Assembly: GCA_965203805.1 (NCBI GenBank) | Contig: OZ241917.1 | Coordinates: 4,064,001-4,128,000 of the forward strand | Reading direction: 5' to 3' | DNA: 64,000 bases | Origin: Candidatus Latescibacterota bacterium | Lineage (GTDB): Bacteria > Latescibacterota > UBA2968 > GCA-2709665 | Shown here: in pieces, positions 1-64,000 of the stretch | Layout of the letters: each line of letters begins with the position of its first letter | Numbering within the stretch: the stretch's first letter is position 1 | The notes under the pieces: generated by a model | Told to the model about the DNA's origin: nothing | Database searches by the model: none | What the model saw: only the letters and a program-made list of their open reading frames with translations | Translations under genes and position numbers: made by a program

Positions 1-2
1 GC

Positions 3-677
3 CCGCCAGACCTGGAAGTTCACGTGCCGGGGCACCAGCGTATCCAGCAACCGCTCGGGTTCAGGCTCGAAAATGTACTCGCCGGACACGCCCTCTTCAT
101 CCGTATCCTGGGGCGCAATCGGCAGAAGGCGGTTGATCACGGGTTCCTGCCGTCCCAGCGACAGGAACTCATTGTTGGCAATCCACACCTGGTCCACGTC
201 GCCGGACACGAATCGATCCGTCAGATCGCGGGCGATGTCCACGGCCTGACCCAGATTCAGGTCGCCAAATACATCGAGGTATTCCCGGCTGATCGTAAAT
301 CCGCGTTGACGAAAGAAGTCACGCCCTTTCCTGCCGATCGCGACCAGTTCGACGTCTCCATGTTCATCCAGTTCCGACAGCGCCTTCCGGCAGATTCCGG
401 CGTTGAAACCGCCGCACAGTCCACGGTCCGCCGTAACCACCGCAACCGCGGTCCGGCCGGACTCGCCCTGCCTGAAAAGAGGATGCCGATCCGCGTCGAT
501 GCTCGCGGTAAGCCGTTGAAGGGTACGATCCAGTTGTTCGGCATAGGGCCGGGCAGCAAGAATGGCGTCCTGGGCTTTGCGCACTCTGGCCGCGGCAACC
601 AGCTGCATGGCGTGCGTCACCTTCTGGATATTTGTGACCCCGGTTACCCGGTTTCTGAGTTGACGCAATGTCGCCAC
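3..677 (-). CDS. atpG: F1 ATP synthase gamma subunit (5' part; runs off window start)
   Basis: Manual translation from GTG at 677: MATLRQLRNRVTGVTNIQKVTHAMQLVAAARVRKAQ...VTADRGLCGGFN. GGGGGAG RBS; directly downstream of atpA. Not in the ORF track because it is truncated. Confidence 0.93.
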   Translation of the reverse strand, partial: MATLRQLRNRVTGVTNIQKVTHAMQLVAAARVRKAQDAILAARPYAEQLDRTLQRLTASIDADRHPLFRQGESGRTAVAVVTADRGLCGGFNAGICRKALSELDEHGDVELVAIGRKGRDFFRQRGFTISREYLDVFGDLNLGQAVDIARDLTDRFVSGDVDQVWIANNEFLSLGRQEPVINRLLPIAPQDTDEEGVSGEYIFEPEPERLLDTLVPRHVNFQVWR

Positions 678-696
678 CGGCTACTCCCCCGCGCTC

Positions 697-2217
697 CTAC
701 GCCGACACCTGAAAGCCGCGCTTCACGCTCTCGATCGCGGCTTCGATGACGGTCTTCGCCTCGTCGCTCAGTTCTTCGCTGCTCGTGATCTCGTCCACCA
801 CATCCTGGTGGTGGTCTCGCATATAGGCCAGTGCCTCGGCCTCAAACCGCCGTACGTCGTCCGTGGGCAGTTCGTCGATGCTCGCGCCCACGGTAAGGGA
901 CACAACCTGCTCGCCAAGCGACATTGGGGCGTACTGGTCCTGTTTGAGAATCTCAATCAGTTTCTCGCCGCGATTCAGCAGGTTTCGTGTGGCCGTGTCC
1001 AGGTCCGATGCGCCGAACTGTGCGAACGCCTGGACCTCGTTGTATCGCGCGATATCGCCGCTCAATGTGCCGGAAACCGCCCGCATCGCCCGTGTTTTTG
1101 CCGAACTGACCCTGGAAACGGAAGCGCCGACGTCCATCGCAGGGCGGATACCGGAATAGAACAATTCCGGCTTCAGCAGAATCTGCCCGTCGGTGATCGA
1201 GATCACGTTGGTCGGCACGAACGTGGATACGTCCCCTTCCAGGATCTCGATGATGGGCAGCGCCGTGAGAGAGCCCCCGCCCTCCTCGTCGCTCAATTTG
1301 CAGGCGCGTTCCAGTAGGCGCGAGTGCAGGTAGAACACGTCGCCGGGATAGGCTTCCCGCCCCGGCGGCCGGCGCAGGACCAGCGCCATTTCCCGGTATG
1401 CCCAGGCCTGCTTGGAGAGGTCGTCGTACACGATCAGCGCGTGTTCGCCCTTGTCGCGGAAGTACTCGCCCATCGAACATCCGGCGTAGGGCGCCAGGAA
1501 CTGGAGCGGCGCCGGATCGCTGGCCGTGGCCGATACGACGATTGTATATCCCAGGGCGCCGTTTGCCTCGAGTTCGGCAACCACTTTCGCCACGGACGAC
1601 GCTTTCTGCCCGATACCCACGTAGATGCACTTGACGCCGGTGTTCTTCTGGTTGATGATGGCGTCCAGCCCGATTGCCGTCTTTCCGGTCTGCCTGTCGC
1701 CGATGATCAACTCGCGCTGTCCGCGCCCGATAGGGGTTGCGGCGTCCACGACCTTTATTCCCGTCTGCAGCGCTTCCTCCACCGGCTGACGCTGGATCAC
1801 CCCGGGCGCAATCCGCTCCACGGGCAACGTCTGCGACGTGCGAACCGGCCCCTTTCCATCCAGCGGTTCGCCCAGAGGCGTCACCACCCGTCCCAGCAGT
1901 TCGTCTCCCACGGGCACTTCGACGACGCGGCCCGTCCGCCGGACCTGGTCGCCTTCCTTGATTGCCGTGTCGTCCCCAAAAAGGACGCAGCCGACGTTGT
2001 CCTCTTCCAGGTTGAACGCCATGCCCATGATGTTATCGGGAAACGCGACCAGTTCACTGGCCTGTGCGTTGCCCAGCCCGTGAACGCGCGCCACGCCGTC
2101 GCCCACCTGAAGCACGGTCCCGGTTTCATAAACGTCGATATCCCGTTCGGACTCCAGAATCTGCTGCTTGAGAATGTCGGAGACTTCATCGGGGCGAATC
2201 TGCAAGTTCATCGCCAT
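697..2217 (-). CDS. atpA: F1 ATP synthase alpha subunit
   Basis: GDRQTGKT Walker [36 protein letters not shown]. Confidence 0.98.
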
Positions 2218-2234
2218 AAGTATCTACACCTCGG

Positions 2235-2780
2235 TTATGATAAACCGGAAACCAGCCTCTGGCGCATCCGGTTCAACTGCGCTTCGAGGGTTGCGTCGAA
2301 CACGTGGTCGCCCATCCTGGTCACAAAGCCCGCCTTGAGTCCCGCGTCGACTTCGACGTCCAGCCGGACCTGCTTCCCGGACCAGGCCGACAGCCTCTGT
2401 GCAAGGCGCGCGCGCTGGTCCTGCGAAAGTTCCCGCGCCGTACGGACGTATGCGGTGTTCAGGCCTCTGCGATCGTCCAGTTGCGTCAGAAAAGACCGGA
2501 TGATGTTTTCAAGCCCCCGCTCGCGCCTCTTGTCGCACAACAGCAGCAGGAAATTGAGCGTGAGATCGCCGATCCGTCCCGAAAAAAGCCTCCGGACGGC
2601 CGTCCGCTTCTGTTCCGGATAAATCAGGGGGTCGCTCAGAAAGGCCCGCAGGTCTTGCGATTCACGAATCAGATCCAGAAGACCCTCCAGGTCCTCACGG
2701 ATCCGGTCCAGCGCATCCCGCTCTTCTGCCGCCTGGATGAGCGCCCTGGCATAACGCGTTGCGACGGGGGTTTCGTTCAA
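2235..2780 (-). CDS. atpH: F1 ATP synthase delta subunit
   Basis: VATRYARAL N-terminus, C-terminal AGFVTRMGDHVFDAT; position between atpF and atpA. Confidence 0.93.
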   Translation of the reverse strand: MNETPVATRYARALIQAAEERDALDRIREDLEGLLDLIRESQDLRAFLSDPLIYPEQKRTAVRRLFSGRIGDLTLNFLLLLCDKRRERGLENIIRSFLTQLDDRRGLNTAYVRTARELSQDQRARLAQRLSAWSGKQVRLDVEVDAGLKAGFVTRMGDHVFDATLEAQLNRMRQRLVSGLS

Positions 2781-2795
2781 GCTCGGCTCCGGAAA

Positions 2796-3293
2796 TCAGT
2801 TTTGTCCTGGTTCCGGAATGCTGTCGATAAACTCGTCGACCAGCTTCCGGTTTCTGTCATTGTCCAGATTCTCGTCCAGCACTTTACCGGCGGCTTCGAT
2901 GGCCAGACCCGCGGCGTGCGTGCGCAACTCCTGGATCGCCTGCTCCTTCTCCTGCCGGATCGTTCGCCGGGCCTGCTCCAGCATCTGCCGGGCTTCGTCC
3001 GCGGCGCGTTCGCGCACTTCCTGTGCCGCGCGCTCGGCCGCCTCCCGACCTTCAGAAATCGCCTGCCGGGCTTCGGCCTGGGCCTGCTCCATTGCCCGAC
3101 GGTTTTCTTCAGCCGCACTCTGCGCTTCTTCCCTGGCTTTCTCGGCCTGGTTCAGGGAATCCCGAATGCGCTTTTCACGCTCGTCCAGCATAGCCAGCAG
3201 GGGTTTCCAGGCAACACGCTTGAGAACAAGCAGCAGCAGGACGAAGGTAATAATGGTCCAGAACATCAGACCCGTATCGACATTCAGCAACAT
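2796..3293 (-). CDS. atpF: Fo ATP synthase subunit b
   Basis: N-terminal TM (FWTIITFVLLLLVLKRVAWKP) followed by long coiled coil. Confidence 0.95.
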   Translation of the reverse strand: MLLNVDTGLMFWTIITFVLLLLVLKRVAWKPLLAMLDEREKRIRDSLNQAEKAREEAQSAAEENRRAMEQAQAEARQAISEGREAAERAAQEVRERAADEARQMLEQARRTIRQEKEQAIQELRTHAAGLAIEAAGKVLDENLDNDRNRKLVDEFIDSIPEPGQN

Positions 3294-3334
3294 ACCCGTT
3301 CCTCTGGTTTAGACGTTCTCAACCGGTTGCTTTC

Positions 3335-3586
3335 TCAGCCGCCTTTCGTTGCCAGAAGAAAGCAGACCACCTGCCCGAAAAGGGCCACACCCTCTATGAA
3401 TGCCGCCGTAATGATCATCGAGGTCCGGATATCGCCGGCCGCTTCGGGCTGCCGCGCGGTGCCCTCTACGGCCATACCGGCCAAACGTCCGATTCCAATA
3501 CCGGCGCCGATCGTTACCAGCCCCGCGCCAATGCCTGCGGACAGATAACCGTATGCTTCGGCCGCCACGGATGCCACGTCTGCCAC
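3335..3586 (-). CDS. atpE: Fo ATP synthase subunit c
   Basis: GAGIGIG glycine motif, ARQPE loop, acidic residue in FIEGV; GGAGG RBS. Confidence 0.97.
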   Translation of the reverse strand: MADVASVAAEAYGYLSAGIGAGLVTIGAGIGIGRLAGMAVEGTARQPEAAGDIRTSMIITAAFIEGVALFGQVVCFLLATKGG

Positions 3587-3650
3587 AACACACCTCCTCC
3601 GCTAGGAAGTTAAGGGTTTACAGTGAAACGAAAACAACGTGATTCTACGC

Positions 3651-4454
3651 TCAGTGGTCCTGATGCACCGCCATCCCGATAAAGACGGCGGACAACATGG
3701 TGAATATGTACGCCTGCACCAGTGCCACGAAGATTTCGAGCAGATAGATCGCCAGCGCAAATGCCACGGACACGGGGGCGACGGCGTACGACTTGAACAT
3801 GAAAATGAGTCCCAGCAATGCCAGGATGATCACGTGTCCGGCGGTCATATTGGCAAAAAGACGAATACAGAGGGCAAAGGGCTTGGCAATCAGGCCGATG
3901 AGCTCGATGGGGATCATCAGGAGCGTGATCGGCAGCGGCAGTCCGTGCGGCACCAGCCCCTTGAAGTAGCCCAGAAAACCATTGTGCAGAATGCCACCCA
4001 ATTGAATCACCAGAAAGGCGCAGACGGCCAGACCGGCGGTTACGCTCACGTTGCCGGTCGCCGTAGCGCCGTACGGTACCAGGCCCAGCAGATTGCAGGT
4101 CAGGATGAAGAAAAATACGGTAAACAGAAAGGGCAGGAACCGTCCGGCCTCTCTTGCGCCGATATTGGGAACGGCGATTTCATCCCGGATGAAGACGACA
4201 ACCGACTCCAGCAGATTGGCGAGTCCCGAGGGTACCAGGCCCCGGCGCCGGGTTGTCGAGGTGAAGACCCACAGCAGAAACGCGGCCGCAACCCACATCA
4301 TGACCACGTGCCGGGTGATGGCGATATCGACGCCGAACAACTCAAAACGAGGGATTTCGAAATGATATCCGAAGGGCAGATGGAGCTCAGAGGAATCCAG
4401 CAGGTGCTCCATGATGTAGTCTTTTTTGCCTTCCGCGGCGCCTTCTGAAGCCAT
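3651..4454 (-). CDS. atpB: Fo ATP synthase subunit a
   Basis: NLLGLVP, IRLFANMTAGH (essential Arg), QAYIFTML. Confidence 0.97.
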   Translation of the reverse strand: MASEGAAEGKKDYIMEHLLDSSELHLPFGYHFEIPRFELFGVDIAITRHVVMMWVAAAFLLWVFTSTTRRRGLVPSGLANLLESVVVFIRDEIAVPNIGAREAGRFLPFLFTVFFFILTCNLLGLVPYGATATGNVSVTAGLAVCAFLVIQLGGILHNGFLGYFKGLVPHGLPLPITLLMIPIELIGLIAKPFALCIRLFANMTAGHVIILALLGLIFMFKSYAVAPVSVAFALAIYLLEIFVALVQAYIFTMLSAVFIGMAVHQDH

Positions 4455-4458
4455 TGAG

Positions 4459-4863
4459 TCAAACCCCTTCTTTTGAAACCCGCCGAACCGCGGCGCGCCT
4501 CACAAAGAACCGGATTTCCAGTATCTGAAAGAGCAGGTACGATAGAAAAAGAGAGAATACCAACCCGTAAATCGACAACGCCGTGATTTCGATCAGGAGA
4601 ACCAGTACGCCGCAGATGACCAGCATCCGCAGGACCATTCCACCCAGCAGCGTCTTCAGGAAGACCGACTGCGGCCGGTCGAACGACCAGATGGCCGAGA
4701 GCCCCCCGGCCAGTGCGTTCAGTGCGCCAATGCCAAATCCGACGGCGGCCGCAAGGACCATTTCAATGCCCCAATAGAGGTACAGCGGGATACCGCTTAA
4801 AACCGCCGCCGCGATCACGACGGCCCCGACCTGCCTGCCAAATCGGAGGAATTCCGTTCCCAA
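4459..4863 (-). CDS. atpI: ATP synthase protein I-like membrane protein (start reassigned to TTG 4863)
   Basis: Four hydrophobic segments with the GMVLRM motif, immediately upstream of atpB. The 5' extension in the ORF track (to 5088) runs through the MITE. Confidence 0.7.
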   Translation of the reverse strand: MGTEFLRFGRQVGAVVIAAAVLSGIPLYLYWGIEMVLAAAVGFGIGALNALAGGLSAIWSFDRPQSVFLKTLLGGMVLRMLVICGVLVLLIEITALSIYGLVFSLFLSYLLFQILEIRFFVRRAAVRRVSKEGV

Positions 4864-4870
4864 AGTCTGA

Positions 4871-5129
4871 CAGCCCGTTGAAAAAGTCCATCCGGTCTGC
4901 GTCCGGCCCTTGTGACCGAAATACGGCGTTGCCTGCCTGCGCCTGCCTGTCCCGTTGGAACGGCAGACAGGCCAAGCAACGCGCCTGCCTGCCGCGGGAA
5001 GCGCAGCGGCGCAGGCAGGCGGCAGGCAGGCGCTCCCTCCCCGAATCCAGGGATTCGCGTCGGTCGTGCGCCTTGTCTTCGGCCACAATGACTCGCCCTC
5101 GCCTGCAGAGCGACTTTTTCAACGGACTG
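4871..5129. mobile_element. MITE (259 bp non-autonomous IS-derived element)
   Basis: 18-bp terminal inverted repeats CAGCCCGTTGAAAAAGTC (4871-4888) and GACTTTTTCAACGGACTG (5112-5129), 17/18 match. Flanked by near-identical 4-mers CTGA/CTAA. No transposase. Confidence 0.75.
4931..5033. repeat. Nested GCCTGCCTGC / GCAGGCAGGC palindromic repeats inside the MITE
   Basis: GCCTGCCTGCGCC (4931-4943) is the reverse complement of 5008-5020; GCGCCTGCCTGCC (4981-4993) is the reverse complement of 5021-5033. Confidence 0.8.
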
Positions 5130-5147
5130 CTAACCTCCGGACGGTCG

Positions 5148-5399
5148 CTATTGGTTGCCCTTCTTATCGCGTTCCTGGAGTCGAATTGCCGTTCTGTAAA
5201 GGTTCAGAAAACCGACGGTGATGCCCAGAAACGTACCGACCAGCATCAGATACGGGGTCGTTCCCAGTTTGCCGTCCAGCCACCGTCCGCCAAAGAGGCA
5301 GAGAAGAATGGCCGCCGCAAACTCGATGCCCAGGTTCAGATAGGGACCCGCCTTCCGATAGGCTGCCGCGAGACCCGGTTGTTTTCCTTCCTCCGCCAT
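5148..5399 (-). CDS. AtpZ/AtpQ-family small membrane protein (first atp operon gene)
   Basis: GRWLDGKLGTTP...GTFLG motif typical of the ATPase gene-1 family. Confidence 0.88.
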   Translation of the reverse strand: MAEEGKQPGLAAAYRKAGPYLNLGIEFAAAILLCLFGGRWLDGKLGTTPYLMLVGTFLGITVGFLNLYRTAIRLQERDKKGNQ

Positions 5400-5489
5400 C
5401 GTTCAACGGACCGTTAAGGAGGGAAGGGCGTTTGTGATGGAATATCCCCGTGTATTGTATGGCTCGGAGACCCTTCACCTTAATTCGAC

Positions 5490-5510
5490 AAAAACAGCAA
5501 CGGGTCGCTG
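5490..5510 (-). terminator. Possible intrinsic terminator downstream of nuoN
   Basis: Minus strand CAGCGACCCGTTGCTG followed by TTTTT; a second hairpin CCTTCCTGA/TCAGGAAGG lies at 5519-5553. Confidence 0.4.
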
Positions 5511-5668
5511 CGACGAAACCTTCCTGAACGGGCCGAACAGGTCGTCAGGAAGGGCATTTTTTCCGTGCACGTCCAGTGACCTGAAGGTTCATAAAAATAA
5601 GAAGTTAAATCGCCTTTATTCACTTGCACATATTCGAATTTACGTCCCAGGATTACGGCGAATCAAGG

Positions 5669-7117
5669 TTAAATCCCAATCAGGTTGCCTACCGTCTGCC
5701 TGGCAAATTCCAGAACCCGCGAGGGCGCCAGGCCGATATAGAGAGTCGCCAGGGACGTCAACAGCAGTGCGGTTCGTGTGAGCGCGGGAAACGTCCCCAC
5801 CGGCTCCTGGTCCGCGGGCTGTCTCATATACATACTTACGACAACGCCGAGATAGAAATAGACGGAGACCAGGCTGTTCAGCACCGCGATAACGGTGAGG
5901 GCGACCTGCCCCGCGTCGATGGCCGCCCGGAAGATGTAGAATTTTCCAAAGAACCCGGCAGTGGGCGGCAGTCCGGCCAGGGAGAGCATGAACAGCGTCA
6001 TCGTCAGTCCGAGAAGCGGATGTTTGAAGCCCAGACCCGCGTAATCCGAAATATCCAGGTTTTCTTCGCCCTTGCGCGCCACCAGAATCAGGACCGCAAA
6101 AGCGCCGATATTCATAAATGTATAAGCCAGCAGATAAAACAGCGCCGCGGAAATCCCGCTCTCGTTGGCCGCGGTGAGCGCAACCAATATGTAACCGGCG
6201 TGGGCAACGCTGGAATATGCCAGCATTCGCTTGATGCTGCGCTGCCCCAGCGCGCTCAGGTTGCCAACGGTCATGGTCAGCGCGGCAAGGATCCAGAGCA
6301 CCGCCGTCCACTCCGTCTTCAGCGATTCCAGAGACACCATCAGCACGCGCAGGAATGCAACGAAGGCGGCCGCCTTGGGGCCCGCTGAAAGGAAGGCGGT
6401 AACCGCTGCGGGCGCGCCTTCGTAGACATCGGGCGCCCACATGTGGAACGGCACTGCCGCCACTTTGAATGCGAAGCCCACAACCAGCAATACCATCCCG
6501 GCATATAACATCAGGCCGCCGCCATCCACGCTCCTGGACAACATCGCGCCGACCTGCTGCAGGTTTGTGGAGCCGGTCGATCCGTAAATCAGGGCGATTC
6601 CATAAAGCAGAAACCCGGTCGCAAATGCGCCCAGCAGCAGATACTTCAAGGAGGCTTCGTTGGACACGGAGCGCGAGCTGAGGAATCCGACCAGGATATA
6701 GAGAGACAGGGACATCAGTTCCAGACCCAGGAATATGACGATAAGATCCGTCCCCGCGGCCATGAGCATCATGCCCAGGGTGGCCGTCAGCAACAGCAGA
6801 TAATATTCGCTGCGGCTGCCTTGTTCCTGCCTCAGGTAACCTGTGGAAACAAAAATGGTCAGCGCCGTGCCGACCGTAAAAATAATGTTGGAAAAGAGCG
6901 CGAAATTGTCCAGTGCGAGCATGCCGCCGAAAGCCTGTTCGGACCGTCCCCAGAGACCCGCGCAGGCGACCGCCGCCAGACCCGTTCCGACAATGGCAGC
7001 GTATGCCGCGCCCATACCCCGATTTACCGGCCGGACGATGTCGATGCACAGGATCAACAACGCGCTGGCCGCCACGATCAGCGAGGGAACGAGCACGATC
7101 CAGTTCAGGTCAGGCAA
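5669..7117 (-). CDS. nuoN: NADH-quinone oxidoreductase subunit N
   Basis: GLELMSLSLY, EASLKY, FKVAAVPFHMWAPDVYEGAP, KRMLAYSSVAHAGY. Confidence 0.96.
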   Translation of the reverse strand: MPDLNWIVLVPSLIVAASALLILCIDIVRPVNRGMGAAYAAIVGTGLAAVACAGLWGRSEQAFGGMLALDNFALFSNIIFTVGTALTIFVSTGYLRQEQGSRSEYYLLLLTATLGMMLMAAGTDLIVIFLGLELMSLSLYILVGFLSSRSVSNEASLKYLLLGAFATGFLLYGIALIYGSTGSTNLQQVGAMLSRSVDGGGLMLYAGMVLLVVGFAFKVAAVPFHMWAPDVYEGAPAAVTAFLSAGPKAAAFVAFLRVLMVSLESLKTEWTAVLWILAALTMTVGNLSALGQRSIKRMLAYSSVAHAGYILVALTAANESGISAALFYLLAYTFMNIGAFAVLILVARKGEENLDISDYAGLGFKHPLLGLTMTLFMLSLAGLPPTAGFFGKFYIFRAAIDAGQVALTVIAVLNSLVSVYFYLGVVVSMYMRQPADQEPVGTFPALTRTALLLTSLATLYIGLAPSRVLEFARQTVGNLIGI

Positions 7118-7152
7118 CGCAGAAGTCCTCGGTGATAATTATTAGCGGCATT

Positions 7153-7181
7153 AATTAACGGGGATGCGATAAAAAAGTCAA
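7153..7181 (-). promoter_or_regulatory. Possible internal sigma70 promoter for nuoN
   Basis: TTGACT (7181-7176), 17 nt, TTAATT in an AT-rich 190-bp spacer. Confidence 0.35.
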
Positions 7182-7306
7182 GCCTAAAGTTTCAATCTGG
7201 AGCGCATGTGGATAATTGCCGGAAAACCCATCTGCCATGCGCAACGAAAAATCATCACAATTAATGGTTATTATTATACTTAGGTATTGATATCTGTTCC
7301 CGGATT

Positions 7307-8995
7307 TCAGAAGCAGTAGATCAGGAAGGCGGCCAGAACGATCGTCACGACCAATACGGCAGTGCCCGTGGTCCAGGTCCGGCTCAGAATGCCCTGGGGG
7401 CCGTGGTATAGCCGGCATCCGGAAATCGCCGCCGAGACCAGCGCCTTTCCGCCCCGAAGTACCGGATTTCCCGCGGAACCGCCCGCCCGCGCAACAACCC
7501 GGACGATACCGGGAAGCAGGCGTCGGTACGTCCAGTCGGCGTCCAGGTTCATCGACCGGAGTACGGACGGATAAATCCCGGTCCGTTTCAATAAGACGAA
7601 GGCCAGAGCGGAGAAAGTCAACAACTGAACCTGGACAATCACGTGGTCCACCGTATAGGGTTCGAAATCCACGGCATGAGGCAGAATATCGTACAGTGGT
7701 TTCGGTACAATTCCAATCAGAACGCACATTGCCGCTGCCGCGCCCATGGCGACGAGCATGTTCAGCGGCGCTTCTCTGCATCGGATCCCCGAATCACGCG
7801 AGAAGAAAGCAAGGTAGGGGATTCTGATGCCTATATAAATCAACGCGCCGGCCGACGCGAACACCAGGACCGCCCATGTCAGGACATAGTGACCATTGGC
7901 TGCCGACCAGACGATAAACGACTTACTGACGAAGCCGCTGAAGAATGGAAAGGCCGAAATCGACGCGGCGCCAACGATGCAGAACACCGTTGTCAGCGGC
8001 ATGGATCTGTACAGCCCGCCTAGCTCCGACGCTTTCGCTGTTCCGGTACGGTAGAGCACGGCGCCCATCGACATAAACAACAGGGCTTTGTAAAGGACGT
8101 GCGTGAACGCGTGGGCGGCCGTACCGTTCAGGGACGTCTCCGTTCCGATCCCAATGCCAACCACCATAAATCCGAGCTGGATATTCAGGCTGTAGGACAG
8201 CACCCGCCTGAGGTCGTTTTCAATGACCGCATAGAACATCGGAAACGTGGTCATCGCGGCGCCGATCGGGATCAGGATCTCCGTACCGGGAAACCCCCGT
8301 GCAAGCGCGTAGACCGCCAGCTTGGTTGTGAACGCGCTCAGAAAAACGGTTCCGGTCACCGTTGCCTCCGGATAGGCGTCCGGCAGCCAGCTGTGCAGCA
8401 GGGGAAAGGCGCATTTGATTCCAATAGCGATCAGGATCAGCGTCGTGCCCGGACCGTTCAGCCCCAACCCGGTAAACGCGATCGACCCTGTCTCGCTCAG
8501 GTGGAGCAGAATGCCGGCGAGCAGAATCATACCCGAAGAGATCTGAACAACGAGGTAACGCATCCCGGCGGCGTAGGCCCGGTCGGTACGGCGGCTCCAG
8601 ATCAGGAATACGGAGGAAATCGCCGCCAGTTCCCAATAGACGAAGAGGGTAATGAGATCGCCCGCGAAGAGGGCGCCTATGGCGCAGCCCGCATAGAACA
8701 GGCCGGCAACGTGCTGCGCGTTGTCTTTCACGTGGAGCGCATAGACGACGCTCAACAGGGCGGCGATATGGAACACATAGCCAAAGACCAGGCTGAGCCC
8801 GTCGATCCGGACCAGCGTCAGAGCGTAGTCGAAGATCCGGATCTGTCCGTATTCGCCCGGGGAGAATCCAAGCAGGTGGGCAAGCCCGGCAACCGGCAGC
8901 AGGAGCATATAGGCCGACTGTAAACGTCCCCGCAGGAGCGGTATCAGCAGCGACCCGATCATCAGGATCAACGCCGGCGGAAACTGATCAATCAT
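7307..8995 (-). CDS. mrpD: Na+/H+ antiporter MrpD/MrpA-like subunit (third copy)
   Basis: Proton_antipo_M motifs WELAAISS, WLPDAYPEA, FTTKLAVY, RRVLSYS; start MIDQFPP at 8995. Confidence 0.85.
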   Translation of the reverse strand: MIDQFPPALILMIGSLLIPLLRGRLQSAYMLLLPVAGLAHLLGFSPGEYGQIRIFDYALTLVRIDGLSLVFGYVFHIAALLSVVYALHVKDNAQHVAGLFYAGCAIGALFAGDLITLFVYWELAAISSVFLIWSRRTDRAYAAGMRYLVVQISSGMILLAGILLHLSETGSIAFTGLGLNGPGTTLILIAIGIKCAFPLLHSWLPDAYPEATVTGTVFLSAFTTKLAVYALARGFPGTEILIPIGAAMTTFPMFYAVIENDLRRVLSYSLNIQLGFMVVGIGIGTETSLNGTAAHAFTHVLYKALLFMSMGAVLYRTGTAKASELGGLYRSMPLTTVFCIVGAASISAFPFFSGFVSKSFIVWSAANGHYVLTWAVLVFASAGALIYIGIRIPYLAFFSRDSGIRCREAPLNMLVAMGAAAAMCVLIGIVPKPLYDILPHAVDFEPYTVDHVIVQVQLLTFSALAFVLLKRTGIYPSVLRSMNLDADWTYRRLLPGIVRVVARAGGSAGNPVLRGGKALVSAAISGCRLYHGPQGILSRTWTTGTAVLVVTIVLAAFLIYCF

Positions 8996-9233
8996 AGTAG
9001 TCTTCCTTGCGTCCCAGAACCACGCGCAGCCCCCTGGCTGCCAGCACAAGCACGACGGCGGCCGCAAACCCGTAAAACGCATGAAAACCGAACCATTGCT
9101 CGGCCGATATATGGGTATGTTTGTGGATGAAACCATCCGCCAACAGCAGCAGAACGCAGACCGCATAGAGAACCCGGCATGTCTTCTTCAAGATTCCGGC
9201 TCCCTCGAGCCTGTTTTTCGAATTATCTTCCAT
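8988..9233 (-). CDS. Small 2-TM membrane protein of Mrp cluster
   Basis: Two hydrophobic helices, FGFHAFYGF..., ends RKEDYYD; overlaps the next gene start. Confidence 0.75.
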   Translation of the reverse strand: MEDNSKNRLEGAGILKKTCRVLYAVCVLLLLADGFIHKHTHISAEQWFGFHAFYGFAAAVVLVLAARGLRVVLGRKEDYYD

Positions 9234-9245
9234 ATGCTTCGTCCG

Positions 9246-10712
9246 TCAGGGTTGTGCGATCGGCGCGAGCAACCGGTAGATCTCATCGGCGCCGAAGAAC
9301 AGCGCGAGACATCCGAGGGCCGTCAAGCAAAGCGGAACCACGCAGAACGCCGGGGCCTCCCGTATGGGAGTCGGGCCCGCCGGCCCGGAGGCGGGCGCCG
9401 CAAAAAACGCGCGTGCGACGATCGGCATCAGATACGCGACGTTCAAAAGCGAACTGACGATCAACACGGCCGCGAAAATAAACTGGCCCGCATCCGCCGC
9501 GCCCAGCGCCAGGTACCACTTGCTCCACGAACCTCCAAGCGGAGGCAGGCCGATTACGCTCAGCGATCCCACAAAAAAGGCGAACATGGTCACCGGCATT
9601 GTCTTCCCGATGCCGGCCATATCGCTGATCTCCGTCTTGTGCGCTGCCACCATGATGGCGCCGGCACAGAAAAACAGCGTTATTTTTCCGAATGCATGCA
9701 TCGCAATATGCATCGAGCCGCCGATAATCCCCCAGTTGTTGGCCAGGGCCGCGCCGAGCACCACGTAGGACAGTTGGCTGACCGTGGAATAGGCGAGACG
9801 CGCCTTGAGATTGTCTTTGGTCAGCGCAACCAGGGATGCAATCAGCAACGTTGCGGCGGCCACACCGGCCAGCCACAGGCTTGTGCCCGTGTTCGCAAGC
9901 AGGTCGATGCCAAAGATGTAGACCACAACTTTCATCACGGTAAACACGCCGGCTTTGACAACGGCCACCGCATGCAGCAGGGCGCTCACCGGCGTTGGCG
10001 CCACCATCGCCGCCGGCAGCCACTGGTGGAAAGGCATCAGGGCGGCCTTGCCGGTGCCAAACGCATAGAGCGCCAGCAGCAGGCCCACCACGCCCGGACT
10101 CGCTTTTCCCTCGAGGATGCCGCCGGGTTCGAATTCCAGGGTACCCGTCAGGTTCCATGTCCACACGACCGCCAGGAGCATCAACCCCACCGACGTGCCC
10201 AGCAGGATGCCCATGTAGATCCTTCCGGACCGCAGCGCCTCCTTCGTACGATGGTGGGTAACCAGTGGATAGGTCGAAAGGGTCAGTATCTCGTAGAAGA
10301 TGAACAGGGTGAGCATGTTGCGGGCAAACGCCACGCCCAGGGCGCCCGCGATGGCCACCGAGAAGAAAACGTAGAACCGGGTCTGGTGCGTTTCGTGATG
10401 CCCGCGCATGTACCCGATGGAGTACAGAGACGTCACGATCCAGAGCCCCGAGGCGATCAAACCGAAGAGCATGCCCAGGGGTTCAACTTCAAATGCCAGC
10501 GCCAGGCCCGGCAGCACCTCGAGAATCTGTATGCCCGGCCTCGCTCCGGAGATGACTTCAGGAACCAGGGTGAGAACCACGAAAAACAGCACGCCACCGG
10601 TTGCCAGCGTGGCCGCCTCACGGAGATTGGGCCTCCGTCCGAGAAGACCGATCACCGGGGCCCCGAGAAGGGGCAGCAGAACGGCAATCAGCGTGGCGTC
10701 GGAAGCGGTCAT
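9246..10712 (-). CDS. mrpD: Na+/H+ antiporter MrpD-family subunit (second copy)
   Basis: FYEILTLSTYPLV, WLPAAMVAPTPVSALLHAVAVVKAG, RLAYSTVSQL; start MTASD at 10712 (ATGA overlap). Confidence 0.88.
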   Translation of the reverse strand: MTASDATLIAVLLPLLGAPVIGLLGRRPNLREAATLATGGVLFFVVLTLVPEVISGARPGIQILEVLPGLALAFEVEPLGMLFGLIASGLWIVTSLYSIGYMRGHHETHQTRFYVFFSVAIAGALGVAFARNMLTLFIFYEILTLSTYPLVTHHRTKEALRSGRIYMGILLGTSVGLMLLAVVWTWNLTGTLEFEPGGILEGKASPGVVGLLLALYAFGTGKAALMPFHQWLPAAMVAPTPVSALLHAVAVVKAGVFTVMKVVVYIFGIDLLANTGTSLWLAGVAAATLLIASLVALTKDNLKARLAYSTVSQLSYVVLGAALANNWGIIGGSMHIAMHAFGKITLFFCAGAIMVAAHKTEISDMAGIGKTMPVTMFAFFVGSLSVIGLPPLGGSWSKWYLALGAADAGQFIFAAVLIVSSLLNVAYLMPIVARAFFAAPASGPAGPTPIREAPAFCVVPLCLTALGCLALFFGADEIYRLLAPIAQP

Positions 10713-12226
10713 GGCGCGACTCCCAGAAGCCAGCCGGCGGCCCGGCGGGAAACGCCCACGGTGAAAGACGTCGAAACCCCGAAGTACAGGGTGGCCGCAA
10801 TCAGAATCCACATCGGGATGTGCATCAGCAGCGGCGCCTCGTTAACTCCGGAGGGCTCTGCGGGTTTGCGGAAATAGGCGACTTCAACCACCCGCCACAC
10901 ATAGACCACCGCCAGCAGGGAGCCCACCAGGACCAGAACCGCGACCGGCCACCAGCCCTTCTCCAGGGCCGCAAGAACCAGGTACCACTTGCTGATGAAT
11001 CCCACCGTAACCGGGACGCCGATCAGGCTCAGGCCGCCAAGTACGAAAGCGGCTGTCGTGACCGGCATGCGGCGTCCGAGACCATGCATATCGTCAAGAT
11101 TCACCGAACCCGCGCGGAGGGCGATACAACCCATGCACAGGAACAGCGCGCCCTTCATTACGGCGTGATTGAACACATGCACGATTCCCGCGGTGAGACC
11201 ATTCAACGACCCCGGTCCGAACCGGACATCCGGCGCGGCGCCGCTCGCCGACACCAAGGCGACTCCCAGCATGATGTAACCGACCTGGGCAACGCTGGAC
11301 CAGGCGAGCATGCGTTTGACGTTCGTCTGGAAAATGGCGACCGCCGAGGCCACGAAAACAGCCAGCAGCGAAAGCGGCAACAGCACCACCTGCAATCCGA
11401 CCGTATCGAATGCGAAACGGAGTCCGAAAACGGTGAAGACGAACCGCAGGAGAACGTAGATGGAGACCTTGGTCGCCGTTGCCGCGAGGAAGGCCGTTAC
11501 CATGGACGGCGCATAACAATACGCGTCGGGCAGCCACATGTGCAGGGGAAACAGCGCCAGTTTCAAACACAGGCCGACGCCGAGGAACGCGAACGCGGCC
11601 AGCACGGTCCTGCTGCCCAGGACCGGACCCAGACGTACCGCGAGGTCCGCCATGTTCAGCGTCCCCGTGGCCATATAGAGGAGCCCCACGCCGATGAGAA
11701 TAAACGTCGCCCCCACGGTACCCATCACCAGATACTGGTATGAGGCCGTCAGGGCGCGGCGGTCTTCACCAAGGCTGATCAGCGCGTAGGTTGAAAGGGA
11801 GGAAATCTCAAGAAAGACAAACAGGTTGAACGCGTCTCCGGTGATGGCGATGCCGAGGAGGCCCGTCAGACACAGGAGATACGCCGCGTAGAACAGATAG
11901 TGGCGGTCGTGCGGGATCTCACACGCCGCGCTGGGTGGCGCGTACAGGAGCACGACGGCGCCGATGAATGCCACCAGGAGCAATACGAACGCATTGACGG
12001 TATCGATCCGGTACTCGATCCCCCAGGGGGCGCTCCAGCTTCCGAGCGCATAGGAAACCGTCCCGGCATCCAGGACCCTGACGAGCAGCAGCGCGGCGAT
12101 TCCGAATACGATCCAGCCGACAGCGGCAGCGAAGGCCCAGGCCAGCATTCTTCGCCGAAGGAGGAGGCAGACCGGCGCGGCAATGAGGGGAACCACGATT
12201 TGCAGAATGGGCAGGTGGACGGCCAT
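10709..12226 (-). CDS. mrpD: Na+/H+ antiporter subunit D
   Basis: DAFNLFVFLEI, KLALFPLHMWLPDAY, KRMLAWSSVAQVGY; start MAVHLP at 12226 (TGATG coupling with mrpC). Confidence 0.9.
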   Translation of the reverse strand: MAVHLPILQIVVPLIAAPVCLLLRRRMLAWAFAAAVGWIVFGIAALLLVRVLDAGTVSYALGSWSAPWGIEYRIDTVNAFVLLLVAFIGAVVLLYAPPSAACEIPHDRHYLFYAAYLLCLTGLLGIAITGDAFNLFVFLEISSLSTYALISLGEDRRALTASYQYLVMGTVGATFILIGVGLLYMATGTLNMADLAVRLGPVLGSRTVLAAFAFLGVGLCLKLALFPLHMWLPDAYCYAPSMVTAFLAATATKVSIYVLLRFVFTVFGLRFAFDTVGLQVVLLPLSLLAVFVASAVAIFQTNVKRMLAWSSVAQVGYIMLGVALVSASGAAPDVRFGPGSLNGLTAGIVHVFNHAVMKGALFLCMGCIALRAGSVNLDDMHGLGRRMPVTTAAFVLGGLSLIGVPVTVGFISKWYLVLAALEKGWWPVAVLVLVGSLLAVVYVWRVVEVAYFRKPAEPSGVNEAPLLMHIPMWILIAATLYFGVSTSFTVGVSRRAAGWLLGVAP

Positions 12227-12585
12227 CAGGGCGTCTCCTCGCCCCGACCGTAGATTTCCTCTTCTTCGATGGTGCCGAATGCTTCCCTGATCCTCACAAC
12301 GATCGCCAGCCCGAGAGACGTCGTGGCGATGCCGACGACGATCGCCGTCAGAATCAGAACATGCGGCAGCGGATTGGAATAGCTCCGCACACCCTCCGCG
12401 ACAATCGGCGCGCTCCCCCCGGAGACCTTGCCCAAACTGATGTAGAACAGGAAGACCGAGGTCTGAAAGATATTCAGGCCGATCAGCTTCTTGACCAGGT
12501 TGCCGCTGGCGATCACCGCATAGAACCCGATCATCATCAGGACAACGACCATCCAATAGTTGTATAGGCCCGGGAATTCCGTCAT
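12226..12585 (-). CDS. mrpC: Na+/H+ antiporter subunit C
   Basis: NLVKKLIGL, NPLPHVLILTAIVVG. Confidence 0.93.
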   Translation of the reverse strand: MTEFPGLYNYWMVVVLMMIGFYAVIASGNLVKKLIGLNIFQTSVFLFYISLGKVSGGSAPIVAEGVRSYSNPLPHVLILTAIVVGIATTSLGLAIVVRIREAFGTIEEEEIYGRGEETP

Positions 12586-13001
12586 GCGCGATTCCTGCCG
12601 ACAAAGGCGAAGAAGATTCCGATAATTACCGAAGCCACGGTGATTCCCACACCCAGTTCGATCAGGAGAATACCCAGATGCTGACCGGCCACAGGATCCG
12701 CGCCAAGCACGCCGTAGTCCAGGTAGCGGCCGCCCTTCACTATTCCCGCGACCCCGGTGAAGGCATACAGGAGCAGCCCGAGGGCGATGACAATTTCCAC
12801 GACCGCAGGCCCGGTCACTCGCTTCGCCTCGTCCAGGCCGAATATCAGCGTATAGAGGACAAAGCCCGCGGCGAAAATCACACCGGCCTGGAACCCGCCT
12901 CCCGGCCCGAAATCGCCGTGAAACTGGACGTAGAGCGCAAACAGAAGGATCAGCGGGATGAACAATTTGGCGATGACCCGCGGTATGATCTGATTCTTCA
13001 C
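12582..13001 (-). CDS. mrpB: Na+/H+ antiporter subunit B (MnhB domain)
   Basis: HGDFGPGGGFQAG motif. Confidence 0.92.
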   Translation of the reverse strand: MKNQIIPRVIAKLFIPLILLFALYVQFHGDFGPGGGFQAGVIFAAGFVLYTLIFGLDEAKRVTGPAVVEIVIALGLLLYAFTGVAGIVKGGRYLDYGVLGADPVAGQHLGILLIELGVGITVASVIIGIFFAFVGRNRA

Positions 13002-13573
13002 CGTCCGTCCTCCGGGTCGCGTCTCGGCCGGGCTCCCTTCAACAACAGCAGCACCCCCACGCCCGCACAGAAGATCACGGTGGTCTCGCCAAGCGTATCG
13101 TATCCTCTGTAGCTGGCAAGCACGGACGTCACGACATTCTCAACGTCAACGCGCGCTGCTGAACCATCCGCGTGCGGCACGGAATCTTTGAGGTATTCGG
13201 GCGCGACATGGGTATGAACCGGCGCTTCCGGGTCGCCGAACCGCGGCATGTCCAGAGTGCCGTAAATCAGGACCGCACCCGTCGCCAGGACCGCCAACAG
13301 GGGCAAAGGTGACGGACGAGACGATTTCGCTTCCTCGCGGGTTGTCAGCGCAAGGGTCCCGATCAGCAGCACGGTCGAGATGCCCGCGCCCACGGCGGCC
13401 TCGGTAAAGGCCACGTCCACGGCGTCCATCACGGTAAACAATCCGGCGGAAAGCAGGCTGAATATCCCGGCGAGAATCACGGCGGCGAGAAGGTTCCGGG
13501 TGAGGACGACGGCGACGGCGGTGGCAGCCAGGAGCGCCAGCAGGACAACGTCCACGAGCTCGATCATGGTCAT
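12998..13573 (-). CDS. Mrp subunit B/A C-terminal part (DUF4040-type)
   Basis: AVDVAFTEAAVGAG and NVVTSVLASYRGYDTLGE motifs; start MTMIELV at 13573. Confidence 0.88.
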   Translation of the reverse strand: MTMIELVDVVLLALLAATAVAVVLTRNLLAAVILAGIFSLLSAGLFTVMDAVDVAFTEAAVGAGISTVLLIGTLALTTREEAKSSRPSPLPLLAVLATGAVLIYGTLDMPRFGDPEAPVHTHVAPEYLKDSVPHADGSAARVDVENVVTSVLASYRGYDTLGETTVIFCAGVGVLLLLKGARPRRDPEDGR

Positions 13574-13881
13574 TGGTTGTCCTCCGGAAGCGATGGCTTC
13601 AACCCGGAGGTGAAGGCGGCCTTTGCGACCGCGTGCGTGGATGCCGGGCTGGTCAGAAAGAGAAGCAGGAGGATCAGAAACAGCTTGACGGTTGCCATGC
13701 TGAACCCGCCCTGTAACATCAGCCCCACAAGCACAAGGCCGGCGCCGAGCGTATCGGTGATTCCGGCGGCGTGCATCCGACTGTAAACGTTGGGAAGTCT
13801 GATCAGCCCGATGCCGCCCACGATACAGAAAAACGATCCCAGCAGCAGACATGCCCAACTTGCGACGTCGTGAACCGTCAT
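13570..13881 (-). CDS. mrpG: Na+/H+ antiporter subunit G
   Basis: GLIRLPNVYSRMHAAGITDTLG. Confidence 0.93.
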   Translation of the reverse strand: MTVHDVASWACLLLGSFFCIVGGIGLIRLPNVYSRMHAAGITDTLGAGLVLVGLMLQGGFSMATVKLFLILLLLFLTSPASTHAVAKAAFTSGLKPSLPEDNQ

Positions 13882-14165
13882 TCGGAAGTCTCTCCGCTCT
13901 CGCCGTCCGTCGACCCGAAATCGCCGTATTGAACGTACTTGAGCACGGCGAATGTTCCAATGAAGTTCAACAGGACGTAGATCAGCGCCAGGTCGAGAAA
14001 ATCAGGCCGGCCTGTCAGAAAACCCAGCACCGCGATCAGGAGTATCATCTTGGTGCCGAACATATTTGCGGCCAGGACGCGGTCGTAAACCGTTGGACCC
14101 GCGATCGCTCGGATCAGCGCCAGAACCATCGTTATGAGGACTGCCGCCATCGCCGCCGCAAACAT
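13878..14165 (-). CDS. mrpF: Na+/H+ antiporter subunit F
   Basis: GPTVYDRVLA, DLALIYVLLNFIGT. Confidence 0.93.
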   Translation of the reverse strand: MFAAAMAAVLITMVLALIRAIAGPTVYDRVLAANMFGTKMILLIAVLGFLTGRPDFLDLALIYVLLNFIGTFAVLKYVQYGDFGSTDGESGETSE

Positions 14166-14650
14166 CAGGAAGTTCCCTCCACTGCCGTGACGCGGCGATC
14201 CATCCCGCCGTCCAGAAGTTCCTCGGCGCTTTCACGCGTAAGCGCGTGAACAAGAATCGTGTCGTCTTCCACTTCCACCGAAACCGTCCCGGGCGTCAGT
14301 GTGATGGAATTGGCGTAGATGACCTTTCCCAGTGCCTGTTTCTGGCTTGCCCTGGTTTTGACCAGAGTGGGGCTGATGGGCATTCCCGGAGACAGTATTC
14401 GCAAGGCCACGTCGATATTGGACCGGACAATAACAAACAGAAGCCACGGAACGTATGCAAGTGCGCGAGCCGCAAGGTGAATCGGATGTGCCTCGGAATC
14501 GACGATTCCCATCCGCCGGACAATGGCGACCACCGTCAGGCATGACACGACCCCGAGCGCGAGTACCAGCGATCGGTCGATGGAATAGCGCCCAGACCAG
14601 AGCAGCCAGACACCGAATAACACAACGGCCAGACTCAGCAAGATTCTCAA
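14165..14650 (-). CDS. mrpE: Na+/H+ antiporter subunit E
   Basis: SNIDVA, ANSITLTPGT, LVHAL. TTG 14650 has a GGAGG RBS; the alternative start is 14680. Confidence 0.92.
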   Translation of the reverse strand: MRILLSLAVVLFGVWLLWSGRYSIDRSLVLALGVVSCLTVVAIVRRMGIVDSEAHPIHLAARALAYVPWLLFVIVRSNIDVALRILSPGMPISPTLVKTRASQKQALGKVIYANSITLTPGTVSVEVEDDTILVHALTRESAEELLDGGMDRRVTAVEGTS

Positions 14651-14710
14651 ATCCTGTTCCCTCCGCGCCGGGTTCTGCAACGGCCGGACGCGTCTGTTTT
14701 CCGGTTCGGA

Positions 14711-16231
14711 TTATTCGTTTTTTTCGCGTGTGGGTACCGAAGCGAATGTGTCTTTCAGGCTTTCAATCTGCCTGATGCGCACCTGTTCGATCACCATTTT
14801 CGCAGACAGTTCGGTTTTTTTCAGGAACGCGCCCGGGTACACGCCAATCCAGAACATCAGGACCACCAGCGGCGTCAGAATGAACCACTCCCGTACGGAC
14901 AGGTCCGCCAGCTTTCGATTTCGTTCGTCTGTCACCTCGCCCCACACCACGCGCTGAAACATCCACAACATGTACACGGCCGCAAGGACCACACCGGAGG
15001 CGGCAATGATGCCGTGTACCTTGCTTGCCTTGAAAGCGCCGAGAAGGATCAGAAACTCGCCCACAAATCCGTTCAGCCCCGGAAGACCGATCGAAGAAAG
15101 CGTCGTGATCAGGAAAAAGGTCGCGAATACCGGGATGGTCTTTGCCAACCCGCCGAAGTCGGCGATGAGCCGCGTGTGACGGCGTTCGTAGATCATACCC
15201 ACGATCAGGAACAGCGCGCCTGTGGACAGCCCGTGGTTCACCATCTGAATAATCCCGCCCTGCATGCCCTGGGCGTTCATCGAAAAAATACCCAGGACCA
15301 CGAAGCCCAGGTGGCTCACGCTGGAATAAGCCACCAGTTTCTTGATATCCGTCTGGACCATAGCCACCAGAGCGCCGTAAACGATGCCGATCACGGACAG
15401 CGCCATGATATGCGGGGTGAAGTACAGCGCAGCCATCGGGAACAACGGCAGGCAGAACCGTATCAGCCCGTAGGTTCCCATTTTCAGAAGAACGCCCGCA
15501 AGGATCACGCTGCCCGCCGTCGGCGCCTCGACGTGCGCGTCAGGCAACCAGGTATGAAGTGGAAACAGCGGCACCTTGATGGCGAAACTCAGGAAAAACG
15601 CCAGGAAGAGCCAGTGCTGCTGCGGGTGCAGATAGGTCATCTTCTGAAGCACCAAAAGGTCGAAGGTGCCATACTGCAGACCGAGATAGACAATCGCTAC
15701 GAGCATCAACAGACTGCCCGCCAGGGTAAACAGCACGAATTTTATCGCCGCATAGATTCGCCGTTCGCCGCCCCAGACGCCGATCAACAGGTACATCGGA
15801 ATCAGCATGGCCTCCCAGAACACGTAGAAGAGGAACAGGTCCAGGGCGCAGAACACCCCGATCATTCCGGTTTCCAGCAGAAGCATCGAAGCCATGTACT
15901 CCCGCACACGGGAGGTTATTGACGTCCACGAAGCGAGAATCGCCAGGAACGTGAGCAGGGTGGTCACCAGTACCAGCAGGAGACTGATTCCGTCGATCCC
16001 CACAAAATAGGAGATGCCGAACGCCCCCACCCACTCCATCTTTTCCACAAACTGCATCCCCGCGGCGCCTGATCTGAACCCGGCAACCAACAAAACGGAC
16101 AGCAGCAGATTCACCAGCGCCACCGCCAGAGCGAGAGCGCGGCTCAACCCGTCGCGTCCGCGACCCAGAAGCAGGACCAGAACGCCGCCAATCAATGGGA
16201 TGAAGATCAGGCCTGTCAGGATTCCAGGCAT
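14711..16231 (-). CDS. nuoM: NADH-quinone oxidoreductase subunit M
   Basis: [43 protein letters not shown]. Confidence 0.97.
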
Positions 16232-16263
16232 CGGTTCAGTTCCTCAACTCGCGCAAAATCAGC

Positions 16264-18123
16264 TCAGTTCCCCGACACGTAATACAACACCGCAACCACG
16301 CCAATCACCATCCAGAGCGCATAAGTGGGCGCGTTGCCCGACTGAAAGCGGGTGACGACCCAACCCGATCCCTTCACCAGCAGGCCCAGCCCGTTCGCGA
16401 TCCCATCCACCACCATCGCATCGAGAATACGCGCCAGCGCCAGCGAGAGCAGATGAATCGGACGGACGACGAGGGCGTGGTAGATCTCGTCGACGTACCA
16501 CTTGCGAATCAGCAGACCGTGAAGGGAATTCGAGGACGCCGCTCCCAGCCGGCCGGCTCTGTGCATCCGGTACGCGAACCCGATTCCCAGTAGACCCGCG
16601 AGAATGGAAATGCCCACCAGCATCCCGCCGGACAGTCCGCCCGACGCGGTGTGCTGAGCCGCTCCTGCCGTATCGCTCAGGAACGCATCGATCCAGCCGT
16701 GCCCCGGCGGAACGCCCACGAATCCGACCAGGGCCGATCCCAGCGCCAGCACAACCAGCGGCGCCGTCATGTTGTAAGGAGACTCGTGAGCGTGTTCGTA
16801 CAGATGCCGATCGCGAGGTTGTCCATGGAAAGTCATAAAGACCAGCCGGAACATGTAAAACGCCGTAAGCACAGCGCCCGCGACACCCAGGACCCAGATC
16901 GCCACGTTACCGGAGCGGTACGCGCTCACCAGGATTTCGTCCTTGCTCCAGAAACCGGCCAGGGGCGGAATCCCCGCGATGGCGAGCGCACCGACCCAGA
17001 ACGTAGCGCCGGTCACCCGCATCTTGCCCAGCAGCCCGCCCATCTTACGCATATCCAGTTCGTCCTGCATCGCGTGCATCACACTGCCCGCGGCCAGAAA
17101 CATCAATCCTTTGAAGAACGCGTGCGTGAACAGGTGGAAAATCCCGGCCGTATATGCGCCAACGCCCACGCCAACGAACATGTACCCCAGCTGGCTGACG
17201 GTCGAATAGGCCAGCACCCGTTTGATGTCGGTATTCACCAGAGCGATGGTCGCCGCCAGCAGCGCCGTGGCAACGCCGACCCATGCCACCACGGTCCCCG
17301 CGGTAGGCGCGAGCGTATAAAGCACATTCGAGCGCGCCACCATATAGACGCCGGCCGTGACCATCGTGGCCGCGTGAATCAGGGAACTCACCGGCGTCGG
17401 GCCTTCCATTGCGTCGGGCAGCCAGACGTAGAGCGGAAACTGCGCCGACTTGCCGCAGGCGCCGACGAAAAGCAGAAGCGCGATCGCCGTTGCGACGCCC
17501 GTGGACAACATCAGCGGCGCCTTTTCGAATACCTCGGTGTAATGTACCGTGCCCAGGTAACTTACCATCAGAAAAATCCCGAGCAGGAAACCGAAATCTC
17601 CGATCCGGTTCACGATAAACGCTTTCTTGCCTGCATCCGAAGCGGACTTCCGCTCGTACCAGAAGCCGATCAGGAGATATGAACATAGACCAACGCCTTC
17701 CCATCCCACGAACATCAACAGATAATTGTTCGCGAGTACCAGCACCAGCATGGAAAACACAAACAGGTTCAGGTAGGCAAAGAATCGGGCGAATCCCGGG
17801 TCGTTGCGCATATATCCGAAAGAATAGACATGGATCAGGAACGAAATTGTCGTAACCGTCACAATCATGATGGTCGACAGGGCATCGACCTGGAACCCCA
17901 CGGCGGCCTTGAACGAACCTGCCGCAATCCATGTGTACACGTCTTCGTTCAATTCTCCGCCGCCCACCACCCAGAACAGAACGCGCAGGGACAGTACACA
18001 CGAAAGCCCCACCGCCGCGGCGCCGATAACCCCGGACGCCTCCCGCAGCCGGTACCCGAACAGTCCGTTTACGGCCGCACCGGCGAGCGGAAAGAGAATG
18101 ATCAGAATCACAACGGTCAACAT
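16264..18123 (-). CDS. nuoL: NADH-quinone oxidoreductase subunit L
   Basis: GWEGVGLCSYLLIGFW, GKSAQFPL..WLPDAMEGPTPVS, HAFFK. Confidence 0.97.
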   Translation of the reverse strand: MLTVVILIILFPLAGAAVNGLFGYRLREASGVIGAAAVGLSCVLSLRVLFWVVGGGELNEDVYTWIAAGSFKAAVGFQVDALSTIMIVTVTTISFLIHVYSFGYMRNDPGFARFFAYLNLFVFSMLVLVLANNYLLMFVGWEGVGLCSYLLIGFWYERKSASDAGKKAFIVNRIGDFGFLLGIFLMVSYLGTVHYTEVFEKAPLMLSTGVATAIALLLFVGACGKSAQFPLYVWLPDAMEGPTPVSSLIHAATMVTAGVYMVARSNVLYTLAPTAGTVVAWVGVATALLAATIALVNTDIKRVLAYSTVSQLGYMFVGVGVGAYTAGIFHLFTHAFFKGLMFLAAGSVMHAMQDELDMRKMGGLLGKMRVTGATFWVGALAIAGIPPLAGFWSKDEILVSAYRSGNVAIWVLGVAGAVLTAFYMFRLVFMTFHGQPRDRHLYEHAHESPYNMTAPLVVLALGSALVGFVGVPPGHGWIDAFLSDTAGAAQHTASGGLSGGMLVGISILAGLLGIGFAYRMHRAGRLGAASSNSLHGLLIRKWYVDEIYHALVVRPIHLLSLALARILDAMVVDGIANGLGLLVKGSGWVVTRFQSGNAPTYALWMVIGVVAVLYYVSGN

Positions 18124-18183
18124 CGCCAGCTCACTTTATTCGGACAGAAGAATCGCGGTCGTCGTCTCACCGTCCCGCGGCGC

Positions 18184-18495
18184 CTACCATTTCAGCAGAT
18201 TCACCTCGCCAACGTCCAATGTCTGTCTGTTCCTGTAAAGCGCAATGATAATCGCCAGCCCGACCGCAACTTCGGCGGCGGACACCGCCATCACGAAGAA
18301 TACGAACACCTGGCCGGAACCCGAACCCATATAACGCGCCATGGTCACGAACAGAAGATTGACCGCGTTCAGCATCAGCTCGATACACATGAATATCACG
18401 ATCGCATTGCGGCGAACCAGCACGCCAGTCACGCCGATCGCGAAAAGCATCGCGCTCAGGATCAGGTAATATGAAACCGGAACGGCCATCTCCAT
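18184..18495 (-). CDS. nuoK: NADH-quinone oxidoreductase subunit K
   Basis: [26 protein letters not shown]. Confidence 0.97.
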
Positions 18496-18568
18496 CTCGC
18501 TGTCAAGAAACTGTTTTGGAATTCGTCATCCGGACACAACCCGGGACGGGAGCCTGCGCCCCGAGCCG

Positions 18569-19105
18569 CTAACGCGCCTGACGGGACCGGCTTTCTTCGC
18601 TTTCACGATCCCGTTTCACCATGACCATCACGCCGATCAGCGCGACCAGCAGAATCACGGAAACCACCTCGAAGGGAAACAGATACCTGGTGTAGAGCAG
18701 TTTGCCGATGGCATTGATGTTGTCCGTAAAAAGCGGCACCTCGTCGGATACCGGCGTGTCTGCCCAATGTCGTCCAGCCATGAAGCCGAGCTGCGCCACC
18801 AGTACCGCCGCCAGCAATACCACCGCGACCCGCCGATATTTGCCGGCCACGCGTTCGAGCGCGCCGGCATGGCCCAGGTTAAGAAGCATAATCACAAACA
18901 GGAAGAGTACCATAATTGCGCCGGCATAGACGATAATCTGCACCGCCGCGAGGAAATAGGCATTCAGCAAAACAAAAAGCCCCGCCAGGGCGAAGAACGC
19001 AGCCACAAGAGACAGGGCACTGTAAACCGGATTTCGAAACGCGACGAGGAGCACCCCCGCGGCGAGCGCGATTGCGGCGAAGACAAAAAAGAACGTCTGC
19101 TCCAT
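18569..19105 (-). CDS. nuoJ: NADH-quinone oxidoreductase subunit J
   Basis: QIIVYAGAIMVLFLFVIMLL, PFEVVSVILL. Confidence 0.97.
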   Translation of the reverse strand: MEQTFFFVFAAIALAAGVLLVAFRNPVYSALSLVAAFFALAGLFVLLNAYFLAAVQIIVYAGAIMVLFLFVIMLLNLGHAGALERVAGKYRRVAVVLLAAVLVAQLGFMAGRHWADTPVSDEVPLFTDNINAIGKLLYTRYLFPFEVVSVILLVALIGVMVMVKRDRESEESRSRQAR

Positions 19106-19127
19106 TCTCCCTCCCGCAAGGTGCGGC

Positions 19128-20168
19128 TCAACTCGCGAGCGTCAGATAAAGTCCCGTTAAGAAGACGTTTAGAAGCGCCAGCGGCAGCAGCACCTTCCAC
19201 CCCAACCACATGACCTGATCGTACCGAAAACGGGGAAGGGTCCAGCGCACCCACAGGAACAGGAACATGAAGAATCCGGTCTTGACCAGAAATGCGAGCA
19301 CCTTGAGCAGACTCGCGCCCATTGAGGTACTGCCGGGATCCACCAGCCATGGCATATGCCAGCCGCCGAAGAACAGGGTGGCGATGACGGCCGACGCCGT
19401 AATCATGTGAGCGTACTCGGCCATGAAGAACATGGCGAACTTCATGCTGCTGTACTCGGCGTGATATCCCGCCACCAGTTCCTGTTCGGATTCCGGCAGA
19501 TCGAACGGCAGCCTGTTGCTTTCCGCGAACGCGGCCGCGGTGAACAACACGAATCCCAGTGGCTGCGTGAACACGTTCCATCCCGGTAAAAACCCGAACA
19601 GCGTTCGCTCGGACTGCTGCCTGACGATATCGTCCAGTTGCAGTGTGCCCGCGGCCATGAGTACGCCGATCAGCGACAGCCCGAGCGCCAGTTCGTAGCT
19701 GATCATCTGGGCGGAAGCGCGCAACCCGCCCAGCAGGGCATACTTGTTGTTGGACGCCCACCCGCCGAGCACCACCCCGTAGACCCCCAGAGACGCCAGC
19801 GCCAGGAGGTAAAGGATGCCGACATTTATATCGGCGATCTGCAGCCGGACCTCACGGCCCCACAGGGTCATGGTATCGCCGAACGGTACGATGGCAAAAC
19901 CCATCAGCGCGGGGACGAGAATGGCGGGCGGCGCGGCCAGATAGACGAAACGGTTCACATGCCGGGGAATCACATCTTCCTTGAACAGGAATTTCAGTCC
20001 GTCGGCAAGCGGCTGCAGCAAACCCCAGGGCCCAACCCGGTTCGGGCCCAGCCGGTTCTGGATATACGCACTGATCTTCCGCTCGGCCAGAACAAGATAG
20101 GCAACCGCGCCCAGCATTCCGACGAATACCACAACGATCTTCACGACACTTTCAATCGCGTAATCCAT
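19128..20168 (-). CDS. nuoH: NADH-quinone oxidoreductase subunit H
   Basis: ERKISAYIQNRLGPNRVG, NRLPFDLPESEQELVAGYHAEYS. Confidence 0.98.
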   Translation of the reverse strand: MDYAIESVVKIVVVFVGMLGAVAYLVLAERKISAYIQNRLGPNRVGPWGLLQPLADGLKFLFKEDVIPRHVNRFVYLAAPPAILVPALMGFAIVPFGDTMTLWGREVRLQIADINVGILYLLALASLGVYGVVLGGWASNNKYALLGGLRASAQMISYELALGLSLIGVLMAAGTLQLDDIVRQQSERTLFGFLPGWNVFTQPLGFVLFTAAAFAESNRLPFDLPESEQELVAGYHAEYSSMKFAMFFMAEYAHMITASAVIATLFFGGWHMPWLVDPGSTSMGASLLKVLAFLVKTGFFMFLFLWVRWTLPRFRYDQVMWLGWKVLLPLALLNVFLTGLYLTLAS

Positions 20169-20176
20169 AAACGCAT

Positions 20177-21793
20177 CTACGTTCCGGCTGCCTCGATCTC
20201 AACGAGTGGCTTTCCCTGGTCTCCCCCGTCATCGCAGTCCACTCCCTCAAAGGCCGCGACGGCGTTTTCCAGGTCGGCCATAACCGCTTCGATCCGGTCG
20301 TGTGCAGCGTCGACCCCCATCTCCCGGTTGACGTCCCGAAGGATCTCCCAGTCCGCACGCGCGTCGCCGACCGGCGCCAGGCCCCGGCGCACACGCTGCA
20401 CCCGTCCGTCGAAATTGGTAAACGTGCCGTCCTTCTCGATAAACGTCGCGCCGGGCAGGATCACGTCGGCCATCGCCGTCCAGCTGCGTGCCTGGATATC
20501 CTGAACGACCAGAAAGTCGAGGGTTGCCAGGGCCGTCTGTTCCTCCTCGGACAACGAAGCCAGAGGGTCGCCGCCTAGAAGGTAGAGACCCCGTATCCGC
20601 CCTTCCGCCACGCCACGCCAGATTTCCGAAGCCTCCCTGAGAGATAACCCCAACCCCTCGAGCACGGTCCGCGCGCCGCGTGAATTGGGAGACTTGTCCC
20701 CATGGATGGTGAATCCGCCCTTGAACACCACATCGCCCTCGTCGCTGAGTCTGGTGTGGACCGCGACGGGACCGCCCGCCAGCCCGTTCGAGAAGAGACT
20801 GCCGAAGAGATAGTGCTCTTCGTTGGTCAGGTGAGCCGACGCAATCCCCGCCACGGCGCCATCTCCGTATTCCGACCGAACGCGTTCGAATCCGGCCCTC
20901 GTCGCCTTCAGCGCGACGTCCCACAGCGCCAGTTCCTGCTCCTCGCCGCGTCCCAGCATCGGAAACAGCAGACGGTCGTCGGCATGCACGTAACCCCACC
21001 CGTGGCGTCCGTCGTCACACATCCAGTATTCGTTCACATCCGGATTCTCGCGCGGCACCAGTCGGTAGATCCGTTCATTGTTGTAATCGGCCCTGATGTT
21101 GCATCCCGTGCTGCATCCCGGGCAGATCGTGTCGACCGACTTCAGAAACCATACGCGCTGTTTGAAAAGAAACGATTTGTCCAGCAATGCGCCGACCGGG
21201 CAGATATCCACGGTATTGCCCGACAGTCGATTGTCCATCCTCGCCCCGGGGAACACGTCGATTTCGTTATAGACCCCCCGATTGAAGTACCCCAGCTCCC
21301 CCGTGCCGGAAATCTCGTCGCAGAACCGGATGCAGCGGGTGCACCGGATGCACCGGTCGGAATACAACAACACGTGCCTGCCGACGTCTTTCTTGGGCTG
21401 GACCAGCTTCTTCTCGTGGTACCGGCTCCTGTCGGACCCGTACGTGTAGCTGTAGTCCTGCAGTTCGCACTCGCCGGACTGATCGCACACCGGACAGTCC
21501 AGCGGATGATTCACCAGCAGGAATTCCATCACGGCATTCTGGTTTTCCTTGACGACGTCGGACTGCGTATCCACAACCATGCCATCGGCGGGCATGGCAG
21601 AGCAGGAAGGTCCGAGGCTGCGACGACCGCCCACGTCCATCTCTACAAGGCACATGCGGCAGTTTGCCGGTGCGCTGAGCCCCGGGTGGTAGCAATAGTG
21701 AGGGACGTATATCCCGTTGTCAATCGCCGTCTGGAGCACGTTCTTTCCAGGGACGATCTCAATTTCACTGCCATCGATCGTAAATGTCGCCAT
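20177..21793 (-). CDS. nuoG: NADH-quinone oxidoreductase subunit G (short form)
   Basis: CYHPGL..NCRMC, HPLDCPVCDQSGEC, RCIRCTRC, CPGCSTGC Fe-S motifs. Confidence 0.95.
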   Translation of the reverse strand: MATFTIDGSEIEIVPGKNVLQTAIDNGIYVPHYCYHPGLSAPANCRMCLVEMDVGGRRSLGPSCSAMPADGMVVDTQSDVVKENQNAVMEFLLVNHPLDCPVCDQSGECELQDYSYTYGSDRSRYHEKKLVQPKKDVGRHVLLYSDRCIRCTRCIRFCDEISGTGELGYFNRGVYNEIDVFPGARMDNRLSGNTVDICPVGALLDKSFLFKQRVWFLKSVDTICPGCSTGCNIRADYNNERIYRLVPRENPDVNEYWMCDDGRHGWGYVHADDRLLFPMLGRGEEQELALWDVALKATRAGFERVRSEYGDGAVAGIASAHLTNEEHYLFGSLFSNGLAGGPVAVHTRLSDEGDVVFKGGFTIHGDKSPNSRGARTVLEGLGLSLREASEIWRGVAEGRIRGLYLLGGDPLASLSEEEQTALATLDFLVVQDIQARSWTAMADVILPGATFIEKDGTFTNFDGRVQRVRRGLAPVGDARADWEILRDVNREMGVDAAHDRIEAVMADLENAVAAFEGVDCDDGGDQGKPLVEIEAAGT

Positions 21794-21838
21794 CTTGATT
21801 TATCCCGGAACCCGAATGGATTTGTCCTGCCTGACGGG

Positions 21839-23137
<1,299 letters not shown>

Positions 23138-23158
23138 ACCCTGTCAAATCGACTGTTG

Positions 23159-23638
23159 TTACGCGGACCGGTCCAGCAGTTCGTCCAGCTTTTCCCGGGT
23201 CACGCAACGATGCAGTTCCTCGTTGATCAGAACGGCCGGCGCGCCTTCGCATGCCGCAATGCACTCCACCTTGGCCAGCGTGAACCGTCCGTCTCCGGTG
23301 GTTTCACCCACGTCTATTTTCAGTTTTTCCTTAAGGTGTTTCGTAAGCTCGCCGGCGCCGCAGAGCGCACAGGACAGCGTGCCGCAGACATGGATGACAA
23401 CCTCGCCCACGGGCGCCTTGTGGAACATGGGATAGAAGCTCATCACGCCCGCCGCATGGGCGGGCGGGATATCCAGCATGTTCGCCACGTATCTCAATCC
23501 TTCGAGGGAGATGTACCCCCACTCCTTCTGCGCCAGATGCAGAACCGGAAGAATTGCCGCCTTGCGCCATTCCTGCGGATAGTGCGTGACAATCTCCTCG
23601 CACTTCTTCAACGTCTCATCGGAAAGCGCGATCGCCAT
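23159..23638 (-). CDS. nuoE: NADH-quinone oxidoreductase subunit E
   Basis: CGTLSC...ECIAAC 2Fe-2S ligands. Confidence 0.96.
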   Translation of the reverse strand: MAIALSDETLKKCEEIVTHYPQEWRKAAILPVLHLAQKEWGYISLEGLRYVANMLDIPPAHAAGVMSFYPMFHKAPVGEVVIHVCGTLSCALCGAGELTKHLKEKLKIDVGETTGDGRFTLAKVECIAACEGAPAVLINEELHRCVTREKLDELLDRSA

Positions 23639-23681
23639 ATTATAGTGTCCTGTCCTTCGAACGGTTCAAGTCCGCGGACTG

Positions 23682-25454
23682 TTACCGGTCCAACTCACCC
23701 GCAATTACATTGATGCTGCCCAGAATGGCCACCACGTCGGCCACCATATGCCCGTGCGCCAGTTTCGGAAAGCACTGGTAGTTCATAAACGAAGGGGGTC
23801 TTACCCTCAGCCGGTATGCGGCGCCGCTCCCGTCGCTGACGATATAGAAGCCCAATTCCCCGTTCGGACCCTCCGTAGCCAGGTAGATTTCTCCCGGGGG
23901 CGGCGCGATTCCGTGATGGTCCATCGTCACCTTGAAGTGGTGGATCAGCGACTCCATCCCGGTATACACGTCGTCTTTCTCGGGAAGAATCACCTTGGCG
24001 TCGTCGACCTTTACGGCGCCTCCGGGCAGGTTGTTCACCGCCTGTTCGATAATTCGGATGCTCTGATTCAGTTCCTCCATGCGGACCAGGTACCTGTCGT
24101 AGACGTCGCCCTTCTCGCCCACGGGAACGTCGAAGTCAAACGCTTCGTAACCCAGGTACGGTTCGGCCTTCCGCAAATCGTAGTTCACGCCGGAACCGCG
24201 AGCCATCGGACCCGTCAGATTCCACGCGATGGCGTCTTCGGCAGAGATAACGCCGATTCCCTTGGTACGGTCTATCCAGATCCTGTTGCGGGTCAGCAGC
24301 CTGTCGACCTCCCCGGCCGCCCTGGGGAATTGCGCCGTGAAGTCCGTGACCAGTTCGTGGAAATTGTCGGGCACATCCCACCCCAGCCCGCCGACCCGAG
24401 TATAGCTGGTGGTCAGGCGGGTGCCGGTGACGGCCTCGAATATATCGTACAGGCGTTCACGTTGTTCGAACGTGTAGAGGAAAACCGTCATCGCGCCGAT
24501 ATCCAGCGCATGCGTCCCCAGCCAGACCATGTGGTCCGCGATGCGGGAGAGTTCCGACAGAATGACACGGATACACACGGCGCGCGGCGGGACTTCCAGG
24601 CCCATCAGTTTTTCCACCGTCATCGCGTAACCGATGTTGTTGCACAACGGTGAAAGATAGTTCATCCGGTCCGTGACCGTGACCCACTGGTTGTAGGTAT
24701 GGTGTTCCCCCAGTTTTTCGAAGCCCGTATGCAGGTAGCCTATGTCCGGAAGACACCTGGAAATACGTTCGCCATCCAATTCGAGCGTGAGCCGCAGCGT
24801 CCCGTGGGTTGCCGGATGCTGGGGCCCCAGGTTCAGGACCATCCGCTCCGACGCCAGCGGGTCGTCGTCCGGTGCGTCGTCGTCCCCGAAGGGATTGCCC
24901 TCGAAACCGGGATCTTCCGGCGCGATAATGTCCCGCTCGCCCCGTCCATTGAGCGGGTAATCTTTCCTCAGCGGGTAGTACTGAAAGTTCACCGGCATCA
25001 ATATGCGCCGCAGGTCCGGATGGCCCTCGAACCGGATGCCGAACATATCGTAGACTTCGCGCTCCGGCCATTCTGCGCCTTTCCACAAGAAGCACGCGGA
25101 GGGGATCCCGCAGTTTTCTTCGCCTACCTTCGCCCGAAGCCGAAAGCGCTGGTTGTGAGGATGAGAATAGAGGTGATAGACCACATTGAACCGGACGTCA
25201 GGACGCGGCCCGGGATATTCGGAATAGTCGACGGCCGTCACATCGGACAATCGATCGTATTCCAGGCCCGGCTCATCCCGCAAAAAGGCCAGCACTTCCG
25301 AGACCCGGTCCGTATCGCAGACCGCCGTACAGTCGCCGCAGAATTCGGAAAACTCGAGGCCGTCTTCCCGGAACCGTTCCTTCAACTTTCTCGCTGTCAG
25401 GCTTTCTGCCGCCATGTCTGCCGCCGAAGTCCCGGATTTGTCTTCCTGGGCCAT
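23682..25454 (-). CDS. nuoCD: Fused NADH-quinone oxidoreductase subunit C/D
   Basis: EREVYDMFGIRFEGHPDLRRIL (NuoC) fused to NLGPQHPATHG...GELDR (NuoD). Confidence 0.96.
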   Translation of the reverse strand: MAQEDKSGTSAADMAAESLTARKLKERFREDGLEFSEFCGDCTAVCDTDRVSEVLAFLRDEPGLEYDRLSDVTAVDYSEYPGPRPDVRFNVVYHLYSHPHNQRFRLRAKVGEENCGIPSACFLWKGAEWPEREVYDMFGIRFEGHPDLRRILMPVNFQYYPLRKDYPLNGRGERDIIAPEDPGFEGNPFGDDDAPDDDPLASERMVLNLGPQHPATHGTLRLTLELDGERISRCLPDIGYLHTGFEKLGEHHTYNQWVTVTDRMNYLSPLCNNIGYAMTVEKLMGLEVPPRAVCIRVILSELSRIADHMVWLGTHALDIGAMTVFLYTFEQRERLYDIFEAVTGTRLTTSYTRVGGLGWDVPDNFHELVTDFTAQFPRAAGEVDRLLTRNRIWIDRTKGIGVISAEDAIAWNLTGPMARGSGVNYDLRKAEPYLGYEAFDFDVPVGEKGDVYDRYLVRMEELNQSIRIIEQAVNNLPGGAVKVDDAKVILPEKDDVYTGMESLIHHFKVTMDHHGIAPPPGEIYLATEGPNGELGFYIVSDGSGAAYRLRVRPPSFMNYQCFPKLAHGHMVADVVAILGSINVIAGELDR

Positions 25455-25510
25455 GCGATTGCCCGTTCGTCAGTCGTGTATCGTCGATGTTTCAGACGCG
25501 CCGTCCGCGT

Positions 25511-25876
25511 TCAATCCCAATCCAGGCCGCCCTTCCGCCACACATACGCCAGGCCCAGCGCAAGAACGCCGAGGAATACCACCATTTCCGTAAAAATAAA
25601 GTTCCCCTGAGCCAGCATTTCCTTAAAGACAACGGCCCAGGGGTATAAAAACACGACTTCGATATCGAAGACGATAAACAGCATCGCCACAACGTAAAAT
25701 TTGACCGAAAACCGCAGTCTGGCATCGCCTACCGGAGGCACCCCCGATTCGTATGGCGACAATTTGACCGGATTGGGTCGGCGGGGCCCGAACAGATGCG
25801 TTAATAATAAACTGACGGCTGCAAACCCGACGGCCACCGCCATCAGAATAACAATCGGAAAATAATCGACCAGCAT
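25511..25876 (-). CDS. nuoA: NADH-quinone oxidoreductase subunit A
   Basis: PYESG, FIVFDIEVVFLYPWA, KGGLDW. Confidence 0.97.
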   Translation of the reverse strand: MLVDYFPIVILMAVAVGFAAVSLLLTHLFGPRRPNPVKLSPYESGVPPVGDARLRFSVKFYVVAMLFIVFDIEVVFLYPWAVVFKEMLAQGNFIFTEMVVFLGVLALGLAYVWRKGGLDWD

Positions 25877-25955
25877 CGTGCGTCTGGGCCTCCCACGTAC
25901 TCAAGTAGCGGTTCCGGAATGCCATTCATTCCGAGGCCCGCTTTTCGGCGGTGAT

Positions 25956-25984
25956 AGTATATCACAAGGATTGTCAAATGTCAA
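25956..25984 (-). promoter_or_regulatory. Sigma70 promoter of the nuo operon
   Basis: Minus strand TTGACA, 17 nt, TATACT; palindrome GTGATA-GTA-TATCAC (25951-25965) overlaps the -10. Confidence 0.75.
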
Positions 25985-26110
25985 GCCATTACCGAAGAAT
26001 CAACAGGCCCCGGCTGAAGCGTGATTTCAGGGCCCGATCCGATTCCGTATTCATTCCCGCCAGGCGCGATTTCGTTCCCGCAATCCAGGGCTCGAACGGG
26101 CGATTATCCG

Positions 26111-26139
26111 TTGACACCAACGGCCGCGTGGCTCATATT
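26111..26139 (+). promoter_or_regulatory. Divergent sigma70 promoter
   Basis: TTGACA, 17 nt, CATATT. Confidence 0.6.
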
Positions 26140-26150
26140 GTCCATAACGG

Positions 26151-26289
26151 CGCGGCCGGGTGGGGAACCCCGTTTCGCGACCGCTGAGAGTCAACCACGG
26201 ACGAACATTGCAATCCAGGCGCAGGGGTCCGGGGATCCGTGACCGGTTCAGCGTAACCGCAAGCGAACGGCGCCCCGGTACGGACCGCG
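26151..26289 (+). ncRNA. Candidate structured RNA (long interrupted hairpin; family unassigned)
   Basis: Nested complementary blocks CGCGGCCG/CGGACCGCG, GGGG/CCCC, CCGTTTCGC/GCGAACGG, CGCTGA/TCAGCG, CACGGA/TCCGTG, starting just after the promoter. Confidence 0.4.
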
Positions 26290-26311
26290 ACAATTCGACC
26301 AGAGAAACACC

Positions 26312-26890
26312 ATGTTTCGCAGGATTCTTTCTTCAATGTGCGCCAAATCACCTTCTCCGCCGCCGCCGCAGCTGGAAATGACAAGGGATACGCTGCAAGA
26401 CCTTCCGGAAATCCGGATCCCCGAAGGGTATGGGCTGCGGACGTACCGATCGGGCGACGAAGCCGGATGGTGCGCAATCATGGAGGGTAATGTCGGTCGG
26501 GACTGGACGCCTGACACCTGCCGTCAAAAACTCATTGACGACCCCCGCTTCCATCCGGAAAGTCTCTTTTTCGCAACCATCGATTCGCGGCTCGTCGGCT
26601 CCGCCTGCGCGTGGAGCCGGGATCTGACCGAACGCATCGTTGGGGAAGTGCACATGGTTGCCGTGCTGGAGGACCAGCGCGGGAAAGGCCTGGGCCACCT
26701 GGTCAACGCCGCTGTGCTTCATCGACTCAGAGACCTGGGCTATCGCCAGGCCCACCTGCTCACCGACGATTGGCGGGTACCGGCCATCAAGAGCTATCTC
26801 ACGGCAGGATTCCGGCCTCTGCATACCCACGACAGTCACGCGAAACGGTGGTCGGAGATCCTCGCCCGGCTCGGTACCCGGGGCGGATGA
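26312..26890 (+). CDS. GNAT-family N-acetyltransferase (start may be 26336)
   Basis: Motif A VAVLEDQRGKGLG; AIKSYLTAGF. Confidence 0.85.
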   Translation: MFRRILSSMCAKSPSPPPPQLEMTRDTLQDLPEIRIPEGYGLRTYRSGDEAGWCAIMEGNVGRDWTPDTCRQKLIDDPRFHPESLFFATIDSRLVGSACAWSRDLTERIVGEVHMVAVLEDQRGKGLGHLVNAAVLHRLRDLGYRQAHLLTDDWRVPAIKSYLTAGFRPLHTHDSHAKRWSEILARLGTRGG

Positions 26891-26997
26891 AAGAAAAGAA
26901 ACGCCGGGACCCGCGGCGATTGCGCGTACGAAGATCCGGACGTCCGGACATTCAGATGCCGCGGGTACCGGCCTGTAGCAAGCGACAGGAGTCGAGT

Positions 26998-28065
26998 ATG
27001 AAGGCTGCCATTCTGCACAGACCGCTCAACCGAGTTTCCGTCGAAGACGTCGATATCGCCGCTCCCCGGCAGGGTGAAGTGCTCCTGGATATCGTGGGCG
27101 CGGGGGTCTGCCACAGCGATTATCATTACGTCGACGGACACGTTGCGCCTCGCGCGCTCCCCTGGGTGATGGGACATGAAGGCGCGGGCATCGTCCGGGA
27201 GACCGGCCCCGGTGTGACCGGTGTCAGCGTTGGCGACAAGATTATCCTCTCTCTGGACGCGATGTGCGGCCATTGCCGGAACTGCAGCCAGGGCAGTCCG
27301 GCGCTCTGCGAAACCCATCAGGGAGCGTTGCCGAGTCGCATTTCCAGGAACGGGACGACGTATTACCACGGCCGGCCCACCTACACGGAGCAGACCGTCG
27401 TATCGGCGGACGCGTGTGTGAAGGTTCCGGATCACACCGATCTCCGAAAGGCGTGTCTCATCAGCTGCGCGGTGATTACGGGTATCGGCGCCGTAGTGAA
27501 TCGCGCAAAGGTCGAAGCCGGCGCGACCATGGCCGTGTTCGGCTGCGGCGGGGTTGGTCTCAACGTTATCCAGGGCGGCGTGCTCGCATCGGCCGGCAAG
27601 ATCATCGCCGTGGACAAGGTGCCGTATAAACTGGAACTGGCCGAGCAGTTCGGCGCCACGCATATCGTCGATGCGGACCGGGAAGACGCCGTTCGGCGGA
27701 TCGTGGAGATTACCGGGGGCGGCGCGGATTACGCCTTCGAGGTGGTGGGATTCCCGGCGCTGGTTCGGCAGGCGTTCGCATCGGTCCGAACGAGCGGCAC
27801 CGCGGTTGTGGTCGGGGTACAGCCAACCGGCCAGGATATATCCGTTGACGGCGAGGACCTGTTGCGGGATCGCGCCGTGATGGGTTCGTGGCACGGCGCC
27901 GCCCGCGCCCGCGTGGATTTCCTCTGGATTCTGGATCTGTACCGGCAGGGGAAGATCAAGCTGGACGAGCTGATTTCCCGCTATCGACCACTGGATGAGA
28001 TCAATGAGGCGTTCGAAGACATGGTTCAGGGGAAGGTGGCGCGCACGGTGCTGGTTTTCGATTGA
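26998..28065 (+). CDS. Zn-dependent alcohol dehydrogenase (MDR family)
   Basis: GVCHSD, GHEGAG, CGHCRNC...C, GCGGVG; start MKAAIL at 26998. Confidence 0.93.
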   Translation: MKAAILHRPLNRVSVEDVDIAAPRQGEVLLDIVGAGVCHSDYHYVDGHVAPRALPWVMGHEGAGIVRETGPGVTGVSVGDKIILSLDAMCGHCRNCSQGSPALCETHQGALPSRISRNGTTYYHGRPTYTEQTVVSADACVKVPDHTDLRKACLISCAVITGIGAVVNRAKVEAGATMAVFGCGGVGLNVIQGGVLASAGKIIAVDKVPYKLELAEQFGATHIVDADREDAVRRIVEITGGGADYAFEVVGFPALVRQAFASVRTSGTAVVVGVQPTGQDISVDGEDLLRDRAVMGSWHGAARARVDFLWILDLYRQGKIKLDELISRYRPLDEINEAFEDMVQGKVARTVLVFD

Positions 28066-28135
28066 GGGGCTTTGCAGGCGTTTATTATGGGCCGACGTCA
28101 ATGAGTCGTTTATCACTTTCGATTAGGACTGAAAG

Positions 28136-30673
28136 ATGGCATTGAAGAAATCCCAACTCTATTCATCACTCTGGCAAAGCTGCGACGAGTTACGTGGTGG
28201 CATGGACGCGTCTCAGTACAAAGACTACGTCCTGACCCTTTTGTTCATGAAGTATGTCTCTGACAAACACGCCTCCGATCCCAACGCGCTTATCGAAGTT
28301 CCTCCTGGCGGCGGCTTTTCGGACATGGTGGCGTTGAAAGGAAACAAGGAAATAGGAGACAGGATAAACATAATTATTGGAAGACTTGCCGAGTCGAACG
28401 ATTTAAAAGGTGTCATCGATCAGGCGGATTTCAATGACGAAAGCAAGCTCGGTTCGGGCAAGGAAATGCAGGATCGGCTTTCCAAACTGGTTGCCATATT
28501 CGACGGTCTGGACTTCCGGGCCAACCGCGGCGGGGGAGATGATCTGCTCGGCGACGCGTACGAATACCTGATGATGCACTTCGCCACCGAGTCGGGTAAG
28601 AGCAAAGGGCAATTTTACACGCCGGCCGAGGTATCCCGTATCATGGCGAAAGTGATCGGTATTGGACCTGACACTCGCCAGGACCAGACCATCTACGATC
28701 CGACCTGCGGCTCCGGCTCGTTACTGCTCAAGGCCGCGGACGAGGCGCCAAACGGCATCACAATCTACGGCCAGGAGATGGACAACGCCACTTGGGCGCT
28801 GGCTCGAATGAATCTGATCCTGCATGGCCACCCGACAGCCGAACTTTGGCGTGGGAATACGCTGGCCTCACCGTATTTCAAAAACTCTGATGACAGTCTC
28901 AAGACGTTTGATTTCGCCGTCGCGAATCCACCCTTTTCTGCAAAAGCCTGGACAAGCGGCCTCAATCCGGAACACGACGAATACGGACGGTTCGGGTATG
29001 GTATCCCCCCGGCAAAGAATGGTGACTATGCCTTCCTCTTGCACCTCATTGCGTCGCTCAGGAGCAACGGAAAGGGTGCGATTATCCTGCCGCACGGCGT
29101 GTTATTCCGTGGCAACAAGGAAGCGGATATCCGCAAGAACCTCGTCCGGCACGGCTTTATCAAGGGTATCATCGGCCTGCCAGCCAATCTATTCTATGGC
29201 ACCGGCATACCCGCCTGCATACTGGTCATCGATAAGCAGAGCGCCCACGCTCGCACGGGTATCTTTATGATCGATGCCAGCAAGGGCTTCCTCAAGGATG
29301 GGAACAAGAATCGCCTGCGGGCGCAGGACATCCATCGAATCGTCGATGTATTCAACAATCAAATCGAGGTGCCTCGCTATTCCCGCATGGTGCCGGTAGC
29401 CGAGATCGGCAGTCCCGCTAACGACTACAACCTCAACATTCCGCGATATATCGACTCCAGTGACCCGGAGGATTTGCACGATCTTGACGCGCACCTGCAT
29501 GGCGGCATTCCGGATCGGGACCTCGATGCACTTGCTGCTTATTGGGAGGTCTTCCCGTCATTGCGTCAGGCGTTGTTTGTAGGTAATGGCCGTCCGGGTT
29601 ATAGCGACGCCAGGGTTGAAACCCAACAGATGAAGGATGCTATTCTCAACCACGGCGAATTCAAGGTCTACATGCGGCGGGTCTCAGTTGTTCTCGATAG
29701 TTGGTGGGAGGCCCACCAGCCCGTCCTTATGTGCCTCGAAAAGGGAACCGATCCCAAGAATATCATCCTCATCTTGTCGGAAGACCTACTCACGCGTTTG
29801 TCCGGTCTGCCACTGCTCGACAGGTATGACATTTTTCAGCGACTGATGGACTACTGGGACGAGGTTATGCAAGACGATGTATACCTCATCGCCGATAATG
29901 GATGGAAAGCTGGCCGTAACCTGCGCTCTCCATACGAAAAAGAAACGCCGGAAATTAAAATCAAAAAAAGAAAAACGACCTCCAATTACGTGGGGGAAGT
30001 CATTCCGGCATCCTTGGTAATCACGAGGTTTTTCTGTGCCGAACAGCAAGAACTCGAGAGGCTTGAGTCAGACGTCGCTAAATTAGCGGAACGGAAAGAG
30101 GAGTTTGAAGCAGAACATGCTGCAGACGAGGGCGTTCTCAACGGACTCGAAGGCAAGAGTGGAATCACCAAGGGTAATGTGCAGCAACGCGCAGTAGAAC
30201 TTAAGGAATCCATCCTGAAAGCGTATCCCAAGAATAAGCCCGAGCACGATCAGGCGAAGTCGATCAAGAAGACGACATTTGGCGATAATGACTGGATCAA
30301 GAACATAAAGGACGCAGAAGGCCTATTCGAGGAGCTGGATGTTCTTTACGATTATCTTCAGCTGATCGCGGATGAGACAAGGCAAAAGAAGGCGCAAGAA
30401 CGAGCGATGGAAGCGTTGCACATGGCGGTAAATGAGAAGTACAACCAGCTCACTGATGTAGAAATAAAGTCTCTTGTGATCGAGGACAAATGGTTCGCGC
30501 GCATCCGAGCCGATATTCAGGCAGAGGTGCAGCGAATTACACAGCAACTTACCGGTAGGGTCAAGCAACTCGACGAGCGTTATGCGCGGCCGCTTCCCAA
30601 GTTGGAGCGGGAGGTCGATGAATACAGCGCGAAGGTCGAGGGCCACCTGAAAAAGATGGGACTATCGTTGTAG
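28136..30673 (+). CDS. hsdM: Type I restriction-modification methyltransferase subunit M
   Basis: CDELRGGMDASQYKDY, GQFYTP, DPTCGSG (motif I), NPPF (motif IV). Confidence 0.96.
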   Translation: MALKKSQLYSSLWQSCDELRGGMDASQYKDYVLTLLFMKYVSDKHASDPNALIEVPPGGGFSDMVALKGNKEIGDRINIIIGRLAESNDLKGVIDQADFNDESKLGSGKEMQDRLSKLVAIFDGLDFRANRGGGDDLLGDAYEYLMMHFATESGKSKGQFYTPAEVSRIMAKVIGIGPDTRQDQTIYDPTCGSGSLLLKAADEAPNGITIYGQEMDNATWALARMNLILHGHPTAELWRGNTLASPYFKNSDDSLKTFDFAVANPPFSAKAWTSGLNPEHDEYGRFGYGIPPAKNGDYAFLLHLIASLRSNGKGAIILPHGVLFRGNKEADIRKNLVRHGFIKGIIGLPANLFYGTGIPACILVIDKQSAHARTGIFMIDASKGFLKDGNKNRLRAQDIHRIVDVFNNQIEVPRYSRMVPVAEIGSPANDYNLNIPRYIDSSDPEDLHDLDAHLHGGIPDRDLDALAAYWEVFPSLRQALFVGNGRPGYSDARVETQQMKDAILNHGEFKVYMRRVSVVLDSWWEAHQPVLMCLEKGTDPKNIILILSEDLLTRLSGLPLLDRYDIFQRLMDYWDEVMQDDVYLIADNGWKAGRNLRSPYEKETPEIKIKKRKTTSNYVGEVIPASLVITRFFCAEQQELERLESDVAKLAERKEEFEAEHAADEGVLNGLEGKSGITKGNVQQRAVELKESILKAYPKNKPEHDQAKSIKKTTFGDNDWIKNIKDAEGLFEELDVLYDYLQLIADETRQKKAQERAMEALHMAVNEKYNQLTDVEIKSLVIEDKWFARIRADIQAEVQRITQQLTGRVKQLDERYARPLPKLEREVDEYSAKVEGHLKKMGLSL

Positions 30674-30694
30674 GAAGGATAGAGGAGGATCAAC

Positions 30695-31558
30695 GTGTCA
30701 GGATCGAGTGCGACAAGTCTTCCAACCGTTCCATTCGGGAAATATCGGATCAGCCGGCTGATCATGGGCGACAATCCGATCTACGGATATTCACATTTCA
30801 ATCAGCTACTCTCGGGACATCAGAAGGAAGTCAATACATCTGATCAAGTGATGGCGACCCTGCGGCGCGCGGAGGAAGTAGGCATCAACGCTTGGCAGAA
30901 TTCCCTGACCCAACGATCTACCGCCGATCTTCAACGGTACCGCGAAGAGGGCGGTACGATCCATTACTTCTGCCTCAGCCCTGGCGGGTTATGGTACGAC
31001 GACCCCTCGCGGATCGTAGAAGCCGCCAGACACGAACCGATCGGGATGGCGCCCCACGGAAGCGGTGTCGCAGGGCGGTGTCTCAAGGAGAATCGCCTTG
31101 GGTATCTTCGAGATATCCTCAAGAAGATTCGTGACACCGGCGTCATGGTCGGGTTGTCGGTTCACAATCCCCGTCTCATTGATGTTGTCGAAGAAGAAGA
31201 TTGGGATATCGACTATTTCATGACCGCGCTGTATTATTTGGAAGGCGCCCAAGAGGAGTTCGAACAAAAATTTGGCTATGCGCCCCTTGGTGAAATCTAC
31301 CTCCGCGAACACCGCGACCGCATGTGCCGCATCATCCGCAACACTACCAAACCCTGTATTGTCTTCAAAGTCCTCGCGGCCGGTCGCACGATCGGCTCCA
31401 GGAGCCGGATTCGCGAAGAATTCGCCTATACGCTCGATAATATCAAGTCAAACGACATTCTTCTGGTGGGGATGTATCAGAAATTCAACGACCAACTCGG
31501 CGAAAACGCGGCTATGGTAGCGGAATTGTGTCAGGGAGAGTCAGTTTTAGGCGGGTAG
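30695..31558 (+). CDS. Aldo/keto-reductase-like TIM-barrel hypothetical protein
   Basis: LPTVPFGKYRISRLIMGDNP N-terminus, GLSVH.P and FKVLAAGR resemble AKR-related proteins; GGAGGA RBS. Confidence 0.6.
   Translation: MSGSSATSLPTVPFGKYRISRLIMGDNPIYGYSHFNQLLSGHQKEVNTSDQVMATLRRAEEVGINAWQNSLTQRSTADLQRYREEGGTIHYFCLSPGGLWYDDPSRIVEAARHEPIGMAPHGSGVAGRCLKENRLGYLRDILKKIRDTGVMVGLSVHNPRLIDVVEEEDWDIDYFMTALYYLEGAQEEFEQKFGYAPLGEIYLREHRDRMCRIIRNTTKPCIVFKVLAAGRTIGSRSRIREEFAYTLDNIKSNDILLVGMYQKFNDQLGENAAMVAELCQGESVLGG
31408..31541 (+). repeat. 134-bp direct repeat copy 1 (3' end of the 30695-31558 gene)
   Basis: GATTCGCGAAGAATTCGCCT...CTTCTGGTGGGGATGTA...TGTGTCAGGGA recurs at 42964 and 43987. Confidence 0.9.
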
Positions 31559-31637
31559 CAAACCACGCACGACCATTGCTACCCGTTGATCGCACGGTGG
31601 GCTAATCAGATGAACAATAAACGCAGTTCTTTGGACA

Positions 31638-32969
31638 ATGGCCTTGATGCTCCGACATAGACTATCCGGGGATTTGCCGGTGGGTTACAAGCGTACAGAA
31701 CTCGGGTTACTTCCTGACGCGTGGGAAGCAGTGCCTCTCGGTGATCTCTTCGTTTTCAAGAATGGCTTAAACAAAGCCAAGCGTTTCTTCGGTACCGGGT
31801 CACCTATCGTCAATTACATGGACGTTTTTAGACGCCCGGGACTTAAGGCGGAAGATTTGTCAGGAAGGGTTGACCTCAGTCCTGAAGAGATCAAGAAATA
31901 CAAGGTGCGGCAGGGCGACGTTTTTTTTACGCGTACTTCCGAGACTATTGAGGATGTAGGTGTCGCATCGGTTATGCTCAACGAGCCGCGCGATACCGTA
32001 TTCAGTGGTTTTGTTCTTCGCGCCCGGCCGCGCGGTGGCCGACTTGACAACGGTTACAAGCAGTATTGCTTCGGACCAAGAGAAGTTAGATCCCAAATCG
32101 TATCAAATGCAACATACACAACTCGTGCTTTGACGAATGGTCGATCCCTGTCGGCAGTGCGTATCCCAGTCCCACCAAAGCCTGAGCAACGCGCCATCGC
32201 CGCGGCATTGTCGGATGTGGATGGGTTGCTCACGGCGCTGGAAGCGCTGATCGCCAAAAAGCGAGCCATCAAGCAGGCCGCTAGGCAACAACTCCTTACC
32301 CGCAAGACTCGGTTGCCCGGGTTCACCGGGGCGTGGGTGACGAAGCGATTAGGTGAGCTAATTCGAATAATACCAAGTGGGATCTACGGCTTACCAAGAC
32401 AAAACGGGCAACTAATAGCAATGCCAGTCGCGACCACAGCACACATTGATATTGGTGACAGGTGGAATCACAAGAATATGGACATTCGCTATTTCACGGA
32501 AAATCAAAAAGCGAATTTTTCGCCTAGACAGGGCGATTTGATCGTTGTTAAATCAAGCGGCTCGTCCGAAAGTATACAATCTGGAAAGGTTGGATATGTC
32601 TCGGATGATCAAGCTGGGTTATTCATCTTTAGCAACTTTTTGATGCTCCTTCGCCCAATTTTCTGCAATTCACAATTCTTGTTCTTTCAACTGGTATCTA
32701 GTCGAGTGAAAAAGATGCTGCCACATTTGGTTGAAGCATCAACCTATCCCAATATCCGTATTGACGACTACTTGGACCTACAGATCCCGTTGCCGCCAAG
32801 TGAGGAACAGGCAGCGATTGTGGACATCTTATCTGAAATTGATGCCGAGATTACTTCTCTGGAGCTACGGAGAGACAAAGCCCGTGCTATTAAATGTGGT
32901 ATGGTGCAGCAGCTTCTCACCGGCCAGGTTAGGCTGGTCGACCCCGACTTTGATCACGCCAGGAGCTGA
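31638..32969 (+). CDS. hsdS: Type I R-M specificity subunit S
   Basis: Two TRDs with conserved spacers PPKPEQRAIAAALSDVD...QQLLT and PPSEEQAAIVDILSEID...QQLLTGQVRL. Confidence 0.95.
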   Translation: MALMLRHRLSGDLPVGYKRTELGLLPDAWEAVPLGDLFVFKNGLNKAKRFFGTGSPIVNYMDVFRRPGLKAEDLSGRVDLSPEEIKKYKVRQGDVFFTRTSETIEDVGVASVMLNEPRDTVFSGFVLRARPRGGRLDNGYKQYCFGPREVRSQIVSNATYTTRALTNGRSLSAVRIPVPPKPEQRAIAAALSDVDGLLTALEALIAKKRAIKQAARQQLLTRKTRLPGFTGAWVTKRLGELIRIIPSGIYGLPRQNGQLIAMPVATTAHIDIGDRWNHKNMDIRYFTENQKANFSPRQGDLIVVKSSGSSESIQSGKVGYVSDDQAGLFIFSNFLMLLRPIFCNSQFLFFQLVSSRVKKMLPHLVEASTYPNIRIDDYLDLQIPLPPSEEQAAIVDILSEIDAEITSLELRRDKARAIKCGMVQQLLTGQVRLVDPDFDHARS

Positions 32970-33044
32970 AGTTGGCTTAAGGATAGTGATTGAGAATTGT
33001 TAGACACACGTAATTCTTGAGCATAAGTATCCGGAGATATTCTG

Positions 33045-33998
33045 ATGTCCGATGCATTCAACACAAAGAAACAGCCAGTACCTTCTAGCATTGGTGACGA
33101 GTGCTTCCCTGCCCTATACCATTCTGCTGACAAAGCCTCACTTTCCGCGCAACAGCGTTTCATCTGTCTGCAAAGATGGCAAATCACTTGCCTCATTTTG
33201 GGTAGCGTTGGTGCTGTCACTGCGACAAATGTTGAGGTCGAAGTCGTCAAATTGGCTTATATTGTTTCGGCGATCGTACTAGCAATTCTAGTCATCCTCA
33301 CTTGGGTAACGCGTGCCCGTCGGGATGATAAAGTTTGGTTCGACTGTCGCGCCATTGCAGAGTCCACAAAGACAGCTACGTGGCGCTTCATGATGAAAGC
33401 TGCACCCTTCAAGGATGACAGCAAGGCTAGAAAGTTGTTCATTAACGAGCTTCGGCTAATACGAAAAGCGAGACCATTCATTGCGCAAAATTTGGCACAC
33501 AACTTAGACGCAAACGCCCCGTCCATAAGTGACTCAATGGATAATGTGCGCCAGAAGCCCTTGAATGATAGGCGATACGTGTATCTTGTGTCAAGGCTTC
33601 GCGACCAAAAGATTTGGTATTCCAATAAAGCCAAATTCAACTCAAGGATGGAACGGCGCTGGTTCTTTGGGGTGTTGGTACTACAGATTCTTGCCGTTGC
33701 TCTTGCAATCATCTGTGCTGCTACGGGTAGTTTGCCGGTAAACATCGTTCCATTGGTGTTAACCAGCGCCGCTGCTGGTATTGCATGGACCCGGATAAAG
33801 CGCTACGCTGAGCTAGCTCAGTCCTATTCGCTTGCGGCCCAAGAACTAGGAGACCAAGAAACAACCGCGTTGGATATAACGGAAGAAGCTGATTTCCTCG
33901 AACTCGTGGAGCAGGTCGAGCAGACCGTTTCTCGAGAGCACACTATGTGGTGTGCACGCCGAGATATAGTGTTCGATCCATCCGACATAAAGTACTAA
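33045..33998 (+). CDS. SLATT/DUF4231 tandem-domain 4-TM membrane effector
   Basis: FPALYHSADKAS..AQ, TM pair, WFDCRAIAESTK..TWRF; second unit RLRDQKIWYSNKA, TM pair, EQTVSREHTMW. Confidence 0.8.
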   Translation: MSDAFNTKKQPVPSSIGDECFPALYHSADKASLSAQQRFICLQRWQITCLILGSVGAVTATNVEVEVVKLAYIVSAIVLAILVILTWVTRARRDDKVWFDCRAIAESTKTATWRFMMKAAPFKDDSKARKLFINELRLIRKARPFIAQNLAHNLDANAPSISDSMDNVRQKPLNDRRYVYLVSRLRDQKIWYSNKAKFNSRMERRWFFGVLVLQILAVALAIICAATGSLPVNIVPLVLTSAAAGIAWTRIKRYAELAQSYSLAAQELGDQETTALDITEEADFLELVEQVEQTVSREHTMWCARRDIVFDPSDIKY

Positions 33999-34056
33999 CA
34001 TGGCCAAGGTTAGAATTCTGTCCTGAAGTCGACGCGTACGTGGACCCTTCAGAATA

Positions 34057-35103
34057 ATGCAATCAAGGATGATTGGGATGACCATCCAGCAAGGCAATGG
34101 ACCTAGATATCTTAATGCCGGGTTCTGTACCGCAATAGAACGAAGCCTTCAGTTATATGTCGCTAAGACATCCGTTCAGCTACCTTGCTTTTTCCCGTCC
34201 GTTTCGAGCGTGAAGACAGCCCTATTACCGGTAAATTACCTTGACCTTCTGACCGTTGCCGGCCATTCACCTATCTTGTCGTCAGCCTATGATTTAGCTC
34301 ATTGTCCTGCCGATCAGCGCTCGCAAATGGAAACTGCACTTTCGAGGCGTACAGAAAGCGGTACAATTGTACTTATCGATAGCGGAAACTACGAACGCTA
34401 TTGGAAAAAAGATACCGAATGGCAACCGGCTCATTTTCATGAGATAGTCGGTTCCTTTCATCACGATCTTTGCTTCTGTTATGACAACCTAGAGCCACCT
34501 GACTCGCCGAAATCGATCGCCCAGGACGTCGTTGCCAGTGTAATCAGAGATCAGGATCATGCACAATCAACAGTGCTTCCGATAGTCCATGGCAACGCAG
34601 AATCATTGCCAGATGCGGCGCGTTTAACTGCGGAACAACTCTACCCTCTATTGTTGGCTGTGGCGGAACGAGATCTGGGAGAGGGAATTCTCGAGCGGAT
34701 CCGCACCGTACGGAAAATTCGAGCAGCGCTAAATTCATTAGGTTTCTATTGCCCGCTTCACCTGCTCGGTACGGGCAATCCGCTTTCAATCATTGCCTAT
34801 ACATTGGCGGGAGCCGATAGTTTTGACGGATTGGAATGGTGTCAGGTCGTTGTTGATCACGAAAATGGCAGGATGTTACATATGCAGCAATGGGATTTGG
34901 TCCGTCATCAGACAGATTGGCGTCCATCTGACGAACTACCATACCGCTACGCTGTTTTGATGCACAATCTGGAATTTTATCGCGAGTTTATGGTGGGGCT
35001 TCATGACGCGCTACGTTACGGAACAGTTGAACCGTTCGTTCAACAATACACAACTAAGGAACAATTGGATCGACTCTTGTCTGCTACCAAAGGAGACCAA
35101 TAG
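34057..35103 (+). CDS. tRNA-guanine transglycosylase (TGT)-fold protein, Cap10-like
   Basis: LIDSGNYE (cf. DSGG[FY]Q), HLLGTG, GADSFDG, C-terminal HNL. No CxCxxC Zn site, so not a housekeeping Tgt. Confidence 0.75.
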   Translation: MQSRMIGMTIQQGNGPRYLNAGFCTAIERSLQLYVAKTSVQLPCFFPSVSSVKTALLPVNYLDLLTVAGHSPILSSAYDLAHCPADQRSQMETALSRRTESGTIVLIDSGNYERYWKKDTEWQPAHFHEIVGSFHHDLCFCYDNLEPPDSPKSIAQDVVASVIRDQDHAQSTVLPIVHGNAESLPDAARLTAEQLYPLLLAVAERDLGEGILERIRTVRKIRAALNSLGFYCPLHLLGTGNPLSIIAYTLAGADSFDGLEWCQVVVDHENGRMLHMQQWDLVRHQTDWRPSDELPYRYAVLMHNLEFYREFMVGLHDALRYGTVEPFVQQYTTKEQLDRLLSATKGDQ

Positions 35104-35104
35104 C

Positions 35105-35818
35105 ATGGCGACGATAAAATTCACGCTTCTGGCTATTGAACAAGCGATCCGCGATGTCTGCAACACATTAGACGAGCGCCCCGCTGTGTCATGGAGAAAG
35201 CACAACGAAGGTGATTTGTGGCGGGAGCTTGTGTCATGTATCCTCGGTAGTCGGGTTCGAATTAACGTTGTAAACTCAGCCATCGAACGCATGACCAGAA
35301 TGTCTTTGTTGTCGCGACCCCAGCCACACACTTGTTTCAATCAACTTGAAGAGGACACTCTAGCAGCACTTAAGGGAGTTTATCCTTTTTTTCGTGTCCG
35401 TGCCAATCAGATTCGGCGGGCAGCAGAGCACATATACAGTTCACGAGGTTCAATACGCAGCCTGTTAAACGACTTAGAAGACGTTTGCATCGCTCGAAGA
35501 TTGCTAGTGCGAGAGGTTCCCGGTCTGGGACCGAAACAGGCAAGTCTTTTCCTTCGCAACATTGGTTTTGCAAAGTACATTGCGATCTTGGATGTACATG
35601 TTCTGACTTATTTGCGTTGGGTAGGAATTAGTGGCTCATCGTTCAAATCGATTTCGAATCTGTGCGAATACGAAGCGTTGGAAGGCGCCTTTATCGAACA
35701 TGCCTGTGCGTTCGGATACTCGCCTGACCAATTCGACCTTGCGGTCTGGATTGTAATAAGGGTGGCAAAGGAGGAATCCAAATTTGCGGATCGTGACTCT
35801 TGTATCGGGTGGATATGA
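35105..35818 (+). CDS. HhH N-glycosylase/DNA lyase (Ogg-like), Cap11-like
   Basis: ELVSCILG, VPGLGPKQASLFLRNIG (HhH with catalytic Lys), AILDVHV (catalytic Asp); ATG 35105 directly after the TGT stop. Confidence 0.82.
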   Translation: MATIKFTLLAIEQAIRDVCNTLDERPAVSWRKHNEGDLWRELVSCILGSRVRINVVNSAIERMTRMSLLSRPQPHTCFNQLEEDTLAALKGVYPFFRVRANQIRRAAEHIYSSRGSIRSLLNDLEDVCIARRLLVREVPGLGPKQASLFLRNIGFAKYIAILDVHVLTYLRWVGISGSSFKSISNLCEYEALEGAFIEHACAFGYSPDQFDLAVWIVIRVAKEESKFADRDSCIGWI

Positions 35819-36380
35819 TTCAACACTTGTGAGCGTGATAGCGAAGGAGGAGGGAGCGGAGTTGTTTCCGCTCTTTATAGACTACGGCCAGCTTGCCGTA
35901 CGCAAGGAGTGGGAAGCCTGCGTGTGCCTTCACTCACAATTTGGTCTACCTCCTGTGACGTACATGGACTTGTCTGGGTTTGGAAAGACGATCTCAAGTG
36001 GTCTCACAGATTGTAATTTGCGTATTAATGAAGATGCATTTTTGCCGGGTCGCAATCTCCTCTTTGTCTTGGCAGGTGCGGCTCATGCTATCGACGTTCA
36101 GGCAAATAGCATCGCGCTCGGCCTACTCAATCCCGCGGATCATATCTTCCCAGACCAGACGAAACAGTTCTTGGAAGAATGCGAAAGGATGATCGAGGTT
36201 GCGATGGGGAGCCGCATTCTTGTCCTTGCGCCATTATTGGAGTTGTCAAAGCGAGAAGTCTTGCTCTTGGCCAGCAAACGAGGGATCACACAAACCTATT
36301 CGTGTCATGCTGGTGGTAAAGAACCTTGCGGGGTTTGTATTGCATGTATTGAAATCGATAATGCTAAAAAAAGGAGATAA
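35784..36380 (+). CDS. queC: QueC-family PP-loop ATPase, Cap9-like
   Basis: SGGYDS PP-loop, DYGQ, PGRNLLF, FPD, TYSC...CGVCIAC Zn site; TTG start with GAGGA RBS overlapping the upstream gene. Confidence 0.88.
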   Translation: MRIVTLVSGGYDSTLVSVIAKEEGAELFPLFIDYGQLAVRKEWEACVCLHSQFGLPPVTYMDLSGFGKTISSGLTDCNLRINEDAFLPGRNLLFVLAGAAHAIDVQANSIALGLLNPADHIFPDQTKQFLEECERMIEVAMGSRILVLAPLLELSKREVLLLASKRGITQTYSCHAGGKEPCGVCIACIEIDNAKKRR

Positions 36381-36382
36381 AG

Positions 36383-36886
36383 ATGGGCGGCATAGGTAGT
36401 GGTAGAGAATTAGACCCAAACGAACTGGAGTCACTCGAGCAGAGTGTCAGAAGGTCTCTTAAGGATCGTGTCGACGAGCACAAACGCAATGTGTTTATAA
36501 GCTTTTCATCGGATGATCTCAGTGAGGTTAATCTGCTGCGTGCTCAGGCGAGGAACCAAGACAGCAACATAGATTTCAATGATTGGTCACTGAGAAAACC
36601 GTTCGACAGTGAGGTAGCCGACTATATAAGGCGCGGTATTAGGGAACGAATTCGCCAATCTTCTGTAACTGTTGTCTATGTGTCTGAAAACACCGCAAGT
36701 AGCAAATGGGTCGACTGGGAGATAAGGGAGAGCCTCAAAATGGGAAAAGGCGTCGTTGCAATGCACAAAGGAAACACTGCACCACGACGACTTCCTAAGG
36801 CAATAATCGACAACAACATTAGTGTCGTACCCTGGAGACAAGATCACCTTGCGAGTATCATTGAGAGGGAATCCGAGAATCGTTAG
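36383..36886 (+). CDS. TIR-domain protein (ThsB/DUF1863-like) with Gly-rich N-terminal extension
   Basis: NVFISFS, IRRGIRERIRQSSVTVVYV, SKWVDWEI (catalytic Glu); AAGGAG RBS fixes start MGGIGSG. Confidence 0.87.
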   Translation: MGGIGSGRELDPNELESLEQSVRRSLKDRVDEHKRNVFISFSSDDLSEVNLLRAQARNQDSNIDFNDWSLRKPFDSEVADYIRRGIRERIRQSSVTVVYVSENTASSKWVDWEIRESLKMGKGVVAMHKGNTAPRRLPKAIIDNNISVVPWRQDHLASIIERESENR

Positions 36887-37104
36887 AAACGCAGGAATTA
36901 ACATTGACATGAAACGCCTCAGCAGTTTTCCTTGGGATTTGGCCGCAATTAGAATCGAGATTTGACTTTTCTGGACGGCGATTCTCTAATTAGCCGGACA
37001 TAAACGGGGGATAAGATGAATATTAACGAACCAAATGCCCCGTGCCTCTTGGGATTGCTAAATTGACGTCTTACAGTTAGGTGCTCGCTGAGGAGGGTCC
37101 CAAA

Positions 37105-38451
37105 ATGTTGACACGGCTACGTTTAGAGAATTTTAAATCCTGGGAAGATACAGGGAACATAACGTTTAAGCCTATCACAGGGTTTTTTGGTACCAATAGT
37201 TCTGGCAAGACCAGCCTTTTTCAAGCTCTGCTGTTAATGAAACAAACAGTCGACTCTTCGGACCCGGGAATTGTATTTCACTTCGGCGATGAGAAGACAC
37301 CTGTGGACCTAGGTGACTTTGAAAGCGTGGTCCACCAGCATGATACAAAGCGAAGTATTAAACTTTCACTTGGCTGGAACTCAGAGATTGAACTGCCTAT
37401 ATACGAAATTCGTAAGGCAGGGGCGACATCGCCAGGTGGCGAAATTGGCTTTGTTGCCGAGATCAAGGAAGAAAACATCGGTTCAGGGAAGTCTCCGATA
37501 TTGCAAGAAATGGCATATAGAGTCCGAGGGAGGCGGTTTGGATTGGTGCGTATAGCCGGTCGCAAGGCACACGAACTATTTGTTCAAGGTGCTGGTTTCG
37601 ATCACTCCCACCGTGTAAGGGATGACGAAAGAAATGTTAGGTCGCTCAAATTTCACGAGTTTCGATATTGGCCGCCTGAGTTCCTCAAAGACCCCACAGC
37701 AATGTACAGTCTACAAAACGCGATGGAGAGATTCCTGCGCGATCTCTATTATCTTGGACCTCTACGTGGCTACCCGTCTCGCATATATGCACGATCGGGA
37801 GCGCAACCGCGTGACATGGGCGCAGCAGGTGAGTTTGTAGTCGATGCGATACTTTCTTCACGTGAACGCGGCAGGAGAATTGGACAACGTAAACAATCTC
37901 AAAGTTTCGAGAGATATGTCGCTCAATGGCTAATGCGTCTCGGGATGATATTCGACTTTCGCGTAGTGGCATTAACTAAAGGGAGAAACTTGTACGAAGT
38001 AAAGGTTCGTAAGTCGCCCGATTCAGCGGAGGTCCTCCTCACTGACATTGGTTTCGGGGTTTCCCAGATTCTTCCCGTGTTGGTGTTGTGCTTTTATGTC
38101 CCCCGTAAGTCCAAGGTCATTTTGGAGCAGCCAGAGATTCACTTGCATCCTTCTGTACAGGCGGGCCTTGCTGATGTATTTATTGACGCTTGGCAGCAGC
38201 GCAATGTGCAGGTCTTGTTCGAAAGCCATAGCGAACATCTATTGCTTAGACTTCAACGTCGAATCGCAGAAGGAAAGATCAACAAGGATGACGTTAGCCT
38301 TTATTTCTGTTCAATGAACGACCAGGGTGCCTCAAACATTAGCCAGCTCGAGCTTGACAAATTCGGGAATATTTCCAATTGGCCTAAAGGGTTCTTTGGG
38401 GATCAGTTCGGTGAAATTGCCGCCATGAGCGAGGCCTTACAGAATAGGTAG
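37105..38451 (+). CDS. ABC-type ATPase (AAA_15/AAA_21 with DUF3696-like C-terminus)
   Basis: LENFKS, GTNSSGKT, IGFGVSQILP, ILEQPEIHLHP, ESHSEH, WPKGFF; GGAGG RBS. Confidence 0.88.
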   Translation: MLTRLRLENFKSWEDTGNITFKPITGFFGTNSSGKTSLFQALLLMKQTVDSSDPGIVFHFGDEKTPVDLGDFESVVHQHDTKRSIKLSLGWNSEIELPIYEIRKAGATSPGGEIGFVAEIKEENIGSGKSPILQEMAYRVRGRRFGLVRIAGRKAHELFVQGAGFDHSHRVRDDERNVRSLKFHEFRYWPPEFLKDPTAMYSLQNAMERFLRDLYYLGPLRGYPSRIYARSGAQPRDMGAAGEFVVDAILSSRERGRRIGQRKQSQSFERYVAQWLMRLGMIFDFRVVALTKGRNLYEVKVRKSPDSAEVLLTDIGFGVSQILPVLVLCFYVPRKSKVILEQPEIHLHPSVQAGLADVFIDAWQQRNVQVLFESHSEHLLLRLQRRIAEGKINKDDVSLYFCSMNDQGASNISQLELDKFGNISNWPKGFFGDQFGEIAAMSEALQNR

Positions 38452-38462
38452 GGGTATCTCGA

Positions 38463-38963
38463 GTGAATTCGAAGAAACCTGAGATAATCATGGATACCAA
38501 TGTCGCCGTAGTTGCAAATCATAATTACCAAGACTTCAACCGGAGTTGCATATTTAAGTGTAGAGAAACATTAAGTATGATCCAGAACGGAGGGTTTCGG
38601 CTTCTTCTTGACGACGAGAATCTGATTATAGACGAATACCGAAGAAACCTCAACCCTTCAGGGGAGCCTGGTCTCGGGGACTATTTCTTCCTGTGGCTTT
38701 GGAAAAACCAAGCTAACGACCAGCATTGCCGGAAAATCACAGTAAAGCCTCACCGAGACCGTGGCTTCGAGGAGTTTCCCAATGACCCAGATCTCGATAC
38801 TTTCGATTGGGATGATCGAAAGTTCGTGGCTGTAGCGTTGGCTAGCCATTCTAGTCCGGAGTTGTTAAACGCATCTGATACAGATTGGTGGCACCACCGC
38901 GCAACACTTCAAAAAAATGGGATTCACGTGGTGTTTGTCTGTCCGGACCTGATGGACGATTGA
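38463..38963 (+). CDS. PIN-fold-like protein
   Basis: IIMDTNV, IIDEY, DWDDRKFVAVA, SDTD acidic-residue pattern; 11 bp after the ATPase. Confidence 0.6.
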   Translation: MNSKKPEIIMDTNVAVVANHNYQDFNRSCIFKCRETLSMIQNGGFRLLLDDENLIIDEYRRNLNPSGEPGLGDYFFLWLWKNQANDQHCRKITVKPHRDRGFEEFPNDPDLDTFDWDDRKFVAVALASHSSPELLNASDTDWWHHRATLQKNGIHVVFVCPDLMDD

Positions 38964-39038
38964 GGCCAACTCATCGAGTGCGGCCAATGTCTTTCTCCCA
39001 GTTGTGAACTGGCCCGAGTTACTAAATTGCGAACGTAC

Positions 39039-42000
39039 ATGAACACAATCGGTCAAAACGAATTTCGCACACAGCGACGGGTGATTTCTTTCTTGCGGGA
39101 TTCGCTAGGGTACTCCTATCTCGGCAACTGGCAGGACCGCGTCGATAACAGTAATGTTGAGGAAGGGCTGCTCACCGATTGGCTGAAGCGAAATGGTCAC
39201 GGCGACAGTGTTATCAACAAAGTTCTGCGTGAACTGGACAACGCATCAGCACTCGGCGGCAGCAAGACTCTCTACGAAGCAAACCGTGAGGTTTATAGAC
39301 TGCTCCGTTACGGAGTGAAGGTCCGACCGGACGTCGGCGAACCGAACGTCACCGTCTGGCTGATGGACTGGGAGAATCCCGGTAAAAACGACTTTGCAAT
39401 CGCCGAGGAGGTTACAGTCTCAGCGACGAACAGCAAACGACCGGACATTGTGCTATACGTCAATGGGATCGCTCTCGGGATCCTGGAACTGAAGCGCTCG
39501 ACGGTTTCTGTGACCGAGGGCATTCGTCAAAACCTTGACAACCAGAAAAAGGAGTTCATCCGCCCCTTTTTCACCACCGTGCAACTCGTGATGGCGGGCA
39601 ATGATACCGAGGGGTTGCGTTACGGCGTAATCGAGACACCTGAGAAATACTGGCTGCACTGGATGGAAGCGAACGCCAACCCGGCTGCCGGCGATAATCC
39701 ATTACTGCGCGAGCTGAGTCAACTCTGCAGTAAAGAGCGATTACTTGAGATTATACATGATTTCGTCGTCTTTGACGCTGGGGTAAAGAAGATTTGCCGC
39801 CACAACCAGTACTTCGGGGTTCGTGCCGCACAAAAACGCGTAAAGATCCGAGAAGGCGGTATCATCTGGCACACGCAGGGGAGTGGAAAGAGCCTGACGA
39901 TGGTCTGGCTTGCGAAATGGATTCGCGAGAACGTCACCGACGCAAGGGTCCTTCTCATAACGGATCGCACGGAATTGGACGAGCAAATTGAGACTGTTTT
40001 CAAGGGTGTCAGCGAGGACATCTACCGGACGAAAAGTGGAGCTGATCTCGTGCAGGTGCTTAACAGACCCGACGAATGGCTGATCGGCTCCCTTATCCAC
40101 AAGTTCGGTACAACCGACGATATCAGCGAAAGAGAAATCGAGGCCTACGTCGACGAGATCAAGAAGAATCTACCCGGTGATTTCCGTCCCAAGGGCGAAA
40201 TTTTCGTTTTCGTGGACGAATGTCACCGCACCCAGTCCGGAAAACTCCACGAGGCAATGAGGGCAATTTTACCAGGCGCTTCGCACATTGGCTTTACTGG
40301 AACCCCTTTGCTCAAGGCAGACAAGCGCCGCAGCATCGAGACTTTCGGAACCTACATCCACACCTATAAGTACGACGAAGCGGTGCGCGATGGCGTGGTG
40401 CTGGACTTGCGTTACGAAGCACGTGACATCGATCAGATTATAACTTCGCAGGAGAAAATAGATCAGTGGTTCGAAATCAAGACTCGCGAGTTGACCGACG
40501 TCGCTAAAGCCGAACTAAAGCAGCGATGGGGGACGATGCGAAATGTCCTTAGTTCCGAGGATCGGTTGAGAAAAATCGTTGGCGACATAATGTTCGACAT
40601 GCAGACGCGTGACCGGTTGAAAAGTGGTCGCGGAAATGCATTGCTTGTTTCCGGAAGCATCCACTCTGCCTGCCGCCTCTTTGATATGTTTCAGCAGACC
40701 GATTTGGCGGATAGGTGCGCCATTGTCACGTCTTACAAACCGGCCCCGGGGGACATCAAGGGAGAGGAAACGGGCGAGGGGCTTACCGAGAGACTTCGCC
40801 GTTACGGAATCTACCGAAGGATGCTTTCGGCTCACTTCAACGAGCCTGAAGACAAGGCGATGGGCAAGGTCGCCACGTTTGAGACGGAGGTAAAGAAACG
40901 GTTTATCGAGGAACCGGGACAGATGAAGCTGTTGATCGTCGTAGATAAACTGTTGACAGGTTTCGATGCACCATCGGCGACCTATCTTTACATTGACAAA
41001 CACATGCAGGACCACGGGCTCTTCCAGGCGATCTGCCGGGTAAACCGCCTCGACGGTGAGGACAAAGAATATGGATACATCGTCGACTACAAGGACCTGT
41101 TCCGTTCGTTGGAGCAGTCGATTCAGGATTACACCGGAGGTGCCTTCGGCGGGTACGACCGCACCGATGTGCAGGGGTTGCTGACAGACAGGCTCGCGAA
41201 GGGGCGGGAACGACTCGAGGAGACACGTGAGGCTATCAGGGCTTTGTGTGAGCCCGTCGCCCCGCCCCGCAACCGGTCGGCCTATCTACGTTTCTTCTGT
41301 GGGACAGATAGTGGAAACGGGGGCTGGCTTAATGCGGACAATGAGGCAAGGCGAGTTACGCTTTACAAGCGGGCTGCTGCGTTTTTGAGGGCTTACGCCA
41401 ACCTGGCCAATGAGATGCCCGACGCCGGTTACAGTGAAGCCGAGGCGCAAGAGATAAAAGCAGAAGTAGCCCACTACGAAAATGTCCGCAAGATAGTCAA
41501 GCTCGCGAGCAGCGACTACGTTGACCTGAAGATGTTTGAGCCTGCCATGAGGCACCTCCTCGACACCTACATCCGCGCCGAGGAGAGCGAAAAGCTCTCG
41601 GCGTTTGACGATCTGACACTTGTACAGCTAATCGTCAAGAAAGGTGATAAGGCGTTAGATGCACTTCCAGACGGTATTCGCAGTGATCAGGAGGCGACGG
41701 CCGAGACGATAGAGAATAACGTCCGCCGTCTCATCATCGACGAGACCCCGGTCAACCCTAAATATTACGGCAAGATGTCTGAGTTGTTGGACGCCCTGAT
41801 CCTTCAGCGTAAGCAGGAAAGCCTCGACTACAAGGTGTACCTTGCGAGAATTATTGACTTGGCCAAAAAAGTCAGCAGTCCTGAATCCGAAACGTCCTAT
41901 CCGTCGGAAATCGACACCAACACGCTCAGGTCTCTATTCGATAACTTACAGGGTGCCGCACTTGGACAAGACAAGGCCTATGCCGACACTGGGATGGAGC

Positions 42001-42191
42001 TTTCCGCGGATGAACTTTCCGCAAAGGCGGTCGCTGTGGATAACGCCATCCGTTGCGTCAAGAAAGCGGACTGGCGTGGAAACAAATTTAAGGAACGGGA
42101 GGTCCGCAACGCTATAAGGTCGCAACTCGGCGACAACGAGGGCCTCGTGTACCACATATTCGAGATTGTAAAGGCGCAGAGTGAATACTGA
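39039..42191 (+). CDS. hsdR: Type I restriction endonuclease subunit R
   Basis: RPDIVLYVNG...ELK nuclease, HTQGSGKS, DECHR, FTGTP, LLTGFDAP, QAICRVNR. Confidence 0.96.
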   Translation: MNTIGQNEFRTQRRVISFLRDSLGYSYLGNWQDRVDNSNVEEGLLTDWLKRNGHGDSVINKVLRELDNASALGGSKTLYEANREVYRLLRYGVKVRPDVGEPNVTVWLMDWENPGKNDFAIAEEVTVSATNSKRPDIVLYVNGIALGILELKRSTVSVTEGIRQNLDNQKKEFIRPFFTTVQLVMAGNDTEGLRYGVIETPEKYWLHWMEANANPAAGDNPLLRELSQLCSKERLLEIIHDFVVFDAGVKKICRHNQYFGVRAAQKRVKIREGGIIWHTQGSGKSLTMVWLAKWIRENVTDARVLLITDRTELDEQIETVFKGVSEDIYRTKSGADLVQVLNRPDEWLIGSLIHKFGTTDDISEREIEAYVDEIKKNLPGDFRPKGEIFVFVDECHRTQSGKLHEAMRAILPGASHIGFTGTPLLKADKRRSIETFGTYIHTYKYDEAVRDGVVLDLRYEARDIDQIITSQEKIDQWFEIKTRELTDVAKAELKQRWGTMRNVLSSEDRLRKIVGDIMFDMQTRDRLKSGRGNALLVSGSIHSACRLFDMFQQTDLADRCAIVTSYKPAPGDIKGEETGEGLTERLRRYGIYRRMLSAHFNEPEDKAMGKVATFETEVKKRFIEEPGQMKLLIVVDKLLTGFDAPSATYLYIDKHMQDHGLFQAICRVNRLDGEDKEYGYIVDYKDLFRSLEQSIQDYTGGAFGGYDRTDVQGLLTDRLAKGRERLEETREAIRALCEPVAPPRNRSAYLRFFCGTDSGNGGWLNADNEARRVTLYKRAAAFLRAYANLANEMPDAGYSEAEAQEIKAEVAHYENVRKIVKLASSDYVDLKMFEPAMRHLLDTYIRAEESEKLSAFDDLTLVQLIVKKGDKALDALPDGIRSDQEATAETIENNVRRLIIDETPVNPKYYGKMSELLDALILQRKQESLDYKVYLARIIDLAKKVSSPESETSYPSEIDTNTLRSLFDNLQGAALGQDKAYADTGMELSADELSAKAVAVDNAIRCVKKADWRGNKFKEREVRNAIRSQLGDNEGLVYHIFEIVKAQSEY

Positions 42192-42915
42192 GTGGAAAAC
42201 TTACAGCATTGAGGTACGAGGGACTGCGGTCGACGTGGTCCACAAGGACATCAAAAACCTCCATATTGGGGTTTACCCGCCGAACGGCAGGGTGAGAGTG
42301 GCCGCTCCGCTCAGTCTTGATGATGACGCGGTGCGGATGGCTGTTGGGTCTCGGCTGGGATGGATTCGTCGCCATCAGTCGAAATTCGAGAAACAGAGTC
42401 GGCAGTCCCAGCGGGAATTCGTTACAGGAGAAAGCCATTATTTCGAGGGGAGGCGCTACCGACTCGATGTAACGGAACAGGACGGTCGACCTTCGGTCTG
42501 TCTCCTCAATAACACTACTATGGGTATGTGCGTTCGCCCCGGCGCCGACCGGAATACCAGAGAGTCCGTGCTGGATCGATGGTACCGCCAGCATCTCCGT
42601 GATCGTCTACCGGGCCTCATCGCGAAGTGGGAACCTGAATTGGGTGTGGAAGTCAATGAAGCTCGTATCAGGAAGATGAAGACTCGTTGGGGTACCTGCA
42701 ACCCGAATGCCTGTCGAATCTGGCTGAATCTCGAGCTGGCAAAGAAACCGGCATCCTGCCTAGACTTCGTCGTTCTCCATGAAATGGTTCACTTGATCGA
42801 GCGTCGTCACAACGATCGTTTTCGGTCGCTGATGGACAGGTTCATGCCAACTTGGCGCTATCACCGGGACGAACTCAATCGATCGCCACTGGCGCATGCG
42901 GACTGGCAGTATTGA
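42181..42915 (+). CDS. M48/YgjP-like (DUF45) metal-dependent hydrolase, copy 1
   Basis: MKTRWGTCN, VVLHEMVHL (HExxH), HNDRF. Confidence 0.9.
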   Translation: MNTEWKTYSIEVRGTAVDVVHKDIKNLHIGVYPPNGRVRVAAPLSLDDDAVRMAVGSRLGWIRRHQSKFEKQSRQSQREFVTGESHYFEGRRYRLDVTEQDGRPSVCLLNNTTMGMCVRPGADRNTRESVLDRWYRQHLRDRLPGLIAKWEPELGVEVNEARIRKMKTRWGTCNPNACRIWLNLELAKKPASCLDFVVLHEMVHLIERRHNDRFRSLMDRFMPTWRYHRDELNRSPLAHADWQY

Positions 42916-42963
42916 ATGAGATCAAGGCTTAGGGCCCCCGGGCACCGCCAGCTCTAGAATTCA

Positions 42964-43097
42964 GATTCGCGAAGAATTCGCCTTTACCTTGAGCAATATC
43001 AAACCCATCGATACTCTTCTGGTGGGGATGTACCAGAAATTCGGCGATCAGCTTGGCGAGAATGCGGCGATGGTCGCCGAGCTGTGTCAGGGATAGT
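42964..43097 (+). repeat. 134-bp direct repeat copy 2 (non-coding gene fragment)
   Basis: Homologous to 31408-31541. Confidence 0.88.
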
Positions 43098-43203
43098 TCG
43101 TCCGGTGGCGGCGGGGACTAAAAGTCCGCAATGCTATCAAGTCCCAATCTGGTAACAATGAGAACCTCGTGCGCCGATTCAGTCGAGATTGCGACGGTGG
43201 AAA

Positions 43204-43938
43204 GTGAAGAATAGGCTGAAAAATTACACCATTGAGGTACGAGGAGCCGCAGTGGACGTCGTGCACAAGGACGTCAAGAACCTGTACATAAGGGTCTACC
43301 CACCGAACGGTCGTGTAAGGGTGTCCGCGCCGCGTCGTTTCGATAAAGACGACGTGCGAGTGGCCGTCACTTCCCGTCTTGAATGGATTCGTCTGCAGGA
43401 GGCGAGATTTCAGCGGAAATACCACCAGTCCGAGCGGGAATTCATAACGGGCGAGAGACATTTTTTCGAGGGCCGACGCTACCGGCTCGAGGTGACGGAA
43501 CGGGACACCCCGCCTGAGGTCCGCCTCCTTGACAATACGACCATAGCGATGCGCGTTCGGCCGGGCGCAGACAGGGTTAATAGGGAGGCCGTACTGGATC
43601 GATGGTACCGACGCCATCTCCGTGATTTTCTTCCGGGGATCATTGCAAAATGGGAGCCCGAAATGGGGGTGCGGGTCAACGAAGCGCGGATCAGAAAGAT
43701 GAAGACCCGTTGGGGGACTTGCAATCCCCAGGCCCGCCGAATCTGGCTGAGTCTCGAGCTGGCAAAGAAACCGGCATCCTGCCTTGAGTACGTCGTTGTG
43801 CATGAGATGGTCCACCTGATCGAGCGCCGTCACAACGATCGTTTTTGGAAACTGATGGACAGGTTCATGCCAACCTGGCGATATCATCGCGATGAACTCA
43901 ACCGCTCGCTATCGGGAAATGAGCACGGGCGATATTGA
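43204..43938 (+). CDS. M48/YgjP-like (DUF45) metal-dependent hydrolase, copy 2
   Basis: Same length as copy 1 from GTG 43204; VVVHEMVHL intact. Confidence 0.88.
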   Translation: MKNRLKNYTIEVRGAAVDVVHKDVKNLYIRVYPPNGRVRVSAPRRFDKDDVRVAVTSRLEWIRLQEARFQRKYHQSEREFITGERHFFEGRRYRLEVTERDTPPEVRLLDNTTIAMRVRPGADRVNREAVLDRWYRRHLRDFLPGIIAKWEPEMGVRVNEARIRKMKTRWGTCNPQARRIWLSLELAKKPASCLEYVVVHEMVHLIERRHNDRFWKLMDRFMPTWRYHRDELNRSLSGNEHGRY

Positions 43939-43986
43939 ATGAGATCAAGGCTTAGGGCCCTCGGGCACCGCCAACTCTAGAAATCA

Positions 43987-44120
43987 GATTCGCGCAGTAT
44001 TCGCTTATACGCTCGATAATATCAAGTCAATCGACATTCTTCTGGTGGGGATGTATCAGAGATTCAACGATCAGCTTGGCGAAAATGCGGCGATGGTAGC
44101 AGAATTGTGCAGGTGAGAGT
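43987..44120 (+). repeat. 134-bp direct repeat copy 3 (non-coding gene fragment)
   Basis: Homologous to 31408-31541 and 42964-43097. Confidence 0.88.
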
Positions 44121-44212
44121 TCGACCTGTGGCGGCGCGGCAGTATCGGGCGTTGCCAAGCGAAAAGCATAGCGCGGAATGTCGAACCGAACCGCGAATCG
44201 GAGATAGAGAAG

Positions 44213-44479
44213 ATGGGCAGTATTAGGATACGAGACATCAGCGATGATTTAGAGCAGCGTCTCCGCATGCGGGCGGCCGAGCATGGCCATTCTATTGAGG
44301 ACGAAGCACGGGCGATTCTGCGTGAAGCGCTTACCGAATGCCCGCCACCTACCAATCTCGCAAGCGCGATACATGATCGATTCGCGCCAATGGGTGGCGT
44401 GGAACTGAACATACCTTCGCGCCAGCCAATGCGGGATCCAATCCCAATCGGTTGGTTTGACGGTGAGGGTCCTGATTAA
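44213..44479 (+). CDS. FitA/StbC-like ribbon-helix-helix antitoxin
   Basis: SIRIRDISDDLEQRLRMRAAEHGHSIEDEARAIL. Confidence 0.85.
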   Translation: MGSIRIRDISDDLEQRLRMRAAEHGHSIEDEARAILREALTECPPPTNLASAIHDRFAPMGGVELNIPSRQPMRDPIPIGWFDGEGPD

Positions 44480-44579
44480 TCGCGCCCGGAAATGGCGTCT
44501 GACGTCATTCTTTACCGCATTTCAGTCAGCGGCGTAATGTCCCGAATATGACGTGAAAACACGATAATCGCAGATTTTG

Positions 44580-44608
44580 TTGAACGCCAAGCCCATTGTG
44601 ACTATAAT
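44580..44608 (+). promoter_or_regulatory. Sigma70 promoter of the second methylase operon
   Basis: TTGAAC, 17 nt, TATAAT; GAGGA RBS before ATG 44658. Confidence 0.7.
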
Positions 44609-44657
44609 ATGGAAAACACCGTCTCAATGGGATTTTTGTTTCTGCGAGGAAACGTAG

Positions 44658-47603
44658 ATGATCGCCCAGTCCTTAAGGCAGGTGCTTGAAGCCACTGGCT
44701 ATCTGGAAAATGGTGAACCGGCACATGGCGTTTACCTGGAGGACGACGCCCGTACCAGGTGCCAGGCCCGGGAGTTTGAACCCGACGCGCTGTGGCGCAG
44801 CGACTCAGCGCTCACTGTCTACTTCAAGCTTGAACAGGAAGACCCGTCTACTAAGCAGGTGGAACGGTGGCGTAAGGAGATCTGGAACCAGGGTTTCGCC
44901 CCGTTGTTATGGGTGGTTTCACCGCATAGAATAGATCTATACAACGGGTTCGGTCGTCCCCGAGAGACAGAGGATGCTGCGGCGTACCTGTTGGATACAT
45001 TCAAACTGATCGCTAGTGAGTTGGCCAAACTCGACAGCTTTGCCGGCCGCCTGGCGATGGAAACGGGACAATTCTGGCAACAAGCGCCCACCGTTGACCG
45101 AAAGACCAGCGTGGACCGGCAGCTTCTCAACGACCTTGCAGCACTTGAGCAAGACCTTGTTGGAGAAAGACTTGGCCGCCCGGACGCCCAAGGGTTGATA
45201 GGCCGGGCGATATTCACCCAATATCTGATTGATCGCAAAATCATTACGAAATCATTCTTGGCGTGCGAGTACGGTCGCCGCACCTTTCCATCCATATTGC
45301 GAGATCCGCAATCTACAGAGCAATTGTTCGATTGGCTTCGAGATAGTTTCAATGGGGACATGTTTCCGCCGCAGGGATCAACTGCGCCAAGACCGGAGCA
45401 TCTGTGTAGGGTTGCAGACTTCCTCGACGGTGTGCATCCCCAGTCGCGACAGACGACGCTTTTTCCGTATCAATTCGATGTAATTCCAGTCGAACTGATT
45501 AGCTCAATCTACGAACAGTTCGCCCACTCCACCCCGGCGACTCTCAACACTGATCTCCGAAGAGATGTGTTCTATACCCGGCTATCACTCGTTTCTCTGG
45601 TACTGGATGAAACCATGGAAGGACTCTCTGGCGAGGAATCCGTGGTTGATCTGACGTGTGGGTCAGGTGTTTTCCTTGTTGAAGCCTTGCGAAGGCTGGT
45701 CAATCTTCGGTCGCACGGCTGCAAACCGAATCGCGAAGTTATCCGTTCCACGCTGCACCAACAGATCTACGGTATGGATATAAGTGATGCTGCAGTGCGT
45801 GTCGCTGCGTTCAGTCTATACTTGGCGGCATTGGAACTTGACCCAGACCCGCATTCCCCTGAGTCATTGAAGTTCAAGCCGCTAATTGGAAAGACGCTTA
45901 TCGTCGGTGACGTTTGGGATATCGAAAGAATGACTAACGGAGAGGTTTTTCAGCCAGGATGGAATGCCCGGAGAACATTCGATATCATTGTTGGCAATCC
46001 ACCATGGAGCTATCGAGGTCGCACGTCGACCGCCGCGCGACAGCGCCGGGGCGGAACGACTCACGTGCTTCCACCACGAGGCGAAAGCTTAGATTTCGTG
46101 TTTCGAGCAATGGGATTTGCCTCGGAGGATACCCGATTCGGTCTAGTTCTGAGCGCTGTTCAATTTTTCGGTCGAAGCAAAAAGGGTGCTGCCGCATCGC
46201 GACGAATCATTGAGAAGCTCTCCCCGGTGACTCTGGTTAATCTGGCGAATCACACTAATTGGCTGTTTCCAAAAAGTAATATGCCCGCAGTTGTACTCTT
46301 CGCGAGGCACCGCGTCTCTCGATCGGACACGATCACCGCTGTTCAAGTGCCTTGGTCGTCCGCGGGAGCAAAGAGCCACACATTCCAAATCGCACGTAGC
46401 GATATCATTACGCTGCCGTTGGGTGACTGGAAGCGAAAGCCGGAATTCTTGAAAGCCGCGTTTGTTGGATGTCGGCGGGATCTATCGTTATTAGACAGGT
46501 TGACGTCCCGACATCTGACACTGGGCGAATGCCTTGGGGGGCTAGGCGCAAGACTAAATGCCGGGCTGAAGCTCGGCAATCGAAGTAAGGATTCGAGCTT
46601 TCTTAAGGGTCTTCCGCTAGTTGCGAATGGAGACCTTGGACCGTTCTCCGCAAGAGCGGACTTGGGGAAGTTTGACGAAGAGAGGGCCGAACGACCGCGG
46701 AAGCGCGAGACCTATCGTGCGCCATTGTTGATCCTTAAGGAGTTCATGATTCGCAATCCGCGCCCCGTAGTAGCCGTTGTGGATCGAGATTCCGTTTACG
46801 CGGACGCCTACTTCGGCGCGTCTCTTGGTTCGGCGCCAGAGGGGGCCGCCCACTTGCTCTCGGCTATCCTCAGTTCGTCGCTTGCTTCCTGGTTCTTCCT
46901 AATGTCCTCATCCACATTCGGATTGTGGATGCAAAGGCTCCTGCGTCGAGACGTCGAACGCTTTCCTGTACCCAATCTGGAAGAAACTCTTAGCTCCGAC
47001 GCGGGCCGATGCGTCGTAGAGCACGCTTTAGAGTTTCAGCGAGATTTACCGAGTGCTTCTGATTGGAGAGCTCTCGACGAAGCTGTCTTCGACCTGTATG
47101 ACCTGGACAAATCTGATCGCATTGTCGCGCGTGACGGTCTGTTCCGCGCCAGTTGGCAATGGCAGGCTGGCAGGAATGCTTCCGTGAAAGCCGCCGAAGT
47201 TCGCGACGTTTCTATCTACGCACGTACGTTTCAAACAGCGGTGGAGGCCTGGCTTTCAGCAGCGAATAAACGCTGTATGCGCGCGGAAGTCTTCGAACTT
47301 CCCGAACGTGCGCCACTTCGAGTCGTTCGCTTCATTCTTAATGAGCGCACCCGCATTACGAAGCCTTCTCGGTTGGAGGTTGTAACACCGGACGGAGACT
47401 TGAGGGATGTACTTAACAGGATCGGCGAACGCCTGGAGGTTCCGCTTGCAAACTCCCTGATTGGTCAACGCGAACTTCGGGTGCATGGCCACAACGAGGT
47501 TGTGATCATTAAGCCTGCCGCCCTTCGACACTGGATGGGCGTGTCGGCATTAGAAGACGCGGACTCGGTCATCGTCGAGAGCTTCTCGGGGACCGCCGAA
47601 TGA
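44658..47603 (+). CDS. Large N6-adenine DNA methyltransferase (type IIG/Eco57I-like architecture)
   Basis: IPVELISSIYEQF, FYTR, DLTCGSGVFL (motif I), VGNPPW (motif IV), C-terminal TRD-like region. Confidence 0.88.
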   Translation: MIAQSLRQVLEATGYLENGEPAHGVYLEDDARTRCQAREFEPDALWRSDSALTVYFKLEQEDPSTKQVERWRKEIWNQGFAPLLWVVSPHRIDLYNGFGRPRETEDAAAYLLDTFKLIASELAKLDSFAGRLAMETGQFWQQAPTVDRKTSVDRQLLNDLAALEQDLVGERLGRPDAQGLIGRAIFTQYLIDRKIITKSFLACEYGRRTFPSILRDPQSTEQLFDWLRDSFNGDMFPPQGSTAPRPEHLCRVADFLDGVHPQSRQTTLFPYQFDVIPVELISSIYEQFAHSTPATLNTDLRRDVFYTRLSLVSLVLDETMEGLSGEESVVDLTCGSGVFLVEALRRLVNLRSHGCKPNREVIRSTLHQQIYGMDISDAAVRVAAFSLYLAALELDPDPHSPESLKFKPLIGKTLIVGDVWDIERMTNGEVFQPGWNARRTFDIIVGNPPWSYRGRTSTAARQRRGGTTHVLPPRGESLDFVFRAMGFASEDTRFGLVLSAVQFFGRSKKGAAASRRIIEKLSPVTLVNLANHTNWLFPKSNMPAVVLFARHRVSRSDTITAVQVPWSSAGAKSHTFQIARSDIITLPLGDWKRKPEFLKAAFVGCRRDLSLLDRLTSRHLTLGECLGGLGARLNAGLKLGNRSKDSSFLKGLPLVANGDLGPFSARADLGKFDEERAERPRKRETYRAPLLILKEFMIRNPRPVVAVVDRDSVYADAYFGASLGSAPEGAAHLLSAILSSSLASWFFLMSSSTFGLWMQRLLRRDVERFPVPNLEETLSSDAGRCVVEHALEFQRDLPSASDWRALDEAVFDLYDLDKSDRIVARDGLFRASWQWQAGRNASVKAAEVRDVSIYARTFQTAVEAWLSAANKRCMRAEVFELPERAPLRVVRFILNERTRITKPSRLEVVTPDGDLRDVLNRIGERLEVPLANSLIGQRELRVHGHNEVVIIKPAALRHWMGVSALEDADSVIVESFSGTAE

Positions 47604-48265
47604 AGTTGCCTTTTCACGTTAGGGCAACCGCTGGCCGGCGATTTATTAATCTCGGTCCTGATATTGCGAGTGCGATCTTGCGAACGGTTGAGGTCGGCTG
47701 GAAGTTTGCATTAAGGTCATCGGACGTCAATGCAAAGACGGGAGAAGTAGGGATTACGGAACGGCTACGCGATGGAATGCGTTGTGCACTGGACTCTGGA
47801 ATTCTACCCTGGAAGACAATAGTAGTCCTCCCTGGAACCGAATCCCGCTCTCAACCAAATGTAGTCGTACCCGATGGCAGAACCGACATTCCCGTTTTTT
47901 GGATCGAAATATTCCTGCGATTCGGCGGACACGATCCACATGCGATCATCGAATGCAAACGCGTCGCCGGTAACAACGCTCACCTGTGCCGAGAATACGT
48001 CGTAGAAGGCATCGACCGCTTCCGATCCGGTAAGTATTCAGGTAATCACTCCACCGGGTTCATGGTTGGGTACTTGCTCGCTGGCAATGAGCAAATGGCT
48101 GCCACACGAATTAACCAAGTCTTGACAGGCAGATCACGCTGCAGGGAGAACTTGAAACCGTCAGATCTAGTCCACGAGCCGTGGGCGTGGGGAAGCTCCC
48201 ATCCGCGCGAGGAAGTTTCACCGATAGATTTACATCACGCATTTCTGGCGTTCGCGCAAGCGTGA
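47600..48265 (+). CDS. Putative PD-(D/E)xK nuclease-fold protein
   Basis: E...GRTDI...IIECKR pattern; ATGA overlap with the methylase. Confidence 0.6.
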   Translation: MKLPFHVRATAGRRFINLGPDIASAILRTVEVGWKFALRSSDVNAKTGEVGITERLRDGMRCALDSGILPWKTIVVLPGTESRSQPNVVVPDGRTDIPVFWIEIFLRFGGHDPHAIIECKRVAGNNAHLCREYVVEGIDRFRSGKYSGNHSTGFMVGYLLAGNEQMAATRINQVLTGRSRCRENLKPSDLVHEPWAWGSSHPREEVSPIDLHHAFLAFAQA

Positions 48266-48382
48266 TATATGCAAGTCTCAGGCTGGAAGCCAGGGCATTA
48301 ACAGGCCAGTTTATAGTTGACCAACAAGAGATCCGCACATCGTAGCGCATGAACGACATTTCTTGTCATGGGCCGCGCCAAT

Positions 48383-48571
48383 CTGGGAAATTGACAGGGG
48401 CGTGTTGACAATCGAAACGTTGGTAACGCAATGGTGGCCAAGTGGTTAAAACGTCAAGGTCACAACGAAATTGCCGTCATCAAGGCGTTGCGCCGACTGG
48501 AAAACACAGCGGCTCGCGAAGGTGGTAAGACGCTTTACGACGCCTATCGTAAGGTTTGCAACCTGTCCCGC
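48383..48571 (+). pseudogene. hsdR 5' remnant
   Basis: Translates LGN*QGRVDNRNV...WLKRQGH...KTLYDAYRKV, versus HsdR LGNWQDRVDNSNV...WLKRNGH...KTLYEANREV; TGG to TGA stop. Confidence 0.8.
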
Positions 48572-48703
48572 TGTTCGGAACAAGGTGCGCGACTCGGATG
48601 TCAAGTTCGAGTGTTTACACCAAACGCCATTTCGCGTAAAGCGTCAACTGCTTCCGTTCTATAAGACAATACAACGGCAAGTGGAATTTTGGCAGGTAAA
48701 GCA

Positions 48704-49480
48704 ATGTCCATTGAGACCATAGAAAGAGATTTCCACGAGAAGGTTTCGTCGAAGATTCGGCTAACCGCCGAAGGAATGGAACGATTCCGTGTGTTTACCC
48801 CGTTCATATTCGACGACGGTGATCATTTGGACATCGTTCTACGGAAGGACGGCGCGCGTTGGGTGCTTTCCGACGAGGCACACACGTACATGCATCTGAC
48901 GTACGACATCGATGAGAGAGATCTTTATAGTGGTACGCGTCAGAAGATTATCTCTAATACGCTGTCCACGTTTCAGATCGAGGACCGCGATGGTGAGTTA
49001 GTACTCGACGTGCCGGAGGAGCGATACGGGGATGCGTTGTTTTCTTTCGTTCAGGGATTACTCAAGATATCTGATGTATCGTACCTGTCGCGGGAGCGCG
49101 TTCTGTCCACCTTCATGGATGATTTTCGGACGGTGATGAGTGAGGCGATTCCGGAAGAGCGCAGGAGTTTTGACTGGAGCGATCCCGAACATGATCCTCA
49201 AGGGATGTACACCGTGGATTGTCGAGTAAACGGTTTGCGCCGGCCCTTATTCGTTCATGCACTTTCGAGCGACGGCAGGACCCGAGACGCTACAATCGCG
49301 CTTCTCCAGTTCGAACGTTGGGAAATGCCCTTCCGTTCACTCGCGATTTTCGAAGATCAGGAGTCGATCAATCGCAAGGTGTTAGCCCGATTCAGCGATG
49401 TCTGTGAAAAGCAATTCTCGAGTCTTACCTCTAACCGGGAACGAATTGCCCGATTTTTGAAGCAGAGCACCCAAGCGTAA
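48704..49480 (+). CDS. DUF1828/DUF1829-like protein
   Basis: TPFIFDDGDHLDIVL...LSDEAHT N-terminal signature; C-terminal nuclease-like domain. Confidence 0.7.
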   Translation: MSIETIERDFHEKVSSKIRLTAEGMERFRVFTPFIFDDGDHLDIVLRKDGARWVLSDEAHTYMHLTYDIDERDLYSGTRQKIISNTLSTFQIEDRDGELVLDVPEERYGDALFSFVQGLLKISDVSYLSRERVLSTFMDDFRTVMSEAIPEERRSFDWSDPEHDPQGMYTVDCRVNGLRRPLFVHALSSDGRTRDATIALLQFERWEMPFRSLAIFEDQESINRKVLARFSDVCEKQFSSLTSNRERIARFLKQSTQA

Positions 49481-49968
49481 GAGATGCGCTGTATCAGATA
49501 CCCGGATAGGTTGCACCACCGGATCAATATCAACTTTGTCGTCCGTGGTACATACGAATGAATGGATCTGAAGCTATCGGGCTGGTCGATTCAGTGAGAT
49601 TTGATGGTCTGTTTCGCCCTGATTTCCAGTTCACGGGCTTGTTAAACCGTCCGTTTTATTTATAATAATTAGTAGAGGCCTGAGTTCCGCATCCTGTGAC
49701 ATTTGCGCGCCGAATGTCACAGGATATGACGCGGCATTGAGAACTTTTCAGAGCGGAAATCCTGTTGGATTTTTGCGATCCGCCGTTGCAGTCGATCGGC
49801 CTTCGGTTTAGCCGGGAAAACGGCCAGGATTCCTGTCTCAACGGAGGGTCCGCGCCGGCTTGGAGTTTTCAAGGCGGCCGTGTATCCGGAACGTGTCCAC
49901 CGACGCTGGCCGGGTCTTGTTTGACATTCGCAAGATTGAAACGACGCCGCTGGCGGAGGCGGGTTCGG

Positions 49969-50316
49969 ATGGACGTTGATGTCAAATGGGATCGGAAAGA
50001 CGGAATCCTGATCGCGATCCTGGCGGGTCGTATCGACGGCAGTAATGCTCGGGAATATCAGAATGTTATCGAGTCGGGAATCGGCCCTGAAGACAACGCG
50101 TTGCTTCTGGACTTCGAACAGGTTTCCTACATCAGCAGCGCGGGGCTTCGACTCGGTGTCATCATTGCCTGGAAATTCAACGATCCCGGAAAGCAATTCG
50201 GGATCTGCACACTTACGGGCCTGGTACGGAAAGTGATCACCATGAGCGGTTTCGATCAAATCATCGACATTTACGAGTCACGGGCCGAGGCGATAGCAGC
50301 GTGCGGAAGCAGTTGA
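49969..50316 (+). CDS. STAS-domain anti-sigma-factor antagonist
   Basis: GRIDGSNA, LDFEQVSYISSAGLR (phospho-Ser), MSGFDQII; GGAGG RBS. Confidence 0.92.
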   Translation: MDVDVKWDRKDGILIAILAGRIDGSNAREYQNVIESGIGPEDNALLLDFEQVSYISSAGLRLGVIIAWKFNDPGKQFGICTLTGLVRKVITMSGFDQIIDIYESRAEAIAACGSS

Positions 50317-50382
50317 GTTGCGTCATTAAGAGTTTCCATTCACCTTTGGAGCGGACGACCTGCCAACCATATCGGAGCAGCC

Positions 50383-50667
50383 ATGATGAACACTGACGAT
50401 GAAAAAATCGGATCGATGAGAAGCGCGGTTGATATGGATATCATTGGCGATAACATATCCGATATCGCTGAATTCACGATTGAGAAGTACGAATTCAAAA
50501 ACGACAGCACCCTCTCTTCCGAGGTGCGTAAGGGTGCAGTCGCCAAGATTGAGGAGGTCCTGTGGCAGCGGGTCGCGGAGTTGAACCTGTTGCGCAAGCA
50601 GTACCTGGCCGGGATGTTCAGCCTGGCGGAAGAGGCACTTGGTGAGGTCGTCGATCAACGTCGATAA
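50383..50667 (+). CDS. Small acidic helical hypothetical protein
   Basis: GGAG RBS, natural-looking composition, co-oriented between STAS and permease. Confidence 0.65.
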   Translation: MMNTDDEKIGSMRSAVDMDIIGDNISDIAEFTIEKYEFKNDSTLSSEVRKGAVAKIEEVLWQRVAELNLLRKQYLAGMFSLAEEALGEVVDQRR

Positions 50668-51004
50668 GACACGTTTTCGATCTTGCGGAGCGTTCGCAAG
50701 CGACGGACAAAACCTGGTACCATCGCCTCGAAGGACGTGCGGGGACCGATCCGGAACGTAAGTCCGGAGGTTGAAACGGCCGGTTCCGGTACACATAGAA
50801 GCCCTATTGGAATTCCGATTTACGCATTGAACGCGAGCGAGCGGCGTGTACGCCGTCGTCCCGCACGGAATTCCAACAGGGCTTTTTCGTGTTCGGGAAG
50901 GACGCAATCGCCGGTTGATTTGTCCACGACAATTCAATATTCTTGAGGCGTGGACGCGAACACAACCTGGAAGTGTCCTAAGCGTGGACTGGAAAGGCCT
51001 CTGA

Positions 51005-52741
51005 ATGGCAGACCGCTCAAGCGACAGAATCCGATACGAACCGGACGAGCCATGCCGATTCCATGAGGCGATTGGCGTCGGGATACAGGGTATCATCATC
51101 GGCCTTGCGCCTACGGTACTGATCGTGGCCGTCACCGCCGTCGCCGCCGGCCAGGATGATCGTTACCTTTCGTGGGCCGTCTTTGCGGCGCTCATTATCA
51201 GCGGCTTGGCCACCGTGCTGCAGGCGGCGAGGATCGGGCGGCTGGGCGGCGGTCACGTGCTGATCATGGGCGCGTCGCCCAACTTCATCGCGGTATCGGT
51301 CCTGGCCATCGAGGCGGGCGGAGCGGCCATGCTCGCAAGCCTGATCGTCCTTTCGTCACTCTTCTACCTCGCTGTCGCGACCTGGCTTCCGCAACTTCGG
51401 CGCATCATTACACCCGTCGTTTCCGGTACGGTACTGATGCTGATTGCCGCGATGATCCTTCCCATCGCGTTCGACCGGCTGAAAGAGGTACCAGAGGGGG
51501 CATCTGCGGCTGCCGGCCCGACCGTGGCGGCCGTTACCCTGGCTGTATCCACGGTATTGATGTTGCGGGGATCCGCAGCCTGGCGGCCCTGGTCGCTGTT
51601 GATTGGAATCGCGGCTGGCTGCGCCTCCGCGGCTCCGCTCGGGCTTTACGAATTCGACCGGTTGATTGCAGCGCCGTGGGTGGGCGTTCCCCACAGCGGG
51701 TTTCCAGGATTGGCTCTGGCGCCGACCGGGGGATTCTGGGCGCTGCTGGCGATGTTTCTTATCGTCACCCTCGTACAGGCGATCAAGGGAATCGGCGACG
51801 GGATGGTTGTTCAGCAGGTATCGCGCCGCCGGACCCGGGCGACGGATTTCCGGCTGATCCAGGGCTCAACCTATGCCAATGCGGTTGGCATTCTGCTTTC
51901 GGGCATTGCCGGTACACCGCCCACGACCTCCTATTCGTCATCCACCGTGTCGCTGATCAACCTGACCGGAGTTGCCGCGCGGGGCGCCGGATACGCCGTG
52001 GGATGCCTTCTCGTTGTGCTGGCGTTCTTTCCCAGGGTAACGGGTCTCCTGCTGGTGATTCCCAGCCCGGTCATGGGAGGGTTCCTGCTGGTTGCCATTG
52101 GCATGCTCTTCGTGGAGGGGATCCAGACCCTGTCGCGTGCGGGCCTCGACGCCCGGAAGGCCATCGTGGTCGGCCTGGCGTTCTCCATCGGGCTCGGTAT
52201 GCAAGGCAACAACATCCTCGAGGACCTGTTGGGGAGACCCTGGGGCGTGCTGCTCGGCAACGGGATAACGGTCGGCACCGCCGCGGCGATCGCTTTGACC
52301 GTGTTCCTGGAACTGACCGGTCCGCGTCGCCGACGCCTGGAAGTCCGGCTGGATATTTCGGATCTTCCCCGTATCGACGCGTTTCTGAGAGAGGTTGCGG
52401 ACGGGATGGGATGGGACGCCGCCACGACAGGGCGGTTACGCTCCGCGGGCGAGGAGACCCTGGCGAGTCTTCTGGAGCCGGACAACCCGTATCCTGAGGA
52501 GGATGAGGCGCCGCGCCTGATTGTTGTCGCGCGGACGGAGGGAGAGGCCGTAGAAATGGAATTCGTAGCGGTCTTCGACGAAGAGAACCTGGGGGATCGT
52601 CTCGCGTATCTCGACGAACAGACGCAAACCCTGGACGAAAACGAGTTATCGTTCCGGATGTTACGGCATTACGCTTCTTCAGTCCGGCACCAGAAATACC
52701 ACGGCATGGACATCGTGACCGTGCGGGTGGCTCCCACGTGA
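51005..52741 (+). CDS. NCS2 (xanthine/uracil) permease with C-terminal degenerate RsbW-like domain (SupE-like)
   Basis: IITPVVSGTVLMLI, TTSYSS...TGVAAR, IPSPVMGG; about 140-aa soluble C-terminal domain. Confidence 0.8.
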   Translation: MADRSSDRIRYEPDEPCRFHEAIGVGIQGIIIGLAPTVLIVAVTAVAAGQDDRYLSWAVFAALIISGLATVLQAARIGRLGGGHVLIMGASPNFIAVSVLAIEAGGAAMLASLIVLSSLFYLAVATWLPQLRRIITPVVSGTVLMLIAAMILPIAFDRLKEVPEGASAAAGPTVAAVTLAVSTVLMLRGSAAWRPWSLLIGIAAGCASAAPLGLYEFDRLIAAPWVGVPHSGFPGLALAPTGGFWALLAMFLIVTLVQAIKGIGDGMVVQQVSRRRTRATDFRLIQGSTYANAVGILLSGIAGTPPTTSYSSSTVSLINLTGVAARGAGYAVGCLLVVLAFFPRVTGLLLVIPSPVMGGFLLVAIGMLFVEGIQTLSRAGLDARKAIVVGLAFSIGLGMQGNNILEDLLGRPWGVLLGNGITVGTAAAIALTVFLELTGPRRRRLEVRLDISDLPRIDAFLREVADGMGWDAATTGRLRSAGEETLASLLEPDNPYPEEDEAPRLIVVARTEGEAVEMEFVAVFDEENLGDRLAYLDEQTQTLDENELSFRMLRHYASSVRHQKYHGMDIVTVRVAPT

Positions 52742-52764
52742 ATGAATAAATCGGCCGAACCCTG

Positions 52765-53604
52765 TTACGAGTCGAGGTGCGCCCGGTATTCCTCCAGCAG
52801 CGCGGCAGCTCCCGCCCGGATAAACCCCAATTCCGACGTGGCTTCGAAGAAGGTGGCTCCCCGGCGCGCCCAATCGCCGGCGGAGGCGCCGCTCCATGGC
52901 ATGGTGCCGAAGGCCACGCCGTTCTCTTTGCAGAGATTCAGCGCCGCTTCCATCGGGCCGCGCACCTCAGGGTGATCGAAGTCGCCGGGGTGTCCGAACT
53001 CGATGGAGGTGTCTCCGGGTCCCACGAAGCACATGTCGACCCCCGGAAGGCTCAGAATCTCCTCTGCGTTCCGATACCCCCTCACCGTTTCCAGATGCAC
53101 CACCAGCGCGGTCTCCCGGTCCTGTTCGTCCATCCATCCCTGCCAGTCCGTGACCTCCCGGAAGTCGCTGTTGCCCCATCCGGGCGCCACGGCCCGGGTT
53201 CCAGCCGGGGGAAATTTCAGGTAACCCAGCAGGCGCCGGACCTGTTCGGGTGTCTCCGTTCTGGGAAGCTGGATTCCCACCACGCCCGCTTCCAGCAGCT
53301 TGGCCACTTCCTGGCGTTCGAGCTGGGGCGTCTTGGCGATGACGGGCAATCCATTGTCGCGTGCCGCCAGAATGGTGTCGGCCAGGTCCTGCAGGTCGAA
53401 GAGGCTGTGCTCGTACTCGATGTAGACGAAGTCGAAACCGGCGTGCCGAAACAGTTTGACGAGCGAAGGATGGGCGTACGCTTCAATCGTCGCGCCGATC
53501 AGCAGGTCCCCCCGTTTCAGCCGCGCCTTGAGGTGTCGTCCCGGCCCCCCTTCAGGGTACCAGGGATTGTCAACGCCCTTGCCTGTCTTCGGATCTACTG
53601 GCAT
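52765..53604 (-). CDS. HpcH/HpaI aldolase family protein
   Basis: AGFDFVYIEYEH, KFPPAGTRA, HLET, FVGPGD. Confidence 0.9.
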   Translation of the reverse strand: MPVDPKTGKGVDNPWYPEGGPGRHLKARLKRGDLLIGATIEAYAHPSLVKLFRHAGFDFVYIEYEHSLFDLQDLADTILAARDNGLPVIAKTPQLERQEVAKLLEAGVVGIQLPRTETPEQVRRLLGYLKFPPAGTRAVAPGWGNSDFREVTDWQGWMDEQDRETALVVHLETVRGYRNAEEILSLPGVDMCFVGPGDTSIEFGHPGDFDHPEVRGPMEAALNLCKENGVAFGTMPWSGASAGDWARRGATFFEATSELGFIRAGAAALLEEYRAHLDS

Positions 53605-53704
53605 AAGGCCTCCCGGTTTGCATCCGCGGTCGATCGAATCGGGTTCGGTGAAAGTCGCCGTGACGACCCGGTCGGTTTCGAGGCGGACCTGTGGTCACGC
53701 AACT

Positions 53705-54409
53705 TCAGATGGGGATCCTGGAGATCGAAATGTAGCCATTGAAACAGGCGTCAACGTCGCTTCCGGGTTGTCGGGGACGCTCCTGATAGACGCCGGTATA
53801 GCGATAATCGCTTCCGCTTCGCTTGAACGTGATCGCCCGCGGGCTCCTGTCGACGGGAGTCAGTCGGGTTTCAAGACCCACCCTGTCGTGTTCCGGGTGG
53901 GGCAGATTCACGTTGAAAAAACACCCCGCTTCAAGTGTCTCGCTCAGTACCCTGTCCAGAACGGGCTGGAGCCGGTCTGCTGCAAGCGGCCAGTCTATGG
54001 ACCGGCCTTTCGCTCTATATTGTGACAGGGCGATGGCTTTCCGTCCGAGAATCGCCGCCTCGCGGGCAGCGCCTACGGTCCCTGAATCGTAGACATCCAC
54101 GCCAAGATTGCTGCCGTTATTGATTCCGGAGAGCACCCAGTCGCAATCGGGCGCCAGCCGGCTGAGGGCCAGGCGAGTGCAGTCGGCGGGCGTTCCCCAG
54201 ACCTTGAACCGTTTTTCCGACAGCCTGTCCACACGGATGGGTTCTTCGGTCGTCAATCTGTGTCCGACACCCGATTGCGGCTCCGCAGGCGCGACAACGA
54301 CGACCTCACCCTTCTGCGACGCCAGGCCCACCAGCGTTTTCAGACCCTCCGCTTCGATGCCGTCGTCGTTCGTAACGATCAATTTCACGATCCGCTCCCG
54401 GTCAGGCAC
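53705..54409 (-). CDS. surE: 5'/3'-nucleotidase SurE
   Basis: VTNDDGI, GTPADC, SGINNGSNLG, SGTVGAA. Confidence 0.93.
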   Translation of the reverse strand: MPDRERIVKLIVTNDDGIEAEGLKTLVGLASQKGEVVVVAPAEPQSGVGHRLTTEEPIRVDRLSEKRFKVWGTPADCTRLALSRLAPDCDWVLSGINNGSNLGVDVYDSGTVGAAREAAILGRKAIALSQYRAKGRSIDWPLAADRLQPVLDRVLSETLEAGCFFNVNLPHPEHDRVGLETRLTPVDRSPRAITFKRSGSDYRYTGVYQERPRQPGSDVDACFNGYISISRIPI

Positions 54410-54997
54410 TTATTGCGGCGTCGCCCGCGGCGCCCGGGGAAGATCGGGACCCGTCCGATGAAGAGGCTTCTTCAACAGGCGACCCCAGTGTGTGTCATAC
54501 GGATGGACGACGCGCACCCGTTCCTTGCCGCGGTACAGCGGCCGTCCTTCGTTGGCCCATCTGAAAATCGACCCTTCCAGGTTGAAAACCTTCGTATAGC
54601 CCTTTTTCATCAGAAATCCGGCAAGTTCAGACGAGCGATAACCGACGGAACAATACAGGACGATGCGACGGTTCGCGGGCGCGTCCTGGAGCGCCTCCAT
54701 TGCCTCGTCATTCGATGGCGCCGGATGGGCGCCGCGCAAGTGGCTGACCGCGAATTCATCCGGTTCCCGCACGTCCAGGAGAGTGAGATGGTCAAGCTTT
54801 GGCGATTCGTCGAGCCACGACTGCAGGGTATCGGCGGAGATATGGGCCACCTCGGGAAAACCGGCGCGGATCTTTTCCAGCGTTTCGGACCAGCGCCCGG
54901 CCGTAGCGCCGGCTTCGTCCTGCGCATCGACACCGCGGGGCGCCAACGCCGTAAAGCCAGTCCAAATCGCGAGGTAAAGTACGAGCGGCAGCGCCAT
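54410..54997 (-). CDS. Exported rhodanese-like protein (start 54997 or 55030)
   Basis: Signal-like N-terminus, LDVREPDEFAVSHL, YCSVGYRS, NLEGSIFRW. Confidence 0.85.
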   Translation of the reverse strand: MALPLVLYLAIWTGFTALAPRGVDAQDEAGATAGRWSETLEKIRAGFPEVAHISADTLQSWLDESPKLDHLTLLDVREPDEFAVSHLRGAHPAPSNDEAMEALQDAPANRRIVLYCSVGYRSSELAGFLMKKGYTKVFNLEGSIFRWANEGRPLYRGKERVRVVHPYDTHWGRLLKKPLHRTGPDLPRAPRATPQ

Positions 54998-55226
54998 CCG
55001 GAATTGAAGAAGGTCGGGTCGATTGCTCACAACCGGGAGTCCCCACTGATCGCGACAGGCGCCGCGTGCGCCGGCTGCATACGATCGGCAGTTGAGAGAC
55101 GACGGCTTAAAATGCATGCGGGAGGGGCAAAGGGCGCGGTTCGGCAGCGCCCTCATCCTTCGCCGGGAGGCGAAAAGAAAAACCGGACGGACGCGGAGCA
55201 CATCTGACCTCGCATTGGCGCGGAGG

Positions 55227-56156
55227 TCAGATCAGGGAATGGCTTTCGAGAAACTCACGCATCGCCGAAACGCATTCCTCTGGCTGTTCCAGCTGTAGAA
55301 GGTGGGTTGTTTCAGGCAGGAAATCGTAGTCCACCGTGAGAATATGACTGAGATCCAGTGTCGGCAGATATGAGTAGGGCAGGGTAGGATCGGCGCCGAT
55401 GACCTTCAGTGGGCATCGAAACCTATCAAAGTCGACCAAAACCGCAAACGTGCGGGCATAGTCTACGATTCGCGCTTCGAATTCACGCGGGCACCGGAGT
55501 TCATAACCCTGCCCGTCCTCGCATTTGCGCAACGTTGTCCTTGCCACAAGTTCCAGAACCCCCGGCACGGCGCGCTGGTAGACCGGCAGGTATCTGAGGA
55601 GATCCGCAAACTGATGCCTGGAACTGAACCTGGGCGTCCTGTGCCGGGTCATCGCGGCTGTGCGCGTGACCGCGGCGTCGAATTCTTCGTAATCGTCATC
55701 GGGCTTGCAAAGGGGTGGATCGAACAGTACGCAAGCCGAGAACTCGCAGCCGAAAGAGGGTGACAAGAGCGAGATCAGACCGGATACCGAATGAAATACG
55801 CCAATTTTCGGTTTTGAGCCGTAGTGACGGTCGATCGCATCCAGAATCCGGTCGTGGTCCTGAACCAATGTTGGAATACTGTGCTTTTGCAGATCGCCGA
55901 CCCTGTTCCAACCATGGTTTCTGAGGTCGAATACAAACAGGTCGAATTCGTCGATCAGGAGCGTCCAGAACGGGTAGTAGAGATCAATCGCTAGACCGTT
56001 GCCATGGCTGAGCACGAGCCGCGGTCCATCCGGATTTCCGTGACGGCGCAATACGGTGAAGGTATCATCGTCGATCCAAACTTCGCGAATCGAATGCGGC
56101 TCCGGTATTTCCCATACCGGTTCTGGAGTTGTAGACAAGTCCTCGCTCTTTCTCAC
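55227..56156 (-). CDS. Alpha/beta hydrolase (SupD-like)
   Basis: HGNG oxyanion motif, DLRNHG, FHSVS nucleophile elbow, C-terminal THLLQLE. Confidence 0.85.
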   Translation of the reverse strand: MRKSEDLSTTPEPVWEIPEPHSIREVWIDDDTFTVLRRHGNPDGPRLVLSHGNGLAIDLYYPFWTLLIDEFDLFVFDLRNHGWNRVGDLQKHSIPTLVQDHDRILDAIDRHYGSKPKIGVFHSVSGLISLLSPSFGCEFSACVLFDPPLCKPDDDYEEFDAAVTRTAAMTRHRTPRFSSRHQFADLLRYLPVYQRAVPGVLELVARTTLRKCEDGQGYELRCPREFEARIVDYARTFAVLVDFDRFRCPLKVIGADPTLPYSYLPTLDLSHILTVDYDFLPETTHLLQLEQPEECVSAMREFLESHSLI

Positions 56157-56271
56157 GAGTCATCGTCGAACCGCCGACGCATTCGCCCGTTGAGCAAGCA
56201 GCTAATCTCAGGGAACCAGATGGCAAAGAAAGCGGTGTTTGCAATCAACGATGGCCGACCGCACGGGGTCT

Positions 56272-56517
56272 TCAGCCGGACTGGGAATCGACGTGCTCGA
56301 TAAGGGCCTGGACGGTGTTGACGTTCGCACAGTCTTCGGGAGTAAACGAAACGTTGAACTCGCGCGCGACAACTCTTCCGAAAGAAACGAGATCGAGAGA
56401 GGACACGCCGAGATCCAGGAGGCTGACATTCAGGTTCTCCTGAAGCGCGACCGCCTCCCCGTCTACTTCGAGATTGTCCGCGACAAGCTGTCTGATACGT
56501 TCTTCCGTCGACGCCAT
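56272..56517 (-). CDS. Stand-alone acyl carrier protein (SupB-like)
   Basis: MASTEERIRQLV...DLGVSSLDLV...FNVSF; acidic 81 aa; directly downstream of the PKS. Confidence 0.87.
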   Translation of the reverse strand: MASTEERIRQLVADNLEVDGEAVALQENLNVSLLDLGVSSLDLVSFGRVVAREFNVSFTPEDCANVNTVQALIEHVDSQSG

Positions 56518-56561
56518 GGTTACGATCCTTTCAGTGAGGTGGATGTTTGTGACGGAAAGCA

Positions 56562-56590
56562 AATATAGAAATGGTCGAGCGTCAAGTCAA
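56562..56590 (-). promoter_or_regulatory. Sigma70 promoter for the ACP/hydrolase genes
   Basis: Minus strand TTGACT, 17 nt, TATATT. Confidence 0.6.
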
Positions 56591-56694
56591 ATCGTTTTTT
56601 TGGGACGGAATGAAGCCCAAAAAAACAATCTCGTATGACACTAATTTTGTTTCGTCACTTTTCGGTGACGTTAACCCGAGGCGCGGCACGCTCG

Positions 56695-59600
56695 TTAAAT
56701 CCAGTGGCGGCGGCGCTGGAACGGGTAGCCCGGGAGGGAGACGCGGCGTCGCCGTTCACCCGAGAACAGACCGTCGAACGAAACCGCCAGCCCCGCCTCA
56801 TACGCGCCCGCGACCGCCTCGATGAATCGGTCGCAGCACGCCCCCGCATCGTCACCGGATGGCCGCGGCAGGCTGGAAAGCACAACCGGCGCCTCCCCGC
56901 CATTCACGGATTCAGGCCGCGCCCCCGCTGAATCGGAGCCGTTCACAGCGTCCGGCCCGATCTCGATCACGACATTCACCCCGGTTTCGACCAGGGTTTC
57001 GAAACAACGATTCAGTCTCGCCGGTTCGTTCATCTGGCGGCGCCAGTACTCGCCTTCACGGGCGTCGCCGGGGTCGACAAAGCGCCCCGTGGCGCCACTT
57101 ATCATGTCGACCGTCGGAGGTGCAGTCGCGGATTTCTCCAAAGGTGCTTCCCCGTCCCGGGAAGCCGCAATTCGCAATCCCTCCTCCAGACTGATTACCC
57201 CCGCCGCCCTGGCTGCCGCGAGTTCGCCAATGTCCCGGCCAAGGACCACGTTCGGTCGGATACCCACACTGGACCACAATTCCGTAAGCGCGCAATGCAG
57301 CGCGTAGATCGCCGGCTGCGTCCTGTCAGGGTCCTCGAGGGCGTCGTCTGATTCCGCAGGCCGGAACAGGACCTCCAACAGAGGGCCGCCTCGCATGTCG
57401 CGAAAAACCTCGTCGCAGCGATCCAGAATCATCCGCACAACGGGTTCCGTTTCGTAGAGCGAACGGCCCATGCCTGCCTGGTGGCTGTCCCTCCCCGCGT
57501 AGACGAACGCCACCTTCGCGGCTGTCACGGGTACCAACCCACCCTCGCCCAGCGCCACGGTCTCCACTCCTTCACGAAGCGACGCGACGTCGTTGAACGC
57601 CACGCCCGCCCTGTAGTCGAAATGGCTCCTGCCCACCCCCGCGGTCCAGGCCATATCGGCGAGCAGTTCCGTTTGATCTGCGTGGGAATACGTCTTTTCG
57701 TCCAGCCAGGCCGCGTAGCGTGCCGCAAGCTCCCGGAGCGCTTCCTCGGCCTTCCCGGACAGGGGCAGAAACCGGGTTTGCCGCTTCTGCAACCGGCCAT
57801 CCTCCGGCAGCGGCAGGTCCGCGACCGGCTCCGGCAACGAAATGGATACCCGTTGAGCGGACCCGGCGGAAAGGAGTCCCGAATCCGGACTGCCGCCGGC
57901 CGGGTCTCCATATCCCTCCACGACGACGTGGGCGTTAGATCCCGATATCCCGAATGCGCTCACTCCCGCTCTGGACGGCCTGTCGGGGTGATGGGGCCAG
58001 CCCGTTGCCTCGGATGTCACGCGTACAGGCAGCTGGCTCCAGTCCAGGTTCGGGTTAGGATCCCGGAAGTGCAGATGCCTGGGAATCATCCCGTGCTTCA
58101 TCGCCAGCACCGTCTTGATCAGGCCGGCAATCCCGGCAACCGTCTCCAGGTGCCCGACGTTGGTCTTCACAGAACCGACAAGCAGCGGGCGGTCCGCTTC
58201 GCGTTCGCGGCCGTACACCGCCGCCGCCGCCTGCAACTCAATGGAATCGCCCATGGCGGATCCGGCCCCGTGAGCCTCCAGGTAGTCCACGTCGGATGGA
58301 GCGATACCCGCTCTTGCCAGCGCCGCCTCGATCAGGCGTTCCTGCGCGGGGCCGTTCGGAACGGTCGGACCGGCCGCAGCACCGTTCTGATTGACCGCTG
58401 AGCCCCGGACCACCCCCCAGATGCGGTCGCCGTCCGCTTCCGCATCCGCGAGTCGCTTCAGAACGACCATGCCGCAACCGTCTCCGCGAACGAAGCCGTT
58501 CGCGGAGCCATCGAAGGCCTTGCACCGCCCCTCCGGCGACAACATCCCCAGTTCCGCCATCTCTCTGGTCAACCTCGGCGACAGGACAGCGTTCACGCCG
58601 CCAACCAGGACAAGGTCGACTTCGCCCTCCCGCAATCCCGTCACTGCCTGGTGCACGGCCACCAGGGACGAAGCACAGTTCAACTCCACGGGTATCGCCG
58701 GCCCCTCCAGACCCAGCACGAACGCGACCCGTCCGACGGTCATGCTGGCGGAGGTACCCAGGTAACTGATATCGTGGTCGCCGCCTGCCATCAGGTCCCT
58801 GTATTCGCTGGCGGCGATGCCGGAATAAACCCCTGTTCGGCTTCCCCTCAACCGCCCGGGATCGATGCCGGCATCCTCGAGTGCCTGCCAACTCGTCTCC
58901 AGCAGCATTCGCTGCTGAGGATCCATCATGCGTGCCTCGATGGGCGCAATCCGGAAGAAACGCGCGTCGAACCCGTCGATCCCATCCACAAATCCGCCAC
59001 TGCGGTACACGTTGAATCCACCGGTGAGTTCCTCGGCGCAATTGCCCGTGGTTCCGGAATTCCAGCGACCGTCCGTCACCGCGTTCGCGCCGGCATCGAG
59101 TTGCTTCCAGAATTCCATGACGTCTGAAGCGCCCGGGAATCTGCACGCCATACCGACGATCGCGACGCCGTTTTCCTCTCGTGGAGGGGTCGGTACGCGC
59201 TCAGGCTCAGGTTGCGCCTCAGGGGCAGGCGTGGGCGCGCTCTCGATCTCACCCAGTTCTCCGACGAGGTGTCCGGCGAGGCTGGCGATATCCGGGTAGT
59301 CGAATACCAGCGTGTTGGGCGCTACGTAGTGCCCGGCGAAAGCCCGGTTCAGCCGGTTCCGGAGTTCCACCGCCATCAGCGAGTCGATACCCAGATCGAA
59401 GAAGCCCACCGCGGGCGCGGGTGCCGCCGGCAGCCTCAACACCGCTTGAACTTCCTGCTGCAGAAAGGAAACGAACAATTCTTCGCGTCCCGCCGCCGGC
59501 GTGACCTCCAGCATGGAAAGCAGGTCTTCCGACGCGCCTGAAGCGTCCTCCGAGGCATCCTCGGCCGCCGGCAGCAGGTCTTCGAACAGGGACGCGCGGC

Positions 59601-62600
59601 CCTCGACGGCCTCTCCGAACACGGACCAGTCCGCCGCCAGAACGACCGAAGTCGTGGGATCGTCCCGCAGCAGCCGGTCAAACACCCTGAGGCCCTGTTC
59701 CGGGCTGAACCAGCCGGTTCCGGCCGCCTCGCGCCTGCGGGCAATCCGCTCCCGCTGCTCCTCGGCCTCGCCGAGTCCGGACCAGGCGCCCCAGGCGATG
59801 GCCTGGCCGGGAAGCCCAAGCGCGCGCCGGTGGGCGGCGAGTTGATCGAGGAACGTGTTGGCCGCCGCGTGGTTCGCCTGGCCCGGATTGCCCAGGATCC
59901 CGGCCACGCTCGAGAACAGGACGAAGAGGTCCAGATCGCAGTCGGCGGTGGACCGGTGCAGATGCCAGGCGCCAAGGACCTTCGGCCGAAGAACCTGCTC
60001 GAACCGCTCCCGGCTCTGATTCGCAAGCGAAGCATCGGACAGCACACCCACGCTGTGGATCACGCCCCCCAGCGGCGGCAGTTCCCCCTTGATCCGCTCG
60101 AACATTGCGTCCACCGCCCCGGCATCCGTCACATCGGCCAACTCCACCCGCACCGTAACGCCGCGTTCCCGGAGCGCTGCGATGGTTTCCTCCGCCTCCG
60201 GGTCCGGAGCCCGCCGGCCGTTCAATACGATGGCCCCCGCACCCCGCTCCGCCAGCCATCCGGCCAGGGCGCACCCGATTCCTCCCAGGCCGCCGGTCAC
60301 CAGGTAGGTCCGGTCCTGACGCAGCCGGCCGTCAACGAGCGATGGCCGGGTCAATACGATCTTCCCGATGTGCCTCGCGTCGCGCATGTACTCCATCGCG
60401 GCTCCGGCCTCGGCCAGCGGCCACCGGCTGTGGATGAGGGGCTTCAATTCTCCCGCTTCGAGTCGCTCCATTATGTTCCGGAGCGCCGCTCCCGGCCGCG
60501 CCGGATCCTGCTCCTTGAGGACATCCAACTCCAGGATGGCGTATGCGACGTCCGGCCGCACAGCCGCCATCTCTTCCTCGCTCAGGATGTCGCGCCGGGC
60601 CAATTCCACGAATCTGCCGCCTTTCCGGAGGCAGGCCAGACTCGCATCGATGAAACCCTCTCCCGTAAGGCTGTTCAACACCACGTCCACACCCGCGCCG
60701 TCCGTGGCCTCCAGGATCTCCCCGCCGAAGTTCGTCGTTCGGCTGTCGAAAATCTGCGTCACGCCGAGCGATCGGAGATACGCCTGCTTGGATGCGCTCG
60801 CGGTGGCGAAGACCTCCGCGCCGGCGGCCTGCGCCAATTGGACGGCCGCGAGCCCCACGCCGCCCGCGGCGGCGTGGATCAGTACCCGCTCGCCCGCCTT
60901 CAGGTCTGCAATATCGAAAGACAGCGCGGTGGTCACGAACACGGTGGGCATCGTGGCGAGGGATGCGACCGGGATCCCCGCGGGCGCAAGCGCCACCAGT
61001 TCCTCCCTCGTCACCACTTCCGGTCCGAATGTGCCGAATGCCAGGCCGACCACACGGTCGCCCGCGGAGACGGTTGAAGTTCCGGGACCGACCTCTACGA
61101 TCCGGCCGCACATCTCCTCGCCCATCAGGCCTTCACCCACCAGGCCCATGCCCCGGAACACGTCGAGAAAGTTCAGCCCGCGGGCTTCGACCGTGACACG
61201 AACTTCCCCTGGCTCCAGGGAACGCGCCGGCAACGGCTGGACCTGGAGCTCCTGGAGCGAGCCGCCGGCGGCGGGGGCCAACAGCCAGTCGGAACCCTCC
61301 GGCAGGGCCAGCCGCGCCTCGGTACGAACCAGGCGGGCAACCCGGCGGCGGCCGGTCCGATACGCGATCTGAGTCTCCGGATCGGGGAACAGCAGTTCTT
61401 CGGTGAAGTCGGCCGGCAGTTCCGCATCGGGATCGAGATCGATCATCTTCGGATTCAGGTGCGCCGCTTCCCTGGCCACCACTCTGCCGAAACCCCACAA
61501 AGTCGCTCCGCCAAGCTGACCCGCGCGCTCCCGCTCCAGGATCTGCGCGCCCCGTGTGACGAACCACACGCCCTGCGCGGGGGTCATGTCGGCATCGATC
61601 ACGCCCTGCGTCAGCGCCAGCGCGCTGGCCGCCGCTTGTCTCGCATCCTCTCCCATTTCCTCCGTGGTCGCCGCCGCCCCATGACCGTCCAGCGCCGCGA
61701 GATGCACGATACCGCCAAGGGGCACATCGCCGGGCAATCCCTCCAGAAGGGACCGCCACGACTCGCGCCGTTCCATCTCCAGGGTGCTTCTGACAACGCC
61801 GTTCGCTTCGTGGGCGGATTCCTCCGTTTCCGTCGATTCCGCGCCCGCCAGCACAACCGTCTGGTTTCGCGCTGCGAGTTGGGCGGCCAGCGCTGTGGCG
61901 ACGCCGCCCCGGTCCCCCGCGAGAACCCATGCGGCCGGCGGGAGGAGCACCTCCGCCGGTCCCTGCGCCACGATCACGCCCCGGTCGGGCAACCCGGCCG
62001 ACTCGGACTCGTCGACGCCAAGGATCTCGACCTCGCCGAAACCCACGTCACCGAGGGCTCGCCGCCACACGTCCGGTCCCGCAAGGGCGTGGTCCGAACG
62101 GTACTGATCGGCGAATCGCCACCAGCCGTCCAGCTGTCCGAATATCAGGTCCATCCAGCCCCTGCCGCGCTGGTTCTCCAGCGCGACAAGCTGTCCCGAC
62201 GGCGCCAGAAGCTCCCGGCAGTGCGCCAGCGTCTGGTCGAGATACTGCGTCGCGTGCAGCACGTTTGCGGCAATCACCAGGTCATACGCGTGGGCCCCAT
62301 AGCCCTGAGCCGCCGGCTCCTTCTCAATATCCAGCACGCGGTATTCGATGGGCGCATCCGCCTGGTCGAAACGCGCCTCCGCGTCCGCGAAGAAGCCCGC
62401 GGAGATGTCGGTGTAGGTGTAGTCGAAACGCCCGGCAGGAAGCCCCGGCAGGACGCACTCGGTCGCCGATCCGATGCCCGCGCCGACTTCGAGCACCCGT
62501 AGCCGCCGCCCCTCCGGCAGCCCGGCCGCGAGGGTCTGCACCACCTCTCCCAGCATCTGGTTCGCCGCTCGCCACACGGGCGCCCTGCGGTAGAGATCGG

Positions 62601-63999
62601 CAGCCTGCGGTTCCGCGTCGCCGAACAACAGCGACAGCGGGTCCTCGCGGCCGCGCAGCACCTCAGCGAGGGCCCCGGCGCATCGTCTGATGAGCCCGAT
62701 CTCGTTCGTGCCGTGCGGGTAACGTCCGGCCATGCCGGTCGCGTGCTCATCGGGATCATGCGGCATTTCTTCCGGCAACGCATCTTCGGCCCCGACCGCC
62801 ACCACGAATCCCTCGTCCGCCGCCTCCAGCACGCCCGATCTGGCCAGTATTTCGAGGATCCGGCGGAGCAGCCGGGCGTGTTCCGGCAAGACCTTCAGTT
62901 CCTGCCGCAAGGCCTCGGGGTCCACGTCGGCGCCCGTCCTGCGCTGCCAACCCAGTTCTTCCAGGGCCGAAAGCGCGTAAGCCCACGACAACCGCTCCAG
63001 GTCGGCCTGCAGGGCAGCCTCGTCTTCGACGCCGACACCTTCGGCGGCCAGGTACAGTGAGAATGGTTTCGAGCGGGGCGCGACGTCCGACGGGTACGGC
63101 AGGAAATCGGCGGACGGCATTCCGGGAGCAAGGACTCCGTCACGCCAAACCACTTCGTACAGGAGTTCGTCCAGTCCTTCCACGGCCGAAAGCAGCGCCT
63201 CACGGGTCGCCCGTTTCACCGTATATCCATCCAGCTCGCACAGCAGGGTACCGCTCGGGTCGTAGATTCGGAGGTCTCCGGTAAGGACCTCCGGTGGTTC
63301 GGACTCCGCATCGGGCGACGGGGTCCGAGAGTCTGCCGACATGCGCGCGTGGCAGAGAACACGCTCCGGGAGCGGCCCCGCGAGCCAAAGCCGTTCCCAT
63401 CCGAACGGCAGATACGTGACCCCTTCCCAGGTTCCCGCCTGTTCGCGCGCCGCGGCCATGACCTGGAAACAACCGTCGAGCAGGAGCGGATGGATTTCGA
63501 TTCCGCCGGGGTCGATGCCCGCCGGCAGCGCCACCTCGCCAAGCGCCTCTCCCGCCCCGGACCATACCCCTTCCAGTGTGCGGAACGACGGCCCGTGGTC
63601 GATCCCTACGCCGGCCTTGGCCCGGTAGAGGGCGGCCACATCCTGTGGCGACAGGCCGTTCCTGAGGCCATCCAGGTCAGGCGGCGCCTCCGCGCGCGGA
63701 CCTCCGGCGTCGGCCGACAGCCGGCCCTCCGCGTGCAGCGTCCAGTCCTCTCCGGAATCTCCCCTGCTGAGTATTCGAATTCGTTGCGCATCGCCGGATT
63801 CGTCGATCAGGACCTGCATTCTCCTGCCGGACTCACCTGCCCCGTCGCCGTCGTCCTCGTCCGCGAAGATCAACGGGTTGTGCAGCTGAACATCCTCCAG
63901 CGCGTCCGTTCCGGCGCCCTCCGCGAAGGCAGCCGATACCGCCATGGCCCCGTAGAGCGCGCCAGGCGCCACGAGCCGGTCGAACACCCGGTGGTCCTC
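56695..63999 (-). CDS. supA: Type I PKS/FAS, SupA-like; 5'-truncated by window: DH-cMT-ER-KR-ACP-KS-AT(degenerate)
   Basis: DH HRVFDRLVAPG/HPLLLDG, MT LEVGAGIG, ER HAAAGGVG, KR TGGLGGIG, ACP GIDSL, KS ELNCASS/EAHG/GHLE, AT GRDIGE; frame open to the window end. Confidence 0.9.
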   Translation of the reverse strand, partial: EDHRVFDRLVAPGALYGAMAVSAAFAEGAGTDALEDVQLHNPLIFADEDDGDGAGESGRRMQVLIDESGDAQRIRILSRGDSGEDWTLHAEGRLSADAGGPRAEAPPDLDGLRNGLSPQDVAALYRAKAGVGIDHGPSFRTLEGVWSGAGEALGEVALPAGIDPGGIEIHPLLLDGCFQVMAAAREQAGTWEGVTYLPFGWERLWLAGPLPERVLCHARMSADSRTPSPDAESEPPEVLTGDLRIYDPSGTLLCELDGYTVKRATREALLSAVEGLDELLYEVVWRDGVLAPGMPSADFLPYPSDVAPRSKPFSLYLAAEGVGVEDEAALQADLERLSWAYALSALEELGWQRRTGADVDPEALRQELKVLPEHARLLRRILEILARSGVLEAADEGFVVAVGAEDALPEEMPHDPDEHATGMAGRYPHGTNEIGLIRRCAGALAEVLRGREDPLSLLFGDAEPQAADLYRRAPVWRAANQMLGEVVQTLAAGLPEGRRLRVLEVGAGIGSATECVLPGLPAGRFDYTYTDISAGFFADAEARFDQADAPIEYRVLDIEKEPAAQGYGAHAYDLVIAANVLHATQYLDQTLAHCRELLAPSGQLVALENQRGRGWMDLIFGQLDGWWRFADQYRSDHALAGPDVWRRALGDVGFGEVEILGVDESESAGLPDRGVIVAQGPAEVLLPPAAWVLAGDRGGVATALAAQLAARNQTVVLAGAESTETEESAHEANGVVRSTLEMERRESWRSLLEGLPGDVPLGGIVHLAALDGHGAAATTEEMGEDARQAAASALALTQGVIDADMTPAQGVWFVTRGAQILERERAGQLGGATLWGFGRVVAREAAHLNPKMIDLDPDAELPADFTEELLFPDPETQIAYRTGRRRVARLVRTEARLALPEGSDWLLAPAAGGSLQELQVQPLPARSLEPGEVRVTVEARGLNFLDVFRGMGLVGEGLMGEEMCGRIVEVGPGTSTVSAGDRVVGLAFGTFGPEVVTREELVALAPAGIPVASLATMPTVFVTTALSFDIADLKAGERVLIHAAAGGVGLAAVQLAQAAGAEVFATASASKQAYLRSLGVTQIFDSRTTNFGGEILEATDGAGVDVVLNSLTGEGFIDASLACLRKGGRFVELARRDILSEEEMAAVRPDVAYAILELDVLKEQDPARPGAALRNIMERLEAGELKPLIHSRWPLAEAGAAMEYMRDARHIGKIVLTRPSLVDGRLRQDRTYLVTGGLGGIGCALAGWLAERGAGAIVLNGRRAPDPEAEETIAALRERGVTVRVELADVTDAGAVDAMFERIKGELPPLGGVIHSVGVLSDASLANQSRERFEQVLRPKVLGAWHLHRSTADCDLDLFVLFSSVAGILGNPGQANHAAANTFLDQLAAHRRALGLPGQAIAWGAWSGLGEAEEQRERIARRREAAGTGWFSPEQGLRVFDRLLRDDPTTSVVLAADWSVFGEAVEGRASLFEDLLPAAEDASEDASGASEDLLSMLEVTPAAGREELFVSFLQQEVQAVLRLPAAPAPAVGFFDLGIDSLMAVELRNRLNRAFAGHYVAPNTLVFDYPDIASLAGHLVGELGEIESAPTPAPEAQPEPERVPTPPREENGVAIVGMACRFPGASDVMEFWKQLDAGANAVTDGRWNSGTTGNCAEELTGGFNVYRSGGFVDGIDGFDARFFRIAPIEARMMDPQQRMLLETSWQALEDAGIDPGRLRGSRTGVYSGIAASEYRDLMAGGDHDISYLGTSASMTVGRVAFVLGLEGPAIPVELNCASSLVAVHQAVTGLREGEVDLVLVGGVNAVLSPRLTREMAELGMLSPEGRCKAFDGSANGFVRGDGCGMVVLKRLADAEADGDRIWGVVRGSAVNQNGAAAGPTVPNGPAQERLIEAALARAGIAPSDVDYLEAHGAGSAMGDSIELQAAAAVYGREREADRPLLVGSVKTNVGHLETVAGIAGLIKTVLAMKHGMIPRHLHFRDPNPNLDWSQLPVRVTSEATGWPHHPDRPSRAGVSAFGISGSNAHVVVEGYGDPAGGSPDSGLLSAGSAQRVSISLPEPVADLPLPEDGRLQKRQTRFLPLSGKAEEALRELAARYAAWLDEKTYSHADQTELLADMAWTAGVGRSHFDYRAGVAFNDVASLREGVETVALGEGGLVPVTAAKVAFVYAGRDSHQAGMGRSLYETEPVVRMILDRCDEVFRDMRGGPLLEVLFRPAESDDALEDPDRTQPAIYALHCALTELWSSVGIRPNVVLGRDIGELAAARAAGVISLEEGLRIAASRDGEAPLEKSATAPPTVDMISGATGRFVDPGDAREGEYWRRQMNEPARLNRCFETLVETGVNVVIEIGPDAVNGSDSAGARPESVNGGEAPVVLSSLPRPSGDDAGACCDRFIEAVAGAYEAGLAVSFDGLFSGERRRRVSLPGYPFQRRRHWI

Positions 64000-64000
64000 C

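Follow-up and report, generated by a model that had tools for sequence, protein, structure and literature searches.

A probable Thoeris-type defence operon combining a TIR protein, a SLATT protein and type IV CBASS-like ancillary enzymes in a Latescibacterota genome

The operon described here probably encodes an abortive-infection system of the Thoeris type, in which a SLATT effector resembling that of type VII is combined with a TIR protein regulated by the deazaguanylation machinery of type IV CBASS. It occupies positions 33045-36886 of the 64,000-nucleotide stretch of a Candidatus Latescibacterota bacterium genome that was analysed (the window) and consists of five co-oriented genes on the + strand. 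These encode a SLATT membrane protein (33045-33998, 317 aa), a Cap10-like TGT-fold protein (34057-35103, 348 aa), a Cap11-like HhH (Ogg2/AGOG-type) N-glycosylase (35105-35818, 237 aa), a Cap9-like QueC-family ATP-dependent ligase (35784-36380, 198 aa, with a TTG start) and a ThsB-type TIR protein (36383-36886, 167 aa). The intergenic gaps are 58, 1, -35 and 2 bp when the Cap11 start is taken as the ATG at 35105, an internal codon of a longer open reading frame (35003-35818, 271 aa) that has a good ribosome-binding site before it and agrees with the starts of the orthologs.

Setting of the operon

The preliminary description of this DNA had placed the same five genes, with the same gaps, between hsdS (31638-32969) and hsdR (39027-42191), and the open reading frame listing returned identical coordinates. 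The gene identities it gave agree with the Pfam and PADLOC matches, the motifs it had read (DSGNYE, HLLG, DSFD, GPKQAS, LDVH, SGGYDS, CGVCIAC and WVDWEI) are all present in the translations, and its naming of Cap9 as QueC-like, Cap10 as TGT-like and Cap11 as OGG-like matches that of Wassarman et al. It had also reported no CD-NTase in the island; indeed, the five genes take up the interval fully, and the sole SMODS/DncV-like match in the 5.87-Mb genome lies at 4,914,424, ~817 kb away from the operon. The operon has a G+C content of 0.483 against 0.579 for the window, and operons of this type are present in 5 of the 168 genomes of the phylum, its own genome counted, a patchy distribution that is typical of defence genes. 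In the window, as in no fewer than seven related loci, the operon is embedded in a type I restriction-modification (R-M) locus; most linked loci lie outside R-M. A HEC-03B/HEC-03A pair (PADLOC, 2.4e-128 and 6.7e-33), which the preliminary description did not mention, separates the TIR gene from hsdR.

The TIR protein and its Gly-rich extension

The TIR protein matches ThsB_TIR in Pfam (3.5e-25) and the ThsB models of PADLOC (down to 2.6e-17). Its best PDB sequence match is the TIR 8fz9 (7.1e-13), and the top matches of the Foldseek structure search were 8fz9, EcThsB (8wcf) and SARM1. E113, the Glu of WVDWEI, is invariant in 34/34 aligned TIR sequences. The protein is predicted to be a synthase of an NAD+-derived signal as well as the substrate of Cap9. 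It begins with a 34-residue N-terminal extension (36383-36484, + strand). In the AF2 model, residues 1-10, MGGIGSGREL, are Gly-rich and have pLDDT < 50, residues 12-28 form a helix followed by a short linker, and the TIR fold starts at about residue 35, with its first strand at 35-40. Among the 120 homologs listed from 1108 with E<=1e-3, 119 start with M-G and 112 with MGG, a Gly run coming next; L10 and P12 are invariant in the homolog alignment. In type IV CBASS, N-terminal 7-amido-7-deazaguanine (NDG) is put on Gly2 of a CD-NTase extension with the motif M(G/S)G(G/S)GG, and deletion or mutation of this extension abolishes defence (Wassarman et al., bioRxiv 10.1101/2025.04.06.647259). The start of the window TIR, MGGIGSG, fits this motif, and the extension is predicted to provide a deazaguanylation site (Gly2) and a docking helix. 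The MGG... tail of the TIR, the most telling feature, had been overlooked in the preliminary description.

As a control, the 25 secondary TIR open reading frames from the same loci were considered: no called start among them is followed by a Gly run. In at least 14, the protein begins no more than about 3 residues ahead of the first strand, and for several of the rest the start codon is uncertain. A second ThsB without a tail, next to SLATT, is found in many related loci and is absent from the window; where this second TIR exists, it could be the signal maker instead of the tailed TIR.

Conserved core, ancillary enzymes and varying effectors

The preliminary description had made conservation of the neighbourhood a check of its proposal, and the QueC-TGT-OGG-TIR core indeed recurs widely. 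The TIR-anchored survey comprised 38 genome loci from Latescibacterota, Nitrospirales, Binatia, Acidobacteriota, Poribacteria, Dehalococcoidia, Planctomycetota and alpha-, beta-, gamma- and delta-proteobacteria. The order Cap10-Cap11-Cap9-TIR was found in 34 of them; among the assessable loci, Cap9 immediately precedes the TIR gene in 36/37, Cap10 is present in 34/36 and Cap11 in 34/37. The Cap10-anchored survey yielded 596 metagenome stretches, of which 411 were confirmed and the best 80 kept, 54 of these reaching 2 kb or more downstream of Cap10. In all 54, found by Cap10 alone, Cap10 is followed by Cap11, Cap9 and then a TIR, which starts with MGG in 53 cases and with MGY in one. Since dozens of genomes and metagenome contigs that are not related to one another show the same gene order, the arrangement is far beyond chance.

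The Cap9-like protein is assigned to QueC by Pfam (3.6e-34) and by the PADLOC model PDLC00911 (2.2e-27), at 112.2 bits against an NCBIfam equivalog cut-off of 150.3 bits; its best PDB match is Cap9 9nto_B (3e-12), only marginally ahead of QueC 2pg3 (9.8e-12). SGGxDS is kept in 36/36 sequences with a residue there, and R90, D124, Q36 and E42 in 37/37. It is predicted to join 7-carboxy-7-deazaguanine to Gly2 of the TIR through an amide. QueD-like and QueE-like genes of the genome could supply this substrate, the QueE match being below family cut-offs. Judging from their scores, the island QueC and TGT (117.8 and 27.6 bits in the genome search) are paralogs, not housekeeping genes, since the copies elsewhere in the genome score far higher (210.7 and 197.1 bits for two QueC matches, 505 bits for one Tgt). 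The Cap11-like protein, a predicted negative regulator, matches Ogg-HhH (5e-23, Pfam) and, in the PDB, the N-glycosylase/DNA lyase 3n0u (9.9e-11) in an alignment that pairs the GxGxKxAS and LD.H motifs; all 27 of 27 sequences retain K144 and D163. With catalytic and ligand residues invariant in orthologs, E113 of the TIR included, the Cap9, Cap10, Cap11 and TIR enzymes look active.

The Cap10-like protein is recognized by TGT models of Pfam (3.3e-11) and PADLOC (PDLC00913, 7.9e-26) and passes no NCBIfam TGT equivalog cut-off. Among proteins of solved structure, its best sequence match is the CBASS Cap10 9ntn_A, at a remote level of similarity (E 1.2e-7; 21% of residues identical when the structures are aligned). 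H226/D248/D122 of that protein correspond to H235/D257/D143 here, and its K154 falls in an insertion. Foldseek likewise placed 9ntn first for the AF2 model (pLDDT 93.5; E 9.1e-16, TM 0.64-0.72). D108, S109, D143, H178, H235 and D257 are invariant in 29/29 sequences. None of the 17 invariant columns of the family alignment holds a Cys, so that the conserved Cys zinc cluster of tRNA-TGT type is not apparent; the zinc site is also absent from the solved Cap10 (bioRxiv 10.1101/2025.04.06.647259). The protein is predicted to bind the tagged N terminus of the TIR and then to hold or transfer it.

Two observations connect Cap10 with the TIR directly. Among the best 150 Cap10-like cluster representatives, 52 are long (at least 440 aa), and 49 of these carry an N-terminal TIR_2 domain, that is, are TIR-Cap10 fusions. 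Furthermore, the modelled Cap10 + TIR complex supports binding: it scored 0.61, the best of three controls scoring 0.00, on a measure whose mark was reached by 58/80 solved complexes and 2/110 mismatched pairs, with at least 59% of contacts agreeing between runs and partner pLDDT of at least 70. The confident interface in the model consists of TIR residues 36-92 (the BB loop and helix 79-92); the Gly tail and the 12-28 helix lie outside it, so that the tail-in-active-site geometry of Cap10-CdnD is not reproduced. The NDG adduct cannot be represented in such a model.

At the other end of the operon, the SLATT protein contains SLATT_3 (residues 22-177; 1.8e-33 in Pfam, 2e-42 in NCBIfam) and SLATT_1 (residues 180-302; 6.9e-33 and 1.3e-31, respectively); residues 62-92 and 204-248 are hydrophobic. 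It is predicted to be the receptor of the TIR-made signal and a cell-killing pore or filament. A SLATT homolog adjoins the core in 24/38 genome loci (tblastn). The effectors found around the core include SLATT, short SLATT/DUF4231 forms, TPR-S with trypsin, TPR-S/MAP3K_TRAF_bd, and patatin (TPR-S with patatin). A constant core with a varying effector is typical of a diffusible signal whose receptors can be exchanged. In the available parts of a late-2025 preprint, SLATT (ThsH) and TPR-bearing (ThsI) effectors both answer to canonical cADPR, TIRs beside SLATT effectors make it, and its addition halts the growth of cells carrying the system.

Proposed mechanism, alternatives and related systems

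In the mechanism that we favour, Met1 would be removed and the Cap9-like enzyme would use ATP to join 7-carboxy-7-deazaguanine, supplied by the queuosine pathway of the host cell, to the exposed amino group of Gly2 in the TIR, producing the NDG tag. The Cap10-like protein would hold the tagged TIR inactive. It keeps the catalytic Asp/His pair of TGT and thus, on infection, may pass the tag, with the TIR attached, to some target, a step that the Cap11-like glycosylase would oppose. Freed or tethered, the TIR would self-associate and turn NAD+ into a cyclic ADP-ribose-type signal, for which canonical cADPR is the best guess from type VII and VIII Thoeris. The four-helix SLATT protein would bind this signal, oligomerise in the membrane and kill or arrest the cell before phage progeny is released; abortive infection through membrane disruption is expected by analogy with type VII Thoeris.

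Plain NADase activity is common among bacterial TIR domains, and SARM1 is among the Foldseek matches. The TIR could then be the effector itself, depleting NAD+ upon release by Cap10, with SLATT as a parallel or accessory membrane toxin and not a receptor. We regard this as unlikely: the TIR is small, single-domain and ThsB-type, different loci pair it with SLATT, with TPR-S/trypsin or with TPR-S plus patatin, and the cADPR findings of the preprint cited above, as far as its available parts go, also speak against it.

Still less probable, in our judgement, are two independent neighbours: a plain two-gene TIR + SLATT Thoeris beside a QueC/TGT/OGG module, Dpd-like or tRNA-directed, whose 7-deazaguanine chemistry would serve to modify or repair nucleic acid, perhaps together with the flanking type I R-M. 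The R-M setting here and in the related loci would suit such a module, the conserved Asp/His pair of Cap10 and Lys/Asp of Cap11 make nucleic-acid action chemically plausible, and Cap9 scores nearly equally against solved QueC and solved Cap9. However, the TIR that is linked to Cap10-Cap11-Cap9 from either anchor (54/54 when found by Cap10, 34-36 of 36-37 when found by TIR) bears the same tail that Cap9 modifies in CBASS, and a TIR domain is fused to nearly all long Cap10-like proteins. In addition, the island QueC and TGT fall below the housekeeping equivalog cut-offs while separate QueC and Tgt genes exist elsewhere in the genome, and the lack of invariant Cys in Cap10, as in the solved protein, likewise argues against this reading. 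The most remote of the alternatives is a decayed, non-functional remnant riding in a mobile R-M cassette. Two related loci do look decayed: in L028, a deletion has fused Cap9 to the TIR and Cap10, Cap11 and SLATT are missing, while in L026 Cap10 and Cap11 are split and the TIR has no start codon. In the window, on the other hand, all five reading frames are intact, Shine-Dalgarno-like sequences precede the Cap11, Cap9 and TIR genes and every catalytic residue tested is present; the closest relatives, L001 and L002, share this intact order, with protein identities of 60-94%.

The preliminary description had proposed that a TIR replaces the cyclase under control of a 7-deazaguanine module, with SLATT as effector, and this part is backed by the synteny, the Gly-rich tail, the swapping of effectors, the fusions and the complex model. 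It knew of no named system with exactly these parts and allowed that one might exist. The composition cannot be called new: the late-2025 preprint (Fig. 6G and Fig. S10B) had sketched operons of a ThsB-type TIR, an effector and cap9/cap10/cap11 without a CD-NTase, the same parts list as in the window. In its available parts, the preprint gives this form a few sentences, operon drawings and AlphaFold3 models, with no experiment; the models pair ThsB with Cap9 (ipTM 0.79) and with Cap10 (ipTM 0.62) for a Pseudomonadales example, and the TIR is proposed to bind both in the manner of a CD-NTase. These parts do not mention the Gly-rich tail of Cap9-11-linked TIRs ('N-terminus' does not appear as a term, and 'glycine' is used of the Cap2 tail alone), and no bench experiment on the Cap9-11 form of Thoeris was found in the literature examined.

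Type IV CBASS (CD-NTase, effector, Cap9, Cap10 and sometimes Cap11) shares with the window operon the QueC-, TGT- and OGG-like proteins, a signalling enzyme whose N terminus is extended by a Gly-rich M-G-G... stretch and then a helix, the Cap9 SxGxDS motif, the Cap10 Asp/His pair and nucleobase-reading Asp/Ser/Asp, and a membrane effector. It differs in that the signalling enzyme is a CD-NTase; with a TIR in this position, the signal is expected to be derived from NAD+ and not a cyclic oligonucleotide. Roughly one in three operons of type IV CBASS has Cap11 (bioRxiv 10.1101/2025.04.06.647259), compared with 34/37 and 54/54 of the TIR loci. Type VII Thoeris, as the TIR + SLATT systems are named in the available preprint text, likewise has a ThsB-type TIR adjoining a SLATT membrane protein (ThsH) and uses canonical cADPR, yet it consists of two genes, whereas the window operon adds three ancillary genes between effector and TIR, as well as the N-terminal extension. 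According to the accessible parts of the respective sources, type II CBASS and Thoeris with Cap2/Cap3 also employ ancillary enzymes that covalently prime the signalling enzyme at one terminus, one set serving CD-NTases and TIRs alike; there, however, E1/E2-like adenylation and ubiquitin-like transfer act on the C terminus, in place of QueC-like nucleobase ligation at the N terminus. Similarly, as far as these sources extend, QatC of QatABCD is a QueC-family enzyme repurposed in defence that deazaguanylates the N-terminal glycine of its partner QatB, in a system with no TGT-like, OGG-like or TIR component. The active site of QatC is described as remodelled, whereas Cap9-type enzymes, including the one in the window, retain the canonical QueC motifs.

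Gene content and helper enzymes of the operon

The operon comprises five plus-strand genes, which Pfam and PADLOC identify as a SLATT protein (33045-33998, 317 aa; Pfam SLATT_3 1.8e-33, SLATT_1 6.9e-33), a Cap10-like TGT (34057-35103, 348 aa; Pfam TGT 3.3e-11, PADLOC TGT model 7.9e-26), a Cap11-like OGG glycosylase (ORF 35003-35818, 271 aa, likely start ATG 35105; Pfam Ogg-HhH 5e-23), a Cap9-like QueC (35784-36380, 198 aa; Pfam QueC 3.6e-34, PADLOC QueC model 2.2e-27) and a ThsB-type TIR protein (36383-36886, 167 aa; Pfam ThsB_TIR 3.5e-25, 15 PADLOC ThsB models). In the third gene, ATG 35105 is preceded by aaaggag and coincides with the starts of the orthologs; with this start, the intergenic gaps are 58, 1, -35 and 2 bp. 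The preliminary description, made from sequence alone, had reported the same five ORFs at the same coordinates and with the same gaps, lying between an upstream hsdS (31638-32969) and a downstream hsdR (39027-42191); this position, the gene identities and all the motifs quoted for the translations were borne out.

Its claim that the island lacks a CD-NTase holds as well. Pfam and PADLOC show no CD-NTase family match for any of the five island proteins, the coding space of the island is fully taken up, and the nearest SMODS match, in the sole SMODS/DncV-like gene of the 5.87-Mb genome, lies ~817 kb from the operon. Among the 57 co-directional neighbour ORFs of 38 related genome loci (L001-L038), SMODS is not one of the families matched by two or more members, and no CD-NTase turned up in a metagenome sample anchored on Cap10. 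The single CD-NTase-like gene of the window's own genome (G000:C1:4914397-4915629, L039:1474-2706) encodes a protein of 411 aa with DncV-like_NTFase (2.1e-08) and SMODS (2.9e-07) matches; presumably it belongs to an unrelated CBASS, since no QueC or TGT match of the genome lies near it.

The original proposal would have been weakened if QueC and TGT were the housekeeping or Dpd enzymes, and this was not seen. Both island copies fall below the NCBIfam equivalog cut-offs (QueC, 112.2 bits against 150.3 for TIGR00364; TGT, 16-25 bits against 47.6-350), and neither reaches the thresholds of the queuosine-pathway or Dpd biosynthetic enzymes. Elsewhere the genome encodes two strong QueC proteins (210.7 and 197.1 bits) and one Tgt (505 bits) by Pfam models that give the island copies 117.8 and 27.6 bits, respectively. 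Judged by these scores, neither the island QueC nor the island TGT is a housekeeping enzyme. The spacing of the zinc-motif Cys residues was dropped as a means of telling Cap9 from QueC, being identical in the island copy and in both housekeeping QueC proteins. In comparisons for which the CBASS Cap9 and Cap10 sequences were limited to the solved chains, the best solved match of the Cap10-like protein was Cap10 itself (9ntn_A, 1.2e-7; next an archaeosine TGT, 0.0015), and that of the Cap9-like protein was Cap9 (9nto_B, 3e-12), barely ahead of QueC (2pg3, 9.8e-12). The AlphaFold2 model of the Cap10-like protein (pLDDT 93.5) retrieved the Cap10-CdnD structure first in Foldseek (E 9.1e-16, TM 0.64-0.72), followed by bacterial TGTs at ~1e-12.

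The catalytic residues of the three helpers are kept across orthologs, and the enzymes therefore look catalytically competent. In a phmmer alignment, H226, D248 and D122 of the solved Cap10 correspond to H235, D257 and D143 of the window protein, while K154 falls within an insertion; D108, S109, D143, H178, H235 and D257 are invariant in all 29 orthologs from related loci. The Cap9 SGGxDS motif is kept in 36 of the 36 orthologs with a residue at that site, and R90, D124, Q36 and E42 in 37 of 37. Cap11 retains K144 and D163, the Lys and Asp of HhH glycosylases, in 27 of 27. A QueD-like gene and a QueE-like radical-SAM ORF, the latter under the family cut-offs, are found elsewhere in the genome, so that the substrate 7-carboxy-7-deazaguanine is plausibly available in the host. 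The same genome also encodes a protein of 577 aa that has part of a TGT domain (2.3e-09) and matches DUF6884 weakly (G000:C1:5252776-5254506, L047:586-2316), and a 418-aa ORF in which a QueC domain (1.1e-61) follows ~200 residues without assignment (G000:C1:1071595-1072848, L040:907-2160).

The tailed TIR and its link to Cap10

The window TIR begins MGGIGSGRELDPNE, its tail reading MGGIGSG. In the AlphaFold2 model (pLDDT 76.7), residues 1-10 form a disordered tail and residues 12-28 a helix, and the TIR fold, which Foldseek confirmed, starts from residue 35; CdnD of type IV CBASS likewise has a tail and a helix preceding its catalytic domain. A search of 5.8 billion proteins returned 1108 TIR homologs at E<=1e-3. 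Among the 120 of these 1108 matches that were listed (161-172 aa, 63-93% identity), 119 start with M-G and 112 with MGG, with Gly or Ser predominating at positions 4-7. L10 and P12, just after the Gly run, and the catalytic E113 are invariant in 34 of 34 aligned sequences. At the genome loci, 32 of 36 assessable TIR genes start with M-G-[GS], two with GTG followed by GGGGG and one with MAG, and that of L026 has no start codon. As a control, 25 secondary TIR ORFs without the tail were taken from the same loci; several have uncertain start codons, and none carries a Gly run at its called start. Their typical start is MAK(K/P/R)KIF(V/I)SYDY, and at least 14 of the 25 begin within ~3 residues of the first strand. 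On sequence evidence, the Gly-rich tail appears to be universal in the TIR family of the window.

Neighbourhoods of QueC, TGT, OGG and TIR without a CD-NTase, which the preliminary description had suggested looking for, recur in the same core order in genome and metagenome loci. The genome scan was anchored on the TIR, kept one genome per species and called partners by tblastn with the window proteins. Its 38 loci come from Latescibacterota, Nitrospirales, Binatia, Acidobacteriota, Poribacteria, Methylomirabilota, Dehalococcoidia, Planctomycetota, Ignavibacteria and several proteobacterial classes. Of the 37 loci assessable for Cap9, 36 carry it immediately upstream of the TIR (it is absent from L032, and L025 is cut by a contig end); Cap10 is present in 34 of 36 (missing from L028 and L032; L025 and L037 are cut) and Cap11 in 34 of 37 (missing from L011, L028 and L032). 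The reciprocal scan of metagenomes was anchored on Cap10, with no selection for the TIR; at least 596 stretches matched, at least 411 were confirmed and the best 80 were kept. In 54 of these 80 at least 2 kb lies downstream of Cap10, and all 54 read Cap11, Cap9 and then TIR, the TIR starting with MGG in 53 and MGY in one; one metagenome locus was flagged solely for a split Cap9 match. Within the reach of their contigs, all of the best 80 belong to the TIR type. In the samples examined, the linkage between the Cap10 clade and the tailed TIR is thus exclusive and reciprocal.

Some copies are damaged. In L026, whose TIR lacks a start codon, Cap10 and Cap11 are also split. The decayed Latescibacterota locus L028 has lost SLATT, Cap10 and Cap11 and retains hsdS and hsdR only as fragments; there an internal deletion has created a 352-aa ORF (L028:9308-10366) in which the C-terminus of Cap9 runs into the middle part of the TIR domain. 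Of 168 genomes of the phylum, 5 carry a Cap10-like gene, among them the genome of the window; in the genus, the count is 3 of 15. Such a patchy distribution is expected for a mobile defence gene.

A physical link between Cap10 and TIR is indicated by gene fusions. Among 1.84 billion proteins, 854 cluster representatives (50% identity clusters) are Cap10-like at E<=1e-3, a number that falls to 236 at E<=1e-30. Of the best 150, 52 are 440-590 aa long, and 49 of these 52 (P0127 and 48 others) carry an N-terminal TIR_2 domain. Such TIR-Cap10 fusions also occur at genome loci (L033:2254-3699, L035:7262-8719, L036:850-2325 and L038:7269-8723), and they argue for Cap10 and a TIR domain working in one complex. 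Operons with a fusion still encode a separate MGG-tailed TIR, and two long Cap10-like forms have a Schlafen AlbA_2 domain in place of TIR_2.

A complex model of the window Cap10 and TIR, computed from our own alignments, a separate one for each protein, reached 0.61, and the best of three controls 0.00; 58 of 80 solved complexes score that high, as do 2 of 110 mismatched pairs, counts that are only rough because our own alignments were used. At least 59% of contacts agree between runs, and partner pLDDT is at least 70. The model, to be read with the caveat that a solved Cap10 complex exists, with a partner of a different fold, supports the predicted binding of Cap10 to the TIR. Confident contacts join TIR residues 36, 46, 50, 53 and 68-92 with Cap10 residues 27-39, 159-173, 193-198 and 229-230, the TIR surface comprising the loop that follows the second strand and a basic, strongly conserved helix (79-92). 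Neither the Gly tail nor the 12-28 helix makes a confident contact, so the model does not reproduce a tail-in-pocket geometry, and the adduct lies beyond its scope; we rejected the model as evidence that the tail inserts into the Cap10 active site. In TIR assemblies generally, the loop-and-helix face contacted here by Cap10 takes part in the self-association on which catalysis depends. If this holds for the window TIR, one might speculate that Cap10 sitting on it would keep the TIR off.

Effectors, related systems and a possible mechanism

The four-helix SLATT protein is the commonest neighbour of the core, with tblastn homologs in 24 of the 38 genome loci, and short SLATT/DUF4231 ORFs are found in further loci (L007, L029 and L034). 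Other loci encode TPR-S fused to a trypsin-like protease (L033:5399-7990, L035:10378-13079), a TPR-S/MAP3K_TRAF_bd protein (L024:6926-8254 and L036) or a patatin phospholipase (among alternative effectors within L036:4569-7065), and extra TIR proteins stand beside the core in some. Exchange of effectors around an enzyme that stays the same is the hallmark of signalling through a diffusible molecule. Upstream of the TPR-S/trypsin gene, L033 has a weak alpha/beta-hydrolase match (both Pfam hits below cut-off) and L035 an ORF without a Pfam family. A second ThsB-type TIR of ~132 aa, devoid of Gly tail and N-terminal extension, lies between SLATT and Cap10 (e.g. L004:7289-7684, L005:7304-7705, L009:2198-2596, L029:5078-5476 and L034:1724-2122); it is found near the core in 11 of the 38 genome loci and in several metagenome loci, and is absent from the window.

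The nature of the signal can be approached by analogy with a preprint that broadens the Thoeris types (bioRxiv 10.64898/2025.12.03.692087). According to its accessible part, infection leads TIRs encoded beside SLATT (type VII, ThsH) and beside TPR-bearing CMP-hydrolase effectors (type VIII, ThsI) to produce canonical cADPR, supplying cADPR halts the growth of cells carrying type VII or VIII systems, and the model of ThsH is an oligomer that spans the membrane and has basic pockets. On this analogy, we expect that the operon would use a cADPR-type signal and that SLATT would disrupt the membrane.

Protein deazaguanylation was not described until 2025. In type IV CBASS (Wassarman et al., bioRxiv 10.1101/2025.04.06.647259), Cap9 ligates 7-amido-7-deazaguanine (NDG) to the CD-NTase at Gly2, an N-terminal extension starting M(G/S)G(G/S)GG is common to all CD-NTases of this type, and the TGT-like pocket of Cap10 binds the tagged tail and keeps the enzyme inactive. 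Defence requires Cap9 and Cap10 but not Cap11, which is present in about one-third of the operons, of which 49 were counted (10.1101/2025.04.06.647259). The window operon has the Cap9 and Cap10 genes, by PADLOC and by their best solved relatives (9nto_B and 9ntn_A), and it has the extension, but on a TIR rather than a CD-NTase. It keeps every other feature of type IV CBASS, including the tail motif, yet falls outside that type because it lacks the defining CD-NTase. At the sequence level it agrees with the broadened definition of Thoeris, as set out in the accessible part of 10.64898/2025.12.03.692087, in having a ThsB TIR with its catalytic Glu and a variable effector. The likeness to type VII Thoeris (SLATT_3 and SLATT_1 with ThsB) is one at the domain level. 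The closest agreement is with the Thoeris form shown in Fig. 6G of the preprint, which combines TIR, effector, cap9, cap10 and cap11, all of them present here. The operon is, on the part of the preprint available, this Thoeris-with-Cap9/10/11 arrangement known since 2025, here with a SLATT effector.

The preliminary description knew of no named system with this exact composition, while allowing that one might exist; the arrangement is in fact already in print. The mechanism put forward there, in which a TIR stands in for the cyclase, a 7-deazaguanine module controls it and SLATT is the effector, finds support in several comparative tests that are independent of one another. The accessible part of the preprint reports AlphaFold3-predicted contacts between ThsB and Cap10 (ipTM 0.79) and between ThsB and Cap9 (0.62); it describes no experiment on the Cap9-11 form and makes no mention of a Gly tail on the linked TIRs, never using 'N-terminus' and using 'glycine' for the Cap2 tail only. 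Literature searches found nothing on QueC, TGT, TIR and SLATT combined, this preprint as the only paper relevant by title for Cap9, Cap10 and TIR, and, among the matches listed, only unrelated papers for SLATT and QueC. What is added here is the universal tail, the Cap10-TIR linkage, the conserved catalytic residues, the varied effectors, the abundance of fusions and the nesting in type I restriction-modification operons.

The same three helpers, in 54 of 54 Cap10-anchored loci, would thus assist a second class of signalling enzyme, unrelated to the first but bearing the same Gly tail. If they serve TIRs as well as CD-NTases, the predicted tag may regulate signal-generating enzymes at large rather than CD-NTases specifically. 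The TIR-linked form looks common in environmental bacteria, with at least 411 metagenome stretches and 236 Cap10 clusters (50% identity) compared with 49 type IV CBASS operons; the statement in the accessible part of PMC13082051 that only 67% of Cap9-cluster genes are next to a CD-NTase fits a sizeable non-CBASS share. One could go further and regard deazaguanylation as a general leash of oligomerisation-dependent immune signalling enzymes, with TIR systems rather than CBASS as its main home. Cap10 would grip the BB-loop/alpha-B face of the NDG-tagged TIR and keep the monomers apart; on infection, its Asp/His pair would place the NDG base, together with the bound TIR, in a polymer, for instance nucleic acid of the phage or host. 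Crowding of TIR domains on this polymer would start signal synthesis; removal of the adduct by the OGG-like Cap11 would then reset the system, and the TIR-Cap10 fusions would represent the same complex in hard-wired form. Taken as one joint claim, with all its steps together, this scheme strikes us as unlikely. A TIR of 167 aa, with self-association as a known activation requirement, may be easier to work with than a CD-NTase in finding the transfer target of Cap10, and the TIR-Cap10 fusions offer natural constructs for structural work.

Setting within a type I restriction-modification operon

The window contains a layered defence islet, in which the Thoeris/Cap9-11 operon and HEC-03 are nested in a type I restriction-modification operon. 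Over window positions 28136-42915, the order is hsdM, an ORF of 287 aa, hsdS, the five-gene system, HEC-03, hsdR and a YgjP-like/SprT-like metallopeptidase gene (42181-42915; Pfam 2.2e-61). HEC-03 is another candidate defence pair, which follows the TIR gene directly and precedes hsdR: HEC-03B (37081-38451, plus strand; PADLOC 2.4e-128), an AAA_15/AAA_21/DUF3696 ATPase, and HEC-03A (38463-38963, plus strand, 166 aa; no Pfam family, PADLOC 6.7e-33). The G+C content of the operon is 0.483, that of the hsd genes 0.50-0.535 and that of the whole window 0.579. A promoter and terminator scan of 31500-39200 was uninformative: it gave 10 promoter-like and 8 terminator-like sites, where shuffled sequence gave 8.7 and 7.2.

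An insertion at the same place, between hsdS and hsdR, is seen again in seven loci (L001-L005, L011 and L013) as well as in the remnant L028. These loci belong to Latescibacterota, Nitrospirales and Poribacteria, with hsdR identities of 67-91%, and this site, common to three phyla, suggests that the restriction-modification cassette and the embedded system travel together as a unit. The HEC-03B/HEC-03A pair also follows the operon in L001 and L002. The 287-aa ORF between hsdM and hsdS (30695-31558, plus strand), which has no Pfam, NCBIfam or PADLOC match, is 81-86% identical in L001-L003 and L028, and always adjoins hsd genes.

Follow-up and report, generated by a model that had tools for sequence, protein, structure and literature searches.

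Introduction

Can the N-terminus of a TIR protein serve as the acceptor of a nucleobase, as that of a CBASS cyclase does? The question is raised by a short operon in the 64,000-nucleotide stretch of DNA analysed here (the window), from a Candidatus Latescibacterota bacterium, where a TIR gene with a glycine-rich beginning directly follows a QueC-like gene. Five genes are aligned on the plus strand in the order SLATT, TGT-like, OGG-like, QueC-like and TIR (33045-36886). Judging from the sequence, we consider it likely that they form a single anti-phage system in which a Thoeris-type TIR and a SLATT protein are combined with the helper trio of type IV CBASS, and in which the TIR would be deazaguanylated.

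The TIR protein and its N-terminal tail

The last gene of the operon (36383..36886, plus strand, like all features below) encodes a ThsB-type TIR protein of 167 aa, identified with Pfam, PADLOC and Foldseek and predicted to be both the substrate of the tagging and the signal-making enzyme. Its product begins MGGIGSGRELDPNELESLEQSVRRSLKDRVDEHKRNVFISF. By direct reading, a Shine-Dalgarno AAGGAG (36371..36376) is followed by six bases, ATAAAG, and then by the ATG at 36383-36385. The stop codon of the QueC-like frame is a TAA at 36378-36380, so that the TIR gene starts 2 nt past it. An in-frame TAA at 36365-36367, 18 nt upstream of the ATG and with no start codon in between, blocks any earlier start, and the next in-frame start, a GTG at codon 37, falls inside the first strand of the TIR fold. 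Alternative upstream and downstream starts were therefore rejected, leaving ATG 36383 as the only sensible one. An earlier note on this DNA had claimed that a strong AAGGAG site 6 nt before the ATG fixes the start, that 2 nt separate the gene from the queC-like stop and that the protein opens with M-G-G-I-G-S-G. All three claims are borne out, and the use of a downstream start, which it had named as fatal to its proposal, finds no usable codon.

The same note described a Gly/Ser-rich tail and a short helix, about 35 aa together, ahead of a TIR core starting at NVFISF, and both the translation and an AlphaFold2 model (mean pLDDT 75, pTM 0.71) agree with this. Since N36 opens the NVFISF strand, about 35 residues precede the core. 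In the model, residues 1-10 have a pLDDT below 50, DSSP assigns a helix to residues 12-27 and the TIR fold runs from residue 35. The model and conservation delimit a flexible Gly/Ser tail of residues 1-11 (MGGIGSGRELD; 36383..36415), and DSSP and conservation a helix of residues 12-27 (PNELESLEQSVRRSLK; 36416..36463), which we predict to be a docking helix analogous to helix alpha1 of CdnD. Removal of the initiator Met before Gly is an established specificity of methionine aminopeptidase. The conserved Gly2 (codon at 36386-36388) is the predicted acceptor, its amine being exposed once the Met is removed.

The core itself is that of a ThsB. Pfam ThsB_TIR (PF08937) covers residues 38-130 (3.5e-25), PADLOC ThsB models match down to 2.6e-17, and the top Foldseek matches are a B. 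cereus TIR (8fz9) and EcThsB (8wcf). Glu113 (codon 36719..36721), the predicted catalytic glutamate, is invariant in an alignment of 41 homologues together with W109 and W112, and is matched in B. cereus ThsB (6lhy) by the Glu of a VRYEI motif, which we take to be the catalytic E85. In the alignment of the 41 homologues, conservation reaches 90% or more at G2 and G3, and the helix keeps the consensus LE..AK..L. By contrast with this core, the tail and helix (profile positions 1-30) are covered by none of seven solved TIR relatives, which match only from position 31 on.

The tail follows the QueC-like gene

Among 76 related genome loci, distributed over many phyla, 64 carry a QueC-like gene directly upstream of the TIR gene. 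The TIR starts with Met or fMet followed by Gly in 61 of these 64 loci, which also possess the other helpers almost throughout (TGT-like in 62, OGG-like in 60). Two of the exceptions are L013, which reads M-A-G-S-G, and L021, which begins MGNKSNDYS and has no Gly run. Within a phylum sample of 30 TIR loci, the MGG tail occurs in all five with intact QueC, TGT and OGG genes and in none of the 24 QueC-less TIRs; in that sample, the two TIRs next to a SLATT gene but without QueC (L100, L110) likewise have no tail. The M-G start is found in 118 of the best 120 TIR homologues listed, and this figure, taken with the start-Gly of 61 of 64 QueC-linked loci, indicates that the tail is no product of chance. 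The alignment of N-termini with and without an adjacent queC, proposed in the earlier note as a check, gives a clear answer (Gly2 conserved on one side, the tail absent on the other), and a lack of Gly2 conservation among queC-linked TIRs, which would have spoken against the idea, is not observed.

The surroundings of the tailed TIR vary. Only 39 of the 64 QueC-linked loci have a SLATT gene in the flanks that were fetched, from which we conclude that the effector varies. A second TIR gene, adjoining SLATT in many cases, lies within the flanks of 26 of the 64, and in these second TIRs just a few residues precede strand 1. The TGT-like protein bears an N-terminal TIR domain of its own in at least 17 of the 64 loci, a fusion also present on 13 plasmids of Rhizobium, Agrobacterium or Neorhizobium; when the catalytic Glu was checked, only 7 of 16 such fused domains aligned to the TIR profile. 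Where a second TIR or a fusion exists, the tailed TIR may regulate signalling and not itself make the signal.

Applied to the present operon, the same thought would have the TIR tagged as proposed but serving as a regulator or sensor, while another TIR or direct NAD+ depletion does the killing. The conserved W-x-x-E motif of the second TIRs and the frequency of the fusions lend it some ground. It is nevertheless hardly probable here: the window and its nearest relatives (L001-L003) contain the tailed TIR only, and with Glu113 invariant the tailed TIR must be the only TIR activity at this locus.

A five-gene operon without a cyclase

By Pfam and NCBIfam, the first gene (33045..33998) encodes a SLATT protein of 317 aa with two transmembrane segments, a predicted membrane-disrupting effector (Pfam SLATT_3 1.8e-33, SLATT_1 6.9e-33; NCBIfam SLATT_3 2e-42, SLATT_1 1.3e-31). 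It ends 58 nt upstream of the gene of the TGT-like protein (Cap10-like, 348 aa, 34057..35103; Pfam, PADLOC, PDB). One nucleotide after the TGT-like stop comes the ATG of an OGG-like HhH-GPD glycosylase (Cap11-like, 237 aa, 35105..35818; Pfam), preceded by an AAGGAG. Its gene overlaps that of the QueC-like protein (Cap9-like, 198 aa, TTG start, 35784..36380; Pfam, PADLOC, PDB), the predicted deazaguanylating ligase. The close coupling of the QueC-like and TIR genes is common, with 0-3 nt separating them in 48 of 62 intact pairs among the related loci.

By gene content, the operon is a type IV CBASS in which, as the sequence would have it, a TIR replaces the CD-NTase. In nine proteins scanned around it with Pfam, no CD-NTase domain (SMODS or cGAS/DncV-like) was detected, and the sole SMODS match of the whole genome lies about 814 kb away (C1:4914424-4914837).

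The genes immediately downstream (37081-38963) were considered as further members and rejected. They match a separate candidate system, HEC-03B/HEC-03A (2.4e-128 and 6.7e-33), which accompanies the operon only in its closest relatives (L001, L002, L091, L092), with one additional weak AAA15-type match in L114.

Helper enzymes resembling Cap9, Cap10 and Cap11

The QueC-like protein is a member of the QueC family (Pfam QueC 3.6e-34; PADLOC QueC model PDLC00911 2.2e-27) whose best PDB match is Cap9 (9nto_B, 3e-12). We rejected its identification as a canonical QueC, the preQ0 synthase. Against TIGR00364 it scores 112.2 bits, below the equivalog cut-off of 150.3 that two real QueC of the genome pass with 158.7 and 161.9 bits. 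It shares 29% identity with the Cap9 of a Bacillus plasmid CBASS (3e-21) and 27% with the genome's own QueC (5e-14). The residues S8, G9, G10, D12, S13, R90, N91 and D124 and four cysteines are invariant in 41 homologues. The structure paper of Cap9, in its available text, names S18, S23, R86, Y115 and D117 (10.1101/2025.04.06.647259); these align to S8, S13, R90, F122 and D124, the Tyr being replaced by a Phe that is at least 90% conserved in the homologues.

The TGT-like protein is recognised by Pfam TGT (3.3e-11) and the PADLOC TGT model PDLC00913 (7.9e-26), and its sole match among PDB sequences is Cap10 (9ntn_A, 1.2e-7). In 41 homologues, D108, S109, G110, D143, H178, H235 and D257 are invariant. 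Nucleobase reading and the catalytic pair are attributed in Cap10 to D73, S74, D122, K154, H226 and D248. The residues D122, H226 and D248 align to the invariant D143, H235 and D257, and D73 and S74 probably correspond to D108 and S109, a match made by the DSG motif outside the phmmer alignment. Cap10 K154 falls in an insertion without an aligned counterpart by phmmer. Most TGT-like homologues start 16-28 residues later than the first ATG of the frame here, and the true start may lie a few codons downstream.

The OGG-like protein is named from Pfam only (Ogg-HhH 5e-23), as PADLOC gave no match at 1e-3. The NCBIfam N-glycosylase/DNA lyase family scores 8.9e-25, below its cut-off, and in the PDB it matches OGG proteins of archaea and bacteria (best 9.9e-11). 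Contexts that associate QueC, TGT and OGG were reportedly described by Burroughs and colleagues in 2015 (NAR). For substrate supply, the genome possesses two canonical QueC together with candidates for QueE, a radical SAM gene of that family, and for QueD, a QueD-like gene; both candidates score below every curated cut-off.

The tag itself is found on true type IV CBASS. Three plasmid-borne CD-NTases of this type begin with MGGSGG followed by a helix, the same layout as in the TIR, and the modified peptide of CdnD is given as GGSGGSFGSGFDPR in the available text of the structure paper (10.1101/2025.04.06.647259). Because it shares the Met-Gly-Gly tail and the docking helix, the TIR is probably tagged as in type IV CBASS. 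We built a profile from TIR residues 1-33 and scanned 147,337 candidate N-termini of the 5.87 Mb genome. The TIR itself scored 45 bits. The N-termini of two Bacillus cyclases came next, at 17.8 and 15.4, ahead of the best other N-terminus of the genome at 12.4, so that this profile found no other tagged protein in the genome. The likeness in sequence amounts to one independent case, because the profile missed the Pseudanabaena cyclase and the Bacillus cyclases are nearly identical to each other.

One may ask whether these helpers act on nucleic acid instead, introducing 7-deazaguanine into DNA or tRNA in the manner of Dpd, with the TIR a separate effector and its Gly start a mere linker. All three do derive from enzymes that act on nucleic acids (Pfam TGT, QueC, Ogg-HhH), the solved relatives of the OGG-like protein are DNA glycosylases, and, according to the available text of 10.1101/2025.04.06.647259, what the later transfer step of type IV CBASS acts on has yet to be established. 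Such a role is very unlikely, given that the tail and helix follow the QueC-like gene (61/64 against 0/24), that the QueC-like protein fails the canonical cut-off, that the cyclases in true type IV CBASS bear the same tag, and that Cap10, the only PDB match of the TGT-like protein, is remodelled for a protein N-terminus in the account available (10.1101/2025.04.06.647259). With its Met-Gly start, flexible Gly/Ser tail and docking helix, the TIR is probably a substrate of N-terminal deazaguanylation (NDG). The sequence-level predictions that had been named as tests of this tagging hold (Gly2, the QueC-less TIRs and the start codon), and the Cap9 and Cap10 residues that could be aligned agree with it, as do the cyclase tags.

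Co-folding of the TIR with the TGT-like protein

A pairing of the TIR with the TGT-like protein had been suggested in the earlier note as a co-folding check, which was passed, though weakly. The median ipSAE was 0.52 (0.60, 0.48 and 0.52) against 0.02 for the best of three controls; contact agreement between runs was 69% or better, and the partner pLDDT was at least 74. Of 80 solved complexes, 58 attained the ipSAE mark, against 2 of 110 mismatched pairs; with values no higher than 0.60, however, just 7 of the 80 passed, together with both of those mismatches. Our own alignments were fed to the co-folding, and these benchmark counts therefore hold roughly. Since the Cap10-CdnD complex is already solved (9ntn), the pass may show mere likeness, and the co-fold, which yielded no interface, is weak support for binding.

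As the folded TIR was unmodified, this result could be turned in favour of a tail and helix that act as a peptide docking non-covalently on the TGT-like or the QueC-like protein, or are modified differently, without a 7-deazaguanine on Gly2. The Ala2 of L013 and the missing Gly run of L021 would suit such a peptide. However, Met is removed before Ala2 as well, leaving a free amine, and in the QueC-like protein the SGGxDS ATP loop, the zinc cysteines, R90/N91 and D124 are invariant among 41 homologues, which is unexpected for a pure scaffold. In type IV CBASS, moreover, binding of CdnD to Cap10 fell when Cap9 was deleted, as stated in the available text of 10.1101/2025.04.06.647259. We thus judge a docking peptide devoid of deazaguanine to be unlikely.

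A model for tagging and signalling

In the model that we favour, covalent tagging of Gly2, the TIR would be translated from ATG 36383 and methionine aminopeptidase would expose Gly2. The QueC-like enzyme would activate 7-carboxy-7-deazaguanine from the host with ATP and join it through an amide to the Gly2 amine, producing an NDG adduct (+176 Da) as Cap9 does on CdnD. Helix 12-27 would dock on this enzyme, letting the 10-residue tail reach the active site. The TGT-like protein would then bind the tagged tail and hold or prime the TIR, and the OGG-like protein would probably reverse or limit a later transfer step. Upon infection, the TIR is expected to cleave or cyclise NAD+, yielding a cADPR-type signal by which SLATT would breach the membrane.

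A bolder extension, to which we assign a low probability, makes the deazaguanine tag a switch for TIR-TIR assembly, the tagged tail in the TGT-like protein setting the pairing of TIRs into an active NADase. It is motivated by the TIR-TGT fusions (at least 17 of 64 loci, and the 13 plasmids) and by the second, untailed TIR of 26 of the 64. Under such a switch, the tail and helix would be a portable module moved between CD-NTases and TIRs.

Relation to known defence systems

Thoeris operons with cap9, cap10 and cap11 were already reported in December 2025 (bioRxiv 10.64898/2025.12.03.692087), with the gene set found here: a TIR, an effector and the helper trio, all three features being present in our operon. 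In its available text, the preprint gives AlphaFold3 models of ThsB with Cap10 (ipTM 0.79) and with Cap9 (ipTM 0.62), in which the TIR is modelled to bind both as a CD-NTase does. The idea of tagging in such TIR operons is accordingly not new, having been published there as a two-sentence prediction (10.64898/2025.12.03.692087). The same available text contains no mention of an N-terminal Gly count, a QueC-less control, second TIRs, TIR-TGT fusions or an experiment with these operons. Our literature search found no paper joining QueC, TGT, SLATT and TIR, nor one joining SMODS, QueC and TIR; type IV CBASS, TIR and Cap9 came together in two, this preprint and a review.

With type IV CBASS, as described in the available part of 10.1101/2025.04.06.647259, the operon shares the helper trio, a membrane effector, a signal enzyme gene adjoining the helper genes and, on that enzyme, a Met-Gly-Gly-(Ser/Gly) tail with a helix behind it. 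A TIR takes the place of signal enzyme here, a cGAS/DncV-like nucleotidyltransferase there, and the gene order is TGT-OGG-QueC-TIR here as against QueC-TGT-cyclase on the Bacillus and Pseudanabaena CBASS plasmids. Type VII Thoeris, which pairs a ThsB TIR with the SLATT effector ThsH and uses canonical cADPR, has the same ThsB-type TIR and SLATT but no helper genes, so far as the preprint's available text describes it (10.64898/2025.12.03.692087).

Protein deazaguanylation by a QueC-family enzyme in phage defence is shared with QatABCD, where QatC acts on QatB (PMC13279940, PMC13639016, in their available parts), although the genes for QatA, QatB and QatD are absent here. The active site of QatC is remodelled while Cap9 keeps the ancestral one, according to the available text of PMC13082051; the QueC-like protein, having kept the canonical motifs, is of the Cap9 kind. 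Type II CBASS and Cap2/Cap3 Thoeris, in the descriptions available, also employ a terminal Gly of the signal enzyme as a covalent priming handle, but this handle is C-terminal and served by E1/E2-like chemistry, whereas here it would be N-terminal and receive a nucleobase.

Implications

To the published prediction, this analysis adds the counts that link Gly2 and the tail to QueC, the QueC-less control set and the genome scan pointing to a single tag-bearing protein in this genome. The operon, in which a single TIR is combined with a SLATT effector and a TGT-like protein that bears no fusion, also has the simplest layout for testing. Should the TIR prove to be deazaguanylated, the conjugation of nucleobases to proteins would not be peculiar to the cyclases of CBASS. 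It would be a general priming device, common to two unrelated families of immune signalling enzymes.

The tailed TIR protein

The last gene of the operon encodes a ThsB-type TIR protein of 167 residues (36383-36886, + strand; start MGGIGSGRELDPNELESLEQSVRRSLKDRVDEHKRNVFISF) that is probably a substrate for N-terminal deazaguanylation (NDG), as the earlier note had proposed from its Met-Gly-Gly start. The gene start described there was confirmed by reading the window: the Shine-Dalgarno sequence AAGGAG (36371-36376, + strand) is followed by six bases and the ATG at 36383, 2 nt downstream of the TAA stop (36378-36380) of the QueC-like ORF. The frame is closed upstream by an in-frame TAA (36365-36367), and since the next in-frame start, a GTG at codon 37, falls inside the NVFISF strand, this ATG is the only sensible start. 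An AlphaFold2 model from an alignment of 41 homologues (mean pLDDT 75, pTM 0.71) likewise agrees with the proposed tail and short helix ahead of the TIR core, with residues 1-10 lacking confident structure, a helix at 12-27 and the TIR fold from residue 35. The top Foldseek matches are a B. cereus TIR (8fz9) and E. coli ThsB (8wcf), and the ThsB models of PADLOC also match the protein.

Operon and genomic neighbourhood

Five closely packed genes lie on the + strand: a SLATT_3+SLATT_1 membrane protein (33045-33998), the TGT-like (34057-35103), OGG-like (35105-35818, beginning 1 nt past the TGT-like stop) and QueC-like (35784-36380, TTG start, overlapping the OGG-like gene) proteins, and the TIR. 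The first ATG of the TGT-like ORF (region 34057-34130) lies 16-28 codons upstream of most homologues' starts, so the true start may be a Met codon a few residues in. The layout is that of type IV CBASS, but a Thoeris TIR stands where the cyclase would be. A domain search of the operon proteins found no CD-NTase, and the sole SMODS match of the genome is about 814 kb away.

A type I restriction system (Pfam: HsdM 28136-30673, HsdS 31638-32969, HsdR 39027-42191) is interrupted by the defence cassettes, the operon lying between its hsdS and hsdR genes. A 287-aa ORF between hsdM and hsdS (30695-31558) gave no match in a Pfam search, and hsdR is followed by a YgjP-like metallopeptidase (42181-42915; Pfam, 2.2e-61). 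Directly downstream of the TIR, an AAA_15/DUF3696 ATPase (37081-38451; PADLOC HEC-03B, 2.4e-128) and a 166-aa protein (38463-38963; HEC-03A, 6.7e-33) form a separate two-gene defence candidate. The pair also follows the operon in two of its nearest relatives (L001, L002), and the ATPase recurs in the shorter flanks of loci L091 and L092.

Helper enzymes and substrate supply

By sequence, the best solved relative of the QueC-like protein is Cap9 (9nto_B, 3e-12) and the only one of the TGT-like protein is Cap10 (9ntn_A, 1.2e-7); the PADLOC QueC and TGT models match them at 2.2e-27 and 7.9e-26, respectively. The Cap9 residues S18, S23, R86, Y115 and D117, singled out previously (10.1101/2025.04.06.647259), align to S8, S13, R90, F122 and D124; among 41 homologues F122 is at least 90% conserved, and the other four and the four zinc cysteines are invariant. 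Cap10 D122, H226 and D248 correspond to D143, H235 and D257 of the TGT-like protein, invariant in homologues. An equally invariant DSG motif (108-110), outside the alignment with Cap10, probably matches Cap10 D73/S74, and Cap10 K154 has no counterpart in that alignment.

The QueC-like protein scores below the canonical QueC cut-off (112 vs 150.3 bits); two other genes of the genome, on the window's own contig, pass this TIGR00364 threshold (1072189-1072818 and 3118648-3119265). The first is part of a 418-aa ORF that, read from its longest start, has about 200 additional residues at the N-terminus. The QueC-like protein resembles a Bacillus plasmid Cap9 (29% identity, 3e-21) slightly more than it does the QueC of its own genome (27%, 5e-14). 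Host supply of 7-carboxy-7-deazaguanine (CDG) is plausible, since the genome has a QueE-family radical SAM gene and a QueD-like gene, albeit each below curated cut-offs.

The tail follows QueC

An M-G start is found in 118 of the best 120 of 1108 TIR homologues retrieved from a protein database at E <= 0.001. A species-level genome collection gave 76 TIR loci from many phyla, with a QueC-like gene directly upstream in 64. TGT-like and OGG-like genes accompany 62 and 60 of these 64, both loci without a TGT-like gene being cut by a contig end. In 48 of 62 intact pairs, 0-3 nt separate the QueC-like stop from the TIR start, the spacing being exactly 2 nt in 31. Conservation of Gly2, on which the proposal depended, held: the start codon precedes Gly in 61 of the 64 (56 MGG, 3 GTG-GG, 1 MGN, 1 MGS), 29-38 residues ahead of the core strand where the motif search located it. 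The exceptions are two visibly broken genes (L027, L068) and L013 (M-A-G-S-G). The L013 TIR (7962-8456) begins M-A-G-S-G-G-G, and that of L021 (6945-7445; MGNKSNDYS) keeps Gly2 but lacks the Gly run, its locus also lacking the OGG-like gene; Ala2 in the former and the missing Gly run in the latter count against tagging.

As a control, a TIR profile was searched against 168 genomes of the window's phylum and the 30 best loci were taken. Five carry QueC, TGT and OGG together with an MGG tail. The tail occurs in none of the 24 TIRs whose 1.5 kb flanks contain no QueC-like gene; these TIRs begin 2-10 residues ahead of the first strand. The comparison of N-termini with and without adjacent queC that the earlier note had called for thus shows that the tail follows QueC (Gly2 in 61/64 vs 0/24 tailed). 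In the remaining locus, L093 (751-1836; same genus as the window), a deletion has fused the C-terminus of the QueC-like protein, in frame, with TIR residue 55; it took the tail, helix and first strand, so this copy is probably dead. The tail is also missing from second TIR genes within related operons, and in all seven solved TIR relatives the match to the family profile begins only at position 31. A TIR of the same family (L044:416-898; 57% identity) begins MGSEDAGG with no QueC-like gene found anywhere on its 3.4 kb contig, including the 415 nt upstream, and is possibly an orphan copy.

Variant operons

The flanks fetched for 26 of the 64 QueC-linked loci (including L004-L009, L014-L017, L020, L034, L045, L048, L051, L052, L056, L063, L067 and L069) contain a second TIR gene; the window and L001-L003 have none. 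This second gene is untailed, stands beside SLATT in many of the 26, retains the W-x-x-E motif where aligned, and comes in two types of about 132 aa (start MAKKKIFISYDYDNDKHYKN) and 157 aa (start MGLPRTFVGFSSTD). In at least 17 of the 64 loci a TIR is fused to the TGT-like protein; an N-terminal TIR_2 is seen in L039, L043, L045, L046, L048, L051, L052, L054, L056-L059 and L062-L066, and in L084:4584-5987. Of 9 long genome-locus ORFs tested with Pfam, 8 contain it, as does plasmid protein P0122; phmmer detects it in 16 loci. Given these second TIRs and fusions, the tailed TIR may play different roles in different variants. In L019 (5095-6642), the frame with the TGT-like domain opens with a Schlafen AlbA_2 (1.4e-11) where other loci have TIR, and may be a fusion or a neighbour gene in the same frame. 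Only 39 of the 64 loci yielded a SLATT gene, which counts against the proposed system.

A tag design shared with cyclases

A tblastn search of plasmids with the TGT-like protein gave 17 matching records. Of these, 13 come from Rhizobium, Agrobacterium or Neorhizobium plasmids; the matched gene is annotated as a TIR-domain protein in 12 of these 13, and the thirteenth record is unannotated there. Four of the 17 were examined, a second B. mycoides record (H16) being left out. One (H4, Rhizobium) has a TIR-type operon, and those of Bacillus sp. ZJS3, B. mycoides and Pseudanabaena have type IV CBASS operons with cyclases beginning MGGSGGYNNPSKTLSQLEQEKQ, MGGSGGNNIPSKTLSQLEQEKQ and MGGSGGGFFSNSDITKELREAE; the modified CdnD peptide is GGSGGSFGSGFDPR (10.1101/2025.04.06.647259).

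The TIR and the cyclases clearly share a design in which Met-Gly-Gly is followed by about 10 floppy residues and then a helix. We ran a profile of TIR residues 1-33 on 147,337 candidate N-termini of the genome and the three plasmid cyclases. The window TIR ranked first (45 bits), followed by the two Bacillus cyclases (17.8 and 15.4 bits); no other protein of the genome exceeded 12.4 bits, and the Pseudanabaena cyclase was not detected. Homology of the TIR and cyclase tags is weakly supported by this ranking. Among these candidate N-termini, no further tag-bearing protein was found in the genome.

Proposed mechanism and its setting

Beyond the start codon, domain identities, conservation and linkage, which are direct observations, we extrapolate the adduct, binding, signal and effector response from type IV CBASS and type VII Thoeris. 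Met would be removed, and the QueC-like enzyme would use ATP to join CDG to the Gly2 amine, giving NDG. The TGT-like protein would then bind the tagged tail and helix and hold the TIR primed until infection, when the TIR would produce a cADPR-type signal and the SLATT protein would breach the membrane.

The co-folding of TIR and TGT suggested in the earlier note, with each protein supplied as a 41-row alignment, passed the mark: ipSAE was 0.60, 0.48 and 0.52 (median 0.52) vs 0.02 for the best of three controls, the runs sharing at least 69% of contacts with partner pLDDT of at least 74. Of 80 solved complexes 58 reach that mark, as do 2 of 110 mismatched pairs; at 0.60 or under it is reached by only 7 of the 80 and by both passing mismatches. 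Because self-made alignments were used, these figures apply only roughly. The models, whose output gave no interface, thus weakly support binding, and the pass may show mere likeness because a like complex (Cap10-CdnD) is already solved.

Thoeris operons with cap9, cap10 and cap11 have been described, with AlphaFold3 placing ThsB on Cap10 (ipTM 0.79) and Cap9 (ipTM 0.62) as for the cyclase (10.64898/2025.12.03.692087), so the window operon is a further, clean example of an already predicted kind. What is new here is the linkage and tail counts, the control set of TIRs without QueC, and the detection of a single tag-bearing protein in the genome.
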